NCBI GenBank assembly: GCA_964634125.1
Contig: CAZWIP010000001.1
Coordinates: 1 to 59,979, forward strand
Origin: an uncultured Dehalococcoidia bacterium
GTDB taxonomy: Bacteria; Chloroflexota; Dehalococcoidia; SZUA-161; SpSt-899
Reading direction: 5' to 3'
Length of the DNA stretch: 59,979 nt
Positions 1-59,979 of the stretch are shown here, one piece after another; positions within the stretch are counted from its first letter, which is position 1, and the number at the start of each line of letters is the position of its first letter. The notes beneath the pieces are model-generated. The model was not told the DNA's origin, made no database searches, and saw nothing but the letters and a program-made list of their open reading frames with translations. A program made the translations under genes and the position numbers.

Positions 1-32
1 AAGAGCAAGTTTATAAAAGTGTCCTTTAACTT

Positions 33-515
33 ATGTCTTTAAAGTGTCCCATTTTTGCTGAAGGTGGACATGTGAAGTTACAGTATTTCGATGAATTCTC
101 ACAACGGACAGTAACAACCGAACAATCGATTTCCGGAGAGATGGCAGCCAACATGTCCGGCTACGATCCTACCTGGGACCTGGAAGTGCTTCGTAACGTA
201 ACCATTCAAAATACCGCGGAAGGAATGCGTGAAATCGATCGTCTCTTTGATCAAGGACAATATGAAACTGCGTGGCGTCTGGCGATCGAACTGGAACAGC
301 AACTTACTGAAGTTGCACGGCTGACTGGTGATAGTCAAATGATCGAAGATGCGGAATTAATGCAGAAATACCAACAAACACTGGCCGATGCCGTCTGGCA
401 CACTCAAGACCGAGCCCCTCGTTTGGGTGATACCACAACGCCTTCTTATGATGGGCAACGGCCCTATCGAGGCGAGACACCCACACCAGATCTACCGGAG
501 GTGGAGGTTCGTTAG
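33..515 (+). CDS. hypothetical protein (160 aa)
   Basis: Complete ATG..TAG ORF with an in-frame stop at 27-29 upstream. The protein is acidic and Gln-rich, and I recognise no motif. A hairpin plus T-run follows at 635-662. Confidence 0.45.
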   Translation: MSLKCPIFAEGGHVKLQYFDEFSQRTVTTEQSISGEMAANMSGYDPTWDLEVLRNVTIQNTAEGMREIDRLFDQGQYETAWRLAIELEQQLTEVARLTGDSQMIEDAELMQKYQQTLADAVWHTQDRAPRLGDTTTPSYDGQRPYRGETPTPDLPEVEVR

Positions 516-634
516 TAAGTATCATTGGCAGGCTTCACAACTCCGTGGGTTTTGGCAATAGTACCACGTTACAATTAAGAAATTCAGTGATAAAACAAGA
601 ACCAATTGAAACTGCCTGCAACCGACTCACAAGA

Positions 635-662
635 GGGGGGCCTGCACTGCCCCCCTTTCTTA
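635..662 (+). terminator. candidate intrinsic terminator
   Basis: GGGGGGC (635-641) pairs with GCCCCCC (649-655) around the 7-nt loop CTGCACT. The sequence TTTCTTATT follows. It lies downstream of ORF 33-515. Confidence 0.5.
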
Positions 663-839
663 TTGGCGCAAAATAGCCTCCTAATAGTCAATGAAAAGTG
701 AAATTGATTGATCTACCCAGATCCGCCTGCTAAGATGCCCATCCAATTCAGTAGATTGACAACTTAAAAACGCCTTATTATACTACTATTATGATGATTT
801 TACTAATATTATAAATCGGTATTAGTATACCAGAATCGA

Positions 840-868
840 TTGCGAAGCGTTTGCGATCAGCCTATAAT
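840..868 (+). promoter_or_regulatory. sigma70-like promoter candidate for the 910-6249 gene string
   Basis: TTGCGA (840-845), a 17-nt spacer, then TATAAT (863-868), about 40 nt upstream of the GTG start at 910. A second candidate lies further upstream: TTGACA 756-761, 17 nt, TATACT 779-784. Confidence 0.4.
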
Positions 869-909
869 AGATTGGTGACTTTTCAAATCAAGAGCAAGGA
901 GGTAAATGC

Positions 910-1170
910 GTGGCAGTAAACATAGAAAAAGTTGACGGACTAGCTGAATTCATGGAAGAAAAAGGCGTCCGTGATGAAGACGTGCAGACGGTCATAGCGG
1001 AAGCTGAGGCTTCGGGAGACAAGTTGTACAAACCCGATACATCGGATTGTCTGGCCAAGTTCAGGTGCGGGGAATCATGGGTGTTTGTTGAGTACACCGC
1101 TCTGAGTGACGATAATTACAAGATTAATCGGGCCTACAGCATGAAGACGACCTTCGCGGAGGAAATATAG
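910..1170 (+). CDS. small hypothetical protein (86 aa)
   Basis: GTG start 7 nt after AGGAGG (897-902). It abuts the next ORF tightly, with stop TAG 1168-1170 and ATG at 1173. I recognise no motif. Confidence 0.6.
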   Translation: MAVNIEKVDGLAEFMEEKGVRDEDVQTVIAEAEASGDKLYKPDTSDCLAKFRCGESWVFVEYTALSDDNYKINRAYSMKTTFAEEI

Positions 1171-1172
1171 CT

Positions 1173-1364
1173 ATGGCTCAGTGGCATTGTAACAAGTGTA
1201 AAGTAGAAACAAACGAGCAAGAGATCGAGCTTGAATATATGGATATGCCGGGTTTCCAGATGGCCTTCGTTTGCCCCAGTTGCAATGGTAAATGGATTTC
1301 TCAAGAAGTGGTTTATGGCAACATAGTGCCCGGTGAGGAGGAACTGGAAGCCAAGCTGGAATAG
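1173..1364 (+). CDS. small Cys4 zinc-ribbon protein (63 aa)
   Basis: Two CxxC pairs (CNKC and CPSC) sit about 25 residues apart, typical of a rubredoxin or zinc-ribbon knuckle. GGAGGA at 1156-1161 precedes the ATG. Confidence 0.6.
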   Translation: MAQWHCNKCKVETNEQEIELEYMDMPGFQMAFVCPSCNGKWISQEVVYGNIVPGEEELEAKLE

Positions 1365-1386
1365 CTGGTTGTTGGTAATCCTTCCA

Positions 1387-2187
1387 ATGCAGGAATCAAG
1401 CAAAGCAACCAAGAATACCATCGCCAGGGCCTATGAATCGAGCCAGTTCAACGAAGCGTTGGATGAGGTGCTTCACCCCGGCGGACTGGAACTCACAGCA
1501 AGAGTAGCCGAAGTTGCCGAAATTAGTTCAGAATCGCGAGTTTTGGATATCTCATCAGGGCGAGGGACCACCGCATGCTTCCTCGCTCAGCAATTTGGAT
1601 GTCACATAACCGGGATTGATATTTCCCCCCTTTCAACTTCACTGGCAAGTCATAAAGCCGCTGTTCAAAATTTATCCCCACTGATTGACTTCCTTGCCGC
1701 CGATGCAGAGCAACTCCCTTTTGCGAATTGTTCGTTCGATGTCATTATTAGCGAATGTTCCTTTTCTTTGCAGATTGAGAAGCAGCGTGGCGCCGGGGAG
1801 ATTGCCAGAGTCCTGAAGACAGGAGGCAAGTTTGTTCTGACCGATGTTATGCTCAAATCCAACTTGAGTCAGGAGTTGAAGACGGATTTGACATTCAGTT
1901 GTTGTTTTTCCGGCGCCGAAACTCAAGCCGGATACTCACAGATTTTCACCGAGGCCGGACTGGAGGATATCCACTTTGAGGACCATTCCAAAGCGATGAA
2001 AAAGGTCACATATCAGGTGATAACTGGCTATGGATCACTTTCAGCTTTTTGGGAGCAGTTCGGTTCAAAAGTTGATTCTTGCTGTCCGGTAAGTGGGAAT
2101 ACATCCGGGTCCCGCAAACTCTGGTTACGCATGTTTCAGGAAGGAAAACCGGGATATGGGTTGCTTGCTTTCACCAAACCACAATAA
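1387..2187 (+). CDS. class I SAM-dependent methyltransferase, ArsM-like
   Basis: SAM motif I reads VLDISSGRGT. The blocks VIISECSFSL, RVLKTGGKFVLTDVM and SCCFSGA line up with recalled ArsM blocks VIISNCVINL, RVLKPGGRFAVSDVV and GC(V/L)AGA. A Cys-rich C-terminal tail (DSCCPVSG) is present. I placed the start at internal ATG 1387, because the ORF opens at 1333 and would overlap the upstream gene. Confidence 0.8.
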   Translation: MQESSKATKNTIARAYESSQFNEALDEVLHPGGLELTARVAEVAEISSESRVLDISSGRGTTACFLAQQFGCHITGIDISPLSTSLASHKAAVQNLSPLIDFLAADAEQLPFANCSFDVIISECSFSLQIEKQRGAGEIARVLKTGGKFVLTDVMLKSNLSQELKTDLTFSCCFSGAETQAGYSQIFTEAGLEDIHFEDHSKAMKKVTYQVITGYGSLSAFWEQFGSKVDSCCPVSGNTSGSRKLWLRMFQEGKPGYGLLAFTKPQ

Positions 2188-2198
2188 AACATGAAATA

Positions 2199-2295
2199 AC
2201 CACAGAGAACATAGAGGATCACGGAGATAGAGCATTTTAGAGAAAGATATAGGATCATTATTAAATACCTCTGCGTACTCAGCGTGCTCTGCGGT
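2199..2295. repeat. inverted-repeat element, family B copy 1 (CCACAGAGA..GAGGA..CAC.GAG arms)
   Basis: The left arm ACCACAGAGAACATAGAGGATCACGGAG (2199-) is an imperfect reverse complement of the right arm CTCTGCGTACTCAGCGTGCTCTGCGGT (-2295). By eye it matches the arm of the element at 38898-38984 at about 22/27 positions. Confidence 0.5.
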
Positions 2296-2303
2296 AAATC
2301 ACT

Positions 2304-3677
2304 ATGAAAGAAATTCTCGCCGAAACTAAAAGCCTTTGTCCTATATGCCTGAATGTCATCCCCGCTCAGAGAGTGCGGGAGGGGCAGGACGTGTTTGTGA
2401 AAAAAACGTGTTCCGATCATGGCAATTTCAAAGCGATCACATGGCGGGGAGAACCCGGTTATTTAGATTGGAACGTGGGAGTATTCGCGCCGGGGCCGAA
2501 GGTGAGATTGACGGAAAGTGTTAATGGCTGTCCCTACGATTGTGGAATTTGCCCTGAACACAAAGCTCAAAGTTGTACGATTCTGATGGAGGTCACCGAT
2601 CGGTGCAACTTGCAGTGTCCGGTATGTTTTGCCAGTTCGGAGAATTCATCAAGTATTGAGCCAGCTATTGATGAAATCAGGGGAATGCTGGAAACGGTAA
2701 TTGAAGCTGTCGATGCCTGCCCTCTTCAGTTGAGCGGTGGGGAACCAACGTTGCGAGAGGATCTCCCGGATATCATCTCTCTGGCCAAACAGATGGGGTT
2801 TCCTCATATTCAGATTAATACTCACGGCTTAAGGCTGGCAAACGATATTGAATACCTGGAGCGTTTGAGGGATGCCGGGGTGGATTTGATCTATCTCCAG
2901 TTTGATGGAACTTCCGATGACGTCTATCAAAAAATTCGTGGGGCAGATTTATTCGATTTGAAAGTGCGTGCCATTGAAAATTGTGCTGAGGCCAAAGTCG
3001 GAGTGCAACTGGTCCCAACGCTTATTCCCGGCATCAACGATCATCAGATTGGCGAGATAATACAATTTGCTCGCCAATACATCCCGATGATCAAAGGGGT
3101 TCATTTTCAGCCGGTTAGTTATTTTGGGAGATATCCGGTTGCTCCTGCTGATAAAGACCGAATCACTACACCGGATGTGCTCCGGGCTTTGGAAGAGCAG
3201 ACTGGCGGTGAAATCAAAGCCAGTAACTTTTTACCGCGTCGCCGACACGATTCTCACTGTGGCTTCTCCGGATTCTTTGTCCTCACTGAGGACGATAAGC
3301 TGGTCGCCACTACTGTTTTCAAACCGAGTCAGCCATCTGCTGCTGATTGTAATGAAACCGCTGGACGTGTCGATGAAGCAAGGCAACCATCCGAGCATGT
3401 GCGCAAGTTTATCACTGAAAAATCAAAGTATATCGAGCCTAATCCGGAACTGTTGGAGCAGCAACAGAAAGGCACATTGAAGAGGTTCCTGCAGAGGGCC
3501 AAAACCCATTTTCTCTCCATTTCCGGCATGCCGTTTCAAGATGCTTGGACTGTGGATTTGGAACGATTGCAGGGATGTTGCATCCATGTGATCACACGTG
3601 ATAAAAAACTGGTGCCGTTTTGCGCTCACTATATTACCAACGCCGATGGGAAAAGACTGCATGCAGTGCTGAAGTGA
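2304..3677 (+). CDS. radical SAM protein with N-terminal zinc-ribbon (COG1964 / MJ0619-like architecture)
   Basis: CX3CX2C motif in DRCNLQCPVCFA and a SAM-binding block LSGGEPTL. The N-terminus carries CPIC...CSDH (zinc-ribbon-like) plus a CPYDCGICPEH cysteine cluster. Confidence 0.9.
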   Translation: MKEILAETKSLCPICLNVIPAQRVREGQDVFVKKTCSDHGNFKAITWRGEPGYLDWNVGVFAPGPKVRLTESVNGCPYDCGICPEHKAQSCTILMEVTDRCNLQCPVCFASSENSSSIEPAIDEIRGMLETVIEAVDACPLQLSGGEPTLREDLPDIISLAKQMGFPHIQINTHGLRLANDIEYLERLRDAGVDLIYLQFDGTSDDVYQKIRGADLFDLKVRAIENCAEAKVGVQLVPTLIPGINDHQIGEIIQFARQYIPMIKGVHFQPVSYFGRYPVAPADKDRITTPDVLRALEEQTGGEIKASNFLPRRRHDSHCGFSGFFVLTEDDKLVATTVFKPSQPSAADCNETAGRVDEARQPSEHVRKFITEKSKYIEPNPELLEQQQKGTLKRFLQRAKTHFLSISGMPFQDAWTVDLERLQGCCIHVITRDKKLVPFCAHYITNADGKRLHAVLK

Positions 3678-3750
3678 ATTAGGAGAATATCCCCTCACTC
3701 TAACTCTCTCCCCTAAGGGGTGAGGGTGAAATCTGTTACGATAAAAAACA

Positions 3751-4902
3751 ATGACAGATAATCCCTTACACGACGGTTTCATTACCAATGAGGCGCTGGC
3801 CACTTTTAGAAGTCGCGTTGGCTCGAAGCTGCGCATAAAAAACATTTTCAACGAGTTAGCTTCTCAAGATGCGATTCGAAAGTTTTGCGATGGTATCGGT
3901 GATCCCAATCCTCTCTGGCGTGATGAGGAATATACTGGATCATCGCGTTATGGATCGCTGGTAGCGCCGCCTTCGTGGCTGGCCAGCGTATTCCCGACGT
4001 GGGTTCTTCAGGGCCTGCCCGGTGTCCATGCTTTCCAGACTAGCACTGACTGGGAATTCTATCTACCGGTAATGCTAAATGATCGCATCGTCCCTGAAAG
4101 CACGTTTGTTGATTTTCGAATAACCAATAGCAAATTTGCCGGCAAATCGATTCTGGAACGACAGGAGGCCCGATATTTCAATCAGGATGGCAATCTCGTG
4201 GCACGAGCCAGGGTTGCAGGGTTAAGAGCCGAAAGACCCTCCACCCGTGAGCAAGGCAAATATAACAGTATTCAATTGCCTCATCCGTGGACTGAAAAAG
4301 AGCTACGAGCTGTTGAAGATGAAGTGCTTGCTGAGGAAATTCGAGGTAGCAGCACTCGATATTGGGAAGATGTTGCGGTAGGAGAAAAACTGCCCCAGAT
4401 AGTAAGAGGTCCGTTGGGTCTCACTGATATAATCGCCTATTGTATTGGGGCTTCGCCTGTTCGGATACAGGCGCACGGTTTAGCGCTTCAAGAGTATCGC
4501 AAACATCCGGCCTGGTCTTTTCGAGATTCTGCCACTTATGCGTTGGAACCTATTTATGGCGTGCATTATAACAAAGCGGCTGCCAATTCAGCAGGGCTTC
4601 CGTATCCCTACGATACAGCAGTTCAGAGACATTGCTGGCTGATGCAACTGATGACGAACTGGATGGGTGATGATGGGTGGCTCAAGCGCAGCTTCGCCAA
4701 ATACCGCAATTTCGTCTACCTTTCCGATGTACTCTGGATTCGCGGGAAAGTGCTCTGTAAGTATATCGATGAAAACGGCGAACATTGCGTTGACATTAAA
4801 ACCACAGCCACTAATCAGAGAGGCGAGGAAGTCATGCCAGGCATTTCTACCGTGATCCTGCCATCGAGAGATAGCGGTGTTGGGCCTTTGGACATCAGAT
4901 AA
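3751..4902 (+). CDS. double hotdog-fold (MaoC-like / FAS1-like) acyl dehydratase
   Basis: The N-terminal half carries the GDPNPLW block typical of MaoC_dehydrat_N-type domains, and the C-terminal half is MaoC-like. At 383 aa it equals two hotdog units. The stop TAA directly abuts the next ATG (TAAATG). Confidence 0.8.
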   Translation: MTDNPLHDGFITNEALATFRSRVGSKLRIKNIFNELASQDAIRKFCDGIGDPNPLWRDEEYTGSSRYGSLVAPPSWLASVFPTWVLQGLPGVHAFQTSTDWEFYLPVMLNDRIVPESTFVDFRITNSKFAGKSILERQEARYFNQDGNLVARARVAGLRAERPSTREQGKYNSIQLPHPWTEKELRAVEDEVLAEEIRGSSTRYWEDVAVGEKLPQIVRGPLGLTDIIAYCIGASPVRIQAHGLALQEYRKHPAWSFRDSATYALEPIYGVHYNKAAANSAGLPYPYDTAVQRHCWLMQLMTNWMGDDGWLKRSFAKYRNFVYLSDVLWIRGKVLCKYIDENGEHCVDIKTTATNQRGEEVMPGISTVILPSRDSGVGPLDIR

Positions 4903-6249
4903 ATGAGCTTCGAAAACTGGATTCACGGCAAAATCAGCCAGGCTACAGGGAAAACCAACGTAACCCGAAGCGATATTGAAAGCTATCAGCTTCAGCGGTT
5001 AAACCATACGCTTCGTTACGCAAAGGTCAACAGCCCGTTTTATCGCGATCTGCTGGCTGACGTGTCTGAAATCAGTTCGCTGAAAGAATTGGTAAATATT
5101 CCCTTCACCAATCCGCTGGACCTGGAACAGAGCCCATACAAATTGTTGTGTGTTTCCACAGGAGGAATAGCCCGGGTCTTCAGTCATTTCACTACCGGTA
5201 CCATGTCCGGCAGACCCAAAAAGATATTCTTCACTTACAATGATGCGGATGCCATTGTCGATTCGATGGCGGCGATCATGGAGACCGTAATCGATGGTGT
5301 GGGATTGAAGATGAGCGGGTGTAAAGTTCACATTTTTCTGCCGAACAACGGTCCCCCAATGAGCATGGCCGGGCTTATTTCCAGAGGAGCTGAACAGATT
5401 GGCGGCATTCCGGTAGTCGGCGACTGTACCGCGATGACGCCGGATCAAATTGAGCAGATAGAAGAGACAAAACCCGATATGCTGATGGGTTCGGCATTTC
5501 GTATCTGGCGGATTACCCAGGAATCGAGAGGATCACATGATCTGGCAAAAATTGGAGTTAAAGCCGTTTTCGTCACGTCAGAATATCTTTCCAAAGCCAT
5601 GCGAGAGAGACTGGAAGAGTACTGGCAGGCAGAAGTATTTCATCATTACGGGATGACCGAACCCGGATTTGTCATCGGGATTGAATGTACCGCGCACGAC
5701 GGATTTCATTTCAATGAAACCCAACTCTTATTTGAAGTGGTCGACCCGGAAATCGGGCAGGTGTTGAAAGATGGCGAGGAAGGGGAACTGGTCTTTACTA
5801 CCCTGCAAAGAGACGGAATGCCATTGATTCGCTATCGGACGGGGGATGTTGCCTGTTTGTACCGGGAGCCTTGCGGGTGCGGAGCTTCAACATTGACGAA
5901 GATCGGAACATTACCAAAACGAGTAGGGTTAATCTTGAAAATCGGAGATGGTGAGCAAATATACACTTCGCTATTTGATGAGGTTCTCTATCAAATTCCC
6001 GAGTTGATTGATTATCGGATATTCATTGATAGAGATGGTGATATCGACACCTTGAATTGTAAGGTGGAAGTGCTGGGAAATCCTTCGGATATCGAGGAAA
6101 AGGTATCGCAGCAATTGCTTGCAATTTCGCCGGTTCAAAAGAGCGTACAAGCAGGTCTATTAGTAAACCCTGTGATCGAACTGGTTGAACGAGGGGTGTT
6201 GAGAAGGGGGGGGCGGAGAATGAAAAGAAGAATTGTGGATAACAGATAA
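4903..6249 (+). CDS. phenylacetate-CoA ligase / coenzyme F390 synthetase-like adenylate-forming enzyme
   Basis: It has the PaaK-type N-terminal helix region (QLQRLNHTLRYAKVNSPFYRD) and adenylation-core motifs HHYGMTE and RYRTGD. The length of 448 aa is typical of COG1541 proteins. Confidence 0.85.
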   Translation: MSFENWIHGKISQATGKTNVTRSDIESYQLQRLNHTLRYAKVNSPFYRDLLADVSEISSLKELVNIPFTNPLDLEQSPYKLLCVSTGGIARVFSHFTTGTMSGRPKKIFFTYNDADAIVDSMAAIMETVIDGVGLKMSGCKVHIFLPNNGPPMSMAGLISRGAEQIGGIPVVGDCTAMTPDQIEQIEETKPDMLMGSAFRIWRITQESRGSHDLAKIGVKAVFVTSEYLSKAMRERLEEYWQAEVFHHYGMTEPGFVIGIECTAHDGFHFNETQLLFEVVDPEIGQVLKDGEEGELVFTTLQRDGMPLIRYRTGDVACLYREPCGCGASTLTKIGTLPKRVGLILKIGDGEQIYTSLFDEVLYQIPELIDYRIFIDRDGDIDTLNCKVEVLGNPSDIEEKVSQQLLAISPVQKSVQAGLLVNPVIELVERGVLRRGGRRMKRRIVDNR

Positions 6250-6310
6250 ACCATGGAGTACGGAAGCTTGCTTCCGCAAATAAAGCGGCGCTTAACTGCC
6301 GCACTCCAAA

Positions 6311-7084
6311 TTATTTGGGCGATATTTGCGCGATCAACGCGGCGCCAAGGGCTCCCATGATCTGTGGCTCATCACCGACTATTATCTCCATTCCCAGTTC
6401 CTTTTGCAGGAAATGCTTTATACCAACATTCTTGGCCACACCGCCAGTGAATACAATCTTGTCCTTATAGCCAACTGTTTTCCCCATGATAATGACCCTT
6501 CGGGCAACCGCCCTGTGTATACCGGCCACAATATCTTCGCGGCTTACATTTTCGGCACGTAACGATACCATCTCCGATTCGGCAAAGATAGTACATGTAC
6601 TGGTAACAGTAGCTGGGTTCTGGCTTATGATTGCTTCAGGCCCCATCTCATCCAGGGTAAGTTCCAGCACGTTGGCCATCACTTCCAGGAATCTGCCGGT
6701 GCCTGCGGCGCACTTATCGTTCATCACAAAGTCGGCTACTGTCCCGTCTTCTCGCGGACCAATCACTTTGCTATCCTGTCCACCGATATCAATAATCGTT
6801 CTGGCATCCGGCATCAAATGATTTACCCCTTTGGCATGGCAGATGATCTCGCTGATTCCCCTATCAGAAAAAGACACCACATGTCGGGCATATCCTGTTG
6901 ACATTATTGCATCGAGGTCGGACATGGTAAGACCGGCTATTGACAGAGCATCCTCGGTCACTTTTAGGGCCGATTCCTGGACCTTGGATCCGGTTGGCAT
7001 GACCTTGTGGGCAATCATCTCGCCGTCTTTGACGATGGCGGTTTTGGCTGTAGCTGCACCAACATCAACTCCTGCTGTTAGCAT
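6311..7084 (-). CDS. 2-hydroxyacyl-CoA dehydratase activase (BadF/BadG/BcrA/BcrD-type ATPase, HgdC-like)
   Basis: ASKHA-fold phosphate motifs GVDVGAATAKTA and IDIGGQDSKVI are present. So are CAAGTGRFLE and STCTIFAESE, which hold the two Cys that ligate the bridging [4Fe-4S] cluster in HgdC-type activators. GGAGGA precedes the ATG. Confidence 0.9.
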   Translation of the reverse strand: MLTAGVDVGAATAKTAIVKDGEMIAHKVMPTGSKVQESALKVTEDALSIAGLTMSDLDAIMSTGYARHVVSFSDRGISEIICHAKGVNHLMPDARTIIDIGGQDSKVIGPREDGTVADFVMNDKCAAGTGRFLEVMANVLELTLDEMGPEAIISQNPATVTSTCTIFAESEMVSLRAENVSREDIVAGIHRAVARRVIIMGKTVGYKDKIVFTGGVAKNVGIKHFLQKELGMEIIVGDEPQIMGALGAALIAQISPK

Positions 7085-7093
7085 TGTCTAAAT

Positions 7094-7123
7094 CCTCCAT
7101 ATGGAGGCACGTTGCAACGTGCC
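7094..7123 (-). promoter_or_regulatory. two overlapping perfect palindromes covering the activase Shine-Dalgarno
   Basis: CCTCCATATGGAGG (7094-7107, 14 bp) contains the GGAGG SD of the activase gene. GGCACGTTGCAACGTGCC (7106-7123, 18 bp) overlaps it by 2 nt. Confidence 0.35.
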
Positions 7124-7175
7124 CCTACCTCAAATAAGGGATGAATTTTGGGGCAATCAAACACGATCATAGGCT

Positions 7176-7285
7176 GTCATTCTGAGGGAGCCTGGCGACC
7201 GAAGAAGCTCCTGGTTCAAACGAAAAGGTTCATCACATAAATTCTGCTTCAACATATCGAGATTCTTCACTTTGTTCAGAATGAC
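7176..7285. repeat. palindromic intergenic element, family A copy 1
   Basis: It runs GTCATTCTGAGGGAG...GAAGAAGCTCC ... GAGATTCTTCACTTTGTTCAGAATGAC. The termini are the same as in the copies at 15483-15557 and 16681-16756, but the centre is longer. Confidence 0.8.
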
Positions 7286-7335
7286 ACTCATTTTATTGTA
7301 GTGTTAATAACCTGATTATACACCCTATACATCAT

Positions 7336-7361
7336 CAGGGGCACGAATTACCGTGCCCCTG
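7336..7361 (-). other. GC-rich intercistronic hairpin
   Basis: CAGGGGCACG pairs with CGTGCCCCTG (10-bp stem) around the loop AATTAC. It lies about 70 nt downstream of the dehydratase large-subunit stop codon. Confidence 0.4.
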
Positions 7362-7432
7362 AGTTTTGAAACTTGCAAGTCGTATCAATCATTAAGTGAC
7401 TGACAACCGACAACTGACAGCTGATAAACTTA

Positions 7433-8845
7433 CTAAACCGCTGCCTTCATCTCCTTATTCATCTTGACCACTTCAGCAAATGATTCAAGCCTGGTCCTGA
7501 GCTGTTGCGCGCTGTAATTGCGGGTATCATATCCATCGGTTTCAAGCACGATGGCCGGAATTCCCAGCTCTTTTTGGATATCCAGTTTGGCCATAATTGG
7601 AGGAATAGCCCAGGGGCGACAGTTATAAGCATAAGAGATTATGGCCGCATCCATGTTGAAATCTCTGCAAAGCGTGTTCCAGTAATCCAGTGAAGCTGAA
7701 GCGGAGCAAAGCTGAGGTCTTCGATAAAGCCCCTCTGCAATCTTATCGAGCATATCAGTGTATTTGCTCTTGGTTAACTCTTGCGGACACAACCAGTCTA
7801 CAAATACTGTGGGAAGGCAAAGTCCGAGCTCTTCTATCATCCTGATTGGCATGACGTCAACGTTAGGTCTCAGTGCCAGATACACACGGGGAGCGCCTTT
7901 GGGGACAACGCCCTCACCAGCATCAATTTTTCTCTTTATCTCGCGAACCATTGTGGCGATAGCTTCAACTGCCTCAGTTCGATATTCGGTGGCAATAGCC
8001 CAGAGAAGATATGGCAGGTTCACGTTTGCCTGACTGATAGGTTGAGGATCAGCGGCGCCTATCATCCGGGTGATATTCTGCATGGCATATAGCCATTTAG
8101 CTACATACTTGAATCCTTCTTTTAGCTGCTCTTCGGTTGTCTCGAATCCGGCAATTTCCTTGACTCTCTCGAGTGCCAGCCGGATGGTATTTGCGCTGTA
8201 CTTCACGGCACGTTCGTCCAGATTTGGCCAGGAACCCCAATCCCAATCGTTAACGCCGTCAAGATAGAAGATCTCAAATCCGTAGATTTCGTGCATCATC
8301 TCTTCGGTTTCGGCTGCCTGATCGCAGAACCATCCGGAGCCTAATGCCAGATCGGGTTTCGGCAGGATTCCCATATCGATAGCGCCGGTATATATCTGAT
8401 ATTGTGCGCAGTGAGCCTTCCCAGCCGGTTGCCCTATAAGTTCGCCTCTTTCGAGAATGGGGGTCAGGATATCAAAAATAGTTCCGCCTACCATCCAGAA
8501 AATCTGAACCGGCATGCCTACCCATGCTTTGTCACCTGCCTCTTCCGCGGCATCCATCATAGCCAAGGCCATCTGCACCGGGAAAGGCCAGTTGCAGTTG
8601 ATCACATGATCATGTTCATCCCGGGCCAGTACCGCATCAACACAGCTGTTCATTAAAACCCAGAGGAACTTCTGCACCGATACCATATCAACGTCATAGC
8701 TTGCCGTGACGGTTTTTTCGGCATGCGCGATAGCAGCTTCGTTGTTTACCTGCAACCTTTCGAGGAATGTCTCGAGTCTGGCCCTCTGCTTTTCTATTTC
8801 CTCTTCGGTGTAGCCGCATATTTTAAAAAGATTGTCGTAATACAT
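7433..8845 (-). CDS. 2-hydroxyacyl-CoA dehydratase family protein, large component (HgdA/BcrC-like)
   Basis: 470 aa, paralogous over its full length to 23101-24501. It is translationally coupled to the upstream subunit by a TAATG overlap at 8843-8847. The operon also contains an HgdC-type activase. Confidence 0.9.
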   Translation of the reverse strand: MYYDNLFKICGYTEEEIEKQRARLETFLERLQVNNEAAIAHAEKTVTASYDVDMVSVQKFLWVLMNSCVDAVLARDEHDHVINCNWPFPVQMALAMMDAAEEAGDKAWVGMPVQIFWMVGGTIFDILTPILERGELIGQPAGKAHCAQYQIYTGAIDMGILPKPDLALGSGWFCDQAAETEEMMHEIYGFEIFYLDGVNDWDWGSWPNLDERAVKYSANTIRLALERVKEIAGFETTEEQLKEGFKYVAKWLYAMQNITRMIGAADPQPISQANVNLPYLLWAIATEYRTEAVEAIATMVREIKRKIDAGEGVVPKGAPRVYLALRPNVDVMPIRMIEELGLCLPTVFVDWLCPQELTKSKYTDMLDKIAEGLYRRPQLCSASASLDYWNTLCRDFNMDAAIISYAYNCRPWAIPPIMAKLDIQKELGIPAIVLETDGYDTRNYSAQQLRTRLESFAEVVKMNKEMKAAV

Positions 8846-9996
8846 TAGTTCCTCCCCTGTTTCATGATCTCAACAAAGGTTTCCATCCTGGTCTTGAACG
8901 GACTTTTTTCCGAAGTATCATAGTCGGATTCCAATTTAAGGAACGGAAGCCCGGTGACTTTCTCGAATTCCTTTTGAAACGAGTATGACTGGATATCATA
9001 ACCATCCCGGTATAGCATTTGATACCAGAGCAAGCCGCTTATCTTCTTCTCCTTAACCGTATCAAGCAGGAAATCTACTCGTTCCCTTGCTGGCCTGAAC
9101 CATGCCGGCGGTACTCGCTTCATGAAATAGGTATCCGCCAGCGCCAGAATCGGATCGCCATCAAGTGACACATTGTGTGCGTATGGCATCAGCCCTTCGG
9201 CTGCGTCTTCGAATACAAATTCGCCGCCCACTTCATCCATGATATCAAGTATCTTCCCATCTCCCATAGCCAGCGTGGAGGCTGTCAGCAGTACCTGGGG
9301 TTTGTCGGAATCCACCTGTTCTTTCTGTTTCAGTTCTTCGTAAAGGGCTTCCAGAATTTCCATGAAGACTGCTCTGTCTGCCCAGACTGCGGCATGATGC
9401 AGTTTGATGAAGTCGCGCGTGCTGATGACCGGGGTTTTGCCGGGCTGACGCAATGCGCCAATGTTGCGCAAAAGCTCTCTCATCCGATTTTGTGTCTTGA
9501 TCTCTTCTTTCAGTTTAGCATCGGTGATCTGGTTGCCGGTGAACTCTTCCAGTCTCTGTTTGAATTCCTGCAAACTGCCTATATAAAACTCAAGAGCATC
9601 CTCACGTTTGTTGTGCGGAACGCCATAGCGGAGAGTTTTTACATCTGTGTAATAATCCCAGAGGTCGGCAATTGCCCGCTGGTTGATATCGCCAATAGGA
9701 GTAACGACTATATCGGGGAGCTGGTATAGGACCTCTTCCTCCATCATCCGATATCCGATCTGACATCTGCAGAAGGTATCGATGAATCTGGGGACATAAG
9801 CCATGCTCTCGGCTACCGGTTCCGGATCTCCTCCTCTAAGAAGGCACAGGGGCAATGCTCCGGCAGCATAAACCATCTCTTCGGGCATGTATCCGCCCGG
9901 GATATATCCTATGATTTTTTTACCACTCTTTTTAATCTGTCTTAGTTCGGGTCGTCTCTTTGAAAGATGGTCTGACAGTCTTTGCATTGCATCCAT
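8845..9996 (-). CDS. 2-hydroxyacyl-CoA dehydratase family protein, second component (HgdB/BcrB-like)
   Basis: It carries IIGYIPGGYMPEE and FIDTFCRCQIGY blocks. By eye it is roughly half identical to 21956-23098. AGGAGGG lies upstream of the ATG. Confidence 0.9.
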   Translation of the reverse strand: MDAMQRLSDHLSKRRPELRQIKKSGKKIIGYIPGGYMPEEMVYAAGALPLCLLRGGDPEPVAESMAYVPRFIDTFCRCQIGYRMMEEEVLYQLPDIVVTPIGDINQRAIADLWDYYTDVKTLRYGVPHNKREDALEFYIGSLQEFKQRLEEFTGNQITDAKLKEEIKTQNRMRELLRNIGALRQPGKTPVISTRDFIKLHHAAVWADRAVFMEILEALYEELKQKEQVDSDKPQVLLTASTLAMGDGKILDIMDEVGGEFVFEDAAEGLMPYAHNVSLDGDPILALADTYFMKRVPPAWFRPARERVDFLLDTVKEKKISGLLWYQMLYRDGYDIQSYSFQKEFEKVTGLPFLKLESDYDTSEKSPFKTRMETFVEIMKQGRN

Positions 9997-10123
9997 ATGT
10001 GTTCATCCCTCCTGTGCGCAGAAGCTGTAAATCCACGCGCATTATGTATTTTAAGTTACTCACCTGGTGCGGTGAAGAGGATGATGATTCGAACTATTTA
10101 TTAGTAAAACCATCATAATAATT

Positions 10124-10152
10124 ATGTTACTCTCACGCAAAGTCATTGTCAA
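10124..10152 (-). promoter_or_regulatory. sigma70-like promoter candidate for the dehydratase/activase operon
   Basis: On the minus strand: TTGACA (complement of 10147-10152), a 17-nt spacer, then TAACAT (complement of 10124-10129). It sits about 120 nt upstream of the ATG at 9996. Confidence 0.4.
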
Positions 10153-10351
10153 GACTTGAAAAAGAGATTAATCTCTATGAGAAACACATTAACGCCGCTT
10201 TATGCGAAAGAGGTGTAGGATTCTTCCTGCCGTAGGTCTGGGGTTCCCTCCCCGGTAGTGATGAAATAAATTCCCGGTTTCATAGGAATGACATGGTCTT
10301 AATTAAGCAAACCACTGCAAAGAAGCGTTAGGGACAGTACTCGTATTCAGG

Positions 10352-11020
10352 TCAATTACCGGAAATGGGCCAGAATTGGCGTTCCCTTATTGCCACTTTA
10401 TATCCGCGATTCGTGAGATCATTTATCAAACCGCTTGTATCATCTGTATCTACTTGAACAATCAGGTCTCGCGTATCTCTCTCAAGTGAATCATCCACAT
10501 GGATTGCTACAATGCTGAGATCTGATTTATTGATAAACCTCACTACCTCTTCGATTTTATTAGTATCGCCACAGTCATAAACATGGATACGTGTTCCAGG
10601 TTTTCCAATCCCTAATAGTGGATTCATAATACGATAAACAAAATCGTTTGTTGTTACTATACCTACAAGATGGCCTTTATCATCGACCACAGGCAATGAC
10701 CCAACCCCATGCTGCTGCGCTAAAGCAAGGGCACTTTCGGCTGTGGTGTCTGGAGGACACGTTATCGCTTTTTTACTCATTAATTCCGCTATTGTCATCT
10801 TCGATAGAAGATGATTGATCTCCCACACACTCAAAGTAGTAGCGGCTGATGGTGATGCTTCGGCCACTCTTCTTTCACTCACCATCCCCACGATTTTACC
10901 TTTATCTACAACTGGCAAACGTCGTACTTTGTGGACTTGCATGTACTTTCTGGCATCCACCACCGGCGTCTTGCTGGAAACAGTTATCACATTGGTTGTC
11001 ATGAACTCTCTAACACGCAT
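10352..11020 (-). CDS. CBS-pair protein with C-terminal ACT-like domain (AcuB-like)
   Basis: Two CBS repeats are visible (VITVSSKTPV...RRLPVVDKGKIVGMVS and AITCPPDTTA...GSLPVVDDKGHLVGIVT). I chose the ATG at 11020, which is preceded by GGAGGG and yields MRVREFM. Confidence 0.8.
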   Translation of the reverse strand: MRVREFMTTNVITVSSKTPVVDARKYMQVHKVRRLPVVDKGKIVGMVSERRVAEASPSAATTLSVWEINHLLSKMTIAELMSKKAITCPPDTTAESALALAQQHGVGSLPVVDDKGHLVGIVTTNDFVYRIMNPLLGIGKPGTRIHVYDCGDTNKIEEVVRFINKSDLSIVAIHVDDSLERDTRDLIVQVDTDDTSGLINDLTNRGYKVAIRERQFWPISGN

Positions 11021-11165
11021 CGTTTCCCTCCAGTTTTTGCCATTTGATTGCACATTGTCACACTTCAGCCCTCACATGTCAAGTGTTAACTCGCTCCGCC
11101 CTGCATGTCGGTATGTTACCAAGGCCATTTTTTCATCGCCCAAGTAATGGTAGAATAAAAATGCA

Positions 11166-13112
11166 ATGATATACGATGTAGTAGTTGTTGGTGGAGGTCA
11201 TGCCGGATGTGAAGCAGCTCTGGCAGCAGCTCGGATGGGCTGCCATACACTTCTTCTGACTATGAATCTGGATAATGTTGCCCTCATGCCTTGTAACCCT
11301 TCCATCGGAGGGCCAGCAAAAGGACATCTCGTCCGGGAAATCGATGCTCTGGGCGGAGAGATGGGTAAAAATACCGATGAAACTTTTATCCAGATACGTA
11401 TGCTTAATACAGGAAAAGGGCCAGCAGTTCAAGCTCTTCGGGCTCAATCAGATAAGAAACTCTATAATTTGCGAATGAGGAGTATACTTGAAGGTCAGGT
11501 GAATCTGTATATTGAACAAGCTCTCGTTGAAATGCTGCAAATTGATGAAAATGAATCGAGCCAAATCTTACGGATTATTACCGATGCAAACCATGTATAC
11601 GAAAGTAAGACAGTCATACTCACAACCGGGACTTCTCTTTCCGGAAGAATAATCATTGGCGAAAAAAGCTACGCCGGAGGGAGATCCGGAGAGGCTGCTG
11701 CCTATGGCCTTTCTGACAACCTGCGTGATCTGGGCTTTGAACTGGGGAGATTGAAAACAGGAACACCACCACGGCTGGATGTTCGAACCATAGATTTTTC
11801 TAAAACCATCGTGCAACCGGGTAGTGAATTTCCTTTGTATTTCAGTTTCGGTTCCCCATCTAGAGACCTGTGCTTTCCATCTCCAAATCCTGCTTATCCT
11901 CAGAATGGCCAGATTGAATGGCGAGAACAGATGTCGTGCTACCTTATCAATACCAACGATAGAACGCACGAAATCATACGTTCCAACCTGCATCGAGCCC
12001 CTCTTTTCAATGGCACAATTGAAGGCATGGGCCCACGATATTGCCCTTCTATCGAAGATAAAATATTCAAATTTGCCGATAAACCCTCTCATCCGCTCTT
12101 CCTCGAACCCGAGGGCTGGGAGACTAACGAAGTATACCTGCAAGGTGCCAACACCAGTCTCCCGGAAGATGTTCAACTTGAAATGATACGCTCCATACCA
12201 GCCCTGGAGAACGCCGAGATTATCCGATTGGGATATGCGATCGAATACGACTACGCGCCACCAAGCCAGATATTGAGTACGCTGGAAACCAAACGTATTC
12301 CCGGGCTCTTCTTTGCGGGACAGATTAACGGCACCACAGGTTACGAAGAGGCAGCCGGGCAAGGACTCATTGCTGGAATAAATGCAGCATTGAAAGTAAA
12401 GGGGAAATCACCTATTATCATCCAGCGAGATCAAGGTTATCTGGGAGTAATGATCGATGATCTCGTCACAAAGGAATTGACCGAGCCATATCGACTGCTT
12501 ACCTCACGAGCGGAATATCGCCTCTTGCTTCGCCACGATAATGCTGACCTTCGAATGACTCCTATTGGCTATGGATTGGGCCTGATCGGAAAAGAACGTT
12601 ATCAAGCAGTTAAAGCTAAAAAACACTCCATACCTGCCGAACTTGATCGACTTTCGAAGACTGTGCTGGTCGCTGAGAAGCTAAGCGATTCCATTGAAAA
12701 CCATCGTCTCCCTTCACTTGGTCACAACACCACAGCTTTGGAGTATCTGCGCCGCCCGGAAGTGAGTTACCAGTCTCTGAATACACTCGGATTCGCAAAT
12801 CCTAACCTTACTCCCGACTGTATAGTGCAAGTAGAGATCGAGACCAAATACGAAGGCTACATCGAAAGGCAAGAGACTGCCGTACATAGAATGCAGAAGC
12901 TTGAGCAACGTCGCATACCTGAGTGGTTTGAATATAAGGAAATCACAGGGCTGCGTTATGAAGCCTGCCATAAACTCCAGCAGTTCAAGCCTCAGACGCT
13001 TGGACAGGCATCGCGCATAGATGGTGTCACACCCGCTGATATAGCTCTGATAATGGTTCATCTTGAACGGGCTCGGGGAAATGGGAAACAAGTCCATTCA
13101 AGAAGATGTTAA
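11166..13112 (+). CDS. mnmG: tRNA uridine 5-carboxymethylaminomethyl modification enzyme MnmG (GidA)
   Basis: The N-terminus reads YDVVVVGGGHAGCEAALAAARMG (FAD motif), followed by NPSIGGPAKGHLVREIDALGG and GPRYCPSIEDK. The length is about 648 aa. Confidence 0.95.
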   Translation: MIYDVVVVGGGHAGCEAALAAARMGCHTLLLTMNLDNVALMPCNPSIGGPAKGHLVREIDALGGEMGKNTDETFIQIRMLNTGKGPAVQALRAQSDKKLYNLRMRSILEGQVNLYIEQALVEMLQIDENESSQILRIITDANHVYESKTVILTTGTSLSGRIIIGEKSYAGGRSGEAAAYGLSDNLRDLGFELGRLKTGTPPRLDVRTIDFSKTIVQPGSEFPLYFSFGSPSRDLCFPSPNPAYPQNGQIEWREQMSCYLINTNDRTHEIIRSNLHRAPLFNGTIEGMGPRYCPSIEDKIFKFADKPSHPLFLEPEGWETNEVYLQGANTSLPEDVQLEMIRSIPALENAEIIRLGYAIEYDYAPPSQILSTLETKRIPGLFFAGQINGTTGYEEAAGQGLIAGINAALKVKGKSPIIIQRDQGYLGVMIDDLVTKELTEPYRLLTSRAEYRLLLRHDNADLRMTPIGYGLGLIGKERYQAVKAKKHSIPAELDRLSKTVLVAEKLSDSIENHRLPSLGHNTTALEYLRRPEVSYQSLNTLGFANPNLTPDCIVQVEIETKYEGYIERQETAVHRMQKLEQRRIPEWFEYKEITGLRYEACHKLQQFKPQTLGQASRIDGVTPADIALIMVHLERARGNGKQVHSRRC

Positions 13113-13146
13113 AAGTAATTACCCTTCATAGATGTAAGGAGAAGTT

Positions 13147-13485
13147 ATGTCCTGTATATTTTGTCAGATTGCGTCAAAAGAGATTCCCAGCGAGTTGATT
13201 TACGAAGATGATGAATTGATCGCTTTCCATGATATTCACCCTCAAGCGCCAGTACATTTTCTGGTTTTGCCTAAGAAGCATATCCCCCGATTGACGAATA
13301 TAACCAATGAAGATTTCTCACTCGTCGGCAAAATGACCCGAATAGCAACCGAGTTAGCTGAAAAAGAAGGGGTATCCAATGGATTCCGCATCGCGGTAAA
13401 CTGTGGTGAGCAGGGTGGACAGACTGTCTGGCATGTACATATGCACGTGCTGGGCGGACGGCAATTAAATGGGTATCTGGGTTGA
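13147..13485 (+). CDS. HIT family (histidine triad) protein
   Basis: The histidine triad HVHMHVLGG is present. The protein is 112 aa, and AAGGAG precedes the ATG. Confidence 0.9.
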   Translation: MSCIFCQIASKEIPSELIYEDDELIAFHDIHPQAPVHFLVLPKKHIPRLTNITNEDFSLVGKMTRIATELAEKEGVSNGFRIAVNCGEQGGQTVWHVHMHVLGGRQLNGYLG

Positions 13486-13488
13486 ATT

Positions 13489-14016
13489 ATGAGTAAATTA
13501 GATAGTATCAGGCAACTACTAAACAACAATCCAGACCTGGTGTGGAATGAACACTCTGCAAAACATGAACACCTGCGACACGAAGGCTCATATTACTACT
13601 CCACGGCCATCCAGGTTGCGCCTAAAGAACCTATGTTATTCTTTGCTAAACTCAAGGAATTATCAGATAGTCTAACCCGTGATTTAGCTCCAATAGGTAC
13701 TACCAACATCACCGAATGTTATGAATATTTCGAGACAAAACACGACGTGATCAAAACTGCCACATTATACTATTCCGAAGAAATCAACCTGCCTGAAGAG
13801 AAAGACACTATCGAGAGGCGTATAGCTGTAACAATATACCCATGCGAAGTCATGTCTGAAAATATGGGAATCAGAGGATTAATAGAGGTTAGTCACTACG
13901 AATGTCCTAACCCATGTAAGCAATTCAAGGAATGCACTTTCAAAGGATACTGGCGAGGGCCTATCGATAGCATACTGGATATACGCTTCCCACTTCGCGG
14001 TTCAGGTGGTCAGTAA
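13489..14016 (+). CDS. hypothetical protein (175 aa)
   Basis: The ORF starts 3 nt after the HIT gene stop codon. I recognise no motif. Confidence 0.55.
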   Translation: MSKLDSIRQLLNNNPDLVWNEHSAKHEHLRHEGSYYYSTAIQVAPKEPMLFFAKLKELSDSLTRDLAPIGTTNITECYEYFETKHDVIKTATLYYSEEINLPEEKDTIERRIAVTIYPCEVMSENMGIRGLIEVSHYECPNPCKQFKECTFKGYWRGPIDSILDIRFPLRGSGGQ

Positions 14017-14137
14017 TTCAGAGTGAATAATTCGCTTTCCCCACTTTGATATTTTCTGTGTACTCGAAAACCCCAATCAGTTGGGAATGAAGCAGACCAA
14101 CTTCCTTGCCCCTGGTATTCGTCCCTCAATACACCCA

Positions 14138-15463
14138 CTAATCAGGCCAATAGAGCTTCTTGGCTTCTTTCTCAAGTTCAGCCCGAAAATCAGGATGGGC
14201 TACACCTATGAGCTCCATAGCCCGTTCTCTCTGGGTCTTCCCTCTCAATTTAGCCACTCCATATTCGGTGACTATGGTATCAGCCAGTGTTCGAGGGGTA
14301 CTCACTACTGTTCCTGGGGTCAATTGAGGAACGATCCTGGACATCTCTCCGCTTTTAGCTGTGGAAGGAATAGCAGTGATAGCACGACCGCCCTTTGAAA
14401 GATATGCTCCAATTGCAAAAGATGTTTGACCGCCAGCACCGCTCATCATCTTGGTACCAATAGATTCTGCTGATATCTGCCCGGTCAAATCGACCATAAT
14501 TGCGCTATTAATGGCAATGACATTATCATTCTCTGAGATCACCTTGGGATTGAGGCAATAACTGGAGGGATGTACTTCAAACTGGGGATTCATATTGATA
14601 TAGTCCATCTCGTCCTTAGTACCCCCACCGACTGCTGTAGCCACTGCTTTTCCAATGTTGATCTGTTTGCGTTTTCCGCTGATGACTCCGTTCTTAACCA
14701 GCGTAGCCACCCCCCGGGGTGTATTTTCGGAGTGCCACCCCAGATCGTTTTTATTATCTAGCACTCCGAGCCGAGCAACCCATTCAGCAGTACCACCAAC
14801 TCCAATTTCCAGGCACCCGCCATCCGGAACGAGTTCCCCAATATATCCAGCGACTGTCTTTTCCAGTTCGCCCGGCCCGCTTACTTTTCTGCCCAGCAAG
14901 TCGGTGCCACCGGGAAGTCTTTCTGATGGGGTATGCTCCACAAAGCAGTCTATTTCAGAGACATGAACAAAGTTTTCTCCGTACGTGCGTACATTCCTTT
15001 TATTTACTTCAGCTAAAACGTATTTGGCATTTTGACACAGTTCGCGTTTGTTCCAGCATGAGGCACCTAAACTGCAATTGCCGTGCTCATCGGGTTCGCC
15101 AACCTGGATAAGGTAGGCATCAATAGGCTTCATAAAATCAACATCGGCGGCAGCAAAAAGTCCCACTACCTGAAAATCGCCTCTTTTTTCATCCATCATC
15201 TCACGGACAAGGGGTAATACATACGGTATTTCAAACTGGAAGGACTCTGCAAAAATGGGGTCGAACCAGGGAAGATCTCTACCGCCACCGCCATGAACTC
15301 TGACACCGGTTATCTCACCGATGCGTGAAGACAATGCCAAGCCCAGAGCTAGAGGTTCCGGCTGACTCAGTACTACATAATTACCGGACTCAATGACCTT
15401 CACCGCTTCTTCCGGTGTGGTCATTTTCTTTTCGAATTCTTCTTGCCAGGTTTCAAGCGACAT
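14138..15463 (-). CDS. acetyl-CoA hydrolase/transferase family protein (4-hydroxybutyrate CoA-transferase-like)
   Basis: 441 aa with the family-typical GGQTSF block and a C-terminal domain typical of the family. AGGAGGA precedes the ATG. Confidence 0.9.
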   Translation of the reverse strand: MSLETWQEEFEKKMTTPEEAVKVIESGNYVVLSQPEPLALGLALSSRIGEITGVRVHGGGGRDLPWFDPIFAESFQFEIPYVLPLVREMMDEKRGDFQVVGLFAAADVDFMKPIDAYLIQVGEPDEHGNCSLGASCWNKRELCQNAKYVLAEVNKRNVRTYGENFVHVSEIDCFVEHTPSERLPGGTDLLGRKVSGPGELEKTVAGYIGELVPDGGCLEIGVGGTAEWVARLGVLDNKNDLGWHSENTPRGVATLVKNGVISGKRKQINIGKAVATAVGGGTKDEMDYINMNPQFEVHPSSYCLNPKVISENDNVIAINSAIMVDLTGQISAESIGTKMMSGAGGQTSFAIGAYLSKGGRAITAIPSTAKSGEMSRIVPQLTPGTVVSTPRTLADTIVTEYGVAKLRGKTQRERAMELIGVAHPDFRAELEKEAKKLYWPD

Positions 15464-15482
15464 TACGTCCTCCTATCAGGTT

Positions 15483-15557
15483 GTCATTCTGAGGGAGTGA
15501 AGCGACTGAAGAATCTCCTTTAATGAGCATGAGATTCTTCACTTCGTTCAGAATGAC
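15483..15557. repeat. palindromic intergenic element, family A copy 2
   Basis: GTCATTCTGAGGGAGTGAAGCGACTGAAGAATCTC ... GAGATTCTTCACTTCGTTCAGAATGAC. Confidence 0.8.
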
Positions 15558-15683
15558 ATGTTGATTACAAACTAAATCCCAATGCTCCACCGTATAGAGA
15601 GCATTGGGATTTGATTATACGAGATTGCGATTTCACTAGTGTCCATCAACCCCCTATATCCCCCACTCTTGGGGGAGGTTTTA

Positions 15684-15702
15684 ACCGGGGGACACCCCCG
15701 GA
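15684..15702. repeat. hairpin repeat, family D copy 1
   Basis: ACCGGGGGACACCCCCGGA, with stem CCGGGGG/CCCCCGG and loop ACA. It is identical over 19 nt to 20097-20115, and the flanks are also similar (TTGGG.GA.GGT...ACCGGGGG). It lies just 3' of a minus-strand gene. Confidence 0.65.
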
Positions 15703-15736
15703 AGTCCTTCCGGTACCGGGAGGGATGCATCTCTTA

Positions 15737-16642
15737 CTAGTCGACTTTCCCTTTAAATCGATCGTCGCGGCCTTTGAATCCAGCCTTGGTTCCCTTGTCA
15801 CGCCTCTCCTTGAAGAAGTTGTACTCATCGGCTTCCCACCGCAGATTGGTAAACATGGTGTGAGTGATATCCTGAAGGCTGTTGGTTAGCCCCCAACCTT
15901 CAAAAATTAGTCGGCGGGTTGCTTTGCCAATAGCGATGCCATCGCGAGGAAGCAGACACATGGACTCGGCCATCTTCTCGACTTCCGCATCCAACTGATC
16001 TTCAGGTACAGACTTCGTGACCAGACCAATTCGGGCAGCTTCATCACCTTTGACAATGCGACCGGTAAGAAGCATATCTGTTGCTCTCTTTATACCAATG
16101 GTCATCATCAGCAAATTCACAGGAGCTCCACTTCCGGCAAAACCCAAGCGCTGTTCAACACAACCAAACTTGGCATTATCAGCAGCTATGGCAAGATCAG
16201 CATGCAGCGGAATGTAGACGCCACCGCCGAGGCAGTTACCGTGACACCTTACAATTGTGATTTTGGGAATGAGGAACAGTTTCATAGCCAGATCATGGAA
16301 GAAACCTTTATCCACAGAGTATCGTATCCTCTGGCTAGCCTTGCGTTCGTCCTTCTGACCGGTACCCATACCATAGATGAATCCCACGCCACCAAGATCA
16401 TGCCCGGAGTGGAAGTCTTTACCCTTTCCACCGATAACAATAACTTTAATATCATCATCGAATTCGGCATCATCGAGGGCATACCAGTACTGGTCGGTCA
16501 GTCCTTTCTGCCCGGGCCAATCGGTGGCATTTCGGTTTTCAGGATCGTTGAAGGTGATGTAAGCTACATTCCCCTTCTTTTCATATATTATCTTGTTGAA
16601 CTCAACCGGTGCGAGTTCCAAATGTGGATGTAATTGTGCCAT
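15737..16642 (-). CDS. enoyl-CoA hydratase/isomerase (crotonase) family protein
   Basis: A crotonase fold is evident from ITFNDPENRNA, VIVIGGKGKDFHSGHDL and CHGNCLGGG. The protein is 301 aa. Confidence 0.9.
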   Translation of the reverse strand: MAQLHPHLELAPVEFNKIIYEKKGNVAYITFNDPENRNATDWPGQKGLTDQYWYALDDAEFDDDIKVIVIGGKGKDFHSGHDLGGVGFIYGMGTGQKDERKASQRIRYSVDKGFFHDLAMKLFLIPKITIVRCHGNCLGGGVYIPLHADLAIAADNAKFGCVEQRLGFAGSGAPVNLLMMTIGIKRATDMLLTGRIVKGDEAARIGLVTKSVPEDQLDAEVEKMAESMCLLPRDGIAIGKATRRLIFEGWGLTNSLQDITHTMFTNLRWEADEYNFFKERRDKGTKAGFKGRDDRFKGKVD

Positions 16643-16680
16643 ATTATTCTCCCCTTCTGATTATTCTCCTCAATAACAAT

Positions 16681-16756
16681 GTCATTCTGAGCCTATGGCG
16701 AAGAATCTCTTTCATTTAGAAGATTCTTCATTTCGCTACGCTCCATTCAGAATGAC
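16681..16756. repeat. palindromic intergenic element, family A copy 3
   Basis: GTCATTCTGAGCCTATGGCGAAGAATCTCT ... AGAAGATTCTTCATTTCGCTACGCTCCATTCAGAATGAC. Confidence 0.8.
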
Positions 16757-16761
16757 AAACC

Positions 16762-17715
16762 CTATTTCTTTTCTTTCGGTGGTTGCTCAGGTGCTGGATT
16801 CTTGTAATTGACCAGCAGTTTTTCTTTGGCGATCTGGGCGCATTGACCAAAGGTCCATGGGCCATCTATGTTAGGGTTATGCCGCTCTTGCAGCGTAATC
16901 TCTGGCTGACTGAACAGTCCCAGCGCACCCGGAGTGGTCAGGAACACCTGGCCATTGACGTCTTTAGCCTCGTCACTGGCAAGATATGCCATAAAGGTAG
17001 TGAAGTATTCCGGAGGCATGGTATCCAGAGCCATTTCGTCGGCTTTTTCCTGCGTCATCAGGCCGGCCTCAACGCGCTTGGCGATCATCTTTTTGACATC
17101 TTCTCCCTGCACCATTCGGGTTGAGGCACGAGGGACAAAAACGTTACAGGTCACTCCATATTTGCCAAGCTCTCTGGCCGTGCCGTACGAGAAACTGGCG
17201 ATACCGCCCTTAGCGGCACCGTAGTTGATATGGGTAACTCCACCCTGATAGGCTTCGGAAACGCAGTTGATGATGCGTCCGTAGCGCTGCTCTCTCATCA
17301 GAGGTGCGGCATGCCGAGTGGTGTTGAAAGTTCCCTTAAGATGAACCGCGACAACCTGATCGAACTCCTCTTCGGACATATTCCAGATCATCTTGGGCCT
17401 GTCGATTCCTGCAATATTTACCAGAATATCGATCCTGCCGAAATTATCCACGCAAGCTTTGATCATTCCTTCGGCATCTGCGAAGCTGGCAACATTGCCA
17501 TAATTTGCTACGGCCTTAACACCGAATGCTTCGCATTCCTTGACTACTTCATCAGCCGGCGAGGCCTCTTGATTTCCACTCCCATCCATCGATCCGCCCA
17601 GGTCGCAAACAACCACATTTGCGCCTTCTTGTGCCAGTGCCAGACACACCGTTCGGCCAATTCCGCGTCCACCGCCGGTTACCACTGCGTTTTTACCTAC
17701 TAATCTGTCACCCAT
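16762..17715 (-). CDS. SDR family oxidoreductase, MFE-2-type (R)-3-hydroxyacyl-CoA dehydrogenase-like
   Basis: TGGGRGIGR (TGxxxGxG) and the catalytic YGAAK (YxxxK) are present. The overall layout resembles the dehydrogenase domain of multifunctional enzyme type 2. It lies adjacent to MaoC hydratase genes. Confidence 0.85.
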   Translation of the reverse strand: MGDRLVGKNAVVTGGGRGIGRTVCLALAQEGANVVVCDLGGSMDGSGNQEASPADEVVKECEAFGVKAVANYGNVASFADAEGMIKACVDNFGRIDILVNIAGIDRPKMIWNMSEEEFDQVVAVHLKGTFNTTRHAAPLMREQRYGRIINCVSEAYQGGVTHINYGAAKGGIASFSYGTARELGKYGVTCNVFVPRASTRMVQGEDVKKMIAKRVEAGLMTQEKADEMALDTMPPEYFTTFMAYLASDEAKDVNGQVFLTTPGALGLFSQPEITLQERHNPNIDGPWTFGQCAQIAKEKLLVNYKNPAPEQPPKEKK

Positions 17716-17741
17716 TTCAAACTCCTTAAAGTTAATAAACT

Positions 17742-18176
17742 CTATCCCTTGCTGGGAAGAGCGGCCATCGCCGTACCGAAGGTGGTCTTTTTACCCTCCG
17801 GATTCTCGCCCCAGACATCCAGTTCAACGAGGTTCTCCCCATTCTCCTGGCTCTTTTTTGTAACCGTACCTTTAACTGTGAACTCATCGCCAGGGAAGTC
17901 AGCTCCCCGATTGTTACACGTCAGCTTTGTGACCTTGCCATCATTACCCATCCAATCTGTAACAGCACGGGCCAGCAGCGCGCTCTTAAGCCTGCCGTGG
18001 ACGATGACATCCTTAAATCCCTGAGCTGTGGCGGTGTCTTTATCATAGTGAAGTTCGTAGAGATCACCAGCGGTTACCGCATAGATAACAAGGTCTTTCT
18101 TTGAGATTTTCTGCTTGAGCGGGGTGATCTCATCACCTTCGTTGACGTCTTCAAAAAATACTTGATGATGTGGCAT
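17742..18176 (-). CDS. MaoC-family (R)-specific enoyl-CoA hydratase, hotdog subunit
   Basis: A single 144-aa hotdog with a MaoC-like core (TAGDLYELHYD...VHGRL). AGGAGGA precedes the ATG. Confidence 0.85.
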   Translation of the reverse strand: MPHHQVFFEDVNEGDEITPLKQKISKKDLVIYAVTAGDLYELHYDKDTATAQGFKDVIVHGRLKSALLARAVTDWMGNDGKVTKLTCNNRGADFPGDEFTVKGTVTKKSQENGENLVELDVWGENPEGKKTTFGTAMAALPSKG

Positions 18177-18186
18177 TATTTTCCTC

Positions 18187-18648
18187 CTAGAACCTCATAA
18201 GCTGTGAGCGGCTCTTAGCCACTAGCTCGCCTCGTTGATTAACATGAGTAGTTTCGAATTTAACGAATGTTTTCATACCCTTGGAGCCCTGTTCCTGAGT
18301 GACATCGACATATTTGAAAGTGTTTGTTAGTGTATCACCGGCTGCTACAGGAAGAAGGATATCCCACTCTCCGCCAGCATCAACACCTCGCCCGAGAGGC
18401 AGCTGTGGGCGCAACCGGGTAAAGGCAGAGCTCAGGACAGCCGCAGTGAAGAAGCCCGGAGGGGCAATAATGGAACTGTAGCCCTTGCCTTTGGCGTATT
18501 CCTCATCGTTGTAGAGCGGATTGGTATCTCCGATGGCGGCGGCAAAATTGCGGATCATCGATTTCTCAATATCAAGAGTTTCGACGACTTCTAACTTGCC
18601 GGCCTTTTCTTGTAGTTCTTCAAAAGTCAACGGGATTTCTTCTGGCAT
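18187..18648 (-). CDS. MaoC_dehydrat_N-type hotdog subunit (partner of 17742-18176)
   Basis: It carries IGDTNPLYNDEEYA, comparable to GDPNPLW in 3751-4902. I placed the start at ATG 18648, preceded by AGGAGGA. The longer ORF to 18786 merely reads through an intergenic repeat. Confidence 0.8.
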   Translation of the reverse strand: MPEEIPLTFEELQEKAGKLEVVETLDIEKSMIRNFAAAIGDTNPLYNDEEYAKGKGYSSIIAPPGFFTAAVLSSAFTRLRPQLPLGRGVDAGGEWDILLPVAAGDTLTNTFKYVDVTQEQGSKGMKTFVKFETTHVNQRGELVAKSRSQLMRF

Positions 18649-18743
18649 GTTTCCTCCTATCTCATTTTCTCCTCGCCCTGGAGGGAGAGGCTGGGTGAGG
18701 GTGAATTCCCCCTTACTCAAGAAGGGCACATCATGATGTGTCC

Positions 18744-19964
18744 CTACTTGGCTGCCGGTGGTTCGCCAACAATCGTAATGCCGCAAACGAAGTTGCCGGG
18801 GTGACCACCCTGGTTGTGCGCGATACCCATTTTTAAATCGCCTTTAAGCTGACGGGATGGATCTTCCGCCTTACCCTGGAATTGTTTGTAGAATTCATAA
18901 ATCTCGCGGCCTCCGCTGGCTCCCGCAGGATGGCCAAACGACTTCAAACCACCGCTAACATTGATGGGCATTTCACCTTCCTGCTCCCAGTTGCCGGCAT
19001 CGATATCTTCACGTGATTTGCCTTTCTCAACCAGACCCAGCGATTCAGCGGCAATGACTTCGGCAATAGAGAAACAGTCGTGTAATTCAAAAACCTGCAT
19101 CTCTTTACGTGGGTCCGTGATTCCAGCCATTGCGTATACCTGCTTGGCACATCGTTCCGTTTCTTCCCAATGGAGGTAATCATAATCAGGCCGTTCCTTG
19201 CCCCAACTGGGGCCACAGGCAATTCCTGATCCTTTAATGGTAATGTAGTCACCATTAGGCCGGAATTTCTTGGCATCTTCAGTTCGAACCAGAATGGCTG
19301 CTGAAGACCCATCATTGATGCCGCAGCAATCGAAAAGTCCCAGCGGCCAGGCGATAATCGGGGCGTTCAAAACCTGTTCCACGCTTACTGCTTTGCGCAG
19401 AGCGGCCTTGGGATTCCTCGAACCGTTATAGTGACTCTTCACCGAAACTTTGGCCAGCATGGTCTTGCCCTCTTCAGGGGTCAACCCATAATAGGAAAAA
19501 TATCGGGTAGCGGCCAGAGCATAACGAGCCACACCGCCACCTACTTCAGGCGCTGCGCCATAAACCGGGTGCCATTTACCGGGAAAGGCCTGGGGAATTC
19601 CGCCGAATCCGGCATCTTTCATCTTTTCAACTCCAAGAGCCAAACAGACATCATACGCGCCAGCAATGAGTGCCATAGCTGCGCCTCTGAAGGTTTCGGC
19701 ACCGGTGCCACAGGCATTTTCCACGTGGGTCACCGGAATATAGTCGAACTGCAAAGCGCCCGCTGCCATAATACCGGTCATGGCAATATCAGAATTAACA
19801 TATCCCAGCCAGCAGGCCTGAATATCCGTTGTTTCAATACCCGCGTCCTCGCAGGCTTCATAAGTGGATTCCACCATCAGGTCCTCGGGACCTTTATCCC
19901 AGAGCTCACCGAAAGCGGTACAGCCCATACCAACTATTGCGACTTTATCTTTAATGCTTTCCAT
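18744..19964 (-). CDS. SCP-x-type thiolase (thiolase domain protein)
   Basis: The nucleophile Cys sits in VENACGTG. ELHDCFS and GHPAGASG blocks are present near the C-terminus. 406 aa. Confidence 0.9.
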   Translation of the reverse strand: MESIKDKVAIVGMGCTAFGELWDKGPEDLMVESTYEACEDAGIETTDIQACWLGYVNSDIAMTGIMAAGALQFDYIPVTHVENACGTGAETFRGAAMALIAGAYDVCLALGVEKMKDAGFGGIPQAFPGKWHPVYGAAPEVGGGVARYALAATRYFSYYGLTPEEGKTMLAKVSVKSHYNGSRNPKAALRKAVSVEQVLNAPIIAWPLGLFDCCGINDGSSAAILVRTEDAKKFRPNGDYITIKGSGIACGPSWGKERPDYDYLHWEETERCAKQVYAMAGITDPRKEMQVFELHDCFSIAEVIAAESLGLVEKGKSREDIDAGNWEQEGEMPINVSGGLKSFGHPAGASGGREIYEFYKQFQGKAEDPSRQLKGDLKMGIAHNQGGHPGNFVCGITIVGEPPAAK

Positions 19965-20096
19965 CTACTTTCCCTCTCTTTTTAACCCGCTCGTGTAGTA
20001 TCCAACAACTCTCTACACTTTGTCATTCCGGGCTTGACCTGGAATCTATTCGTTTTGGTCGAGATTCCTACTCCCTACAATTGGGAGAAGGTAATG

Positions 20097-20115
20097 ACCG
20101 GGGGACACCCCCGGA
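20097..20115. repeat. hairpin repeat, family D copy 2
   Basis: ACCGGGGGACACCCCCGGA, identical to 15684-15702. It lies 20 nt downstream of the stop codon of 20135-21556. A GTCATTCCGGGCTTGACCTGGAATC hairpin sits nearby at 20022-20046. Confidence 0.65.
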
Positions 20116-20134
20116 CCCCCGACTGGCAGCAATG

Positions 20135-21556
20135 TTAGCACCGTATCGGGCGGACTCTCCAGAAATAGTTAATCAGTTCGGAACCTTCAAGCTGGATTCT
20201 GAAGGTCATCTCCAGCTTCATGCCTACTTCAACTTTTTCGGTATCGCGGTCGGTCATGACACTGTAGAAACGTCCGCCGCCATCGAGATCAACCACGCTG
20301 AATACCTTGGGCAAAACGATCTCCTGAGCCCGATCATCCATGCTGTAGGTAAACAGGGTGCCGGTCACATCGGAAAGCCGGACGAACTCAAAATTGTCTT
20401 TAGCTCTGCAGTACATGCACACCCGCTGCCTGGGAAGCTGGATATTTCCGCAGCTATTGCACTTTTGCCCGTAGAGCTTCCAGACCATTTCCTTATCGCG
20501 CCAGATCACTGGCAGTGATGACGGTCGGGCTGGAACCGTGCCCTTTGCCCATTCCATCATCTGCTTTATCTGAACGTATTTGCCGTAACTGGGGAGCGTC
20601 ATCTTCGATTCCAGATGATTTCTGATCCCACGGCGGTTGCCTTGTATTTTAGTGATATTGTCGGTCACTTTGAGAAGATAGGCATCAGCGCCGTCACCAT
20701 AGGTGGCGAAGAGGATTTTATCTCCCGGTTTAGCTTCTTCCAGTGCGGAGATCAGGATCATCGGGGCCAGCGCTGTGCCGGTGTTTCCGACCGAAGCGCC
20801 CATCGGGTCCTGAACTTGGGTCTTGGGGTCGAGCTTCATCTTCCTGGCCATAGCCGAATGAGTCCGGGGTTCCGGTCCGTAGAAGCACGCCTTGGTAATA
20901 TCCTCAGGCTTGATGTTGAGCTTCTTATAAAGTTCCTTAACCGCCTGGGGGAGAATCTTGAGGTAGCCTTCTTCACGAATAAACCGGTCCTCCCAGACCT
21001 GCATGTATTTATCGCCGGGCTTTCGCCAGACATCGATGAATTCGCTTGAAAGATGATAGCTTCCATCGATAGTAGCGATGACGTCGGTGTCACCAATCAG
21101 TAACGCTGCAGCGCCATCACCAAAAACACCCTCAAATCCTGAATCAGGTGCAGCCAGCCGAGAATCGGAAGCAACCACCATCACGTTCTTCGCTGAACCT
21201 GCTTTGACAGCGTCCTCAGCCGCTCTCAGGGCATTGGTAGCACCCCTAAGCGAATGAGCAATATCCATGGTACTGATATCATCTCGCAGGTCAGCTGCAG
21301 AACGGATGATGCTGGCCGACTGTTTCTCAAGATATGGGGGAGAAACAGTTGCAAAGTACAGGGCATCGACCGAACTCCGATCCATGCCCCTTAGACAATC
21401 TATCGTAGCCTCCACTCCCATCGTCAGGCTGTCTTCATCTGCATTGGCTACCGACCGCTCACCGGAACCGCCGCCCCCACCCCACATCGCACCAATATCT
21501 TTTCGACTAAGTCTGTAAATGGGAATATAGGCACCATAAGAGGTAATTCCAATCAA
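20135..21556 (-). CDS. HMG-CoA synthase-like domain fused to DUF35 (zinc-ribbon + OB-fold) domain
   Basis: The N-terminus GITSYGAYIPIYRLSRKDIG...DEDSLTMGVEA matches the archaeal-type HMGCS start. The C-terminus carries CNSCGNIQLPRQRVCMYC (Cys4 ribbon) followed by an OB-fold. I chose a TTG start at 21556 (AAGGAGG about 9 nt upstream), which matches the start of the paralog at 32210. Confidence 0.85.
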   Translation of the reverse strand: MIGITSYGAYIPIYRLSRKDIGAMWGGGGGSGERSVANADEDSLTMGVEATIDCLRGMDRSSVDALYFATVSPPYLEKQSASIIRSAADLRDDISTMDIAHSLRGATNALRAAEDAVKAGSAKNVMVVASDSRLAAPDSGFEGVFGDGAAALLIGDTDVIATIDGSYHLSSEFIDVWRKPGDKYMQVWEDRFIREEGYLKILPQAVKELYKKLNIKPEDITKACFYGPEPRTHSAMARKMKLDPKTQVQDPMGASVGNTGTALAPMILISALEEAKPGDKILFATYGDGADAYLLKVTDNITKIQGNRRGIRNHLESKMTLPSYGKYVQIKQMMEWAKGTVPARPSSLPVIWRDKEMVWKLYGQKCNSCGNIQLPRQRVCMYCRAKDNFEFVRLSDVTGTLFTYSMDDRAQEIVLPKVFSVVDLDGGGRFYSVMTDRDTEKVEVGMKLEMTFRIQLEGSELINYFWRVRPIRC

Positions 21557-21852
21557 TTTACAAGTCCTCCTTAAACACACTGGGACAAGCATAAAAACTT
21601 GCCTCACAGGTAATTGACCCAAAGAATAATTATAGAGAAAAACCAAACCGATGTCCACCCGAATGAATGACTGGTCACTCTCAATCTTCACGGCGGCAAA
21701 TTTCGTGATTTTAAGGAGATACTCTCTTTTGTTACAGTGGAACCGTTTTAGCCATTATGCTATATGGAAACATGAGTAATATCCTATCGTCCTTACTCCA
21801 TTTAATCCAGATACTAATGAGACTCTTTCTGAAATTGATATATTATTAGGTA

Positions 21853-21880
21853 TTGCATTACTACATATTTGTGATATAAA
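21853..21880 (+). promoter_or_regulatory. promoter candidate for 21956-24501
   Basis: TTGCAT (21853-21858), a 16-nt spacer, then TGATATAAA (an extended -10 element; TATAAA 21875-21880). It sits in an AT-rich divergent region. Confidence 0.35.
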
Positions 21881-21955
21881 TTAACACAACTGGCAGTGAT
21901 GTTAACTCAAATAACCATATAGCCTTTGGAAACGTAAAAGCTAAAGGAGTTAGGT

Positions 21956-23098
21956 ATGGAAGCAACGGATAGTTTATCAGCACACATGAAAACCAGGGTA
22001 ATAGAACTGAAAAAGCTGAAGGATGAAGGGCGAAAAATCATTGGCTACACTCCTGGTGGCTACATGCCCGAGGAACTGGTATATGCCTGTGGGGCAGTGC
22101 CAGTGGGGCTTATTCGTGGTGGCGAGCAAGAACCGGTACTGTATTCCGGAACCTATCTTCCACGCTGGATGGATACTTTTTGCCGTGCCCAGATTGGATA
22201 TAAGATGCTGGGAGAGGACCCCATTTATCAAATGGTGGATTTGCTGGCGGTGCCACTCACTGATAATAATATCAGGGCAGTGGCGGACTGCTGGGATTTC
22301 TATACTGATACTGAGGTGTTCCGGTTTGGTGTCCCCCATCATAAAAGCGATTTTGCGTTCAACTACTACTTGGATGGAATCAACCTGCTCAAAGAAAAAC
22401 TTGAGAGCCTGACCGGGAACAAAATGGATGCGGCGAAGCTTAAGGAAGCTATCGATTTGCGCAACAGAGAGCGTGAGCTTCTCAATCAGATTAGCCTGAT
22501 GCGCATGTCCGATCAACCACCGATAAGTGCAAGGGATTTCATAGAGCTGAACCATAATTCCTTCCTAGCCAATACAAGAGTCATGGTAGAGGCATTGGAA
22601 TCCGTGTGTACTGAACTGAAAAAACAAGGGCCTGCCCGTTCAGTGAAGGGCCCCAGAATTCTGCTCACAGGCTCCACATTGGCCCGCGGGGACTACAAAA
22701 TCCTGAGCCTGATCGAGGAAACCGGAGCGGAAGTGGTGATCGAGGAGTTCGCCGAGGGAATGAGGCATTACTGGGAAACAGTGAATCCTGATGGCGACCT
22801 TATGGAGGCGCTGGCTGATAGATATTTCAGAAGGCGGGTGCCTCCTGCCTGGTTCAGACCGGGCAGGGAACGGCTCGATTTCCTCATAAAACTGGCTAAA
22901 GACTTTAAGGTTGACGGGGTTATCTGGTATCAGCTTATGTATCGTGATTCATATGATTTCGAGTCTTATTATTTCCCTCCCATGCTGGAAAAGGAAACAG
23001 GTTTGCACATGCTCAAGATCGAATCGGACTACGATGATTCCGAGATCGGGCCTTTCCGGACCAGGGTCGAAACCTATATCGAAACTATCAGGAGGTAA
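21956..23098 (+). CDS. 2-hydroxyacyl-CoA dehydratase family protein, second component (paralog of 8845-9996)
   Basis: IIGYTPGGYMPEE and WMDTFCRAQIGY blocks are present. AAGGAG precedes the ATG. The gene order matches the other pair. Confidence 0.9.
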   Translation: MEATDSLSAHMKTRVIELKKLKDEGRKIIGYTPGGYMPEELVYACGAVPVGLIRGGEQEPVLYSGTYLPRWMDTFCRAQIGYKMLGEDPIYQMVDLLAVPLTDNNIRAVADCWDFYTDTEVFRFGVPHHKSDFAFNYYLDGINLLKEKLESLTGNKMDAAKLKEAIDLRNRERELLNQISLMRMSDQPPISARDFIELNHNSFLANTRVMVEALESVCTELKKQGPARSVKGPRILLTGSTLARGDYKILSLIEETGAEVVIEEFAEGMRHYWETVNPDGDLMEALADRYFRRRVPPAWFRPGRERLDFLIKLAKDFKVDGVIWYQLMYRDSYDFESYYFPPMLEKETGLHMLKIESDYDDSEIGPFRTRVETYIETIRR

Positions 23099-23100
23099 CC

Positions 23101-24501
23101 ATGTACACTGAGCTTTTTACACTTTGCGGCTATGAACCGGAGGAAATAGAAAAGGAAACTCCCAGAATCGAAAGAGCCTTCGAGAAGGCGAAGTTGGGGC
23201 GCGAGGATATCGAACGGGCCGAGAGCCGGGTAGGAGAATATTTTGATACCACATCACTTGGTGTGAAGAAAAGCCTGAAGATATGGATGGAGCAGTTCAT
23301 TGATATGGTCCTCGCCAGGGAAGAGGGAAAGAAAATAATATATCCCTCCTACCCTACTGTTCCAGATATCACCCTGGCAATAAACATGGCCTCTGAAAAC
23401 GTTTTTTGCCAGACCCCGGAGATAATTCTCGATATGGTCATGGGCCAGATATTTGGCAAACTAGATCCCATCCTGGAAGCAGCCGAGGCGCATGGACTGT
23501 CCCAGGGGCTGGCCATGTGTTCCCTGAATCAGGCACGAGTTGGGGGGATAATACAAGAAATAGCGCCCATGCCTGACCTCCTGCTGGGTACCGGTTTTTT
23601 CTGCGACCAGACCCCAAAAACAGACGATTACCTCCATGAGGTTTATGGGATACCTATGGTAATCATGGATGGCTGCATGGACTCTAGCTGGGACGAGTTC
23701 CCGGAGATCAGTTCACGACGGATAAAGGCCCTTGGCATTGAAATACGACGAGCGATGGAGGAATGCCAGGATGCGCTGGACATCAAGATAACCGATGAGT
23801 TACTTGAAGAATCTTTTTCAGATTTCACCAAGCTTTGGACCTCTCTGTTCATGCTCTGGGATTATATGAAGAACGATCCGCAACCGATGAGCCTGGTGGA
23901 TTTGGGCCCCTTATGGTGGATGGCAACTTCACCGGACCGCCGGGCTCTGACGGAGGGAATTCAGGTGATTGCCCAGTTAATCAGGGAGGTGCATCAGAAG
24001 GTCAAAGAAGGGAAGGGAGTGGTGGCCAAAGGTGCCCCCAAGGTGCTCATATTTTGCCATCAGGCCACGGATCCGTGTGTGATGCGTATGATTGAGGATG
24101 CTGGCATTGCTGTGCCTACTACTACCCTAATAGGCGTCACTGCGTCCCAGGCTGCAGCATTCGCAGATACAAAATATACTATCTGGGAGGAAAAGGTAGC
24201 CAACAACATGCTCAGTCACGGTTTGTACCACAGCACTCCAGGCAGTATCCACCGATACCGGGAGCTTTGCCAAACCTGGAATGTGGACGGGGTGTTGAAT
24301 TTCTACCATTTCTCCTGTCGTGCAATTTGTATTGCTCCCTTGATGATCAAGAGTGCCATAGAGGAAGATGTGGGCATCCCGGTTCTATCGCTGGAGGGAG
24401 ATTTCTACGATACAAGGCAGTACAGCGCTGAGTCATTAAAAACGCGTGTGGAGACGTTTGCCGACATGTTGACCACAAAAGCAGCAAGCCAAAGCGGTTA
24501 A
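23101..24501 (+). CDS. 2-hydroxyacyl-CoA dehydratase family protein, large component (paralog of 7433-8845)
   Basis: The N-terminus MYTELFTLCGYEPEEIEKE compares with MYYDNLFKICGYTEEEIEKQ in the paralog. AGGAGG precedes the ATG. 466 aa. Confidence 0.9.
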   Translation: MYTELFTLCGYEPEEIEKETPRIERAFEKAKLGREDIERAESRVGEYFDTTSLGVKKSLKIWMEQFIDMVLAREEGKKIIYPSYPTVPDITLAINMASENVFCQTPEIILDMVMGQIFGKLDPILEAAEAHGLSQGLAMCSLNQARVGGIIQEIAPMPDLLLGTGFFCDQTPKTDDYLHEVYGIPMVIMDGCMDSSWDEFPEISSRRIKALGIEIRRAMEECQDALDIKITDELLEESFSDFTKLWTSLFMLWDYMKNDPQPMSLVDLGPLWWMATSPDRRALTEGIQVIAQLIREVHQKVKEGKGVVAKGAPKVLIFCHQATDPCVMRMIEDAGIAVPTTTLIGVTASQAAAFADTKYTIWEEKVANNMLSHGLYHSTPGSIHRYRELCQTWNVDGVLNFYHFSCRAICIAPLMIKSAIEEDVGIPVLSLEGDFYDTRQYSAESLKTRVETFADMLTTKAASQSG

Positions 24502-24527
24502 AGTATCAGAACAAGTACATATATAAC

Positions 24528-24556
24528 TTGCTCCCCTAAAAACAGAGTGATACAAT
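24528..24556 (+). promoter_or_regulatory. promoter candidate for mfd
   Basis: TTGCTC (24528-24533), a 17-nt spacer, then TGATACAAT (TACAAT 24551-24556). An 8-bp-stem hairpin AGGGCTAG/CTAGCCCT (24570-24595) lies between it and the start codon. Confidence 0.4.
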
Positions 24557-24601
24557 CATGGTGTTTAAGAGGGCTAGTCGAACGCGGCTAGCCCTAATGG
24601 T

Positions 24602-27600
24602 GTGAGTATAAAGATGAATCTTTCAGGATTACTCCCTCTGATCAACGACAGGCCAAACTACCAGGATATTATCCAGAACCTGTTGGAAAATAGAGGGAAA
24701 GTATCAATAATTGATACAGCCAAGCCCCTTTTTCTTGCGGGCCTTTCCCATAACCTCAATTTATCGATGCTTGTTATCACGCCAAATATCCAACGGGCAA
24801 AGGTATTATGCGATGAGCTCGTTACATGGTGCAATCCCAAGCACCCGGTTCTCCTCTTCCCCGAATTCAATGTTCTTCCGTATGAACGCCTCACTCCCGA
24901 TTCTTTGACAGTGCAGCAGAGATTACGCGTAATGGCCACACTATGCCAACCAAAACAAGTACCTCCATTGATTGTAGCCTCAGCTCATGCCCTTTCGCAT
25001 AAAACCATATCAGCCACTGACTTCACTGCTGTGTGTCTGGTAGTTAAAATCGGGATGCGTGTCGATATGAGTAAACTCGTAGCTCATTGCATGGATATTG
25101 GCTATGAGACCAGCGAGGTAGTGGAGACACCCGGAACGATAAGCAAGCGCGGCGGTATCGTTGATATTTTTTCTCCAAACAACGATAACCCCGCTCGAAT
25201 TGAATTCTTCGGAGATGAAATCGAAAGCATCCGATGGTTCGATCCAATAACACAACGATCCACCGAACTATCCGAATCACTGACCATTGTTACTGCCCGA
25301 GAAATGCTCTTACCCCCGAAGGATCAACTTGAACGCATCCTGACCGATCTTGATCTTTCGCATTGCAGTAACCAGGCCAGAGACCTGATGTATGAAGACA
25401 TCGATCTTCTATTGAACGGCCAATGGCGCGATGGTCTTGGGTTCTATGCACCCACACTGAACAACTTCACCCTGCTAGACTATTTACCACAACAGGCTCT
25501 CATCATTCTGGATGACCCTGAGAGCATTGTAAATGAGCTTGAAGATCTTGATTCCCAGGCAAATGGCCTGCGGCAGGGCCAGATCGAACGAGGTGAACTA
25601 CCAGGGAATTTCCCCATACCATATTTCGGATGGCCTGAGATAGAAGAGAAATTACTCCAGTGCAAGCAACAAATCCTGCTTGAAAAATGGGGAGATGCCA
25701 GCACCAGTTCGCTTTTCGACTTTGGCATTCCTACCAGCTATTCCGGGCAATTCCCCCGGTTCTTCGAAGATACAAAAGCACACCTTAAAAATAGTAAGCG
25801 CATCATCATCGTCTCCCTACAAGCCGAAAGACTATCTGAGCTTCTTGAAGAACAGGATATTCTGGCTTCCCCTGTATTCAAAATCAATCAATTACCCCCG
25901 ACAGCTTCATTGACCCTGGTTCATGGTTCCCTTTCCGGTGGCTGGAACTTGAACGAGACGATCCTCCTCACCGATTCCGAGCTGTTTGGATTTGCAAAGA
26001 AACGTCGTGTAGCACCAAAGCATCGCGCCCAGCACGAAGTGTTCCTCGCTGACCTTAATATCAACGATTATGTAGTGCATGTTGATCACGGAATTGGCCG
26101 TTTCATCGGGCTGACCAATATGGTTACTGACGGTATAAAACGTGAATACATGATTCTCGAATATGCCGATGACGGTAAACTATACGTTCCAACTGATCAA
26201 GCCGATAGAGTCTCCCGCTATGTGGGCTCCGGTGGTTACGCCCCCTCATTAAGTAAATTGAACACACAGGAATGGGCACGAACGAAACAGAAAGTCAAGC
26301 AAGCAGCAGTTGAGATGGCGCAGGAACTTCTTATTATTTATGCATCTCGTGAGGTCTCCACAGGAATTTCTTTTTCACCCGATAGTATTTGGGAACATGA
26401 ACTTGCAGCATCATTCCCCTATGAAGAAACAGACGATCAAATCCAAACCATATGGGATGTCAAACAAGATATGGAAAGTGCCAGGCCAATGGATCGTCTG
26501 GTATGCGGTGACGTTGGATATGGCAAAACGGAAGTTGCAATACGTGCAGCCTTCAAAGCCGTGAACAGCGGTATGCAGGTCGCAGTTTTAGTTCCCACAA
26601 CTGTACTCGCTCAACAACACTTTTCGACTTTTACTGAAAGACTGGGAGCTTTTCCTGCAACTATCGAAGTGCTGAGCCGCTTCCGTTCCCCCAAAGAACA
26701 ACAAGATATAATTGAAAGGTTGGCAAAGGGATCAGTTGATGTCTGTATCGGGACACATCGTTTAATTCAAAAAGATGTCGTGTTTAAAAACTTGGGATTG
26801 GTGATTATCGATGAGGAACAGAAGTTTGGTGTAGGCCATAAAGAACGACTTAAGAAATTGCGAAGTGAAGTCGATGTTCTCACACTCAGCGCCACACCCA
26901 TTCCGCGTAGTCTTCACATGTCACTTGTCGGAGTCCGTGACATGAGTACTATCGAGACTGCCCCTGAGGAACGCATACCCATAAAAACATACGTTTCTGA
27001 ATACAATAGCGAGTTAATTCGAGAAGCGATTCTTAGAGAGCTCGATCGCAACGGACAGATTTTCTTCGTACACAATCGCGTTCAGAGCATCAACTATGTT
27101 GCCAACCAATTACGTGATCTGGTGCCAGAAGCCACGTTTTCCGTGGGTCACGGACAAATGCCAGAGGAAAAGTTGGAATCGGTGATGCTCGATTTCACTT
27201 CAGGAAAAACCAATGTACTTGTTTGCACTACCATTATCGAATCTGGGCTGGATATGCCCAGCGCCAATACACTGATAATCAATCAATCCGATAAACTCGG
27301 ACTGACCCAGCTTTACCACTTACGCGGCAGAGTCGGTCGAGGTGATGTGAGGGCCTACGCTTATCTTCTGTACGATAAAGGCAAACGACTAACTGAGCCA
27401 GCACAAAAACGCCTTCGAACAATCTTTGAGGCGACCGAACTCGGAGCTGGATTCCGTATTGCTATGAAAGACCTTGAAATTCGCGGGGCTGGCAATATTC
27501 TTGGACCGGAGCAGAGTGGACATGTTGGAGCGGTAGGATTTGATCTATACTGTCGATTGCTGGCCGGGGCCGTCGAGGAATTGAAATCCGGTGACGGCAG

Positions 27601-28039
27601 AAAGGTACCTGATCATGATCTGCCAGCTGTCGATTTACCTATCACCGCTTACATTCCGGAAGACTATGTGACCGATCTGAATGTCCGACTCGCTCTTTAC
27701 CAACGTCTAGCTAAGCTCGATTCACCCGATCAAACCAAGGAAATACTTTTAGAGCTCGAAGATCGTTTCGGTGAAGTTCCTTCGGTTATCAAAAACCTTT
27801 TGTATGTTATCAGGATCAAACTCATCGCCGCTCAGGCAAATATACAAAGAATTCTCACCGAAGATAAACGAATTTCCATAGTTATAGGAAATTCAGACAT
27901 ACTAGATAGAACAGCTCTGCAAAACAGTTTTGGAAGCAAGATTAAAGTGGGTACAACACGTATAAGGATAGATACTAGAAAGCTGGGGAAACAATGGCCC
28001 CGAGTACTCGGAGATGTATTGAGGAAGATAGCCGGATAG
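24602..28039 (+). CDS. mfd: transcription-repair coupling factor Mfd
   Basis: A CarD-like block (DYVVHVDHGIGRF), helicase motifs GDVGYGKTEVA and DEEQKFG, and a length of 1145 aa. The start is uncertain, either GTG 24602 or ATG 24614. Confidence 0.95.
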   Translation: MSIKMNLSGLLPLINDRPNYQDIIQNLLENRGKVSIIDTAKPLFLAGLSHNLNLSMLVITPNIQRAKVLCDELVTWCNPKHPVLLFPEFNVLPYERLTPDSLTVQQRLRVMATLCQPKQVPPLIVASAHALSHKTISATDFTAVCLVVKIGMRVDMSKLVAHCMDIGYETSEVVETPGTISKRGGIVDIFSPNNDNPARIEFFGDEIESIRWFDPITQRSTELSESLTIVTAREMLLPPKDQLERILTDLDLSHCSNQARDLMYEDIDLLLNGQWRDGLGFYAPTLNNFTLLDYLPQQALIILDDPESIVNELEDLDSQANGLRQGQIERGELPGNFPIPYFGWPEIEEKLLQCKQQILLEKWGDASTSSLFDFGIPTSYSGQFPRFFEDTKAHLKNSKRIIIVSLQAERLSELLEEQDILASPVFKINQLPPTASLTLVHGSLSGGWNLNETILLTDSELFGFAKKRRVAPKHRAQHEVFLADLNINDYVVHVDHGIGRFIGLTNMVTDGIKREYMILEYADDGKLYVPTDQADRVSRYVGSGGYAPSLSKLNTQEWARTKQKVKQAAVEMAQELLIIYASREVSTGISFSPDSIWEHELAASFPYEETDDQIQTIWDVKQDMESARPMDRLVCGDVGYGKTEVAIRAAFKAVNSGMQVAVLVPTTVLAQQHFSTFTERLGAFPATIEVLSRFRSPKEQQDIIERLAKGSVDVCIGTHRLIQKDVVFKNLGLVIIDEEQKFGVGHKERLKKLRSEVDVLTLSATPIPRSLHMSLVGVRDMSTIETAPEERIPIKTYVSEYNSELIREAILRELDRNGQIFFVHNRVQSINYVANQLRDLVPEATFSVGHGQMPEEKLESVMLDFTSGKTNVLVCTTIIESGLDMPSANTLIINQSDKLGLTQLYHLRGRVGRGDVRAYAYLLYDKGKRLTEPAQKRLRTIFEATELGAGFRIAMKDLEIRGAGNILGPEQSGHVGAVGFDLYCRLLAGAVEELKSGDGRKVPDHDLPAVDLPITAYIPEDYVTDLNVRLALYQRLAKLDSPDQTKEILLELEDRFGEVPSVIKNLLYVIRIKLIAAQANIQRILTEDKRISIVIGNSDILDRTALQNSFGSKIKVGTTRIRIDTRKLGKQWPRVLGDVLRKIAG

Positions 28040-28040
28040 A

Positions 28041-28098
28041 GTAGGGGTCGACCAATGCGTCGACCCAATTTCGGAACGACACACCGGTCGTCCCCTAC
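28041..28098. terminator. compound GC-rich hairpin between convergent mfd and ilvE
   Basis: The outer stem GTAGGGG (28041-28047) pairs with CCCCTAC (28092-28098). It encloses GGTCGAC-CAATGC-GTCGACC and a second, shorter hairpin. Confidence 0.5.
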
Positions 28099-28105
28099 AT
28101 TCATT

Positions 28106-29020
28106 CTAAATGAAGTCTAACCAGTGGTGATATTTTTCATCTCTACCATTGACAACATCGAAGAACTTGGCTTGAATCTTGGCCGTTAACTCACCCCGAC
28201 CATTGTTTCCAATGGGTCTTCCGTCCACTTCCCGGATCGGTGTCACTTCGGCTGCTGTACCGGTAAAGAATGCTTCATCAGCCAGGAAAAGTTCCTCGCG
28301 GAGTATATCTCTGGTTTCAACCGGGATACCCAGGTCTCGAGCAATGGTCATCGCCGAATCTCTGGTAATTCCCGGAAGGGCCCCGGCACTGGGTGGGGGA
28401 GTGATCACGGTTCCATCCTTTATAAGAAATAGATTCTCACCACTACCTTCGCAAAGCATGCCATGAGAATTAAGCATGATGGCTTCATCGAAACCACTAT
28501 CGAGCGCCTCAAGTTTGGCCAATACTGAATTAGCATAATTTGCAGTAGCTTTAGCATGAGTAGGCAATGATCGCGAATCAATGCGCTGCCAAGAGGACAT
28601 CATCACACGAATACCATTCTCGATCCCATCTTCTCCGAGATACGCTCCCCACTTCCATACAACGATAGAAACATCAACCTTGTTTTTACGAGGATTAACG
28701 CCCATCTCACCGTAGCCATAAAAAGCAATAGGCCGGATATAGCATGCTTTAAGCTCATTTACCTTCACGGTTTCTTTCGCAGCAGCGCACAAATCGTCAA
28801 CAGAATACGGCATGGGCATCTGATAAATCTTGGCGCTATTGAGCAGCCTTTGCATGTGCTCTCTCAATCGGAAGATCGCTGGCCCTTTCACGGTATCGTA
28901 GCATTTAATACCCTCAAAAACTCCTGTGCCGTAATGAAGCCCATGTGTTAGAACATGTACTTTTGCCTCATCCCACGGGACGAATTCTCCATTGAGCCAG
29001 ATTTTTTCTGATTTTTCCAT
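28106..29020 (-). CDS. ilvE: branched-chain amino acid aminotransferase
   Basis: Class IV aminotransferase blocks HYGTGVFEGIK and EGSGENLF are present. I chose ATG 29020, preceded by GAGGAAAG. The longer ORF to 29110 would overlap the neighbouring gene. Confidence 0.9.
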   Translation of the reverse strand: MEKSEKIWLNGEFVPWDEAKVHVLTHGLHYGTGVFEGIKCYDTVKGPAIFRLREHMQRLLNSAKIYQMPMPYSVDDLCAAAKETVKVNELKACYIRPIAFYGYGEMGVNPRKNKVDVSIVVWKWGAYLGEDGIENGIRVMMSSWQRIDSRSLPTHAKATANYANSVLAKLEALDSGFDEAIMLNSHGMLCEGSGENLFLIKDGTVITPPPSAGALPGITRDSAMTIARDLGIPVETRDILREELFLADEAFFTGTAAEVTPIREVDGRPIGNNGRGELTAKIQAKFFDVVNGRDEKYHHWLDFI

Positions 29021-29064
29021 GATTCTTTCCTCAAGAGTTACTAATATGTAAAACGTTAAAAACC

Positions 29065-29760
29065 TTAAACATGTTCCAGGATTTCCATCAGGTTTCCAAT
29101 ACGCTGACAATCTACATGATCATCAAATACCCCATCCCGGTCTAACCACAAAGGCTTAATTCCTGCTCCCAGTGCTCCTGCAATATCTGAATGAAACTGG
29201 TCCCCCACCATAATTACTTCAGAAGCTTCAGCATTCGCGTGTTTCAGAGCAACTCCGAATATCTCTGGATGAGGCTTTTCGAATCCTACTTCATGAGATA
29301 CACAAACAAAATCCAAATGAGAAGCCAAATCAAAATCAGGACAGAATTTTTCCAGGGTCATATCCAAATTGGATACCAGCCCTACGACGATTCCTCGATT
29401 GCGCAGTTCAGCAAGTGCTGGGACCGTATCATCGAACGGTACAACTCCCTCCGTATTTAACCTCAACAGCTCCAGTAACTTAGCGGCTTGCTCGCGGGAA
29501 ACTTCAACTCCGGCTTCGCGAAGCCATGTTCGTTCAAATTCAATGAATACTTCGATCTTATCTTCCGGTGATCGTTGCTCGATTGGCGATCGGGCAGCCT
29601 CCCGACTGAAGTAATCATTCGCGGCCCAGAATCCTCGGCGCAGATCCTGCTTCGGAACTTCTATATCATACTGCTTCAGTGCCCGTTGCTGCCGCTCTTC
29701 GGGCCACGGATCATGACGAACGAGGGTATTCACCAAATCAAAGAAGACTGCTTTGTACAT
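29065..29760 (-). CDS. HAD superfamily hydrolase
   Basis: Motif I reads AVFFDLVNTL, and motif IV reads MVGDQFHSDIAGA. I placed the start at ATG 29760. Confidence 0.8.
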   Translation of the reverse strand: MYKAVFFDLVNTLVRHDPWPEERQQRALKQYDIEVPKQDLRRGFWAANDYFSREAARSPIEQRSPEDKIEVFIEFERTWLREAGVEVSREQAAKLLELLRLNTEGVVPFDDTVPALAELRNRGIVVGLVSNLDMTLEKFCPDFDLASHLDFVCVSHEVGFEKPHPEIFGVALKHANAEASEVIMVGDQFHSDIAGALGAGIKPLWLDRDGVFDDHVDCQRIGNLMEILEHV

Positions 29761-29852
29761 GAGCCAAGTGGATTTTATTATATCATAAATTTGCAAAAGG
29801 ATTGGAATCCGCTATAATTAAATCCGCCCGTTCACGGGAAGTTAATTCACAC

Positions 29853-31217
29853 ATGAAAAAATATCTAAGAATTATCTTTCTACTCCCCATATTTCTATAT
29901 GCTTTTGCTATCGGAATTGTCGATGCCGATTCCCCGGAAGTTCATGTGCTTGACGTCGATGGGACTATCGTTCCAGTAATTGCAGATTATATCGATCGTG
30001 GCATCACCAAGGCTGAAAAAGAAGGTGCTGCTGTTGTCGTGATAAAGTTAAAGACCCCCGGCGGAATGCTCACCACGACCGAAGATATCGTGGATAGAAT
30101 CCTCGAATCGGAAGTTCCAGTGGTTGTCTATGTCGATCGTTGGGCAGGATCGGCGGGCACCTTTATTACCATGGCAGGGCACGTAGCAGCTATGGCCCCG
30201 GCCAGCCGCATCGGAGCCGCCAGCCCAATATCCGGTAGCGGTGAGGAACTTTCAGAGACCCTTCAAGATAAACTCAAAGAAGACACTGCTGCTAACATAC
30301 GAAGTCTTGCCGATCTCAGAGGCCGTAACCAGAAAGCCGCAGAGGCAACCGTGGTGAATGCGCTCTCATTTACCGACCAAGAAGCCCTGGGACTGGCACC
30401 AATTCCAGAGTCTCATCAGGAGGTTCTAGGTATCGAAGACCCTATCCTTGATCCTCCTCTAGTTGATCTGGGAGCTGAAGACCTCGAAGATCTGCTCGAA
30501 AAAATCGATGGTATACAAGTGGAAATCGATGGCGAAATAGTCACTATCCACACTAAAGGCTACACTATTCACGAAACCAAAATGAACTGGATCGAGCGTT
30601 TTATTCACGCCATCAGTGATCCCAATATTGCTTACATTCTCCTTAGTATCGGTTCGTTAGGAATCCTTATAGAACTATACAGTCCCGGCACAATCATTCC
30701 GGGTGTAACCGGTGCTATTTGCCTTCTAATGGCCTTTTACTCACTTTCAGTACTGAATGCCCACTGGGCTGGAGTTATACTCATTCTGCTGGGATTTGCT
30801 TTATTTGTGGCTGAGTTGTTCACAATCAGCTTTGGAGTACTGACAGCAGGAGGAATAGCATCCCTCGTAGCCGGTTCCTTGATTCTATTTTCCGGAGGGT
30901 CTTCGATGGAGAACATGGGTATCGATTGGTGGGTAATCGCCATTGTTGTAACTTGTGTTGTGGTGTTCTTTGTTTTTGTAATCCAGGCAATCGTGCGTGT
31001 ACAAAGGCGAAAGCAGCCAACCGGCGCTGATGGACTCATCGGCATGGTGGCGCAGGTGAAAACGCCACTCAATCCCAGGGGAACTGTTTTCGTTCATGGT
31101 GAACTGTGGGATGCCACTATTGATGAAGGACAAGCCAATCCTCAAGAGGAGGTGAGAGTAACGAAAGTTAACGGTTTGAAACTCCGGGTAACCAAGAAAC
31201 ATAATGGAGGTGACTGA
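29853..31217 (+). CDS. NfeD-family membrane-bound ClpP-class protease
   Basis: It has an N-terminal signal or TM segment (MKKYLRIIFLLPIFLYAFA), a ClpP-like domain, a multi-TM middle section and a C-terminal NfeD OB domain. It directly precedes an SPFH gene (TGAATG junction). Confidence 0.85.
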   Translation: MKKYLRIIFLLPIFLYAFAIGIVDADSPEVHVLDVDGTIVPVIADYIDRGITKAEKEGAAVVVIKLKTPGGMLTTTEDIVDRILESEVPVVVYVDRWAGSAGTFITMAGHVAAMAPASRIGAASPISGSGEELSETLQDKLKEDTAANIRSLADLRGRNQKAAEATVVNALSFTDQEALGLAPIPESHQEVLGIEDPILDPPLVDLGAEDLEDLLEKIDGIQVEIDGEIVTIHTKGYTIHETKMNWIERFIHAISDPNIAYILLSIGSLGILIELYSPGTIIPGVTGAICLLMAFYSLSVLNAHWAGVILILLGFALFVAELFTISFGVLTAGGIASLVAGSLILFSGGSSMENMGIDWWVIAIVVTCVVVFFVFVIQAIVRVQRRKQPTGADGLIGMVAQVKTPLNPRGTVFVHGELWDATIDEGQANPQEEVRVTKVNGLKLRVTKKHNGGD

Positions 31218-31970
31218 ATGGCAATAGGAATTGGCATAGCAGTATTATTGATAGTTTTTATACTCTCATCCGCAATCAAGATCGTGCAGCAGTACGAATT
31301 GGGCGTGGTTTTTCGTCTGGGGAGACTGGTGGGTACAAGAAAGCCCGGAATCACGTTAATCATCCCTTTCATCGATAGGATTAAAAAGATGGATACTCGT
31401 GTCATGACAATAGACGTTCCCTCTCAGGAAGTCCTCACTAAAGATAATGTAACCGCACGGGTTAATGCCGTTGTATTCCTTCGGGTACTTGATGCCGAAC
31501 GTGCAGTTATTGAAGTATTCGATTTCAAACTTGCGACCTACCAGATGGCCCAGACTACTCTGCGCAGCGTGCTAGGCCAGCATCAACTCGATGAATTGCT
31601 TTCTGAACGTGATCGGATAAACCAGGTGTTAAGAGAGCTTATCGATGAAGCCACCGATCCATGGGGTGTCAAAGTAAGTTCAGTGGAAGTAAAGGACGTC
31701 GAACTTCCAGATACCATGAAGCGTTCAATGGCAGCTCAGGCTGAAGCCGAACGAGAAAGAAGGGCAAAGGTCATTCATGCCGAAGGTGAATTTCAGGCTG
31801 CTCAAAAACTTCTCGATGCAAGCAGATTAATCAGTCAGGATCCGGCAGCTTTGCAGTTACGCTATCTCCAGACATTAACAGAAATTGCAACCGAAAAGAC
31901 TAATACTCTGGTTTTCCCTTTACCAATGGACCTTATTAAGGCTTTCACCCCAAATAAGACAGATACCTAA
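31218..31970 (+). CDS. SPFH/band 7 (stomatin-like) protein
   Basis: An N-terminal TM segment is followed by the SPFH core (QQYELGVVFRLGR...TKDNV...). The NfeD-SPFH gene pairing is canonical. Confidence 0.9.
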   Translation: MAIGIGIAVLLIVFILSSAIKIVQQYELGVVFRLGRLVGTRKPGITLIIPFIDRIKKMDTRVMTIDVPSQEVLTKDNVTARVNAVVFLRVLDAERAVIEVFDFKLATYQMAQTTLRSVLGQHQLDELLSERDRINQVLRELIDEATDPWGVKVSSVEVKDVELPDTMKRSMAAQAEAERERRAKVIHAEGEFQAAQKLLDASRLISQDPAALQLRYLQTLTEIATEKTNTLVFPLPMDLIKAFTPNKTDT

Positions 31971-32093
31971 AAATCGTCCGGACAACAACGAACAGACGAT
32001 CGCTTACCAAAATACGGTGCGCGCTGCCTCCGTTCGGGACTGTAACCTGACGGATACAACTTTTTTTGTGGGCATTTCAAAGCTGCTTATAAA

Positions 32094-32152
32094 TTGACAG
32101 TAAGGGAACGGATTTGTTATATTTACACCGGTTGGGCAAAAATTTTTTGCCC
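32094..32152 (+). promoter_or_regulatory. promoter candidate plus 19-bp palindrome upstream of 32210 operon
   Basis: TTGACA (32094-32099), an 18-nt spacer, then TATATT (32118-32123). The palindrome GGGCAAAAATTTTTTGCCC follows at 32134-32152. Confidence 0.4.
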
Positions 32153-32209
32153 GGAATCGGGTTAATTATTCTACACACGTAATTTATTAAGGTTTAAGGA
32201 GGAAGAAAA

Positions 32210-33646
32210 GTGGCAGGTATAACCTCGTATGGTGCTTATGTTCCGTACTATCGGCTGAGCCGCGCTGAGATCGCCCGGGCATGGGATGGATATCCCGGAG
32301 ATGGCGGACGGGCAGTAGCCAATTGGGATGAAGACACCATCACCATGGCCGTTGAGGCTGTTATCGACTGTTTGAGAGGCTTCAAGCGAAATACAGTGGA
32401 CGGACTTCTGTTCGTCACCACCACCCCAGCATTTATGGAGAAATCCAGTGCTGCCGTAATTGCTAAAGCAACCGATCTGAATAACGATCTGTTTTCTATC
32501 GACTGCGGCGGTAGCTTAAGAGCTGGAACTTCAGCACTTAAACTTGCGCTTGATATGGTTAAAGCAGGATCACAGAAAAATGTAGTTGTTGCTGCTGCTG
32601 ATTGTCGCCTCGCTCCCCCGAATTCCGGGGCGGAGAGTGATTTCGGAGATGGCGCTGCTGCTCTGATGATTGGTGATAAAAATGTCGCTGTTGAAGTAGA
32701 TGGCATCTATTCCTTTACCGATGAATTCACCGATCGCTGGAGAAGGACTGATGACCAGTTCGTTAAATCCTGGGAAGAGCGCTTCGTTAACACTCAGGGT
32801 TATAACAGGCTTCTCACTGACACCGTTGGCAACGCACTGAAAGCATTCAAGCTAAAACCCGAAAGCGTCAGCAAGCTTATTTTCCCTGCTCACGCCAAGA
32901 CTCCGCATACGCGTGCAACCTGGGTCAAGGCTTGCGGTTTCAAGACAGCCCAAGTTCAGGATCCGTTATTCGACGAAATGGGCAACACTGGCTGTGCTTT
33001 CCCGCTACAGTTGCTTGTTTCTGCACTTGAAGATGCAAAGGCTGGAGACAGAATTCTTCTGGTCAGTTACGCCGATGGCGGTGACGTTTTCAGCCTCCGC
33101 GTGACTGCAGAAATTGAGAAGATCAAGAAGGGTCGCCGAGGCATGAAGGATCACTTGGCTTCCCAAAAAGAACTGACAAACTACGGCCGATATCTACTCT
33201 TCCGGGGTTTGGTATCAAAAGAATATGAATCAGCGGCTCCGACACCGTACGCATCGCTACCACGTGAATGGCGTGAGCGCAGTAGTATCATGTCGCTTCA
33301 TGGCAGTAAATGTAAAAAGTGTGGTGAAGTACAATTCCCGGTCGAGCGAGTTTGTCCCAAGTGTCTTTCCAAAGATGAATTCACCGAGGTCAGCTTAGCC
33401 CAGACACCAGCTGAGATCTATACCTATAATCTGGACTACGCTACGCCTACATCGGATCCGCCAAACAGCATGTGCCAGGTGGACTTCAAAGGTGGGGGAC
33501 GAATCCAGTGCATCATGGCAGACAGGGACCCCAACGAGGTGGAAATAGGCATGCCGGTTGAGATGACTTTCAGACGGTTCCACGAAGAGAAGGATATCGT
33601 TCACTATTATTGGAAAGCTCGACCCCCAAGGGAGCCCAAAAAGTAA
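32210..33646 (+). CDS. HMG-CoA synthase-like domain fused to DUF35 domain (paralog of 20135-21556)
   Basis: A GTG start follows AAGGAGGAAG. The N-terminus reads GITSYGAYVPYYRLSRAEIA. The C-terminus carries CKKCGEVQFPVERVCPKC (Cys4 ribbon) followed by an OB-fold. Confidence 0.85.
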   Translation: MAGITSYGAYVPYYRLSRAEIARAWDGYPGDGGRAVANWDEDTITMAVEAVIDCLRGFKRNTVDGLLFVTTTPAFMEKSSAAVIAKATDLNNDLFSIDCGGSLRAGTSALKLALDMVKAGSQKNVVVAAADCRLAPPNSGAESDFGDGAAALMIGDKNVAVEVDGIYSFTDEFTDRWRRTDDQFVKSWEERFVNTQGYNRLLTDTVGNALKAFKLKPESVSKLIFPAHAKTPHTRATWVKACGFKTAQVQDPLFDEMGNTGCAFPLQLLVSALEDAKAGDRILLVSYADGGDVFSLRVTAEIEKIKKGRRGMKDHLASQKELTNYGRYLLFRGLVSKEYESAAPTPYASLPREWRERSSIMSLHGSKCKKCGEVQFPVERVCPKCLSKDEFTEVSLAQTPAEIYTYNLDYATPTSDPPNSMCQVDFKGGGRIQCIMADRDPNEVEIGMPVEMTFRRFHEEKDIVHYYWKARPPREPKK

Positions 33647-33683
33647 GGCCCAAGAGGCACTTAAAGAGGAGGTTATAGAACAC

Positions 33684-34886
33684 ATGGCAGAAGGAACTAT
33701 TAAAGATAAAGTAGCCATAGTCGGCATGGGTTTGACCCGATTCGGTGAACTGTGGACCAAGAGCGATGCCGATGTAATCATTGAAGCTGCCTGGGAAGCT
33801 TATGAAGATGCGGGCATCGAGCCCAATGCAGTGGATGCGGCCTTTGTGGGCACTATTTTCAGTGGTGTCACAGCAGGTTGTTTGAGTGAGCCGCTTAAAA
33901 TGGATTTGAAGCCGGTCACCAGGGTAGAAAACAATTGCGGGTCGGGTTCAGAGGCACTCAGGCTCGGCGCGCTTTCAATCGCCGCCGGCATGTACGATAC
34001 TGTATTGGTCTTAGGGTTTGAGAAATGTAAGGACTGCGGTTTCAATGTCCTCCCTACTCCACAGCCCGATAGCTTGCACCCGGTCTACAATACCAGGCTG
34101 ACAGGTCCCGGCGCCTATGCAATGGCCACCATTAATTACTGGCATAAATACGGTATTGACCCGATCGAAGGCAAACGCACCCTGGCCAAGATCGCGGTGA
34201 AAAACCATCACAACGGTTCTATGCATCCCAAGGCTCATCTTCAACGAGAGCTGAGCATGGAAGCAGTGATGATGTCGCCCCCGATCGTTTATCCGCTGGG
34301 TCTTTTTGATTGCTGTCCCACCACTGATGGTGCAGCTGCTGCAATACTGACGAAAGCCAGTTTAGCCAAGAATTTCCGCGATGATTATGTTCTGATTAAA
34401 GGTCTGGGTGTATCCGTTACCCGTATAAATCCGTGGAACGGCAAGTGCAAATCTGATGTAGACGCGACCTTCTGGACAGAAACGGCTGTTGCTTGCGATC
34501 AAGTAAAGGCTCAGACCGGCGTCAAGGATTTCAATAAAGAAGTTCAACTTGTTGAGTTGCACGACTGCTTCACCATTACTGAACAGATTGCTTATGAATC
34601 CCTGGGAATTTGCAAGAAGGGTGAAGGCACGGAGGCGGTCAACGATGGACGATTCCTGCTTGATGGCAAACTGCCGGTTAACCCTGATGGCGGTTTGAAA
34701 TCCTTTGGTCACCCCATCGGTGCCAGCGGAATCCGCATGGTCTATGAGTGCTACAGACAGATTCAGGGCAGAGCAGAGTCACCCAAACGCCAGTTGAAGG
34801 ATGTCAAGCTAGCTCTGGCACAGTGTCAGGGTGGCGTTCCTGGAACATTCCAGGCTAACGTACAGCTCTTTGGTGCAAGAGACTAG
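33684..34886 (+). CDS. SCP-x-type thiolase
   Basis: VENNCGSG (nucleophile Cys), ELHDCFT and GHPIGASG blocks are present. GAGGAGG precedes the ATG. Confidence 0.9.
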   Translation: MAEGTIKDKVAIVGMGLTRFGELWTKSDADVIIEAAWEAYEDAGIEPNAVDAAFVGTIFSGVTAGCLSEPLKMDLKPVTRVENNCGSGSEALRLGALSIAAGMYDTVLVLGFEKCKDCGFNVLPTPQPDSLHPVYNTRLTGPGAYAMATINYWHKYGIDPIEGKRTLAKIAVKNHHNGSMHPKAHLQRELSMEAVMMSPPIVYPLGLFDCCPTTDGAAAAILTKASLAKNFRDDYVLIKGLGVSVTRINPWNGKCKSDVDATFWTETAVACDQVKAQTGVKDFNKEVQLVELHDCFTITEQIAYESLGICKKGEGTEAVNDGRFLLDGKLPVNPDGGLKSFGHPIGASGIRMVYECYRQIQGRAESPKRQLKDVKLALAQCQGGVPGTFQANVQLFGARD

Positions 34887-34918
34887 GATAAGCAAAGTAC
34901 CGGAAAGGAATAATAATA

Positions 34919-35695
34919 ATGGCATACGAAGATATTCTCTACGAGGTCAAGGATCACGTAGCCAGAATCACGATAAGCAGACCAGAAAAGTATAACGCCT
35001 TCACTCGCTGGACTCTTCATGAGCTAGTACAGGCATTTGTTGAAGCCGGCGATGATCCCACGGTAGGAGTGGTAGTTCTCACCGGAGCAGGAGAGAAGGC
35101 ATTCTGCAGTGGCGGCGATGTTGAATGGGAAGCCAGGGGATTCGGTGGCGGATGGGGGCCAAAAGTTGATATTTTTACCGCTATTGCCACATGTCCAAAA
35201 CCAACAATTGCCCGGGTTAACGGGGTTGCTATAGCAGGCGGAAACGTAATGCAAGTTTGCTGCGATCTGTCCATTGCTGCAGAAAATGCTCGGTTCGGGC
35301 AGGCTGGTCCTAGGGTTGGCAGCTTCAACGCTGCTTTCGGCACCAGCTATCTGGCTCGACTGGTTGGCGAACGCAAGGCCAGAGAGATGTGGTTCCTTTG
35401 CAGGCAGTATAAGGCTCCAGAGGCCCTGGAGATGGGACTTGTCAACACGGTTGTACCAGCCGACCAGCTCGATGCAGAAGTTGACAAATGGTGTGGTGAA
35501 ATCCTGGCACTTTCGCCATCGGCATTAACAGCCTGTAAGAACAGTTTCCTTGAGGAAACCGCTCCTTTCATCGGCCGTGCTCTCTTTGGTGCTCAGTTGA
35601 CGGGATACATTCAGTCGAGTGATGAGGCAAGAGAGGGTCAAATGTCTTTCGTCGAAAAGAGGAAGCCGGACTTCTCCAAATTCAGGCAAAAATAG
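34919..35695 (+). CDS. MenB/BadI-type crotonase (naphthoate synthase / 2-ketocyclohexanecarboxyl-CoA hydrolase family)
   Basis: The recalled family signature blocks are FGQAGPRVGSFNAAFG and AREMWFLCRQY, together with GAGEKAFCSGGD. 258 aa. Confidence 0.8.
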   Translation: MAYEDILYEVKDHVARITISRPEKYNAFTRWTLHELVQAFVEAGDDPTVGVVVLTGAGEKAFCSGGDVEWEARGFGGGWGPKVDIFTAIATCPKPTIARVNGVAIAGGNVMQVCCDLSIAAENARFGQAGPRVGSFNAAFGTSYLARLVGERKAREMWFLCRQYKAPEALEMGLVNTVVPADQLDAEVDKWCGEILALSPSALTACKNSFLEETAPFIGRALFGAQLTGYIQSSDEAREGQMSFVEKRKPDFSKFRQK

Positions 35696-35827
35696 CATTA
35701 AGATTTTTTTTAAGAATAGAAAAGTAACAATAGATAGGGATATTCAGATAGCTCCGGTATGGATGCGCACTGAATATCCCTGTTTAATGTAGAGAGATAC
35801 CTAAAAACCTTTGGGAGAGGATGAGGC

Positions 35828-37021
35828 ATGGATTTTAGTTTAACACCAGAACAGGAAGCCCTCAGGCAGGAATTCGAAGAGTATTTCACCGAAAAAGAAA
35901 AACAGGCGCCTGAAGGATGGTTCACAGCAAAAATTGACTATTGTTACGAACACGACGAGGCCTGGGAATTTCATCGCACCATCGGAAATGAACTGGGTAA
36001 AAAAGGGTGGCTTTCTCTTCCCTGGCCCAAAGAACTTGGCGGACAGGGCTTCGGACAAATAGAGCAAATGCTATTCCAGGAAGTACGAGCATACCACCGT
36101 ATTCCTGGTTTTGACCCAGGCCCGGTTGTGGTTGCTGCTGGTGTTTTAGAACGGGGAACCGATGAACAGAAAAAGAAATGGCTCCCACTCATTGCCAGTG
36201 GCGAGTCGACCTGGTGCGAAGGTTGGAGCGAGCCGGATTCCGGTTCTGACTTAGCTTCAATTACCGCTACAACCGGTGTGCTTGATGGAGATGACTGGGT
36301 TATCAGCGGACAAAAGGTTTGGACCACGGGAGCTCATCGTTGCAGCCATATGATCCTTCTGGCGCGAACTGACCCCACTGCTCCCAAGCACAAAGGCATT
36401 ACTTACTTTCTCACGCCGATGGATGTGCCAGGCATTGAAGTTCGGCCGATACTTCGCATGTATCGCGGACATTCCTTCAATGAAGTCTTCTTTGATGGTT
36501 TCCGCATCCCCAAGGAGAACATTATTGGTGAAGCCAACCAGGGCTGGTATGTCCTCATGGCAGGTATGGACTTTGAGCGAACCGGAGTTTCCTTCGTCGC
36601 AGAGACTCGTCGCGATTTCGATGAATTGATAGAGTTTATCAAAGAGCATGGCTACGATGGCAGGAGTCCTGCGGAAATCGCCATTGTCAGACACAAGCTA
36701 GCCCAATGCCAAATTGAGCTCGATATATGGCGGCAGTGGGCATATTACGTGGCCTGGCTGCAAAGCAAAGGAGCTCACGTCCCCGGAGAAGCTTCATCCG
36801 TCAAGCGCGTTGGATCAGAACTCATGGTTGGAGTTTCTCAAGTGGGACTTGAGATTCTCGGCATGTATGGTCCGCTTCAAAACAGTTCCAAGTGGGCAAG
36901 ATTGCGCGGAGCATTTGAATATGCCTGCCAGCATGACCTCGGTATGACAATCGCTGGCGGAACCACGGAAGTACAAAAGAACATCATTGCATGGATGGGA
37001 CTGGAACTCCCGAGGAAATAG
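35828..37021 (+). CDS. acyl-CoA dehydrogenase family protein
   Basis: ACAD layout with the middle-domain block WCEGWSEPDSGSDL. The C-terminus reads IAGGTTEVQKNIIA where the canonical sequence is IYEGTNEIQ. Confidence 0.9.
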   Translation: MDFSLTPEQEALRQEFEEYFTEKEKQAPEGWFTAKIDYCYEHDEAWEFHRTIGNELGKKGWLSLPWPKELGGQGFGQIEQMLFQEVRAYHRIPGFDPGPVVVAAGVLERGTDEQKKKWLPLIASGESTWCEGWSEPDSGSDLASITATTGVLDGDDWVISGQKVWTTGAHRCSHMILLARTDPTAPKHKGITYFLTPMDVPGIEVRPILRMYRGHSFNEVFFDGFRIPKENIIGEANQGWYVLMAGMDFERTGVSFVAETRRDFDELIEFIKEHGYDGRSPAEIAIVRHKLAQCQIELDIWRQWAYYVAWLQSKGAHVPGEASSVKRVGSELMVGVSQVGLEILGMYGPLQNSSKWARLRGAFEYACQHDLGMTIAGGTTEVQKNIIAWMGLELPRK

Positions 37022-37037
37022 GGGATGTCCCCTGTAA

Positions 37038-37057
37038 GGGCAGTTCATGAACTGCCC
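37038..37057. other. perfect 20-bp palindrome between the two ACAD genes
   Basis: GGGCAGTTCATGAACTGCCC equals its own reverse complement. It lies 17 nt after the stop codon of 35828-37021. Confidence 0.5.
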
Positions 37058-37142
37058 CGACCACCAAGGGATTGATAGACGCACCAATCACCCCTCTCAA
37101 AAAGGGAACAAAATATTAAGACTCAAGCAGTGAGGAAAAGCA

Positions 37143-38273
37143 ATGAATCTAGATTTTACAGAAGATGAAGAACTTATACGGAGCATAAGCAGAGATTTTC
37201 TGGAGAAGGAATTCCCCAAAGATCTGGTAAAGCAACTTGAAGATGATCCGCAAGGTTATAGCCCGGAAGTCTGGAACAAGATGGCAGAACTAGGCTGGAT
37301 GGGCATGATGATTCCGGAGGAATATAACGGATTTGATGGCAGCTTCATGCAGCTTGTCATTCTTCTGGAAGAAATGGGACGAGCTTGCACGACTGGGCCG
37401 TTCTTCTCTACAACACTCGGGACACTGGCTATTCTGGATGCCGGTAGCCAAGAGCAAAAAGCAGAACTTCTTCCCAAGATAGCTCAGGGCGAACTTAAGC
37501 TGGCGCTGGCGTTAACCGAGCCCATTGCCAGATATGATGCTGCAAGAGTCACCATAGAAGCCAAATCTGAAGGAGACGATTACATCATCAACGGTACGAA
37601 GCTTTTCGTTCATGATGCCCAGGCAGCCGATTACCTCCTGTGCACGATAAGAACAGATTCATCCGCAGAACCTGAAAATGGGATAAGTTTCTTCATGGTG
37701 GACGCCAAGAGTGCCGGGATCAGCATTACTCCGCTCACAACCATGTCATACGATCATCAGAACGAAATCGTTTTCGAAAACGTTAGAGTACCAAAAGCCA
37801 ATCTATTGGGCGAATTGAATCAGGGCTGGCCTGTAGTTGAAAAACTGCTCGAAAAGGCAGCAGTAGCCAAATGCGCTGAAATGAATGGGGGTGCCGACTG
37901 GGTAGTGGCCACCAGTGTCGATTATGCCAAGGAACGGATACAATACGGAAAACCAATCGGCAGCTACCAGGCTATTCAACATTATCTCGCAGACATGTGG
38001 ACCAATGCAGAACTGTCAAAGCGAATTACCTACTACGCCGCATGGAAGATTGACCAGGGAATGCCCTGCACCATGGAAGCATCCATCATCAAAACATGGA
38101 TAAGCGATACCTACAATCATACATCTCGAATGGGTGTTCAGATTCATGGCGCTTTGGGAACCACCCGAGATCATGATATGGGTCTTTATTACCAACGGGC
38201 CAGGCAAGCATGGCCCCTCTTTGGCGACCCCGATTTCCATCGGGAGAAAGTCGCTCAGGAAATGGGACTCTAG
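37143..38273 (+). CDS. acyl-CoA dehydrogenase family protein
   Basis: ACAD layout with LALALTEP.. in the middle domain and a C-terminal helical domain. It sits in tandem with 35828-37021. Confidence 0.9.
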   Translation: MNLDFTEDEELIRSISRDFLEKEFPKDLVKQLEDDPQGYSPEVWNKMAELGWMGMMIPEEYNGFDGSFMQLVILLEEMGRACTTGPFFSTTLGTLAILDAGSQEQKAELLPKIAQGELKLALALTEPIARYDAARVTIEAKSEGDDYIINGTKLFVHDAQAADYLLCTIRTDSSAEPENGISFFMVDAKSAGISITPLTTMSYDHQNEIVFENVRVPKANLLGELNQGWPVVEKLLEKAAVAKCAEMNGGADWVVATSVDYAKERIQYGKPIGSYQAIQHYLADMWTNAELSKRITYYAAWKIDQGMPCTMEASIIKTWISDTYNHTSRMGVQIHGALGTTRDHDMGLYYQRARQAWPLFGDPDFHREKVAQEMGL

Positions 38274-38300
38274 CTCGTTTCTTTAGAATAAACCAATTGA

Positions 38301-38331
38301 AAAACCACCATCGGATGATGGTGGTTTTTTC
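38301..38331 (+). terminator. rho-independent terminator
   Basis: ACCACCATC pairs with GATGGTGGT (9-bp stem) around the loop GGAT. It is preceded by an A-run and followed by TTTTTT. Confidence 0.8.
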
Positions 38332-38413
38332 TTACCGATTTTTTGTTTCAGCCATGTGTGCTATAGTGAACCTTTAAGGTAATATCAGTACTTGGAAGGG
38401 AGGACCATCTCAT

Positions 38414-38833
38414 ATGGCAACCGAACACCCGGCTCGATTGGCAGGAAAACAATCCATGAGCGCAGCAGAGCGAAAAGCTAAAGACGAATGGCTTGATTTG
38501 TACGCAGATGATGCAAAGATCGAGGACCCGGTCGGTCCATCCCCCATGGATCCTGAAGGCAAGGGACATGCCGGAAAAGCAGCTATTGCCGCATTCTGGG
38601 ATAACAACATAGCAAACACGGGACTCAAGTTCGAGATTAAAGATTCGTTTGCCTGTGGACAGGAAGCGGCTAATGTTGGTGCCATCAAGTTGTCTTTCCC
38701 TAATGGAGCTACAGCCCTGTGCGAAGGAGTATTCAAGTATCGGGTAAATGATGAAGGGAAGATTATCTCACTCAGAGCTTTCTGGGAACTTGATAGAATG
38801 ATGGCAACGATGACCCAGCCACCAGCAACATAA
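38414..38833 (+). CDS. SnoaL-like / NTF2-fold protein (ketosteroid-isomerase-like)
   Basis: 139 aa. The pattern LYADDAKIEDPVG...G..AI..FW is typical of SnoaL/KSI-like polyketide-cyclase-fold proteins. GGGAGGA precedes the ATG. Confidence 0.7.
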   Translation: MATEHPARLAGKQSMSAAERKAKDEWLDLYADDAKIEDPVGPSPMDPEGKGHAGKAAIAAFWDNNIANTGLKFEIKDSFACGQEAANVGAIKLSFPNGATALCEGVFKYRVNDEGKIISLRAFWELDRMMATMTQPPAT

Positions 38834-38897
38834 CGGTCTTGACATGCCATAGTCTAGGGCCTAAAATCTCAAGTCTTGCACACAATGGACAAAAGAA

Positions 38898-38984
38898 GCC
38901 ACGGAGTCACAGAGATTCAAATTATAGGGGATGGGGATGGGTGAAACATAAATAAAAACTCTGTGTCCTCGGTGTCTCTGTGGC
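38898..38984. repeat. inverted-repeat element, family B copy 2
   Basis: The left arm is GCCACGGAGTCACAGAG and the right arm is CTCTGTGTCCTCGGTGTCTCTGTGGC. The arm is similar to the one at 2199-2295. Confidence 0.5.
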
Positions 38985-39013
38985 ATCCTTCCGCCGGGTT
39001 AGGGAGTAATGGT

Positions 39014-40264
39014 TTGGCAAATATCTCTGAAAAACTTGCAGCACAGCTACCCCAAGGACTCTTGAACCTCCTCAGAGAAATCGGCGAAATATCCGCTGCG
39101 AGGGGAGAAAACGTATTCCTTGTGGGAGGAGTTGTACGGGATGTTATTCTGGAACGTTCTAACCTCGACATGGACCTGGTAACAGAAGGCAAGGCAATCT
39201 CATTTGCACGTCAGCTATCCAAGATCAAAGACTGGGACATAAAAACTCATCCTCGTTTCGGGACAGCGAAACTTACCCACGAAGATTTTAGCCTCGATCT
39301 CGTGACAGCACGCTTTGAAACTTATTCACGACCAGGCGCACTTCCCACAGTGGAAAGAGGCACTATACAAGACGATCTTGCCAGGCGTGATTTCACCATC
39401 AATGCAATGGCCATCCACCTTAATCCGGATTTGTTTGGCGAACTGCTGGACCCACATGAGGGACAAAACGATCTTCAACACAAACTAGTGAGGATACTAC
39501 ATACTGGTAGCTTTAGCGATGATCCTACCCGTATACTCCGTGCTTTACGCTATGAGCAACGTCTCGATTTTAAACTTGAGCCCGATACGGAAAAACTGGT
39601 TCGAAAACATCTTGATAATCTCGATACGGTTACTGGGGAGCGTCTGTGGAGCGAATTGGAATTGATCCTGCAAGAAGAGTACCCCGAAAAAGCCCTCAAA
39701 CGCGCTGACGAACTAGGAGTGCTTCAACAACTATATCCAAAGCTAAAGGGTGATAAATGGCTGGCAGAGAAATTTGCCCAGGCCCGTGACCTCCATGATA
39801 AATCGCTCTCACTGCCCTCGATCTATCTTTCGCTATTGTGCTACCGGCTCAACGATGAAGAAATCGAAAGCTGCATCACTCGATTTAAAATGCCGGGGTG
39901 GGCTATTCGTACATTGAAAGATACTATTCAAATCAAAAAGTCTATCCCTCAATTAGACAAAGCGGTTCTGAATCCAAGCGATATTTATTTTGAACTGCAA
40001 CATCGTGCCCCGGAAACCATTATGTCTACTTCTGTAGCCTCTCATTCGCTTGTCATCCAACAAAGACTTCAACTCTACCTAAACGAATTGCGTTATGTAA
40101 AGCCCGCATTGAGCGGTGAGTATCTCAAAAACATGGGTACACCTAAAGGCAAAAAAGTAGGACAGATATTGTTGGCTCTACACGCAGCAAGGCTGGACAG
40201 TAAGGTATCAAATCTGGAAGAAGAAAAAACTTTAGCCCGGGAACTACTGCATACCATAACTTGA
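39014..40264 (+). CDS. CCA-adding enzyme / poly(A) polymerase family tRNA nucleotidyltransferase
   Basis: Head-domain motifs VFLVGGVVRD, DMDLV and RRDFTINAM are present. I prefer a TTG start at 39014 (AGGGAG 7 nt upstream). The ORF opens at GTG 38963, but that codon lies inside repeat B2. Confidence 0.85.
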   Translation: MANISEKLAAQLPQGLLNLLREIGEISAARGENVFLVGGVVRDVILERSNLDMDLVTEGKAISFARQLSKIKDWDIKTHPRFGTAKLTHEDFSLDLVTARFETYSRPGALPTVERGTIQDDLARRDFTINAMAIHLNPDLFGELLDPHEGQNDLQHKLVRILHTGSFSDDPTRILRALRYEQRLDFKLEPDTEKLVRKHLDNLDTVTGERLWSELELILQEEYPEKALKRADELGVLQQLYPKLKGDKWLAEKFAQARDLHDKSLSLPSIYLSLLCYRLNDEEIESCITRFKMPGWAIRTLKDTIQIKKSIPQLDKAVLNPSDIYFELQHRAPETIMSTSVASHSLVIQQRLQLYLNELRYVKPALSGEYLKNMGTPKGKKVGQILLALHAARLDSKVSNLEEEKTLARELLHTIT

Positions 40265-40403
40265 TGGGTACAACTTATTCTATATTTGTTTTCAATACAA
40301 ATATTACCATTTTACACTTGTCTCCAGGCACCTGCTTTGCTTGACATCAAGCTGGAATTATGTTTGGATAAAATCAACGTGCTTTCGAGGGAGTAATTAA
40401 GGT

Positions 40404-41507
40404 ATGGAAAGGCCCAAGATATTAGAAGTCAAGGACATTAACCTGACCTTTGGTGGCGTTACAGCTCTTGCTGACGTGAGCTTCGATGTTAGAGAAGGGG
40501 AAATCCTTTCAATTATCGGACCCAACGGTGCAGGAAAGACGTCCATGCTCAACTGTATAAACGGTTTCTACAAGCCTGAAATGGGAGAAATCGCTTTCAA
40601 GGGACAAAAGTTCATGAAACCCGAAAGGCAGCTCTCTTCTAAGAGACAGGCGGTTTTGTACTTATTATCTTTCATTTTTTGTGGTCCTCTTTTTGTTCTC
40701 TTCCTCATTGGGATTTTACACTCCATTCTTAAGTCATCAGCTTGGCTACCCGGATCTCCACCAACCAAAAAGTTGTCTGGTTGGCCACGGACGGGTTTAT
40801 ATTTCGCAGCTTTTCTTACAAGTGGTCTTTCGCTTGTCATTTATTCCTTGCTTACTGGCGGTTCTTTTAGCATCCTCATTATCGTAGGCATCATTTTCCA
40901 ATGTCTTTGTGGCCTGATTATTTTCATGCTGGTTTTACGCAATCTAGAGTCATCAATCCCTCCGGATCAAATTGCCCGGCTTGGTATAGGTAGAACATTT
41001 CAGAATATTCAGCTATATACCGGACTGAGCACCGTTGATAACCTGATGGCAGCCAGACATCTCCATTTCAAATCAAACTTTGTTGAAGGAGCTCTCTATT
41101 TCGGGAAAGCACATCACCAGGAGATCATACACCGCCAAGCTGTTGAGGAAACGATAGAATTCCTGGAAATACAACCTTACAGAAAAACAAAGGTTGGAGC
41201 TCTTCCCTACGGATTGCGAAAGAGAATAGACCTGGGAAGAGCCTTGACTCAGAAACCCAAATTACTCCTCCTTGACGAACCAATGGCAGGGATGAACGTT
41301 GACGAAAAAGAAGACATGGCCAGGTTCATTTTGGACGTACAGGAAGAAACAGGAATGGCTATCGTGCTCATCGAGCATGATATGGGTGTAGTCATGGACA
41401 TTACCGATAGGCTTGTGGTTCTTGACTTCGGGAGGAAAATTGCAGAAGGTGTTCCTGACGAAGTGAAGCAAGACCCCGCGGTTATTAAGGCCTACTTAGG
41501 CGAGTAG
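40404..41507 (+). CDS. LivG-type ABC transporter ATP-binding protein with ~110-aa hydrophobic insertion
   Basis: It carries Walker A (GPNGAGKTS), the Q-loop region IARLGIGRTFQN, the signature region YGLRKRIDLGRAL, Walker B (LLLLDEP) and the H-loop (IEHDM). Residues ~75-184, between Walker A and the Q-loop, are three long hydrophobic stretches that I recall being absent from E. coli LivG. Confidence 0.85.
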   Translation: MERPKILEVKDINLTFGGVTALADVSFDVREGEILSIIGPNGAGKTSMLNCINGFYKPEMGEIAFKGQKFMKPERQLSSKRQAVLYLLSFIFCGPLFVLFLIGILHSILKSSAWLPGSPPTKKLSGWPRTGLYFAAFLTSGLSLVIYSLLTGGSFSILIIVGIIFQCLCGLIIFMLVLRNLESSIPPDQIARLGIGRTFQNIQLYTGLSTVDNLMAARHLHFKSNFVEGALYFGKAHHQEIIHRQAVEETIEFLEIQPYRKTKVGALPYGLRKRIDLGRALTQKPKLLLLDEPMAGMNVDEKEDMARFILDVQEETGMAIVLIEHDMGVVMDITDRLVVLDFGRKIAEGVPDEVKQDPAVIKAYLGE

Positions 41508-41529
41508 CAATATTATCGGAGGCTAACGG

Positions 41530-42342
41530 ATGGCATTGCTGAGCTTGGAAAATATAGAAGTAAAGTACATGGGTGTAATACTCGTGTTAAGAGGCGTTTC
41601 ATTAGCAGTGGATGATGGCCACATTGTTTCTTTGTTGGGGAGCAACGGAGCTGGCAAAACTACCACGCTTAGAGCGATTTCGGGACTTCTCAAGTCAGAA
41701 GATGGCAGAGTGACTGAAGGCAACATTGAATATAAAGGACAAAAGATAGAAAATGGTGACCCAGAGGAGATCGCTAAACAGGGAATAATCCAGGTGATGG
41801 AGGGAAGGAGAATCCTGGAGCACCTTACTGTTGAAGAAAACCTGAAAGCCGCGGCATACGTCTTGGGAAGCAATTCAAAAACAAAAGAAGACCTTGACAT
41901 GGTATATGGGTATTTCCCCAAATTAGAAATGCTCCGCAACCAAACTAGCGGATATCTTTCTGGTGGTGAGCAGCAGATGTTAGTTGTTGGACGTGCTCTC
42001 ATGGCACACCCTACTGTTGTTATGATCGATGAAGCTTCACTTGGGCTTGCCCCTCTTCTGCAAAAAGAAATATACGGCATAATAAACAGAATTAATAAAG
42101 AGGAAAAAGTATCCATACTTCTGGTGGAGCAGAACGCTAGGGCAGCTCTCTCTATCTCCGACTATGCCTATATAATGGAAAATGGCAAAATCGTTCTTGA
42201 AGGCCCCTCTTCCGAGATGGTCAACAACAACGATGTAAAGGAATTCTACCTGGGAGTTGGGTCGTTAGGAGAAAGAAAGAATTACAGGGATGTAAAGCAC
42301 TACAAACGAAAGAGGCGCTGGGTCGCTTTGGGCCTGGGCTAG
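41530..42342 (+). CDS. LivF-type ABC transporter ATP-binding protein
   Basis: Walker A (GSNGAGKTT), signature (LSGGEQQML) and Walker B (VVMIDEAS) are present. A basic C-terminal extension of about 30 aa (RKNYRDVKHYKRKRRW) follows. Confidence 0.9.
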   Translation: MALLSLENIEVKYMGVILVLRGVSLAVDDGHIVSLLGSNGAGKTTTLRAISGLLKSEDGRVTEGNIEYKGQKIENGDPEEIAKQGIIQVMEGRRILEHLTVEENLKAAAYVLGSNSKTKEDLDMVYGYFPKLEMLRNQTSGYLSGGEQQMLVVGRALMAHPTVVMIDEASLGLAPLLQKEIYGIINRINKEEKVSILLVEQNARAALSISDYAYIMENGKIVLEGPSSEMVNNNDVKEFYLGVGSLGERKNYRDVKHYKRKRRWVALGLG

Positions 42343-42373
42343 TATCCAGTAAATATCATCTGGAATTTGGTAA

Positions 42374-44287
<1,914 letters not shown>

Positions 44288-44351
44288 TCACCTTCGAAAA
44301 TGACCAGTGGAAACCGGAATCCAGCTATAACACCAGATTGCCGGAAGAAGT

Positions 44352-45206
44352 CTATTTGTAGGTATAAAATCCTCTGCCTGCCTTGTTCCCATATAATCCA
44401 GCCTTGACCATTTGAACAATCAAATGGGAAGGATGGTATTGCGAACCACCGTAAGCTTCATGCAGAATGTGCAAAATATGCAGTACAGTATCCATGCCCA
44501 TAAAATCAAGCGTAGTTACAGGCCCCATGGGCATACCCAGCCCCACTTTGAAACACTTGTCGATATCCTCTTTGGTACCTCTCTCTTCCGATAAAACTTT
44601 GGCAGCTTCGTTGTAGTAAGCCATTGGCGAGAGTTGCAGGCCATGTCCAGGGCCATCCCTCCAATGAATAACCTCTTTGCCAATATCCTTTGCTAACTTC
44701 TCAATGACCGCACATGTCTCATCTGAAGTTAAAAGCCCCCTGATACCATTGACCAGAGGCATAACTGGAACCGGCTGGAGAAAATGCATACCCATGAACT
44801 TATCCGGGCGCTTGGTGAACCCAGCCATTTCTGTAATGGGGAGCGAAGATGAATTGGAAGCAAATATCGTATGCTGAGGACAAATTTCATCGAGTCTGGA
44901 GAAGACATCTTTTTTCAATCCGAGATCTTCAAAGATGACTTCAATGACTATATCAGCGTCTTTGGCATCTGCTAAATCCGTAGAGGCTCTCAGATTACTA
45001 AGGATTTCGTTCTTCTTGTCCTCCGTAATTTTCCCTTTGGCAACCTTTCCTTCCATCCGTTGCGTGATTCCATTGACACCACGTTGCACGAACTCTTCTT
45101 TTATATCATTTGCCGTGGTATTGAATCCATACTCAATACAACACTGTACAATACCACTTCCCATCAACCCTCCACCACCAATCACAAATATATTCTTGAC
45201 GTCCAT
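44352..45206 (-). CDS. 3-hydroxyacyl-CoA / 3-hydroxybutyryl-CoA dehydrogenase
   Basis: The Rossmann motif IGGGGLMGSGI and the block GMHFLQPVPVMPLV are present. The conserved LVEVI position reads LVNGI. 284 aa. Confidence 0.9.
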   Translation of the reverse strand: MDVKNIFVIGGGGLMGSGIVQCCIEYGFNTTANDIKEEFVQRGVNGITQRMEGKVAKGKITEDKKNEILSNLRASTDLADAKDADIVIEVIFEDLGLKKDVFSRLDEICPQHTIFASNSSSLPITEMAGFTKRPDKFMGMHFLQPVPVMPLVNGIRGLLTSDETCAVIEKLAKDIGKEVIHWRDGPGHGLQLSPMAYYNEAAKVLSEERGTKEDIDKCFKVGLGMPMGPVTTLDFMGMDTVLHILHILHEAYGGSQYHPSHLIVQMVKAGLYGNKAGRGFYTYK

Positions 45207-45285
45207 CTGTTTCCTTGATTGTTGTTCTAACGCTCTAACTAGTGCCCCTCAGGCCACATATTGCGACGCGAGGGGCTCTTGTTTT

Positions 45286-46236
45286 TTATTTCCTGCCGGG
45301 GTAAACCTGCGTGAACTTGGTTCCGTCATTGATCTGCTCAAAGACCGCCTTCTTCTCTTCAGCGGTACCGTGATCCAGCCTTCGGATTGCCGCACCATCA
45401 ATAACTTCACGAAGCAAGCGAAGTTCTTCTTTGGTCGGGACGCATGTCTGGGGAACGTTTTTGGGGACGATCGGCTTGAAACCAGTGTTTTTGAGCACTT
45501 GGTTAACCGTTACGCCTTTATGAACCGATGCCAATCTCATCTGTTTGGTCTTTGGATCAATATCGAAAATACACAATGGGGTGAATATCTTTGCGACAGC
45601 ACCGTACGGTATATCTCCGGCTTTGCGCTCAGGACCCCAGCCAGCAGAAGATCTGAAATCTACCTTCTCAGGGAAGTTCCTCTTCAAGTGGGTAGGCAGA
45701 GTAAAGTAAGTTCTACCGCTATTTGTCGAATTGTCGGGCAGACCTCGAGAACCCACAAAATACCTGTCCGGCTTCTTCGGATTTCCGATAAGAGCAAGGT
45801 TTGCATTCCCTTGTTTGTCTACTTGTAGGGGCTGCATCATGATATTCCATTTGCCCCCAAGCACCAGGGCAAAGATATCTTCACTGGTAACCTGGGCAGA
45901 GGGATATTCCTCAGGTGGGTTACCTACCTGGAAGGGAAACCTTGGGCCGTCAGTCAAGCACCCATTTCCGCCAAGTCGCGAGTAATCGTGGTGACAGGGA
46001 ATCTGTGGTGCATTCATCTTCTGAGCTAATGCCTCAGCTACAAATGTCCAGTTCAAAACCCCGGACAACGCAATTTTGTCATTAGGGCCAAATTCGCGCG
46101 CCAGTGCAACACACATCTGCTCTTCTATTGTATAACCAGTCGCAAGATCAGTCTTGCTCGACTTCTTGGGAGTTGCCTTCGTTGCCGCTTTAGTTGTTTT
46201 TTTGGTTGCTGTTTTGCCTTTGGTTGCTTTTGCCAC
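45286..46236 (-). CDS. CoA-transferase subunit B (glutaconate CoA-transferase GctB-like) with Lys/Thr-rich N-terminal tail
   Basis: A GTG start follows GGAGGA. The core aligns by eye with GctB (QVDKQGNANLALIG...FVGSRG...). The first ~32 aa read MAKATKGKTATKKTTKAATKATPKKSSKTD. Confidence 0.85.
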   Translation of the reverse strand: MAKATKGKTATKKTTKAATKATPKKSSKTDLATGYTIEEQMCVALAREFGPNDKIALSGVLNWTFVAEALAQKMNAPQIPCHHDYSRLGGNGCLTDGPRFPFQVGNPPEEYPSAQVTSEDIFALVLGGKWNIMMQPLQVDKQGNANLALIGNPKKPDRYFVGSRGLPDNSTNSGRTYFTLPTHLKRNFPEKVDFRSSAGWGPERKAGDIPYGAVAKIFTPLCIFDIDPKTKQMRLASVHKGVTVNQVLKNTGFKPIVPKNVPQTCVPTKEELRLLREVIDGAAIRRLDHGTAEEKKAVFEQINDGTKFTQVYPGRK

Positions 46237-46329
46237 TATCCATCCTCCGTTTCGTTTTTCTTAACGACCGCTTGCCGATCAATCCGTATCAATTGACAAG
46301 CTCGATAACTAAATCAATCGAAAGTTTTT

Positions 46330-47139
46330 TTATTTGGCGGTTTGCCCTGCCAAATACTTCTTAAAAGCCTTTGGATCAAGAGCTGCATCCATATATGCTT
46401 TGATTGTTCTATTGCCCGCATCAAGATAGTTCGGGAAAAGAGTGCCCGGTCGCGCACCGTTGGGCATTTCCACAACACCGGTTACCCATGGCGTAAGGAC
46501 TTTTATTTTGTCCATTTCTTTCTGAAGGTCATACCGGGGAACGATCTCCTCAGCACTCACAAATACTTTGTCAGCAGCTCTAATCATAATATGATCCCAA
46601 AGCCGATCACCTTCAATTGTTGCATATCCTTCCTGGCTGGCCTTGTTAGCATGAATCAAAGCAACATCGGCACGAAGCGCCGGCATAGCTACCAGCTTCT
46701 CACCGGTATATGGAGCCTTGAATGTCTTGATTTCGGGATTTGCCGCGAGAATATCAGTGCCTAATCCTGATCGAGTTGGATAGAAAGGGATTCTTTCTGA
46801 CGCAGCTTTCAGACCTGCGATGAGCATGTACTCCGAAAGCTCCATGTACTCAATCTTCCCGTTCTTTCTGGCGTTATCGTACGCTACTGCTCGGCCTTCA
46901 CCACCTTCGAACGCAACGAAGCCAGTGATCGCCTTTTTGACCTTCCCTGCTGCAATCAGCATGTCTAAATCCATACCAGCGAGCGCTATTATTGTCAGGT
47001 CCTTTAGATTAGACTGGGCGATTGCTCTGACGATTCCTAGGGGTTTACGTACCAATCCCCATCCACCGATGACAATAGTGTCACCATTCTTTATCTGTTT
47101 CACCACTTGGTCCACTGTCATTTGCTTGTTTACAGCCAC
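46330..47139 (-). CDS. CoA-transferase subunit A (GctA / 3-oxoacid CoA-transferase A-like)
   Basis: A GTG start follows AGGAGGA. The N-terminal block IKNGDTIVIGGWG is typical of subunit A. Confidence 0.85.
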   Translation of the reverse strand: MAVNKQMTVDQVVKQIKNGDTIVIGGWGLVRKPLGIVRAIAQSNLKDLTIIALAGMDLDMLIAAGKVKKAITGFVAFEGGEGRAVAYDNARKNGKIEYMELSEYMLIAGLKAASERIPFYPTRSGLGTDILAANPEIKTFKAPYTGEKLVAMPALRADVALIHANKASQEGYATIEGDRLWDHIMIRAADKVFVSAEEIVPRYDLQKEMDKIKVLTPWVTGVVEMPNGARPGTLFPNYLDAGNRTIKAYMDAALDPKAFKKYLAGQTAK

Positions 47140-47160
47140 GTATCTTTCCTCCTGAAATAC

Positions 47161-48030
47161 TTATATATATTTAAAAAACCCTTCCCCAGCTCTTATACCC
47201 AATTGCCCAGCATCAACCAACTGAGCTAAAAGAGGTGAAGGGGAGTATTTGGGATCTTTATATGCAATATGCAAATTGCGTAACAATGCCATGCAATTAT
47301 CTAAACCAATGAAGTCAGCAGATTCAAGGATACTTAAGGCATTCGGAGCGATGGTTCGATTGAGTTTTTTTAAGGACTCTGGTTCAACCAATTTGTTAAA
47401 AACATTGTTGGCTGCTTCATTGAGATGAACCATCCAAATTCTCGTACTCAAAAGACCCGGTATATCCTCAGAATTCACTACTTCCATGCCCAGTTTCGCA
47501 ACAAGTGCCTCAACTGTAGAAAACGTTTCGTCTGACGTGCGTACTCCTCGCGCTAGTTCCACAACCTTCATTACTGGTGAAAAGTAGATGAAATGCATAC
47601 CGATGACCTGTTCAGGACGGTTGGTAGCACTAGCAAGGCTCGTAATAGTGATAGTTGAGGTATTTGTAGCAAGAATCACGTCTGATGCGCAAATCTCATC
47701 AAGAGCGCTCAGTGTCTTTCTCTTCAGGCTCTCATCCTCAAAAACCGATTCGATTACCAAATTGACATGTTTAGCGTCGTTAAGTTCAGTGGTTGTTTGT
47801 ATACTGCCCAATGCTGTATCAACTTGCGCTGCGCTTAGTTCACCTTTGGCAACATCATTTTCCAAGAGTTTCTTTATTTCAGCAATTGCCTTTTCACAAG
47901 CCGCATGGTCATCACACTTGAGCACTGCGTTTAAACCAGCACAGGCTGCGGATTTAGTAATGGCACTGGCAACTTCAATTGTCTGATAAGAGCTGACTAC
48001 AAAAACCTTGTTCGCTTCCAAGTGCCACAA
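47161..48030 (-). CDS. 3-hydroxyacyl-CoA dehydrogenase-like protein with degenerate NAD(P)-binding motif
   Basis: It is homologous to 44352-45206 (GMHFIYFSPVMKVVELARG and the C-terminal domain). The GxGxxG position reads VVSSYQTIE. The start is uncertain, a TTG at 48030 with no convincing SD. Confidence 0.65.
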   Translation of the reverse strand: MWHLEANKVFVVSSYQTIEVASAITKSAACAGLNAVLKCDDHAACEKAIAEIKKLLENDVAKGELSAAQVDTALGSIQTTTELNDAKHVNLVIESVFEDESLKRKTLSALDEICASDVILATNTSTITITSLASATNRPEQVIGMHFIYFSPVMKVVELARGVRTSDETFSTVEALVAKLGMEVVNSEDIPGLLSTRIWMVHLNEAANNVFNKLVEPESLKKLNRTIAPNALSILESADFIGLDNCMALLRNLHIAYKDPKYSPSPLLAQLVDAGQLGIRAGEGFFKYI

Positions 48031-48197
48031 CCTTCTTTTCTAAATGCAAATTACCTTGTCCATTATAATATAAGGCATTCTCGACAGTCAACACGCATAG
48101 AGAACAGGGATAGCATTACACAATAAGCCGCCCCGCAAATTGCTGCATGGCGGCTCTCCTTCATTGTCGGAACTGTGCCTCAAGTACAATCACCACT

Positions 48198-48608
48198 TTA
48201 ATTCTCAAACTCGTATGTAAGCTTTTCTTCACTCAATTGTTGTGGTACCGGCCTGAGTTCCATACCAGCCTTGATACTGTTAGGATCGATCTTTTTACTG
48301 ATTTTTGCCAGCACCCTTACCCCTTCAGGAAAATCCACAATTCCCAATGTATATGGTTGTACCTCTTCAAAACCGGAAGGTCCGAAGTTTACCGTGGAGT
48401 GAGTGACGAGCTTGCCAGGGCCCTTGATTTCAAACCACTCGATCTCACTGTCAAAGCACTTGGCACAGTCCATCCGCGGAGGGAAGTATTTCTTGCCACA
48501 CTTCTTGCACTCAGTACCCATGAGTTTACCCTCTGATAAGTAATCAACAAAGGCAACAGATTTGGCTTCCTTGGTGAAATTTACAACTCCAAAATTCCCG
48601 AAATCCAT
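48198..48608 (-). CDS. DUF35 protein (zinc-ribbon + OB-fold), stand-alone
   Basis: The Cys4 ribbon CKKCGKKYFPPRMDCAKC is followed by an OB-fold. It lies immediately downstream of a thiolase gene (stop TAG, 3 nt, then ATG). Confidence 0.85.
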   Translation of the reverse strand: MDFGNFGVVNFTKEAKSVAFVDYLSEGKLMGTECKKCGKKYFPPRMDCAKCFDSEIEWFEIKGPGKLVTHSTVNFGPSGFEEVQPYTLGIVDFPEGVRVLAKISKKIDPNSIKAGMELRPVPQQLSEEKLTYEFEN

Positions 48609-48611
48609 TTT

Positions 48612-49769
48612 CTACTCCCTTCCGAAGATGATGACGTTGGCATAAGTACCCACGCCACCGACGTTATGAACCAAACCGATCTTAGCATTTTCGACCTGAG
48701 CATCACCGCATTCACCACGAAGCTGTTTCACGATAGTGCGAACCTGCGATCCACCAGTACCGCCAATGGGATGCCCCTTGGAAAGCAACCCGCCATCAAC
48801 GTTCACTGGAATGCGCCCTGTATGATACGTAGCTTCTTCATCGATAAGCTTGCCACCCTCGCCGGTTTTGGCAAATCCCAGATCTTCGTAAGCCAGAATT
48901 TCCGAAATAGTAAAACAATCATGGACTTCGGCTACATTGATGTCCTCAGGACCTACACCCGCCATTTCATATGCCGCCTTTGCAGCATTTCGGACACTAT
49001 CGAAATTAGTAAGTGAAGCACGGCTGCTCCAGTTGAGTTCCGAAGTCGCCATACCCACGCCTTGAATCCATATAGGTTTATCGGTATATTTCTTGGCCAC
49101 ATCAGCACTCGCCAGAATAACCGCGGAAGCGCCATCGCAGTTCGCGCAACAATCGAACTTCTTTATCGGGCTGCAAACCATATCTGCATTCAGACATGTT
49201 TCAAGGTCCAGGCGTTTCTTGTAATTTGCCAGTTCATTCTGTGATCCGTAAAAGGAATTCTTCACTCGTATCTTGGCAAGCTGTTCTTCAGTTGTGCCGT
49301 AGGCATCCATATGTGCCTGAGCATATAGCGCGTGACCGCCCGGCATGGTAGTTCCAAAAGGCGAACTGAATATGGTATCGTCACCACGGCCCATCACCTG
49401 CGCCGCTGTACGTGAATCCAACTCAGACATTTTCTGGAACCCGACCATTACCACAATATCGTGGAGGCCTGATTTGATCAACGCGTATCCCACCCTAATC
49501 CCGGTGGTTCCGGAAGAACATACGGTTTCCAAGTAGAATGTGGGGCTGGGCGGAAAGCCTAGATACTCTGATACGAGGGCCGCTGGAGTTCGCTGCTTGT
49601 CATATTCCGGAGCCGAAGCTATGATCGACGCATCAACATCCTTCGGATCAATATTGATACTTTTCGCCGCATCTTTGTACGCTTCGAAGCAGAGTTCACG
49701 GATAGACATGCCGCAACTACGGGTAAATGGTGTCTGTCCAGCAGCAATTACAGCTACTTCTTTGTTCAA
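48612..49769 (-). CDS. SCP-x-type thiolase
   Basis: A TTG start follows AGGAGG. LETVCSSGTTG (nucleophile Cys), EVHDCFT and GHPIGGTG blocks are present. Confidence 0.9.
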   Translation of the reverse strand: MNKEVAVIAAGQTPFTRSCGMSIRELCFEAYKDAAKSINIDPKDVDASIIASAPEYDKQRTPAALVSEYLGFPPSPTFYLETVCSSGTTGIRVGYALIKSGLHDIVVMVGFQKMSELDSRTAAQVMGRGDDTIFSSPFGTTMPGGHALYAQAHMDAYGTTEEQLAKIRVKNSFYGSQNELANYKKRLDLETCLNADMVCSPIKKFDCCANCDGASAVILASADVAKKYTDKPIWIQGVGMATSELNWSSRASLTNFDSVRNAAKAAYEMAGVGPEDINVAEVHDCFTISEILAYEDLGFAKTGEGGKLIDEEATYHTGRIPVNVDGGLLSKGHPIGGTGGSQVRTIVKQLRGECGDAQVENAKIGLVHNVGGVGTYANVIIFGRE

Positions 49770-49901
49770 AGGTTTACCTCCTGTATTTGATTTCTAATAC
49801 AATTTCAAACTCGGTCCATTTTACCGTACAACCTTACTATTTTAGCAAAAACCGCCCCAACATGCACTTCCTATCCATATATAGTCCATAAGTACTTACA
49901 G

Positions 49902-49930
49902 TTGACAGGACTATAGTCCCATGCTAGAAT
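49902..49930 (+). promoter_or_regulatory. near-consensus sigma70 promoter with palindromic operator candidate in the spacer
   Basis: TTGACA (49902-49907), a 17-nt spacer, then TAGAAT (49925-49930). The spacer contains the perfect 12-bp palindrome GGACTATAGTCC (49908-49919). Confidence 0.55.
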
Positions 49931-49936
49931 GACTCA

Positions 49937-50133
49937 CCCATTGCCCCCAAGGGCAGAGTATTACACCTAAACAATCGAATAAATGGTGTGCACGGTAAGG
50001 TAAATTCTCCGAAAGGTTACGACGCAGTACCAGCAAACAAGTCCAAAGCCGCACACGTTAGGAAAGCCAGGTTAGCGATTGCGACTTTGATTCGATTGCG
50101 CCTTTGGGCTGATTTGCCCAAAAGGCGTTTTTT
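49937..50133 (+). ncRNA. candidate small RNA or cis-regulatory leader of unknown class
   Basis: The unit is bracketed by the promoter above and an intrinsic terminator at 50100-50133. The longest ORF in it is 6 codons. Predicted local helices include TGCCC/GGGCA and GTGTGC..GCACAC. I cannot assign it to a known family. Confidence 0.4.
50100..50133 (+). terminator. rho-independent terminator
   Basis: GCCTTTGGGC pairs with GCCCAAAAGGC (one bulge) around the loop TGATTT. The run GTTTTTT follows. Confidence 0.7.
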
Positions 50134-50248
50134 GTTATATAGTCCGTCCTAAGATACAGATATATCAATATCAACCACTCCATAATCAACCGAGACAAGG
50201 ATAAGACAACTCACATTCAAAATTATGAATTCCGGGAAATATGATTAA

Positions 50249-53200
50249 ATGGATAAACAACTACACGATCTGATCGACATTATCCAATTCACTGAGAACG
50301 TTACGGCAAAGATTCATAGTTTACGTGATAGAACGGAAATATTCAAGGTTGTTGTTGAGGAATTCAGGTACTCGGGACGGTTTGTTGCCACCATTTTATT
50401 GCTGACCGAAGATGGATCATCGCTCAAACTTTCAGATACTTCGCTTTCATCACACAACCTCAAAGCAATGGAGAAAGCCGGCGGATTGTTCAAAGAACAC
50501 TACCGGATGGATTTACAGAAATCGAATATCTTCAAACAAGTAGCAAAAGACGGAGAAACAACCATTGCGAACGGACCCGAAATTCTCAGCGAATTATTCC
50601 CACGGCCACTCGTCTCAGTAATTGTAAAAGTCATGGGATTAGGTAACCAGCCCTCTATTTTAACTCCTCTGTATCAGCGTAAAAATATTATTGGTGTACT
50701 TTCATTGAGTGCCCCCGAACACGTTGACTACTTCACCGCCTCCGTGAAGATCCTGTCTCACCACATTGCCATTGCTCTGGAACTTGCTGATGAGTATGAT
50801 GAACGCAAACAAGCAGAGAACGCACTTCGAGACAGTGAAGAGAAGTACCGGACTTTGGTGGAACAGTCACTGCAAGGACACCTTATTCTCCAGGATGGTC
50901 GCATCGTATTTACTAATCAGTCTTTTGCGACTATTTCGGGATACTCAATAGAGGAACTCCTGGCCTTCAGTCCTCAGCATGTAGGAGAAATGGTTCACAC
51001 CGAAGATCGATCGTGGGTTTCCGAGCGTTTCCAAGATAGAATGACAGGAAAGACGGTCCCCCTGCAATATGAGTATCGACTTCTTCGAAAAGACGGTATA
51101 GTTTGCTGGGTTGAGACAAATACAGACAGAATCAATTTCTCAGGGAAGATTGCAATGCAAGCCACCTTCCTTGACATCACTGAACGCAAGCAAGCAGAGG
51201 AAGAAACCAAAAAACTCAATGTTGAGTTAATGGAAGCAAACACAATCCTTGAAGAGGAAATTACAGACCGTAAACAAGCCGAGGAAGCCCTCAAACAAAG
51301 TGAAGTGCGTTTTCGCACTTTGCTTGAAAATGCTTCGGATGGTGTAGCCATTGTCGATGGGTACGGGACAGTGGCATATACATCCCCCTCTAATGACAGG
51401 GTACTTGGTTTTGAATCAGGTGAATCAGGAGCTGTAACTTTGTTCGACCAGATTCACCCCGATGATCGAGAGAGACTTGCCAAAGATTTTTCAAGGATAC
51501 TAAAAGAACCACAAGAAAAAACCACTTCAAACTATCGTGCTCTTCACAAGAATGGCCAATGGCGCATGATTGAAGCCACCGGCCAAAACCTGCTCGATGA
51601 TCCCATCATCCAGGGAATAGTTGTAAGCTTCAGAGATGTCACCGAAAGTATACAAGCCGAGGAGGCATTGAAAGAAAGCGAGGAGAAATTCAGGAACATC
51701 TTTGATAGCGCCAACGACGAAATTATATATATTGACGAATCAGGCATAGTTCTTGATGTAAACGATAGGGTAAACGATATTTTTGGTTATTCGCGAGAGG
51801 AATTGGTTGGGAAAAATTTTGCCGATTTCAACTTCATAAGTGCTGAAGGTATGGAATTCCTAGCTACTCAATTTTCCGAAGCAATCAGCGGCGGTTCCAT
51901 TCCGCTGACTGAAGTCGATATCGAGCGCAAAGACGGGACTACAGTTTCTGTTGAGTTAAGTGTAAGAATGGTCCAGGTTTCCTCTGAGTCACATGGCCTT
52001 CTCATCATCGTTAGAGACATCACTGAACGCAAGAATGCTGAGGAAGAAACTAAAAAACTCAATGTACAGCTTATGGAAGCGAATGTAGTTCTAGAAGAGG
52101 AAATCAGCGAACGCAAACAGGCCGAGGCGGCGCTGAGATATCGCGAGGAGCGTTTCCGCTCCATGATTGAGAACGCTGATGACGCCATTACTTTAGTGGA
52201 TATTGAAGGTATTATCCAATACGCAAGTCCATCGCTCGAACGCTTCGCTGGATATAAGCCCCAAACATTGATTGGAACCCCCTTTAGAGAATATATGCAC
52301 CCAGACGATTTCCATGCTATGGAGAGTAATCTTACCAAAATCATCAGCAGCCCTGGACATGCTGAGTCTATTGTTATGCGGCTCAAACGCAGCGACGGCT
52401 CATATTGCTGGGTAGAGGGAGTTGGCAAGAACTTCCTCGAATATCCGCAGGTGAATGCTATCGTCTGCAACTACAGGGACATCACAGAGCGTAAACAGGC
52501 AGAGGAAGCACTCCAGAACTCAGAGGCTCACTGGCGATCCCTGGTTGAGAACGCACCTAATATCATTATGTCCGTAGATAAAAATGGCACCATTTGGTCC
52601 ATCAATCGTATTGTTCCAGGACTTACTTCAGAACAGGTAATTGGTGATAAAATATACGATTTCATAGATTCGGAATTCGATAGCACGGTCCGCCAAATCA
52701 TCAAACAGGTATTCAAAACCGGCAAACCCGGGGCTTACGAGGCAAAAGGAACCGGACCGGATGGCAGTGTTTCATGGTATGAAAGTCAAGTCGGACCTGT
52801 AGAGCAGGATGGAGAGGTCATTGCCCTCACTTTGATTACCACCGATATTACCGATAGAAAGAACTCGGAAGAAGAGATACTCCTGCGTAACCGTGAACTG
52901 GCTGCTTTAAATGATATTGCTCAAACAATAAGTCAATCGTTAGATTTGGATGTGATTCTTAACAACGCTTTCAATAAAACTACGGAGATTTTGAACATAA
53001 AGAATGGTAGCGTCCACATAGTAGACAGAGAAGAAGAACTGTTGATAATGCGGGTTTCAGCTGAGCCAATAGACGAAGACCTGGAGAAATTCCGCGTCAT
53101 AAAAATGGGAGAGGGTCATATAGGGATAACAGCAAAGTCGGGCGAACCTTTATTTATTGAAGCACTTGATCGGGCAGTAGATTTGTTGCTCAACGGTGGC

Positions 53201-54136
53201 CCCGAAGTGATTTCAAAACGTCGACTCGGATCAGCTATGTTTATTCCCCTCAAAACAAAAGGGAATGTATTAGGAGTTATGGCTGTTTTTACAGGAGAGA
53301 AGCGGGTATTCACTTCAGATGAAAGAGAGCTTCTAATTACCATCGGGCATCAAATCGGTACCGCTATCGAAAACACTCAGCTCCTTGAAGAAGTATCTCG
53401 TACCGAAGCATTGGAGGAACTCGATAAGTTAAGAACCGCGCTTCTTGCCAGCGTATCACATGAATTGCGCACACCGCTAACTTCCATCAAAGGTCTTGCC
53501 AGTACGCTTACTCAACCGGATATCGAGTGGGACACCGAGACCCAGCAAGACTTCCTTAAAATCATTGACCGGGAATCAGACATATTAACTCACATCGTCG
53601 AGGATTTGATGCAAATGTCACAGATGGAAGCTGGAATAATGAGCATGGAGAAGACTCAAAGTAATATCACTTTTATTGTAAACCAGCTTGTCGACAAACT
53701 TAATGGCCTAACAATAGCCCATGAATTTGAAATCGAAATACCGGCCGAAACAGCACTAATTTACGCTGACGAGATACGCATCGGAGAAGTTATCACCAAC
53801 CTGGTGGCCAACGCTGCCTCTTATTCTGAGGAAGGCACACCGATTATTTTGAGAACCGACCAAACAGATGGGCATATAATAGTCAGCGTCACCGATCAGG
53901 GTATCGGTATTCCACCCGAACACGTTGACAAAGTTTTCGATCGGTTTTATAGACTGGAGAGTGGTGTAGCTCGCAGAAGGGGAGGTACCGGACTCGGATT
54001 ATCAATTTGCAAAGGTATTGTGGAAAGCCATGATGGTAGTATCTGGGTAAAGAGCACCCCTGATAAGGGTTCAACGTTCAGTTTCAGTCTACCTATTGCT
54101 GACAATTCTAAAATGACATCTACCGAACGGACATAA
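50249..54136 (+). CDS. multi-domain sensor histidine kinase (GAF - 5x PAS - GAF - HisKA - HATPase_c), no TM segment
   Basis: The H-box is SHELRTPLTSI and the G2 box is GTGLGLSICKGIV. Five PAS units are each preceded by an (I/V)T(E/D)RK.AE-type linker. N-terminal and pre-HisKA GAF-like regions are present. 1295 aa. Confidence 0.9.
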   Translation: MDKQLHDLIDIIQFTENVTAKIHSLRDRTEIFKVVVEEFRYSGRFVATILLLTEDGSSLKLSDTSLSSHNLKAMEKAGGLFKEHYRMDLQKSNIFKQVAKDGETTIANGPEILSELFPRPLVSVIVKVMGLGNQPSILTPLYQRKNIIGVLSLSAPEHVDYFTASVKILSHHIAIALELADEYDERKQAENALRDSEEKYRTLVEQSLQGHLILQDGRIVFTNQSFATISGYSIEELLAFSPQHVGEMVHTEDRSWVSERFQDRMTGKTVPLQYEYRLLRKDGIVCWVETNTDRINFSGKIAMQATFLDITERKQAEEETKKLNVELMEANTILEEEITDRKQAEEALKQSEVRFRTLLENASDGVAIVDGYGTVAYTSPSNDRVLGFESGESGAVTLFDQIHPDDRERLAKDFSRILKEPQEKTTSNYRALHKNGQWRMIEATGQNLLDDPIIQGIVVSFRDVTESIQAEEALKESEEKFRNIFDSANDEIIYIDESGIVLDVNDRVNDIFGYSREELVGKNFADFNFISAEGMEFLATQFSEAISGGSIPLTEVDIERKDGTTVSVELSVRMVQVSSESHGLLIIVRDITERKNAEEETKKLNVQLMEANVVLEEEISERKQAEAALRYREERFRSMIENADDAITLVDIEGIIQYASPSLERFAGYKPQTLIGTPFREYMHPDDFHAMESNLTKIISSPGHAESIVMRLKRSDGSYCWVEGVGKNFLEYPQVNAIVCNYRDITERKQAEEALQNSEAHWRSLVENAPNIIMSVDKNGTIWSINRIVPGLTSEQVIGDKIYDFIDSEFDSTVRQIIKQVFKTGKPGAYEAKGTGPDGSVSWYESQVGPVEQDGEVIALTLITTDITDRKNSEEEILLRNRELAALNDIAQTISQSLDLDVILNNAFNKTTEILNIKNGSVHIVDREEELLIMRVSAEPIDEDLEKFRVIKMGEGHIGITAKSGEPLFIEALDRAVDLLLNGGPEVISKRRLGSAMFIPLKTKGNVLGVMAVFTGEKRVFTSDERELLITIGHQIGTAIENTQLLEEVSRTEALEELDKLRTALLASVSHELRTPLTSIKGLASTLTQPDIEWDTETQQDFLKIIDRESDILTHIVEDLMQMSQMEAGIMSMEKTQSNITFIVNQLVDKLNGLTIAHEFEIEIPAETALIYADEIRIGEVITNLVANAASYSEEGTPIILRTDQTDGHIIVSVTDQGIGIPPEHVDKVFDRFYRLESGVARRRGGTGLGLSICKGIVESHDGSIWVKSTPDKGSTFSFSLPIADNSKMTSTERT

Positions 54137-54236
54137 CAATAGTGCACACGTGATGCTTGATTTGCCTGTATGAAGTGAAAATACGTTCAGAGCAGCTTTG
54201 CTGTGCATAACGTGGAGCTGCGGAAGGAGAATCACA

Positions 54237-55649
54237 ATGGCATCGATTTGTTTCGTCGGACCGTACCCACCTATCATGTGTGGAATTGCCACCTACACCA
54301 GCTACCTGACAAATGGCAGTCCTGATGGGAAGTGGGGAATGTTATCCTTTGATTTAACAACATACGGAGCACCCCTGACAGACGATGCAAAAGGTGACCA
54401 CATCTGGTATGGAATCCCAAGCCGTAATGACTTTTCCTCATCACACATCATGAACGGGTTGAACCAACTCAACCTATCCACCACTGAAACTGTCCTTTGG
54501 TTCCAACATGAAACAGCTATTTGGGATCCGCCACAGAAGTTCATTACAGTTCTCAAGCAACTAAATATGCCCAAAGTGGTTTCATTTCATACTCTTCACT
54601 TTCAGAGTGATGAAACTCCCAGCGGATTGCGCCAGTATCAATACGACCTGCTCGAAGGTCTATTGCCCTGTGTTGATGCCATAACCGTATTTACTTACGG
54701 TGTTTACAGAGCTGTTATTTCAGCATTTCCTGAATACTATGCCAAAATATTTGTAACTAAACACGGCATACATGCGTACCCTGAAATCAGAAGAATGAGC
54801 CGAAAAGACTCCAGAGAGAAGCTCCTCGACTTCCTGCTCTATGAATCAGATCTCGATCAGTCAACAAAAAAATCTTTACACAAGCACCAGGTTCTCCTGG
54901 ACCCAAATGCGATAATTATTGGTCAAACTGGTTTTTTATGTCCACTTAAATCTTCCGAATCACTCCATTATGTAAGAGACAAACTGCAAGAGCTAATCCC
55001 GAATAAAAGAATCGTAGCCATGCGCATCGGAATGGCAAGGGAAGAAACCCAACAAGCTTATGCCCGCCAGCTTCGAGCTGTTTTGAACAATGCAGATTCA
55101 TTACTCATCGAAACCTGGCTTCCTCCGGATATCCTTCCTCTAGCCCAGAGAGCCTTTGATATCAATTTCTACTGGCCCGAAGATTGCACTCAAAGCGGTG
55201 TTGTGGCACATGCTCTTGGGGCAGGGGCAGTTGTTGCAGGTCGTGATCTTGAGGGGGTGGGTGAAACCCTTAGAGAGGCTGGACAGATCGCAGACACAGA
55301 TATCAACAACTTGATAATGAAGATAAAACATCTTGTACTCGATTCAGACCTTCGAGAAAAAACAGAAGAAAAAGCATTGAGTTACGCTGAAGAGTTCTCT
55401 TGGGAAAAGCAAGCCTCGAGACACTATGAACTTGCCGAACCTATTGTCCGTACCACACCTCTGTGGGAAAAAACTCGAATGCCTTCTGCGATCAATTCCA
55501 TAGCTGCATCAGTGGCTCGCCAAGCAAACCAGGATCTGCCAGTTCATAGCCAACAACTCCCCAAAGATACCAGGCCACCGATCAGCAAGACAAAGAAACG
55601 GTTTAATCCAAAATCCCAAAGTGAATTATCGATTGATGATACACCTTAA
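54237..55649 (+). CDS. GT-B fold glycosyltransferase, GT4-like
   Basis: The N-terminus MASICFVGPYPPIMCGIATYT is typical of GT4 enzymes, and a C-terminal nucleotide-sugar-binding half is present. I chose ATG 54237, preceded by GGAAGGAGA. Confidence 0.8.
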   Translation: MASICFVGPYPPIMCGIATYTSYLTNGSPDGKWGMLSFDLTTYGAPLTDDAKGDHIWYGIPSRNDFSSSHIMNGLNQLNLSTTETVLWFQHETAIWDPPQKFITVLKQLNMPKVVSFHTLHFQSDETPSGLRQYQYDLLEGLLPCVDAITVFTYGVYRAVISAFPEYYAKIFVTKHGIHAYPEIRRMSRKDSREKLLDFLLYESDLDQSTKKSLHKHQVLLDPNAIIIGQTGFLCPLKSSESLHYVRDKLQELIPNKRIVAMRIGMAREETQQAYARQLRAVLNNADSLLIETWLPPDILPLAQRAFDINFYWPEDCTQSGVVAHALGAGAVVAGRDLEGVGETLREAGQIADTDINNLIMKIKHLVLDSDLREKTEEKALSYAEEFSWEKQASRHYELAEPIVRTTPLWEKTRMPSAINSIAASVARQANQDLPVHSQQLPKDTRPPISKTKKRFNPKSQSELSIDDTP

Positions 55650-55708
55650 GAAATCGTATTTGTCTTAGTTAAATATTTGCCATAATTTCCGTTTGAAGGA
55701 GATCGTAA

Positions 55709-58700
55709 ATGAAGAACTCCCCTGCTAACCGCGCGCTTTCCAACAACTCTCTATCAAAAACACAGATACATCCATTTGAGAAGATAGAGGAGCGCTTCAC
55801 GCAAGTCATGCAGGGGCCCATGGAGCAAGCACGACGAATAAGAGAAGCTGATATCGTTATCGGTATCCCCTTTTATAATGAAACTGATACTATTGCACAC
55901 GTAATAAATACAGCACGGGAAGGCTTGAAAAAATACTATCCAGGTCAAAAATCCGTCATCGTAGCTGCCGGGTCCACAGTAGGAGATAAAGCACTCGAGA
56001 TCATTAATAGTATTCCTCAAGAGAAGAAAATAGACCAAATAGCTTTCTTACTCAATGATGAACGACTCAATGGAAAGGGGTGGGGTGTTCGGGCTATTAT
56101 TGAAATATCCCAGAGTTTGGGTGCCGACAACATAATTCTGGAGGCTGATTTAAAAAGCCGTAGAAGTGATGGCAGAATCGAGGGCCTGGCCCCAGACTGG
56201 GTTTACCTTCTTCTTGAACCAATCCGAAGTGGCCAGGCGGATATGGTCATCTCACGATTCAATCGCTACTACCTTGAGTCCCCCATCTCTTCTTTCATTG
56301 CCCATCCATTGCTTACCGCAATCTACAACTGCCCTATTCATCGTCTCGTAGGGGGACAGTGGGGAATCTCTCACGAATTGCTCCGAAGCCAATTTAGATA
56401 TCCCAGAAATCTGTGGAGCAGCGACATAGGTGGGTATGGTATAGATAATTGGATAGCAAATGCAGCAATCGTAAGCAATTCCGTTATTTGTGAAGCCAAT
56501 TTGGGAATCAAGATACACAAACTATCGATCCCTAAAAATGAATTGGTATTGCGCCAATTAGCCGGTGCTCTTTTTGCTCAAATTGTAGATGACAGAGAAT
56601 GGTGGGAAGATATCGATAAAATCCGCAATCAGCCGTATCTCAAGCCACTAGCAACATTCGGGGTCAAGAAACTGGATAAGCCGGACCATGTTGATATAAG
56701 CCCTGAAAAAGCAATAGCTCGATATCGGCAGGGGTTTGACAAATTCCATCTGCTTTACAAAAGAGTTCTTCCAAACGATACATATTTAGAATTGGAAGAA
56801 CTGGCTTCAGCTAATACTGACCAGTTTTCGGTTAGTCACGATCTGTGGACTCGCGTCATTTATCACCTTTTACTCGCCTACGCCTTTGGTAAGGATTTCG
56901 CCAAGGGTGACTTATTAGATTCATTGATCCCCCTGTACAATGCCTTCATGGCAAGTTTCGCTCTGCATATGAAGCTGCTTCACAATAAACTGGAACACCT
57001 GCCCATTGAAGAAAGAGACCGGCTGGTATATCTGGAAACTGAGAATAAATTTGAAGCCCTCACAACTGAGTTTCTTCGACAAAAACCTGAGTTTGTTGCC
57101 AGTTGGGAGATTTCCGAAGAGGCACTCAAACCACCGGTCCCACAGATCACTTATCGTGAGTTTATACCCGGAGTTCCTCTGATAGTGCCCACTGAACTAA
57201 CAACTTCTGAAGGCAAGATAGTCCGCGCTAACGAAATATATGATTCTGTTTTCACGAAACAGAAAGCGGGATTTGAGCACTATATATACGAACGTTTGAA
57301 TGTACCACGAGACGCCAGTTCCCTGGAAGTATCCCTGGCAATAAAAGATTTCATGCATTCAGTTGAGAGCGAGATACTCCCAGATATCGACTTGACAACA
57401 GTCGAGGGTACACAAGAGATGGTCAATACCATTATAGAAAACCTCCCACACGGGGATGGATTCTCTTTGATACCTGAGATGGCATCACGGTTCCTGGCGC
57501 AACACCCTCCTATTAGCCTCCTGACCAAATTGGGATACTCATATTTGGATCAGCTATTGGAAGACTATGATCCTCTCGACATCATGGCATTGGCCACATG
57601 GTCTGAAGAACGTGAATATTCAAGCGGATTATGGGATCTACTGGCAGATAACATCCGTCCGGAGCATTTCGTACCGTGTAAAATAAAGCCATTAGTAGTA
57701 ACTCATGAGGACTTCCCATCACTGGTGGAGATGAAAGATTCATCCGCTCTCGATAGACTGACTTCCAGAATAGTTGTAAGTAACATTCACAAAGGTATGG
57801 GAGGAGAATTCCCAAAACTGAGATACTTGACAACCATCGGCAAGAATATCGTGGAAGCAGAGAGATTTGCCAATATTTGGAGAAGGTTCGCTGCAGAAAG
57901 AAAGGACTTCGGCCGCAAAGTGCTGGATTCTATCAGAGGGCACTGGGGCAAAGAACCGCTATCGGCGCACTTTATCTTCGAAGATGGTCACCAACGTATT
58001 TTGGTTGAGCGCGTCAGGGAGATGGTGGAAAGAATCGATAAAGAAGAGGAAAATGGTGATCGGGCTCGCTTCGCCCGGTTTAAACACCTCAGGGACCTGT
58101 GTGAATGCTATCATTTAGCGCTTGCACTTCCAGACGGCAAATTCGTTACTTGCTCGGCCTGGTCATGGGCAAGCTACAGCTTCAAAGGCGGTAGGGCTTC
58201 TCCCTCCCCGCTTTCTTTACACGTAGAGAGGGACTGGTCTTCACGAGAATTCCTCGTCGAATATTACAAGGCAATTGGTGGAACTGAAGAAGAGATCGAA
58301 GAGAAGATTATCGAGCTCATTGAGCAAGGCAGGGAATCGGAAAACCTGGCCCCAATCCTTTTGGGAGAAGAGAAAGGAGCTGGAAAAGTAGTATCAAGGG
58401 AGGCCACGATCATCTCGCCCGAGTACCCACCAGCAAAGAGCCTGAATCGATTCGATGGCAATCCTATTCTTGAACCCATCAAAGAGCACTCATGGGAATC
58501 AAAATATGTTCTCAACGCTGCTTGTATCCGCTTGAATGGTAAAGTCCATTTAGTTTATCGAGCCTTTGGAGAAGATAAAATATCCCGCTTGGGGATGGCT
58601 ATCAGTGAAGATGGTTTCAATTTCACTGAAAGGTTGGATAAACCGATTTTCTCACCCAATCATGCCAGCGAAAAAATGGGTTGCGAGGATCCTCGTTTAA

Positions 58701-59383
58701 CGTTGATTGGCGATCGTATTTATATGACTTATACTGCTTACGATGGACTGGTAGCACAAATTGCTCTGGCCTCTATTGGTGTAAAAGAATTTCTCCAGCA
58801 TCGCTGGCGAGCATGGCGCAGACATGGCCTTGTGTTTCCTGGTTTCGATAATAAAGATGCGATAGTATTCCCTGAAACATTTAATGGGAAATATGCTATG
58901 TTACATCGTGTTGATCCTCATATATGGATAACCTTTTCACCTCACCTTCGCTGTCCATGGCCCCGCAGAGAGCATAAAATACTGGCAGGAACAACGACAG
59001 GAATGATGTGGGATGGGAGAAAAATCGGGGCCGGAGCTCAGCCTATTAAAACAAAATTCGGTTGGCTTTTGATAACCCACGGTGTTGATTATGATCACGT
59101 TTATCGTCTGGGTGTAATGCTCCTGGATTTGGCAGATCCCTCCAAATTGAAATATCGCTCACCCAACTTTATTCTGGAGCCCGAAGCCCAATGGGAGCTT
59201 GGGAAAGACGATACTTCCTGGGTGCCCAACGTCGTCTTTACATGCGGGGCCCTTCCCCTGGCAGATCATATTTTCTTCCTCAGTGCCGAAGATGAAATAA
59301 TCGTTTACTACGGCTCGGCCGATACAGTAATGAGTGCGGCTACTACTAAAGTCGGAGACCTTATCCCTAAGGAGTTCCGGTAA
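55709..59383 (+). CDS. fusion protein: GT-A glycosyltransferase (mannosylglycerate/glucosylglycerate-synthase-like) + helical middle region + GH130-like (DUF377) beta-propeller
   Basis: The N-terminus carries IVIGIPFYNE, NGKGWG, LEADL, APDW, VGGQWG and YGIDNW, which echo blocks I recall from Rhodothermus mannosylglycerate synthase. The C-terminus from ~aa 908 carries FDGNPILEP, NAACIRLNGKVHLVYRA, GCEDPRL and YMTYTAY, typical of GH130/DUF377. Confidence 0.85.
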   Translation: MKNSPANRALSNNSLSKTQIHPFEKIEERFTQVMQGPMEQARRIREADIVIGIPFYNETDTIAHVINTAREGLKKYYPGQKSVIVAAGSTVGDKALEIINSIPQEKKIDQIAFLLNDERLNGKGWGVRAIIEISQSLGADNIILEADLKSRRSDGRIEGLAPDWVYLLLEPIRSGQADMVISRFNRYYLESPISSFIAHPLLTAIYNCPIHRLVGGQWGISHELLRSQFRYPRNLWSSDIGGYGIDNWIANAAIVSNSVICEANLGIKIHKLSIPKNELVLRQLAGALFAQIVDDREWWEDIDKIRNQPYLKPLATFGVKKLDKPDHVDISPEKAIARYRQGFDKFHLLYKRVLPNDTYLELEELASANTDQFSVSHDLWTRVIYHLLLAYAFGKDFAKGDLLDSLIPLYNAFMASFALHMKLLHNKLEHLPIEERDRLVYLETENKFEALTTEFLRQKPEFVASWEISEEALKPPVPQITYREFIPGVPLIVPTELTTSEGKIVRANEIYDSVFTKQKAGFEHYIYERLNVPRDASSLEVSLAIKDFMHSVESEILPDIDLTTVEGTQEMVNTIIENLPHGDGFSLIPEMASRFLAQHPPISLLTKLGYSYLDQLLEDYDPLDIMALATWSEEREYSSGLWDLLADNIRPEHFVPCKIKPLVVTHEDFPSLVEMKDSSALDRLTSRIVVSNIHKGMGGEFPKLRYLTTIGKNIVEAERFANIWRRFAAERKDFGRKVLDSIRGHWGKEPLSAHFIFEDGHQRILVERVREMVERIDKEEENGDRARFARFKHLRDLCECYHLALALPDGKFVTCSAWSWASYSFKGGRASPSPLSLHVERDWSSREFLVEYYKAIGGTEEEIEEKIIELIEQGRESENLAPILLGEEKGAGKVVSREATIISPEYPPAKSLNRFDGNPILEPIKEHSWESKYVLNAACIRLNGKVHLVYRAFGEDKISRLGMAISEDGFNFTERLDKPIFSPNHASEKMGCEDPRLTLIGDRIYMTYTAYDGLVAQIALASIGVKEFLQHRWRAWRRHGLVFPGFDNKDAIVFPETFNGKYAMLHRVDPHIWITFSPHLRCPWPRREHKILAGTTTGMMWDGRKIGAGAQPIKTKFGWLLITHGVDYDHVYRLGVMLLDLADPSKLKYRSPNFILEPEAQWELGKDDTSWVPNVVFTCGALPLADHIFFLSAEDEIIVYYGSADTVMSAATTKVGDLIPKEFR

Positions 59384-59392
59384 AAAAAGGAA

Positions 59393-59488
59393 TGGCGGGA
59401 GCGAGGGGAGTCGAACCACCATGAGCATCGAAGGATACCCACCAACGGTTTTGAAGACCGCGAGCACCACCGGGCACCATTCGCTCCC
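59393..59488 (-). tRNA. selC: tRNA-Sec (anticodon UCA)
   Basis: - Length and ends: 96 nt; the reverse complement reads GGGAGCGA-AU-GGUGCC-CGGU-GGUGCU-C-GCGGU-CUUCAAA-ACCGU-... and ends ...UUCGACU-CCCC-UCGCUCCC-G-CCA.
- Acceptor stem: extendable to 8 bp.
- D-arm: 6-bp stem with 4-nt loop.
- Anticodon loop: CUUCAAA.
- Variable arm: 7-bp stem GGGUAUC/GAUGCUC.
- 3' end: the CCA is encoded. Confidence 0.8.
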
Positions 59489-59496
59489 AGCTTCAG

Positions 59497-59525
59497 ATTT
59501 TACCCCAATTTGCTCCTGAAGTCCA
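59497..59525 (-). promoter_or_regulatory. promoter candidate for selC
   Basis: On the minus strand: TGGACT (complement of 59520-59525), a 17-nt spacer, then TAAAAT (complement of 59497-59502). The -10 element ends 8 nt before the tRNA 5' end. Confidence 0.4.
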
Positions 59526-59618
59526 CGATTTGGCGACATTTATGGACCGGATAGAGATATTGAGCGCAGTGGCAGGGATATCAAATGGTATCCAGACCTA
59601 TTTCTGACAACACTACTT

Positions 59619-59816
59619 TTACTTTTGAGTTTCCATTTTCACAGCGCGTCTTCGCCAATCGATCCAAGAAACAAGGGCATCCCACTCTTCCCAACTCAGA
59701 GCTTCTTCCCAGCCAGTCCTGTGATGGGCATCTTCGAGTCTTATTACCACCCCTTCAGGCCGATCCTTTATTACAATTGGGTGTGGCGCTGCGTTTTTCA
59801 ATTCGTACTTCGCCAT
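59619..59816 (-). CDS. small hypothetical protein (65 aa, Trp/acidic-rich)
   Basis: ATG preceded by a strong SD (AGGGAGGTG, then 4 nt). I recognise no motif. It lies upstream of selC on the same strand. Confidence 0.55.
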   Translation of the reverse strand: MAKYELKNAAPHPIVIKDRPEGVVIRLEDAHHRTGWEEALSWEEWDALVSWIDWRRRAVKMETQK

Positions 59817-59979
59817 TTTTCACCTCCCTATATTTGGAGATGGGATGGTATTATAACCGATTTCTGTAACCTGAGCAATAGAATGTGAGATTTCTTGATA
59901 GCGAAATGAGACCACCACTAATTCATACTATTAACCCGGCAATTAAATACTAGACAAAACATCGAAAATATATTACAAT

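Follow-up and report, generated by a model that had tools for sequence, protein, structure and literature searches.

A fused protein with an HMG-CoA-synthase (HMGS)-like and a DUF35 domain, encoded in a 59,979-nucleotide stretch of DNA from an uncultured bacterium (the window), is probably (with a probability of about 0.65) a pseudoenzyme subunit, acting as the non-catalytic partner of the downstream thiolase in (R)-specific beta-oxidation. A sequence-only reading had proposed a non-catalytic or re-purposed scaffold. That proposal is supported by the family-wide loss of catalytic residues, the intact partner thiolases, the conserved adjacency of the two genes and the operon context. The same reading knew of no described function for the arrangement, but it has been characterized in P. 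fluorescens (Liao et al., Nat Commun 2026, PMC12960953; January 2026). The arrangement is therefore already known, with its first biochemical description in 2026, and the Chloroflexota pair is a further member.

The fusion protein and its catalytic positions

The features of the window are summarized in Table 1. The fusion and thiolase genes lie where they had been placed from the sequence, and the motifs quoted for the fusion (GITSYGAYIPIYR, DEDSLTMGVEA, ATVS, HSLRGAT, FYGPEP, GNTG and YGDG) and for the thiolase (ENACGTG and HDCF) were all found. In the fusion, one polypeptide joins an archaeal-type HMGS fold to a DUF35 zinc ribbon and OB fold at its C-terminus. Pfam places ACP_syn_III and ACP_syn_III_C at residues 97-290, zf-ChsH2 at 360-386 and OB_ChsH2_C at 392-453. 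The four zinc-ribbon cysteines (C366, C369, C380 and C383) are all present and are invariant across the family, in agreement with the earlier description of a complete zinc ribbon and OB fold. An AlphaFold2 model of the fusion has pLDDT 85.9 and pTM 0.89, and the linker between the two domains (residues 334-353) is of low confidence, with pLDDT <50.

The catalytic positions were read by aligning the fusion with HMMER to 6esq_I, a solved archaeal HMGS (E 1.2e-32). Foldseek gives 6esq_J/I as the top structural match of the model (E 5e-30, TM 0.88 on target), and the two results together bear out the homology to archaeal-type HMGS. In the fusion the catalytic Glu is replaced by Val (GSESHPY reads ATVSPPY), the nucleophilic Cys by Leu (FACKAGT reads HSLRGAT) and the catalytic His by Tyr (FHQPNGK reads FYGPEPR). 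The Glu and Cys substitutions are those originally read by eye. The His region had been considered the least secure of the three, and it falls in the same register in MAFFT, in three separate alignments. The structure-referenced comparison thus upholds the loss of Glu, Cys and His, and Asn is the sole residue of the tetrad that is kept, with GNT retained relative to 6ESQ. These substitutions support a non-catalytic or re-purposed role for the HMGS-like domain.

If the alignment by eye had been wrong, the protein might be a genuine HMGS of the mevalonate pathway. It scores 240.5 bits against the NCBIfam archaeal HMGS model PRK04262, narrowly below the cut-off of 244, and public annotations of relatives often read 'hydroxymethylglutaryl-CoA synthase'. 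However, HMMER, MAFFT and structure-based matches agree that V, L and Y take the places of Glu, Cys and His, and no other mevalonate-pathway genes were found in the window. Nor does the fused homologue from P. fluorescens form HMG-CoA, and mutation of the tetrad in archaeal HMGS abolishes activity (PMC12960953). At the level of sequence the missing residues rule this explanation out, and we regard it as exceedingly improbable.

Table 1. Features of the window, with positions, strand and comments
Feature	Position	Strand	Comment
HMGS-like::DUF35 fusion gene, 473 aa	20135..21556	-	TTG start after AGGAGG; stop 20135-20137
HMGS-like thiolase-fold domain, residues 1-335	20552..21556	-	E/C/H/N tetrad reads V72/L103/Y226/N258; alignment to 6esq_I and PhlA
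DUF35 domain, residues 355-473	20138..20494	-	CxxC...CxxC zinc ribbon then OB fold; Pfam, 6esq_E match
Promoter-like site TGGACA-17-TATAAT, 11/12 consensus	21629..21657	-	~70 nt upstream of fusion's TTG start
Perfect hairpin CCGGGGG-TGT-CCCCCGG	20098..20114	-	Within 170-nt fusion-to-thiolase spacer
SCP2-type thiolase, 406 aa	18744..19964	-	Cys85 (NACGTG), H295-D-C-F, G-H345-P intact
MaoC/hot-dog subunit A (HadA/ChsH1-like), 153 aa	18187..18648	-	
MaoC/hot-dog subunit B (HadB/ChsH2-like), 144 aa	17742..18176	-	Predicted (R)-specific enoyl-CoA hydratase partner
SDR, 317 aa	16762..17715	-	Best solved relatives are (3R)-hydroxyacyl-CoA dehydrogenase domains of MFE-2
Crotonase-family enoyl-CoA hydratase/isomerase, 301 aa	15737..16642	-	
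Acetyl-CoA hydrolase/transferase-family CoA-transferase, 441 aa	14138..15463	-	Last gene of - strand cluster
Second, paralogous HMGS-like::DUF35 fusion, 478 aa	32210..33646	+	~45% identical overall; Glu to Thr, Cys to Leu
Second SCP2-type thiolase, 400 aa	33684..34886	+	Directly downstream of second fusion
Crotonase and two acyl-CoA dehydrogenases	34919-38273		After second SCP2-type thiolase
Third SCP2-type thiolase with stand-alone DUF35	48198..49769	-	Classical two-component form
Third SCP2-type thiolase	48612-49769	-	
Stand-alone DUF35 protein, 136 aa	48198-48608	-	After third thiolase

Conservation of the HMGS-like domain

We surveyed 120 homologues of at least 57% identity, and 150 representatives of 50%-identity clusters with 34-49% identity. 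The catalytic Cys and Glu were found in none of the 120 and none of the 150, so the loss noticed in one protein is family-wide across 270 relatives. Both are likewise missing in members from cultured Variovorax, Rhodococcus, Azoarcus and Halogeometricum and in those from archaeal MAGs. Full-length homologues of 29-34% identity occur in Variovorax, Azoarcus and Rhodococcus, and the family therefore reaches cultured bacteria.

Median identity to the window proteins over 69 pairs is 50% for the dead domain, 51% for the thiolase and 32% for the linker. Because the dead domain is conserved like the thiolase while the linker is not, it is, judged by sequence divergence, no decaying relic but evolves as slowly as its partner. 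The replaced positions are themselves conserved among the representatives (Leu in 103/150, Thr in 118/150), as are Ser102 (121/150) and Arg104 (129/150). Such strong conservation of the dead domain, S102-L103-R104 and N258 included, may point to a role beyond that of a scaffold, which counts against the pseudoenzyme reading.

The HMGS-like domain might have acquired a new ligand-binding or catalytic role, for instance in binding a second substrate or the acyl tail, or in docking the SDR and MaoC proteins into a metabolon. Its slow evolution and the conserved replacements are in keeping with this. Family members are also naturally fused to an SDR and SCP2 (P0160) or to SCP2 lipid-binding domains (P0193), and SDR and MaoC proteins dock on KT/DUF35 in a fatty-acid synthase complex from an archaeon (bioRxiv 10.1101/2024.07.05.601840). 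Yet the residues that took their place (Leu, Val/Thr and Tyr) are chemically inert, and there is no conserved alternative nucleophile among the representatives, where C54 is present in 91/150 and a Cys at 102 in 4/150, those four still having Leu103. The published PhlA and MucA homologues also lack an assigned chemistry (PMC12960953). A new role of this kind is quite unlikely.

The partner thiolase and the operon

The thiolase gene is next to that of the fusion in 73 of 77 cases, downstream in 71 (median gap 19 nt) and upstream in two. Cys, HDCF and GHP are intact in all of the 72 partner thiolases checked, and the window thiolase keeps the nucleophile Cys85 and HDCF, as had been noted, together with GH345P. 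The cassette occurs widely and is strongly conserved. The fusion and thiolase had been described as coupled, and this holds for their adjacency but not for its tightness, since the window spacer is 170 nt long and contains a hairpin, looser than in the 71 homologous pairs. This atypical spacer counts against the pseudoenzyme reading, as does an operon with no acyl-CoA dehydrogenase gene to supply the enoyl-CoA.

The beta-oxidation setting previously recognized is confirmed by the MaoC pair, MFE-2-type SDR, crotonase and CoA-transferase encoded downstream. The best match of the SDR is 2et6 (9.8e-63), with 1zbq, 1gz6 and 3oml also matched. The usual companions of the cassette are MaoC hydratases, an MFE-2-type (3R)-hydroxyacyl-CoA dehydrogenase, acyl-CoA dehydrogenases and CoA-transferases. 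The same pathway partners recur in relatives L004 and L005, Variovorax, Rhodococcus DK17 and Azoarcus KH32C; the CoA-transferase has the same place in the gene order of L005, and in Azoarcus KH32C a member of its family comes after the thiolase. In at least seven Chloroflexota MAGs the cassette is placed between rplA and rplJ in a ribosomal-protein operon, with beta-oxidation genes absent nearby, which is odd for a catabolic enzyme.

Such an insertion into a ribosomal-protein operon suggests a housekeeping or growth-linked role, and the same complex could operate in the reverse direction, in ACP-independent, CoA-based chain elongation (reverse beta-oxidation or fatty-acid synthesis) like that of S. 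acidocaldarius. The enzyme set equals that of the S. acidocaldarius complex, where DUF35 mediates the binding of SDR and MaoC (bioRxiv 10.1101/2024.07.05.601840). Furthermore, the SDR has similarity to 3-oxoacyl-ACP reductases as well, and the MaoC pair is similar to HadAB, which acts in mycolic-acid synthesis. Against this, the operon has no enoyl-CoA reductase gene, and the CoA-transferase and crotonase are predicted to be co-transcribed with the cassette. Two acyl-CoA dehydrogenase genes lie downstream of the window's paralogous pair, and homologues in cultured bacteria neighbor acyl-CoA dehydrogenases, ETF and acid transporters. Uncoupled acetyl-CoA condensation is thermodynamically unfavorable. 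For that reason the failure of the P. fluorescens complex to condense acetyl-CoA in vitro (PMC12960953) is a weak counter-argument. On balance we consider elongation unlikely.

A predicted thiolytic complex

All three modules match one crystal complex, 6ESQ. The HMGS-like domain matches chains I/J (top by structure), the DUF35 domain chain E (2.4e-12) and the thiolase chain A, its best solved relative (3.5e-56). Since the best solved relatives of all three parts are found in 6ESQ, the fusion probably descends from an archaeal thiolase/HMG-CoA-synthase/DUF35 channeling complex. The HMGS-like domain would have lost its acyl-enzyme nucleophile and acid/base residues, and DUF35 would have become covalently attached. 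The two systems have in common three homologous modules encoded together and retained thiolase active-site motifs. In contrast to the archaeal complex, the HMGS active site of the window protein is dead, DUF35 is fused rather than separate, and the context is beta-oxidation-like and not mevalonate, with no second reaction left for channeling.

As a pseudoenzyme subunit, the fusion would bind the SCP2-type thiolase encoded downstream. DUF35 would clamp the thiolase, and the dead HMGS fold would form the other wall of a shared CoA-binding chamber and keep the thiolase soluble and active. The chemistry would be confined to the thiolase, at Cys85, His295 of HDCF and His345 of GHP. The complex would complete an (R)-specific, peroxisome-like beta-oxidation by cleaving 3-oxoacyl-CoA thiolytically. 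In this route the acid would be converted by the CoA-transferase to enoyl-CoA, by the MaoC heterodimer to (3R)-hydroxyacyl-CoA and by the MFE-2-type SDR to 3-oxoacyl-CoA for the thiolase. Complex formation, the lack of HMG-CoA synthesis and acetoacetyl-CoA thiolysis are expected by analogy with the P. fluorescens homologue. For the window's own pair we infer a physical complex, a CoA-pocket role and the degradative direction. The substrates are probably bulky or branched acyl-CoAs.

Comparison with known systems

The P. fluorescens ACAT/HMGS-DUF35 complex has a fused HMGS-DUF35 protein without the E-C-H-N tetrad, and an ACAT-like thiolase that retains Cys, HDxF and GHx. The purified complex made neither HMG-CoA nor acetoacetyl-CoA in vitro but cleaved acetoacetyl-CoA thiolytically, and H294Y in HDxF kills its activity. 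The interfacial CoA chamber is retained in related complexes, and 1,001 bacterial loci of this type have been reported (all PMC12960953). The window cassette shares the fusion, the loss of Glu, Cys and His, the adjacent intact ACAT-like SCP2 thiolase and a neighborhood without PKS or NRPS genes; the two are likened by these described features and not by sequence identity. Unlike the P. fluorescens fusion, that of the window keeps the tetrad Asn. Its host is an uncultured member of the Chloroflexota (Dehalococcoidia), and the cassette heads an operon with the MaoC pair, MFE-2-type SDR, crotonase and CoA-transferase. The P. fluorescens complex was viewed by its describers as an unrecruited 'evolutionary intermediate' (PMC12960953). 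On the basis of the conservation and gene contexts found here, we would instead argue for an established metabolic role of the ACAT/HMGS-DUF35 cassette.

PhlACB (5M3K/5MG5) and MucABC (9VBO/9VBT) also combine a tetrad-less HMGS-like subunit, DUF35 and a thiolase-fold subunit, but as three separate proteins that acylate small molecules and are encoded in PKS (type III) or NRPS(-PKS) clusters. PhlA (5m3k_A, 3e-38), itself tetrad-less, is the top PDB match of the HMGS-like part by sequence, and a Friedel-Crafts-type C-acyltransferase acting on a small-molecule acceptor might be considered. Yet the thiolase-like subunits of such enzymes have lost the HDxF His (PMC12960953), which is intact in all the partner thiolases checked here. 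In addition the window thiolase is far nearer the archaeal ACAT than PhlC (6.6e-18), and Pfam scans of the window's larger ORFs (~55 with 144 aa or more, and one with 136 aa) gave no PKS or NRPS genes. These sequence features disfavor an acyltransferase, which appears very unlikely.

The sequence-only reading had drawn an analogy to the aldolase Ltp2. BbsAB benzoylsuccinyl-CoA thiolase (7PXP), ChsH2-Ltp2 and Shy-Sal indeed share an obligatory DUF35 for an SCP2-type thiolase fold, of which 48198-49769 is the window's own classical two-component example, but they have no HMGS-like module. A DUF35-dependent retro-aldolase like Ltp2/ChsH2 or Sal/Shy is suggested by the match of the fusion's DUF35 to ChsH2 Pfam models and by the adjoining MaoC heterodimer. 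The analogy is not the closest, however. The aldolases carry YDHF or YDCY (PMC12329534), with Tyr for the HDCF His, whereas Cys85, His295 and His345 are intact here. Moreover, DUF35 belongs to the hydratase in aldolase systems, whereas in this operon the HMGS-like protein carries it and neither MaoC gene does. The chance of retro-aldol chemistry is therefore very small.

The Sulfolobus acidocaldarius KT/DUF35-SDR-MaoC complex likewise has an SCP2-type ketothiolase with DUF35, an SDR and an (R)-specific MaoC dehydratase, with DUF35 as the docking element for the SDR and MaoC proteins (bioRxiv 10.1101/2024.07.05.601840). It differs in having no HMGS-like domain, in its scattered genes rather than one operon, and in having been shown to work in synthesis, with an enoyl-CoA reductase as a separate enzyme. 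Peroxisomal D-specific beta-oxidation (MFE-2 plus SCPx) has (R)-hydratase 2, an SDR of the same subfamily (2et6, 1zbq and 1gz6) and an SCP2-type thiolase, and the likeness extends to the family members fused to SCP2 domains. This is an analogy of pathway logic and not whole-system orthology, and the eukaryotic peroxisomal thiolase requires neither DUF35 nor an HMGS-like partner. It is conceivable, although we hold this only tentatively, that the dead HMGS-DUF35 protein is more than a thiolase chaperone, namely a docking hub gathering the thiolase, (3R)-dehydrogenase and MaoC hydratase, perhaps for growth-linked, ACP-independent elongation or remodeling in some Chloroflexota. If so, the peroxisomal MFE-2/SCPx system would have a prokaryotic counterpart in the form of one channeling metabolon, and growth linkage would explain the cassettes between rplA and rplJ.

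Gene starts and spacers

The mechanical ORF of the fusion gene extends upstream to a GTG at 21691. The TTG at 21556 is the better start, because AGGAGG is located 9 nt before it and the promoter-like site falls within the longer ORF. For MaoC subunit A we took the ATG that follows AGGAGG, not the mechanical TTG at 18786; its orthologue in L005 is likewise 153 aa. The CoA-transferase gene is preceded by a 273-nt structured spacer. A second, identical copy of the hairpin CCGGGGG-TGT-CCCCCGG is present at 15685-15701.

The fusion protein lacks the HMGS catalytic residues

In the ORF reading of the window the HMGS-like::DUF35 fusion and the adjacent thiolase are both encoded on the minus strand, in the same direction. 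The fusion starts at a TTG at 21556, 9 nt past AGGAGG, and a near-consensus promoter-like site (TGGACA-17-TATAAT, 21657-21629) lies ~70 nt upstream of it. A longer ORF from GTG 21691 was dropped, because the Shine-Dalgarno sequence and the promoter-like site favor the TTG; they uphold the 473-aa protein of the sequence-only reading. Pfam hits cover both halves of a KAS-III/HMGS-type thiolase fold at residues 97-290; a zinc ribbon (360-386) and an OB fold (392-453), both of ChsH2 type, follow. The score of the fusion against the NCBIfam archaeal HMG-CoA synthase model PRK04262, 240.5 bits, just misses the cut-off of 244. An AlphaFold2 model built with 57 sequences has pLDDT 85.9 and pTM 0.89, with disorder confined to the inter-domain linker (334-353). 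The top Foldseek matches of the model are archaeal HMGS chains from 6ESQ/6ET9 (E ~5e-30, TM 0.88 on target); PhlA-type and MucA chains come next.

Residues 2-310 align by HMMER to the archaeal HMGS chain 6esq_I with E = 1.2e-32. The Glu motif GSESHPY is unambiguously ATVSPPY in the fusion and the Cys motif FACKAGT is unambiguously HSLRGAT; the His motif FHQPNGK reads FYGPEPR, and the Asn of GNT is kept. The catalytic columns were identical in three independent MAFFT alignments. The loss of Glu, Cys and His, previously read by eye, is thus borne out. In the published work the tetrad is E82/C114/H238/N270, and altering it abolishes HMG-CoA synthesis (PMC12960953). A true HMGS has the tetrad intact, and we reject that identity for the fusion.

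Inactive fusions are widespread

The 120 best matches among 90%-identity clusters are all fusions of 430-485 aa (nearly all 472-485 aa), with source names pointing to Chloroflexi/Dehalococcoidia. At the nucleophile position they have Leu (109), Ile (7), Met (2) or Val (2) and never Cys, and the Glu position is occupied by Asp (47), Thr (33), Ala (22) or Val (15). Searched exhaustively with HMMER, 1.84 billion cluster representatives yielded 625 clusters at 50% identity with E <= 1e-30, which may include non-fused HMGS-like relatives. The best 150 of the 625 representatives are almost all full-length fusions, 34-49% identical to the query, and all 150 are without Cys and Glu at the catalytic positions; Leu replaces the nucleophile in 103/150 and Thr the Glu in 118/150. 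In four representatives a Cys directly precedes the nucleophile position, which is nevertheless Leu, and Glu and His are missing. An active HMGS-DUF35 was sought among the relatives and none was found.

A scan of species-representative genomes gave 79 loci, mostly in Dehalococcoidia, with others in Nitrospinae, Armatimonadota, Acidobacteriota, Desulfobacterales, Syntrophaceae, Binatia and Spirochaetaceae, and in the archaeal Bathyarchaeia and Ca. Alkanophaga. Cultured organisms also carry full-length homologs, with 27-34% identity, on replicons of Rhodococcus, Mycobacterium avium, Sphingobium, Novosphingobium, Variovorax, Azoarcus KH32C, Paraburkholderia and Halogeometricum, and all those checked lack Glu and Cys. 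Glu and Cys are also absent from three archaeal fusions, which are preceded by the thiolase gene (L044 6806-9413 and L066 6793-9407 in Bathyarchaeia, L088 3820-6407 in Halogeometricum), so inactive fusions are not restricted to bacteria. Since the family is large, present in bacteria and archaea and often multi-copy per genome, the fusion-thiolase pair is probably a major and under-appreciated form of β-oxidation thiolase in subsurface anaerobes.

Two homologs are natural 'Rosetta-stone' extensions of the fusion: in P0160 (911 aa) the HMGS-like-DUF35 unit is joined to an SDR and an SCP2 lipid-binding domain, and in P0193 (722 aa) to two SCP2 domains. P0141 (723 aa), combining HMGS-like, ATP-grasp and molybdopterin-binding pieces, has no DUF35, looks like a chimeric gene call and was set aside.

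Public annotations name these proteins 'hydroxymethylglutaryl-CoA synthase', a label that, read literally, would wrongly credit Dehalococcoidia and other MAGs with a mevalonate pathway. Metabolic reconstructions are corrected once the proteins are seen as pseudoenzymes that partner thiolases.

The dead domain is maintained beside an intact thiolase

The best solved relative of the partner thiolase is 6esq_A (3.5e-56), ahead of BbsB (3.3e-39) and PhlC (6.6e-18), and the DUF35 part of the fusion matches 6esq_E (E = 2.4e-12). HMGS-like domain, DUF35 and thiolase are therefore best matched within one archaeal complex, and all three modules share one ancestral complex. A thiolase gene comes directly after 71 of the 77 fusions whose downstream sequence is long enough, at a median gap of 19 nt; the thiolase is directly upstream in two Bathyarchaeia loci. 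Cys85, H295-D-C-F and G-H345 are kept in all 72 partner thiolases. Compared with the window, 69 pairs show median identities of 50% for the HMGS-like domain, 51% for the thiolase, 44% for DUF35 and 32% for the linker. With conservation equal to that of the catalytic thiolase, the HMGS-like domain is a maintained pseudoenzyme and not a decaying remnant.

In the window the fusion-to-thiolase spacer is 170 nt long, compared with ~19 nt elsewhere, and holds a perfect 17-nt hairpin (CCGGGGG-TGT-CCCCCGG, 20098-20114, minus strand). An identical copy at 15685-15701 (minus strand) lies in the crotonase-to-CoA-transferase spacer (15464-15736), which contains further strong hairpins. Two matches were found in 0 of 100 shuffles. 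The structured spacers of the operon match no RNA family in Rfam, the only Rfam match in the window being a tRNA-Sec near its far end, and a terminator scan was not above shuffled expectation.

The pair belongs to a recently characterized kind

Liao et al. (Nat Commun 2026) determined the structure of the MucABC acyltransferase and examined it alongside PhlACB and the archaeal complex, whose interfacial CoA chamber they report as kept in the derived complexes (PMC12960953). Their mining of bacterial loci gave 1,030 that encode HMGS-like, ACAT-like and DUF35 domains, 1,001 of them without secondary-metabolism neighbors. A representative from P. fluorescens made neither HMG-CoA nor acetoacetyl-CoA; it cleaved acetoacetyl-CoA, and H294Y abolished this activity (PMC12960953). 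The arrangement, for which the sequence-only reading knew of no described function, thus has a characterized example.

The window's pair agrees with the P. fluorescens ACAT/HMGS-DUF35 type in every sequence feature compared, and is a Chloroflexota member of that kind. Friedel-Crafts acyltransferases have lost the His of HDxF, whereas the window's thiolase keeps it. Ltp2/Sal aldolases carry YDHF or YDCY (PMC12329534), in contrast to H295-D-C-F here. The estrogen-degradation aed cluster (PMC8913865) is not relevant as a functional link; its DUF35 sits on a ChsH2-like hydratase.

As both arrangement and in vitro behavior were already published, our results are confirmation and extension rather than discovery. 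Their value lies in the annotation correction, in a maintained dead domain with recurrent (R)-specific β-oxidation partners, and in the ribosomal-operon placement described below. Given thiolase-like constraint on the dead domain and recurrent pathway neighbors, the data argue against the view of the complex in PMC12960953 as an unrecruited evolutionary intermediate.

Recurrent neighbors and a proposed role

The fusion and thiolase head a minus-strand cluster continuing with MaoC-A, MaoC-B, SDR, crotonase and a CoA-transferase of the acetyl-CoA hydrolase/transferase family; acyl-CoA dehydrogenase is absent from the operon. The mechanical TTG start of MaoC-A (18786) overlaps the thiolase, and was replaced by an ATG. 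The MaoC pair resembles HadAB and ChsH1/ChsH2, and for the SDR the best solved relatives are (3R)-hydroxyacyl-CoA dehydrogenase domains from the MFE-2 proteins of yeast, human, rat and fly (2et6 at 9.8e-63; also 1zbq, 1gz6 and 3oml). With the SCP2-type thiolase added, the enzyme set follows the logic of peroxisomal D-specific β-oxidation.

These neighbors recur. Locus L005, with a fusion 83% identical, has fusion-thiolase-MaoC-[MaoC::SDR]-crotonase-CoA-transferase, MaoC-B and SDR being joined in one 472-aa protein (13174-14592). The order is MaoC-MaoC-fusion-thiolase-SDR in L004, SDR-MaoC-fusion-thiolase-ACAD-CoA-transferase-TTT binding protein in Variovorax, and fusion-thiolase-thiolase-SDR-crotonase in Rhodococcus DK17; Azoarcus KH32C has fusion-thiolase-CoA-transferase adjoining a MaoC pair, SDR and ETF. 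Residue loss, intact thiolase, adjacency, equal constraint and recurrent neighbors all support the earlier suggestion of a non-catalytic or re-purposed scaffold.

By analogy with the published homolog, the fusion would bind its thiolase as in 6ESQ, with DUF35 acting as a clamp and the HMGS fold perhaps forming the second wall of the CoA chamber. Catalysis, probably limited to thiolysis, would be by the thiolase only, most likely cleaving 3-oxoacyl-CoA made by the MaoC hydratase and (3R)-dehydrogenase. The MFE-2/SCP2 flavor suggests branched or bulky acyl-CoAs as substrate. It is speculation that the divergently transcribed HGD-D pair supplies the enoyl-CoA.

In Sulfolobus an SDR and a MaoC dehydratase dock on a KT/DUF35 pair, and that complex works in the synthetic direction (bioRxiv 10.1101/2024.07.05.601840). 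The tuf-secE-nusG-rplKAJL cluster of at least seven Chloroflexota MAGs has the fusion-thiolase cassette inserted between rplA (L1) and rplJ (L10), and L001 and L037 carry it there in double form. Such surroundings are unusual for a catabolic thiolase. No β-oxidation genes lie near these loci, save one acyl-CoA dehydrogenase-like ORF beside the L026 cassette, and the placement therefore keeps a biosynthetic or housekeeping reading alive.

Other genes in the window

A second, paralogous fusion with its own thiolase gives the window two such cassettes. Two HGD-D pairs (2-hydroxyacyl-CoA dehydratase/benzoyl-CoA reductase/double-cubane type) are present; their proteins and the BcrAD/BadFG-type ATPase all score under NCBIfam cut-offs. 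The genes at 2304-6249 may be another acyl-CoA pathway module. A 483-aa ORF (54198-55649, plus strand) had no Pfam match at E <= 1e-5; its neighbors are included in the table.

Coordinates of features in the window and of ribosomal-operon cassettes in other genomes
Feature	Position	Strand	Remarks
HMGS-like::DUF35 fusion, 473 aa	20135-21556	-	
SCP2-type thiolase, 406 aa	18744-19964	-	Pfam, NCBIfam
MaoC-A, 153 aa	start at ATG 18648	-	start corrected
Second HMGS-like::DUF35 fusion	32210-33646	+	~45% identical overall; Glu to Thr, Cys to Leu
SCP2 thiolase beside second fusion	33684-34886	+	
Crotonase after second cassette	34919-35695	+	
Two acyl-CoA dehydrogenases after second cassette	35828-37021, 37143-38273	+	
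Third SCP2-type thiolase	48612-49769	-	Cys, HDCF, GHP kept
Stand-alone DUF35 protein, 136 aa	48198-48608	-	directly downstream of third thiolase
Two 3-hydroxyacyl-CoA dehydrogenases	47161-48030, 44352-45206	-	adjoining third thiolase
CoA-transferase A/B subunits	46330-47139, 45286-46236	-	adjoining third thiolase
HGD-D pair 1	8845-9996 with 7433-8845	-	
HGD-D pair 2	21956-23098 with 23101-24501	+	divergent from fusion operon
BcrAD/BadFG-type activator ATPase	6311-7084	-	
Radical SAM protein	2304-3677	+	N-terminal HMPTM-type zinc ribbon
Hot-dog (FAS1_DH-like) protein, 383 aa	3751-4902	+	
Phenylacetate-CoA-ligase-like AMP-binding enzyme	4903-6249	+	
Large PAS/GAF histidine kinase	50249-54136		before 483-aa ORF
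1224-aa protein	55709-59383		C-terminal GH130 domain; after 483-aa ORF
Selenocysteine tRNA	59397-59488	-	Rfam RF01852, 63.4 bits, gathering score 47
rplA-cassette-rplJ loci	L001 7325-12643; L003 10001-12668		also L017, L023, L026, L028, L037

Follow-up and report, generated by a model that had tools for sequence, protein, structure and literature searches.

A conserved three-module protein joining a mannosylglycerate-synthase-like glycosyltransferase to a GH130 phosphorylase-type domain in Dehalococcoidia

Leishmania stores β-1,2-mannosides as a reserve and fungi carry them as surface caps, and to our knowledge no prokaryotic producer of these compounds has been established. Teth514_1788 and Teth514_1789 from Thermoanaerobacter sp. 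X-514 (GH130_6; PDB 9fj8 and 7fip) are free proteins of ~300 amino acids with β-1,2-oligomannan and β-1,2-mannobiose phosphorylase activities, and the source of their substrates is a question raised by their discoverers (PMC4264767). The Leishmania mannogen MTPs (GT108) and Uhgb_MS (GH130_4) are dual mannosyltransferase-phosphorylases, which form β-1,2-mannosides from Man-1-P or GDP-Man and also carry out phosphorolysis, on a five-bladed propeller (PMC12814180). On the side of the glycosyltransferases, the Rhodothermus marinus enzyme mannosylglycerate synthase (MGS) (CAZy GT78; PDB 2bo4, 2bo7, and 2y4m) is a free 397-residue enzyme, and GpgS from M. tuberculosis (GT81) primes methylglucose lipopolysaccharide with glucosylglycerate, an earlier example of an intracellular polysaccharide with a glycerate-linked primer (PMC2581804). 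Uncharacterised modular sequences named 'GH130-GT81' were present in CAZy in 2018 (PMC7660257). By description, these entries combine in a single polypeptide the two CAZy-type modules that are joined in the protein reported here, and the paper gives no function and mentions no middle domain. The first-pass annotation knew of no characterised protein with this domain fusion, and we likewise found none in the literature beyond these entries, nor any characterisation of GH130 in connection with Dehalococcoidia or with mannosylglycerate.

Gene models and architecture

The window, that is, the whole stretch of 59,979 nucleotides analysed from an uncultured Dehalococcoidia bacterium, contains two open reading frames on the forward strand exactly where they had first been placed, each with a good ribosome-binding site. 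The first (54237 to 55649) encodes a 470-residue protein resembling divergent GT-B (GT4-clan) glycosyltransferases, and the second (55709 to 59383) encodes a 1224-residue protein of three modules, A, B, and C. Direct reading of the sequence showed the Shine-Dalgarno motifs AAGGAG (54224 to 54229) and GAAGGAG (55695 to 55701), respectively, both located 7 nt 5' of the ATG. The longest frame of the GT-B-like gene opens with a TTG at 54198, and the family HMM match begins only at residue 14 of this frame, corresponding to the ATG at 54237. A scan for promoters and terminators between 54000 and 59700 was uninformative, with counts no higher than in shuffled sequence.

The 1224-residue enzyme is real and conserved, and its gene, its folds and families, and its architecture are supported by the analysis. 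More than 275 full-length homologues of 1200 to 1250 residues were found, and the short homology matches were fragments at contig ends. Modules A and B and the GH130 module are encoded in one stop-free frame in ~60 of the 80 species-representative loci, and module A is separated from B-GH130 in two genes in only 2 of them. These counts rule out an assembly fusion or a split gene, the former being a possibility that the first-pass annotation had raised against its own reading. Module B is encoded in 247 species genomes, among them those of Dehalococcoidia, peat archaea, and Bacillota, and in most cases it is part of A-B-GH130. In the variants P0176, P0192, and L072, a TreT-type GT4 takes the place of GH130, a pattern consistent with an A-B core combined with a second sugar-adding module. 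Furthermore, P0239, an 1807-residue protein with a distant relative of module A, also bears an HAD hydrolase domain, resembling the two-step phosphoglycerate pathways, which have one as well. The protein is predicted to be cytoplasmic, and inspection by eye revealed no apparent signal peptide or membrane segment. The arrangement of the modules relative to each other is uncertain, with a pTM of 0.53 for the fusion protein.

The three modules

Module A (residues 22 to 473; 55772 to 57127, forward strand) comprises a retaining-type GT-A core (~48 to 272) followed by a helical bundle (~274 to 473) in the AF2 model, which has a pLDDT of 83. The best Foldseek matches were MGS structures (E of 2e-10, TM of 0.74 to 0.77). 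Superposition on R. marinus MGS (2y4m/2bo7) with VIA gave a Z of 32 and an rmsd of 2.9 Å over 353 of 377 residues, with residues 49 to 464 of the model aligned to residues 2 to 381 of the chain, so that both MGS domains were covered. GpgS shares a similar GT-A core and shows no match to the MGS-type helical domain, and its Z of about 20 was far below that of MGS. The two-domain GT78 fold is thus seen in the model, and we assign module A as MGS-like with the helical follow-on included, in agreement with the original proposal. The helical domain runs to about residue 473, and the unassigned middle region is therefore ~430 residues long (474 to 905) rather than the ~600 first estimated.

At the sequence level, module A is remote from both synthases. 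Its identity to MGS is only 14 to 16%, with no HMM-level match, and 2bo4-type chains were not found at E values up to 10 with either the single sequence or a 31-sequence profile; the profile search of the PDB likewise retrieved neither MGS nor GpgS at E up to 10. The GT81 GpgS model NF010496 scored 11.4 bits (E of 0.12) against residues 1 to 480, short of its cutoff of 262, whereas stand-alone relatives of module A matched it with 49 to 73 bits (E of 1e-13 to 1e-20). These matches could indicate that module A resembles a glucosylglycerate synthase and takes UDP- or ADP-glucose as donor, with the second sugar coming from GH130 or from the TreT-type GT4 of the variants, which belongs to a glucose-transferring family; the product would then be a β-linked solute resembling mannosylglucosylglycerate. 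Di-hexosyl-glycerate solutes do exist (PMC3736172). However, the structure that module A matches by far the best, MGS, is that of a mannose enzyme, and the +1 subsite residues of the GH130 module match those of mannose-accepting enzymes. We consider a glucose-based product quite unlikely.

The motifs singled out in the first-pass annotation, IPFYNE (53 to 58), GKGW (122 to 125), EAD (145 to 147), GGQWG (215 to 219), and YGID (243 to 246), are strictly or almost strictly conserved across 31 homologues. Comparison of motif order and spacing with the published GpgS/MGS site (PMC2581804), which is not a residue-level superposition, suggests that E58 corresponds to the ribose-binding Glu, K123 to the Lys of the Asp-Lys-acid network, EAD 145-147 to the DXD-type motif, Y243 and D246 to the aromatic-x-x-acid sugar-binding pair, and H270 to the metal-ligand His. 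All of these are conserved in the family, and candidate equivalents, at the motif level, of MGS E11, K76, D100-A-D102, W189/D192, and H217 are present in module A. The first DXD residue, however, is Glu in module A, and PLGGE of MGS is replaced by LVGGQ. No counterpart of the glycerate-binding Thr139 of MGS was located in module A. Compared with its ~420-residue stand-alone relatives, module A has G88 in place of Asp, E145 in place of Asp, and Q217 in place of Asp/Glu. These positions are usually in contact with the donor, suggesting that the donor could be unusual or the activity altered.

Such changes would also fit a degenerate, non-catalytic GT-A domain for ligand binding or oligomerisation, in which case the whole protein would be a regulated β-1,2-mannoside phosphorylase. 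The loss of Asp at 88 and of the acid at 217, both retained in the stand-alone relatives, is in line with this, as is the GT2 model PF00535, which reached just 23.1 bits against a gathering cutoff of 23.3 and covered residues 51 to 135 only. A reassignment of the domain to GT2, which was to count against the original reading, did not take place. However, E58, K123, EAD 145-147, D246, and H270 have been kept in sequences that diverge by at least 50%, which is unexpected for a dead site and makes a non-catalytic module A very unlikely.

Module B (residues 474 to 905; 57128 to 58423, forward strand) is a conserved α/β domain with a confident AF2 model (pLDDT of 88, pTM of 0.88) and the hallmark aromatic motif SAWSWASYSFKGG. 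Foldseek gave no PDB match at E up to 0.001, the Atlas structure search gave only TM values below 0.27, and the Atlas features gave no usable match. The best VIA hits were DUF885 proteins, with a Z of 7.8 that lies within the stated noise range of the tool, followed by zincin-type peptidases at Z of 4 to 6. We do not call a zincin, as these scores are in the noise range and HEXXH is absent. No Pfam family recurs among 38 members, of which at most 2 have a weak match in common, and there was no match in NCBIfam or among PDB sequences. On the basis of its model, module B appears to be a well-folded family of 430 residues that matches no known family or fold in the searches made. A complex prediction for module B and the GT4-like protein scored 0.00, which speaks neither for nor against an interaction.

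Module C (residues 912 to 1218; 58442 to 59362, forward strand) is a GH130 five-bladed propeller of the β-1,2-mannoside phosphorylase type (GH130_6-like). The GH130 domain recognised at the C terminus from the outset is matched by PF04041 with 178.6 bits (cutoff of 26, E of 1.9e-52) over residues 934 to 1218, and the best PDB sequence matches were 9fj8 (3e-59) and 7fip (8e-59), placing the module closest to the Thermoanaerobacter enzymes Teth514_1788 and Teth514_1789. N936, R951, E993, D994, K1049, R1067, K1105, H1124, and D1205 vary little or not at all among 64 homologues. D994, K1049, R1067, and K1105 align with D137, K184, R202, and R242 of Uhgb_MS, so that the catalytic Asp and the three basic phosphate-binding residues of GH130 phosphorylases are all present; their absence would have spoken against the first-pass assignment. 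D994, K1049, and R1067 are invariant, and 63 of the 64 homologues have Lys or Arg at position 1105. In addition, the β-1,2 markers of GH130_4 and GH130_6, E993 beside the catalytic Asp and R951 in the +1 subsite, are both invariant, which completes the equivalents of Uhgb_MS R47, E136, D137, K184, R202, and R242. Module C shares all catalytic, phosphate-binding, and β-1,2-determining residues with Teth514_1788 and Teth514_1789, and like them lacks the GH130_4 lid; an Ala replaces the chain-limiting Trp of Teth514_1789. Unlike those free proteins, it is part of a fusion. Its predicted chemistry resembles that of the MTPs and Uhgb_MS, but these are single-module proteins without a GT-A domain or module B, and the lid of Uhgb_MS is missing from module C. 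The β-1,2-mannobiose phosphorylase equivalog model NF052550 gave 254.6 bits, below its cutoff of 450 bits, indicating that module C is related to that family but is not an equivalog.

The upstream gene and genomic context

The 470-residue upstream protein itself had no Pfam match and matched MshA weakly (E of 1.2e-3). It belongs to a family of at least 454 homologues, chiefly from Dehalococcoidia, and 17 of 32 family members matched PF13439 (Glyco_transf_4; best E of 1.4e-6). The family profile found no match among PDB sequences, and its neighbours in Atlas features were GT4 families. These results are in line with the GT4-like character given to this gene in the first-pass annotation, and the product is predicted to be a divergent GT4-type GT-B. 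In 18 of the 80 loci, the fusion gene has a clear orthologue of this gene no more than ~1.2 kb away, mostly directly upstream, and a different GT4 protein of ~760 residues adjoins the fusion gene in 13 further loci. The GT4-like protein is probably a working partner of the fusion enzyme.

The neighbourhoods of the fusion gene are not conserved across all lineages. In 5 Bacillota/Dethiobacteria loci, genes for ManC, PMM, and PMI-type cupins lie within 6 kb of it, and the Thermoanaerobacter GH130_6 genes also cluster with ManC and a GT4 mannosyltransferase (PMC4264767). For those closest characterised GH130 enzymes, a salvage role was proposed. If salvage alone applied here, GH130 would phosphorolyse imported or recycled β-1,2-mannosides to Man-1-P, which would feed GDP-mannose; module A and the GT4 partner would spend the GDP-mannose on an unrelated glycoconjugate, and the modules would have no common product. 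The Bacillota neighbours agree with this, and one of the two stand-alone GH130 paralogues in the present genome adjoins an MFS transporter gene. However, no transporter or secreted glycanase genes adjoin the fusion gene here, and searches with TIGR01479 and PF22640 found no ManC-type gene in this genome (94.7% complete), which also counts against the reading that we prefer below. Furthermore, A, B, and C stay joined in ~60 of 80 loci from different phyla, which speaks for coupled chemistry, and we regard salvage alone as unlikely. Other sugar-1-phosphate nucleotidyltransferases exist in the genome, including a 276-residue NTP-transferase whose best match, below threshold, is mycobacterial ManB-type; canonical MpgS is absent.

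Proposed function and significance

The reading that we prefer, with a probability of about 0.5, is that the three-module enzyme and its GT4-like partner assemble a mannoside on what module A produces and break it down by phosphorolysis. From the comparisons above, we infer which donor and acceptor are used, what is made, which way the flux runs, and what role, if any, module B plays. Module A would be a metal-dependent retaining GT-A of the MGS type that transfers a hexose, probably mannose from GDP-mannose, from a nucleotide sugar to an acceptor that is most likely small and acidic, for example glycerate. Module C would be an inverting, β-1,2-mannoside-specific GH130 phosphorylase that interconverts α-mannose-1-phosphate plus an acceptor mannoside with a β-1,2-extended product plus phosphate; its relatives also display weak GDP-mannose-dependent transferase activity. 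Together, A and C would build a mannoside on the module A product and phosphorolyse it on demand, while module B presumably acts as a scaffold or a glycan-binding or handling domain that couples the sugar-transfer modules. The likely product would be a glycerate-linked (or similar) mannoside, extended or recycled via Man-1-P, and it could be either a short solute or a glycerate-primed β-1,2-oligomannan reserve. The first-pass annotation envisaged either a make-and-break cycle or a synthesis in two steps, with a mannosyl solute or glycan as the product. This idea fits the evidence, and it gains support from the ManC, PMM, and PMI neighbours in some lineages.

A more specific proposal, which we advance only as a doubtful possibility, is that A-B-GH130 and the GT4 partner form the synthase-phosphorylase of a new intracellular glycan, a glycerate-primed β-1,2-oligomannan or 'prokaryotic mannogen'. 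In Dehalococcoidia, peat archaea, and anaerobic Bacillota, this glycan would act either as a stress solute or as a store of carbon. Module B would then have a new fold, glycan-binding or catalytic, and hand the chain between active sites, and G88, E145, and Q217 of module A could reflect an unusual donor.

Phosphorylases that form β-mannosidic bonds are sought-after biocatalysts. Module B represents a new protein domain family of 430 residues without annotation. A synthase-type glycosyltransferase, a phosphorylase, and a new domain, fused intact across bacteria and archaea, suggest that hard-to-culture anaerobes have a self-contained pathway for a mannoside not yet described, and the fusion protein would offer a direct experimental handle on such a pathway.

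Gene pair, neighbourhood and distribution

The fusion gene (55709-59383, + strand) has GAAGGAG ahead of its ATG start codon and is separated by a 59-nt spacer from the GT4-like partner gene upstream (54198/54237-55649), which has the same + orientation. In the partner, the family HMM begins to match at residue 14 of the long frame; this residue is the ATG at 54237, and AAGGAG stands 7 nt ahead of it. Promoter and terminator scans around the pair gave background-level signals. We searched for homologues of the fusion protein by a word-seeded search with residues 1-900, and obtained more than 275 proteins, mainly from Dehalococcoidia, with 'glycosidase' as the sole annotation. Nearly all were 1200-1250 aa long and all carried GH130, and the shorter matches were close fragments at contig ends. 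A scan of species-representative genomes found the middle domain, module B, in 247 genomes, from which 80 loci were retained for locus comparisons; the A-B-GH130 frame was open end to end in ~60 of them. The large ORF is real, and the motifs that the first-pass annotation listed in the N-terminal GT-A domain (module A) were found and were invariant or nearly so in 31 homologues at 48-83% identity. In an even class sample, module B occurred in 15 of 301 genomes, concentrated in a few families, among them the source organism's own family with 4 of 7 genomes; this genome has one copy.

The 470-aa partner itself had no Pfam match. It belongs to a family of 454 or more members that are as conserved as the fusion protein. 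This family looks GT4-like, in that PF13439 matched 17 of 32 members, MshA was a weak match, and the Atlas neighbours were GT4 families. In 18 of the 80 loci, the fusion gene had a clear partner orthologue no more than about 1.2 kb away; 15 orthologues were immediately upstream in the same orientation, at gaps <300 nt, one was 660 nt upstream, one about 1.2 kb upstream, and two were downstream. A different GT4-domain protein of ~760 aa adjoined the fusion gene in 13 further loci. The gene directly upstream of the pair encodes a 1295-aa histidine kinase (GAF / 5xPAS / GAF; 50249-54136, + strand), and the same order was observed on the contig of an 83%-identical relative; at L001, the orthologous fusion gene follows a different set of response-regulator and kinase genes. 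A tRNA-Sec gene (anticodon TCA; 59394-59489, - strand), confirmed by ARAGORN, lies on the opposite strand 10 nt past the fusion-gene stop. At locus L002, from a relative, the orthologous fusion gene is closely followed by selA and a selD-like AIRS gene.

Module A and the sugar donor

The AlphaFold model of residues 1-915 (pLDDT 83) places a GT-A domain and a helical domain at residues 22-473. Module A had no sequence match in the PDB, either as a single sequence or as a profile, and its GT2 score (23.1 bits) was slightly below threshold. The best Foldseek match of the model was the mannosylglycerate synthase (MGS) of R. marinus (E 2e-10, TM 0.74-0.77). VIA-align superimposed module A on this enzyme with Z 32 and an rmsd of 2.9 Å over 353 of 377 residues, covering both domains, as expected from the proposed MGS-like fold with a helical follow-on; GT81 GpgS and MpgS came next (Z about 20), over the GT-A core only. 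By motif order and spacing relative to the described GpgS/MGS active site (PMC2581804), E58 would correspond to the ribose-binding Glu, E145-A-D147 to the DXD motif, LVGGQ (213-217) to PLGGE, Y243 and D246 to the sugar-binding pair, and H270 to the metal ligand; K123 would also have an equivalent.

An exhaustive profile search gave about 1900 module-A relatives, many of them free-standing proteins, 400-435 aa long, whose match is limited to module A and which hit the GpgS model weakly. Compared with 71 free relatives, the fused family has G88 in place of Asp, E145 in place of Asp, and Q217 in place of Asp/Glu. A dead GT-A domain is one rival explanation; the site looks live, with an altered donor pocket. 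A distant relative from the profile search, P0239 (1807 aa), carries a HAD-type hydrolase in the same polypeptide, combining synthase and phosphatase as in two-step glycosyl-phosphoglycerate pathways.

Another rival is a glucose-based product. Neither a canonical MpgS nor a true GpgS was found in this genome, which is 94.7% complete, and a ManC-type gene likewise went undetected; other nucleotidyltransferases are present. Five Bacillota/Dethiobacteria loci have ManC, a phosphomannomutase-family gene and a PMI-type cupin no further than 6 kb from the fusion gene, and the characterised Thermoanaerobacter GH130 genes have ManC and a GT4 mannosyltransferase as neighbours (PMC4264767). Other fusion-gene neighbourhoods have different content. 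Elsewhere in this genome, a PGM/PMM domain I match (G000:C10:2591-3004; locus L092) falls within an open frame of unusual length (reported as 1452 aa), which may encode a further fusion protein of sugar-phosphate metabolism.

Modules B and C

Module C (residues 912-1218) is GH130 (Pfam E 1.9e-52), and among solved proteins it is closest to the phosphorylases of Thermoanaerobacter that act on beta-1,2-oligomannan and beta-1,2-mannobiose (E about 1e-59). Printed alignments and the roles published for Uhgb_MS and Teth514_1788 (PMC12814180) showed that it keeps R951 (the Arg of the +1 subsite), E993 (the Glu marking beta-1,2 specificity), D994 (the catalytic Asp) and, for phosphate binding, K1049, R1067 and K1105. 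Among 64 fused homologues, the first five of these residues never vary, and 63 have Lys or Arg at position 1105. Module C lacks the GH130_4 lid, and Ala replaces the chain-limiting Trp of Teth514_1789; longer acceptors are therefore not obviously excluded, as far as the alignment suggests. Its NCBIfam score (254.6 bits against an equivalog cut-off of 450) marks it as a relative of beta-1,2-mannobiose phosphorylase, not the same enzyme. Two free GH130 paralogues in this genome, of 375 aa (G000:C132:7215-8072; L003:1252-2376, + strand) and 366 aa (G000:C148:2143-3006; L005:1453-2550, - strand), are 66% identical to module C and have the GCEDPR motif; an MFS transporter gene adjoins the second. 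Pure salvage is a further rival explanation.

Module B (residues 474-905), modelled alone, gave a confident fold (pLDDT 88, pTM 0.88). It had no match in Foldseek, the Atlas or NCBIfam, and no Pfam family recurred across its 38 members. The VIA-wide maximum was Z 7.8 (DUF885), inside the tool's noise band; the zincin-type peptidases that followed (Z 4-6) were rejected, being in the same band and with HEXXH absent from module B. An aromatic run (SAWSWASYSFKGG) and several acidic residues are conserved. Besides A-B-GH130, we found B-GH130 alone (P0195) and a GH130-GH130-B form of ~1060 aa without GT-A in six Dehalococcoidia loci (L049, L050, L062, L064, L067 and L069), each with a further GH130 gene ahead; L050, the sole example checked with Pfam, also has a C-terminal DUF5679. 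In P0176 (19 members), P0192 and L072 (L072:3-6026, + strand), a TreT-type GT4 (PF21269 and PF00534) replaces GH130 after A-B, and the Omnitrophota form has an extra 630 aa at the N-terminus. Across these architectures, module B is always joined to a sugar-transfer module.

In an ML tree built quickly for module B (short search, midpoint-rooted), Bacillota formed a separate deep clade and the GH130-GH130-B forms one derived clade. Eight peat-bog archaeal sequences fell inside Dehalococcoidia with support of 95-100; their loci (L023, L028, L031, L032, L034-L036 and L041) carry the full fusion and come from peat and fen MAGs labelled Methanomicrobia or Methanobacteriota. Given the rooting and the short search, this nesting is consistent with inter-domain transfer, not proof of it.

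A proposed coupled enzyme

The first-pass annotation knew of no characterised protein with this GT-A/GH130 fusion, and our literature search likewise found none; the sole trace was PMC7660257, which counts modular 'GH130-GT81' entries in CAZy. The best-supported reading of the fusion protein is a coupled enzyme. Module A, as a retaining MGS-type transferase, would make a hexosyl-acid, most likely mannosylglycerate, and module C, as a beta-1,2-mannoside phosphorylase, would extend or trim mannose on it via Man-1-P and phosphate, with the GT4 partner assisting in many lineages.
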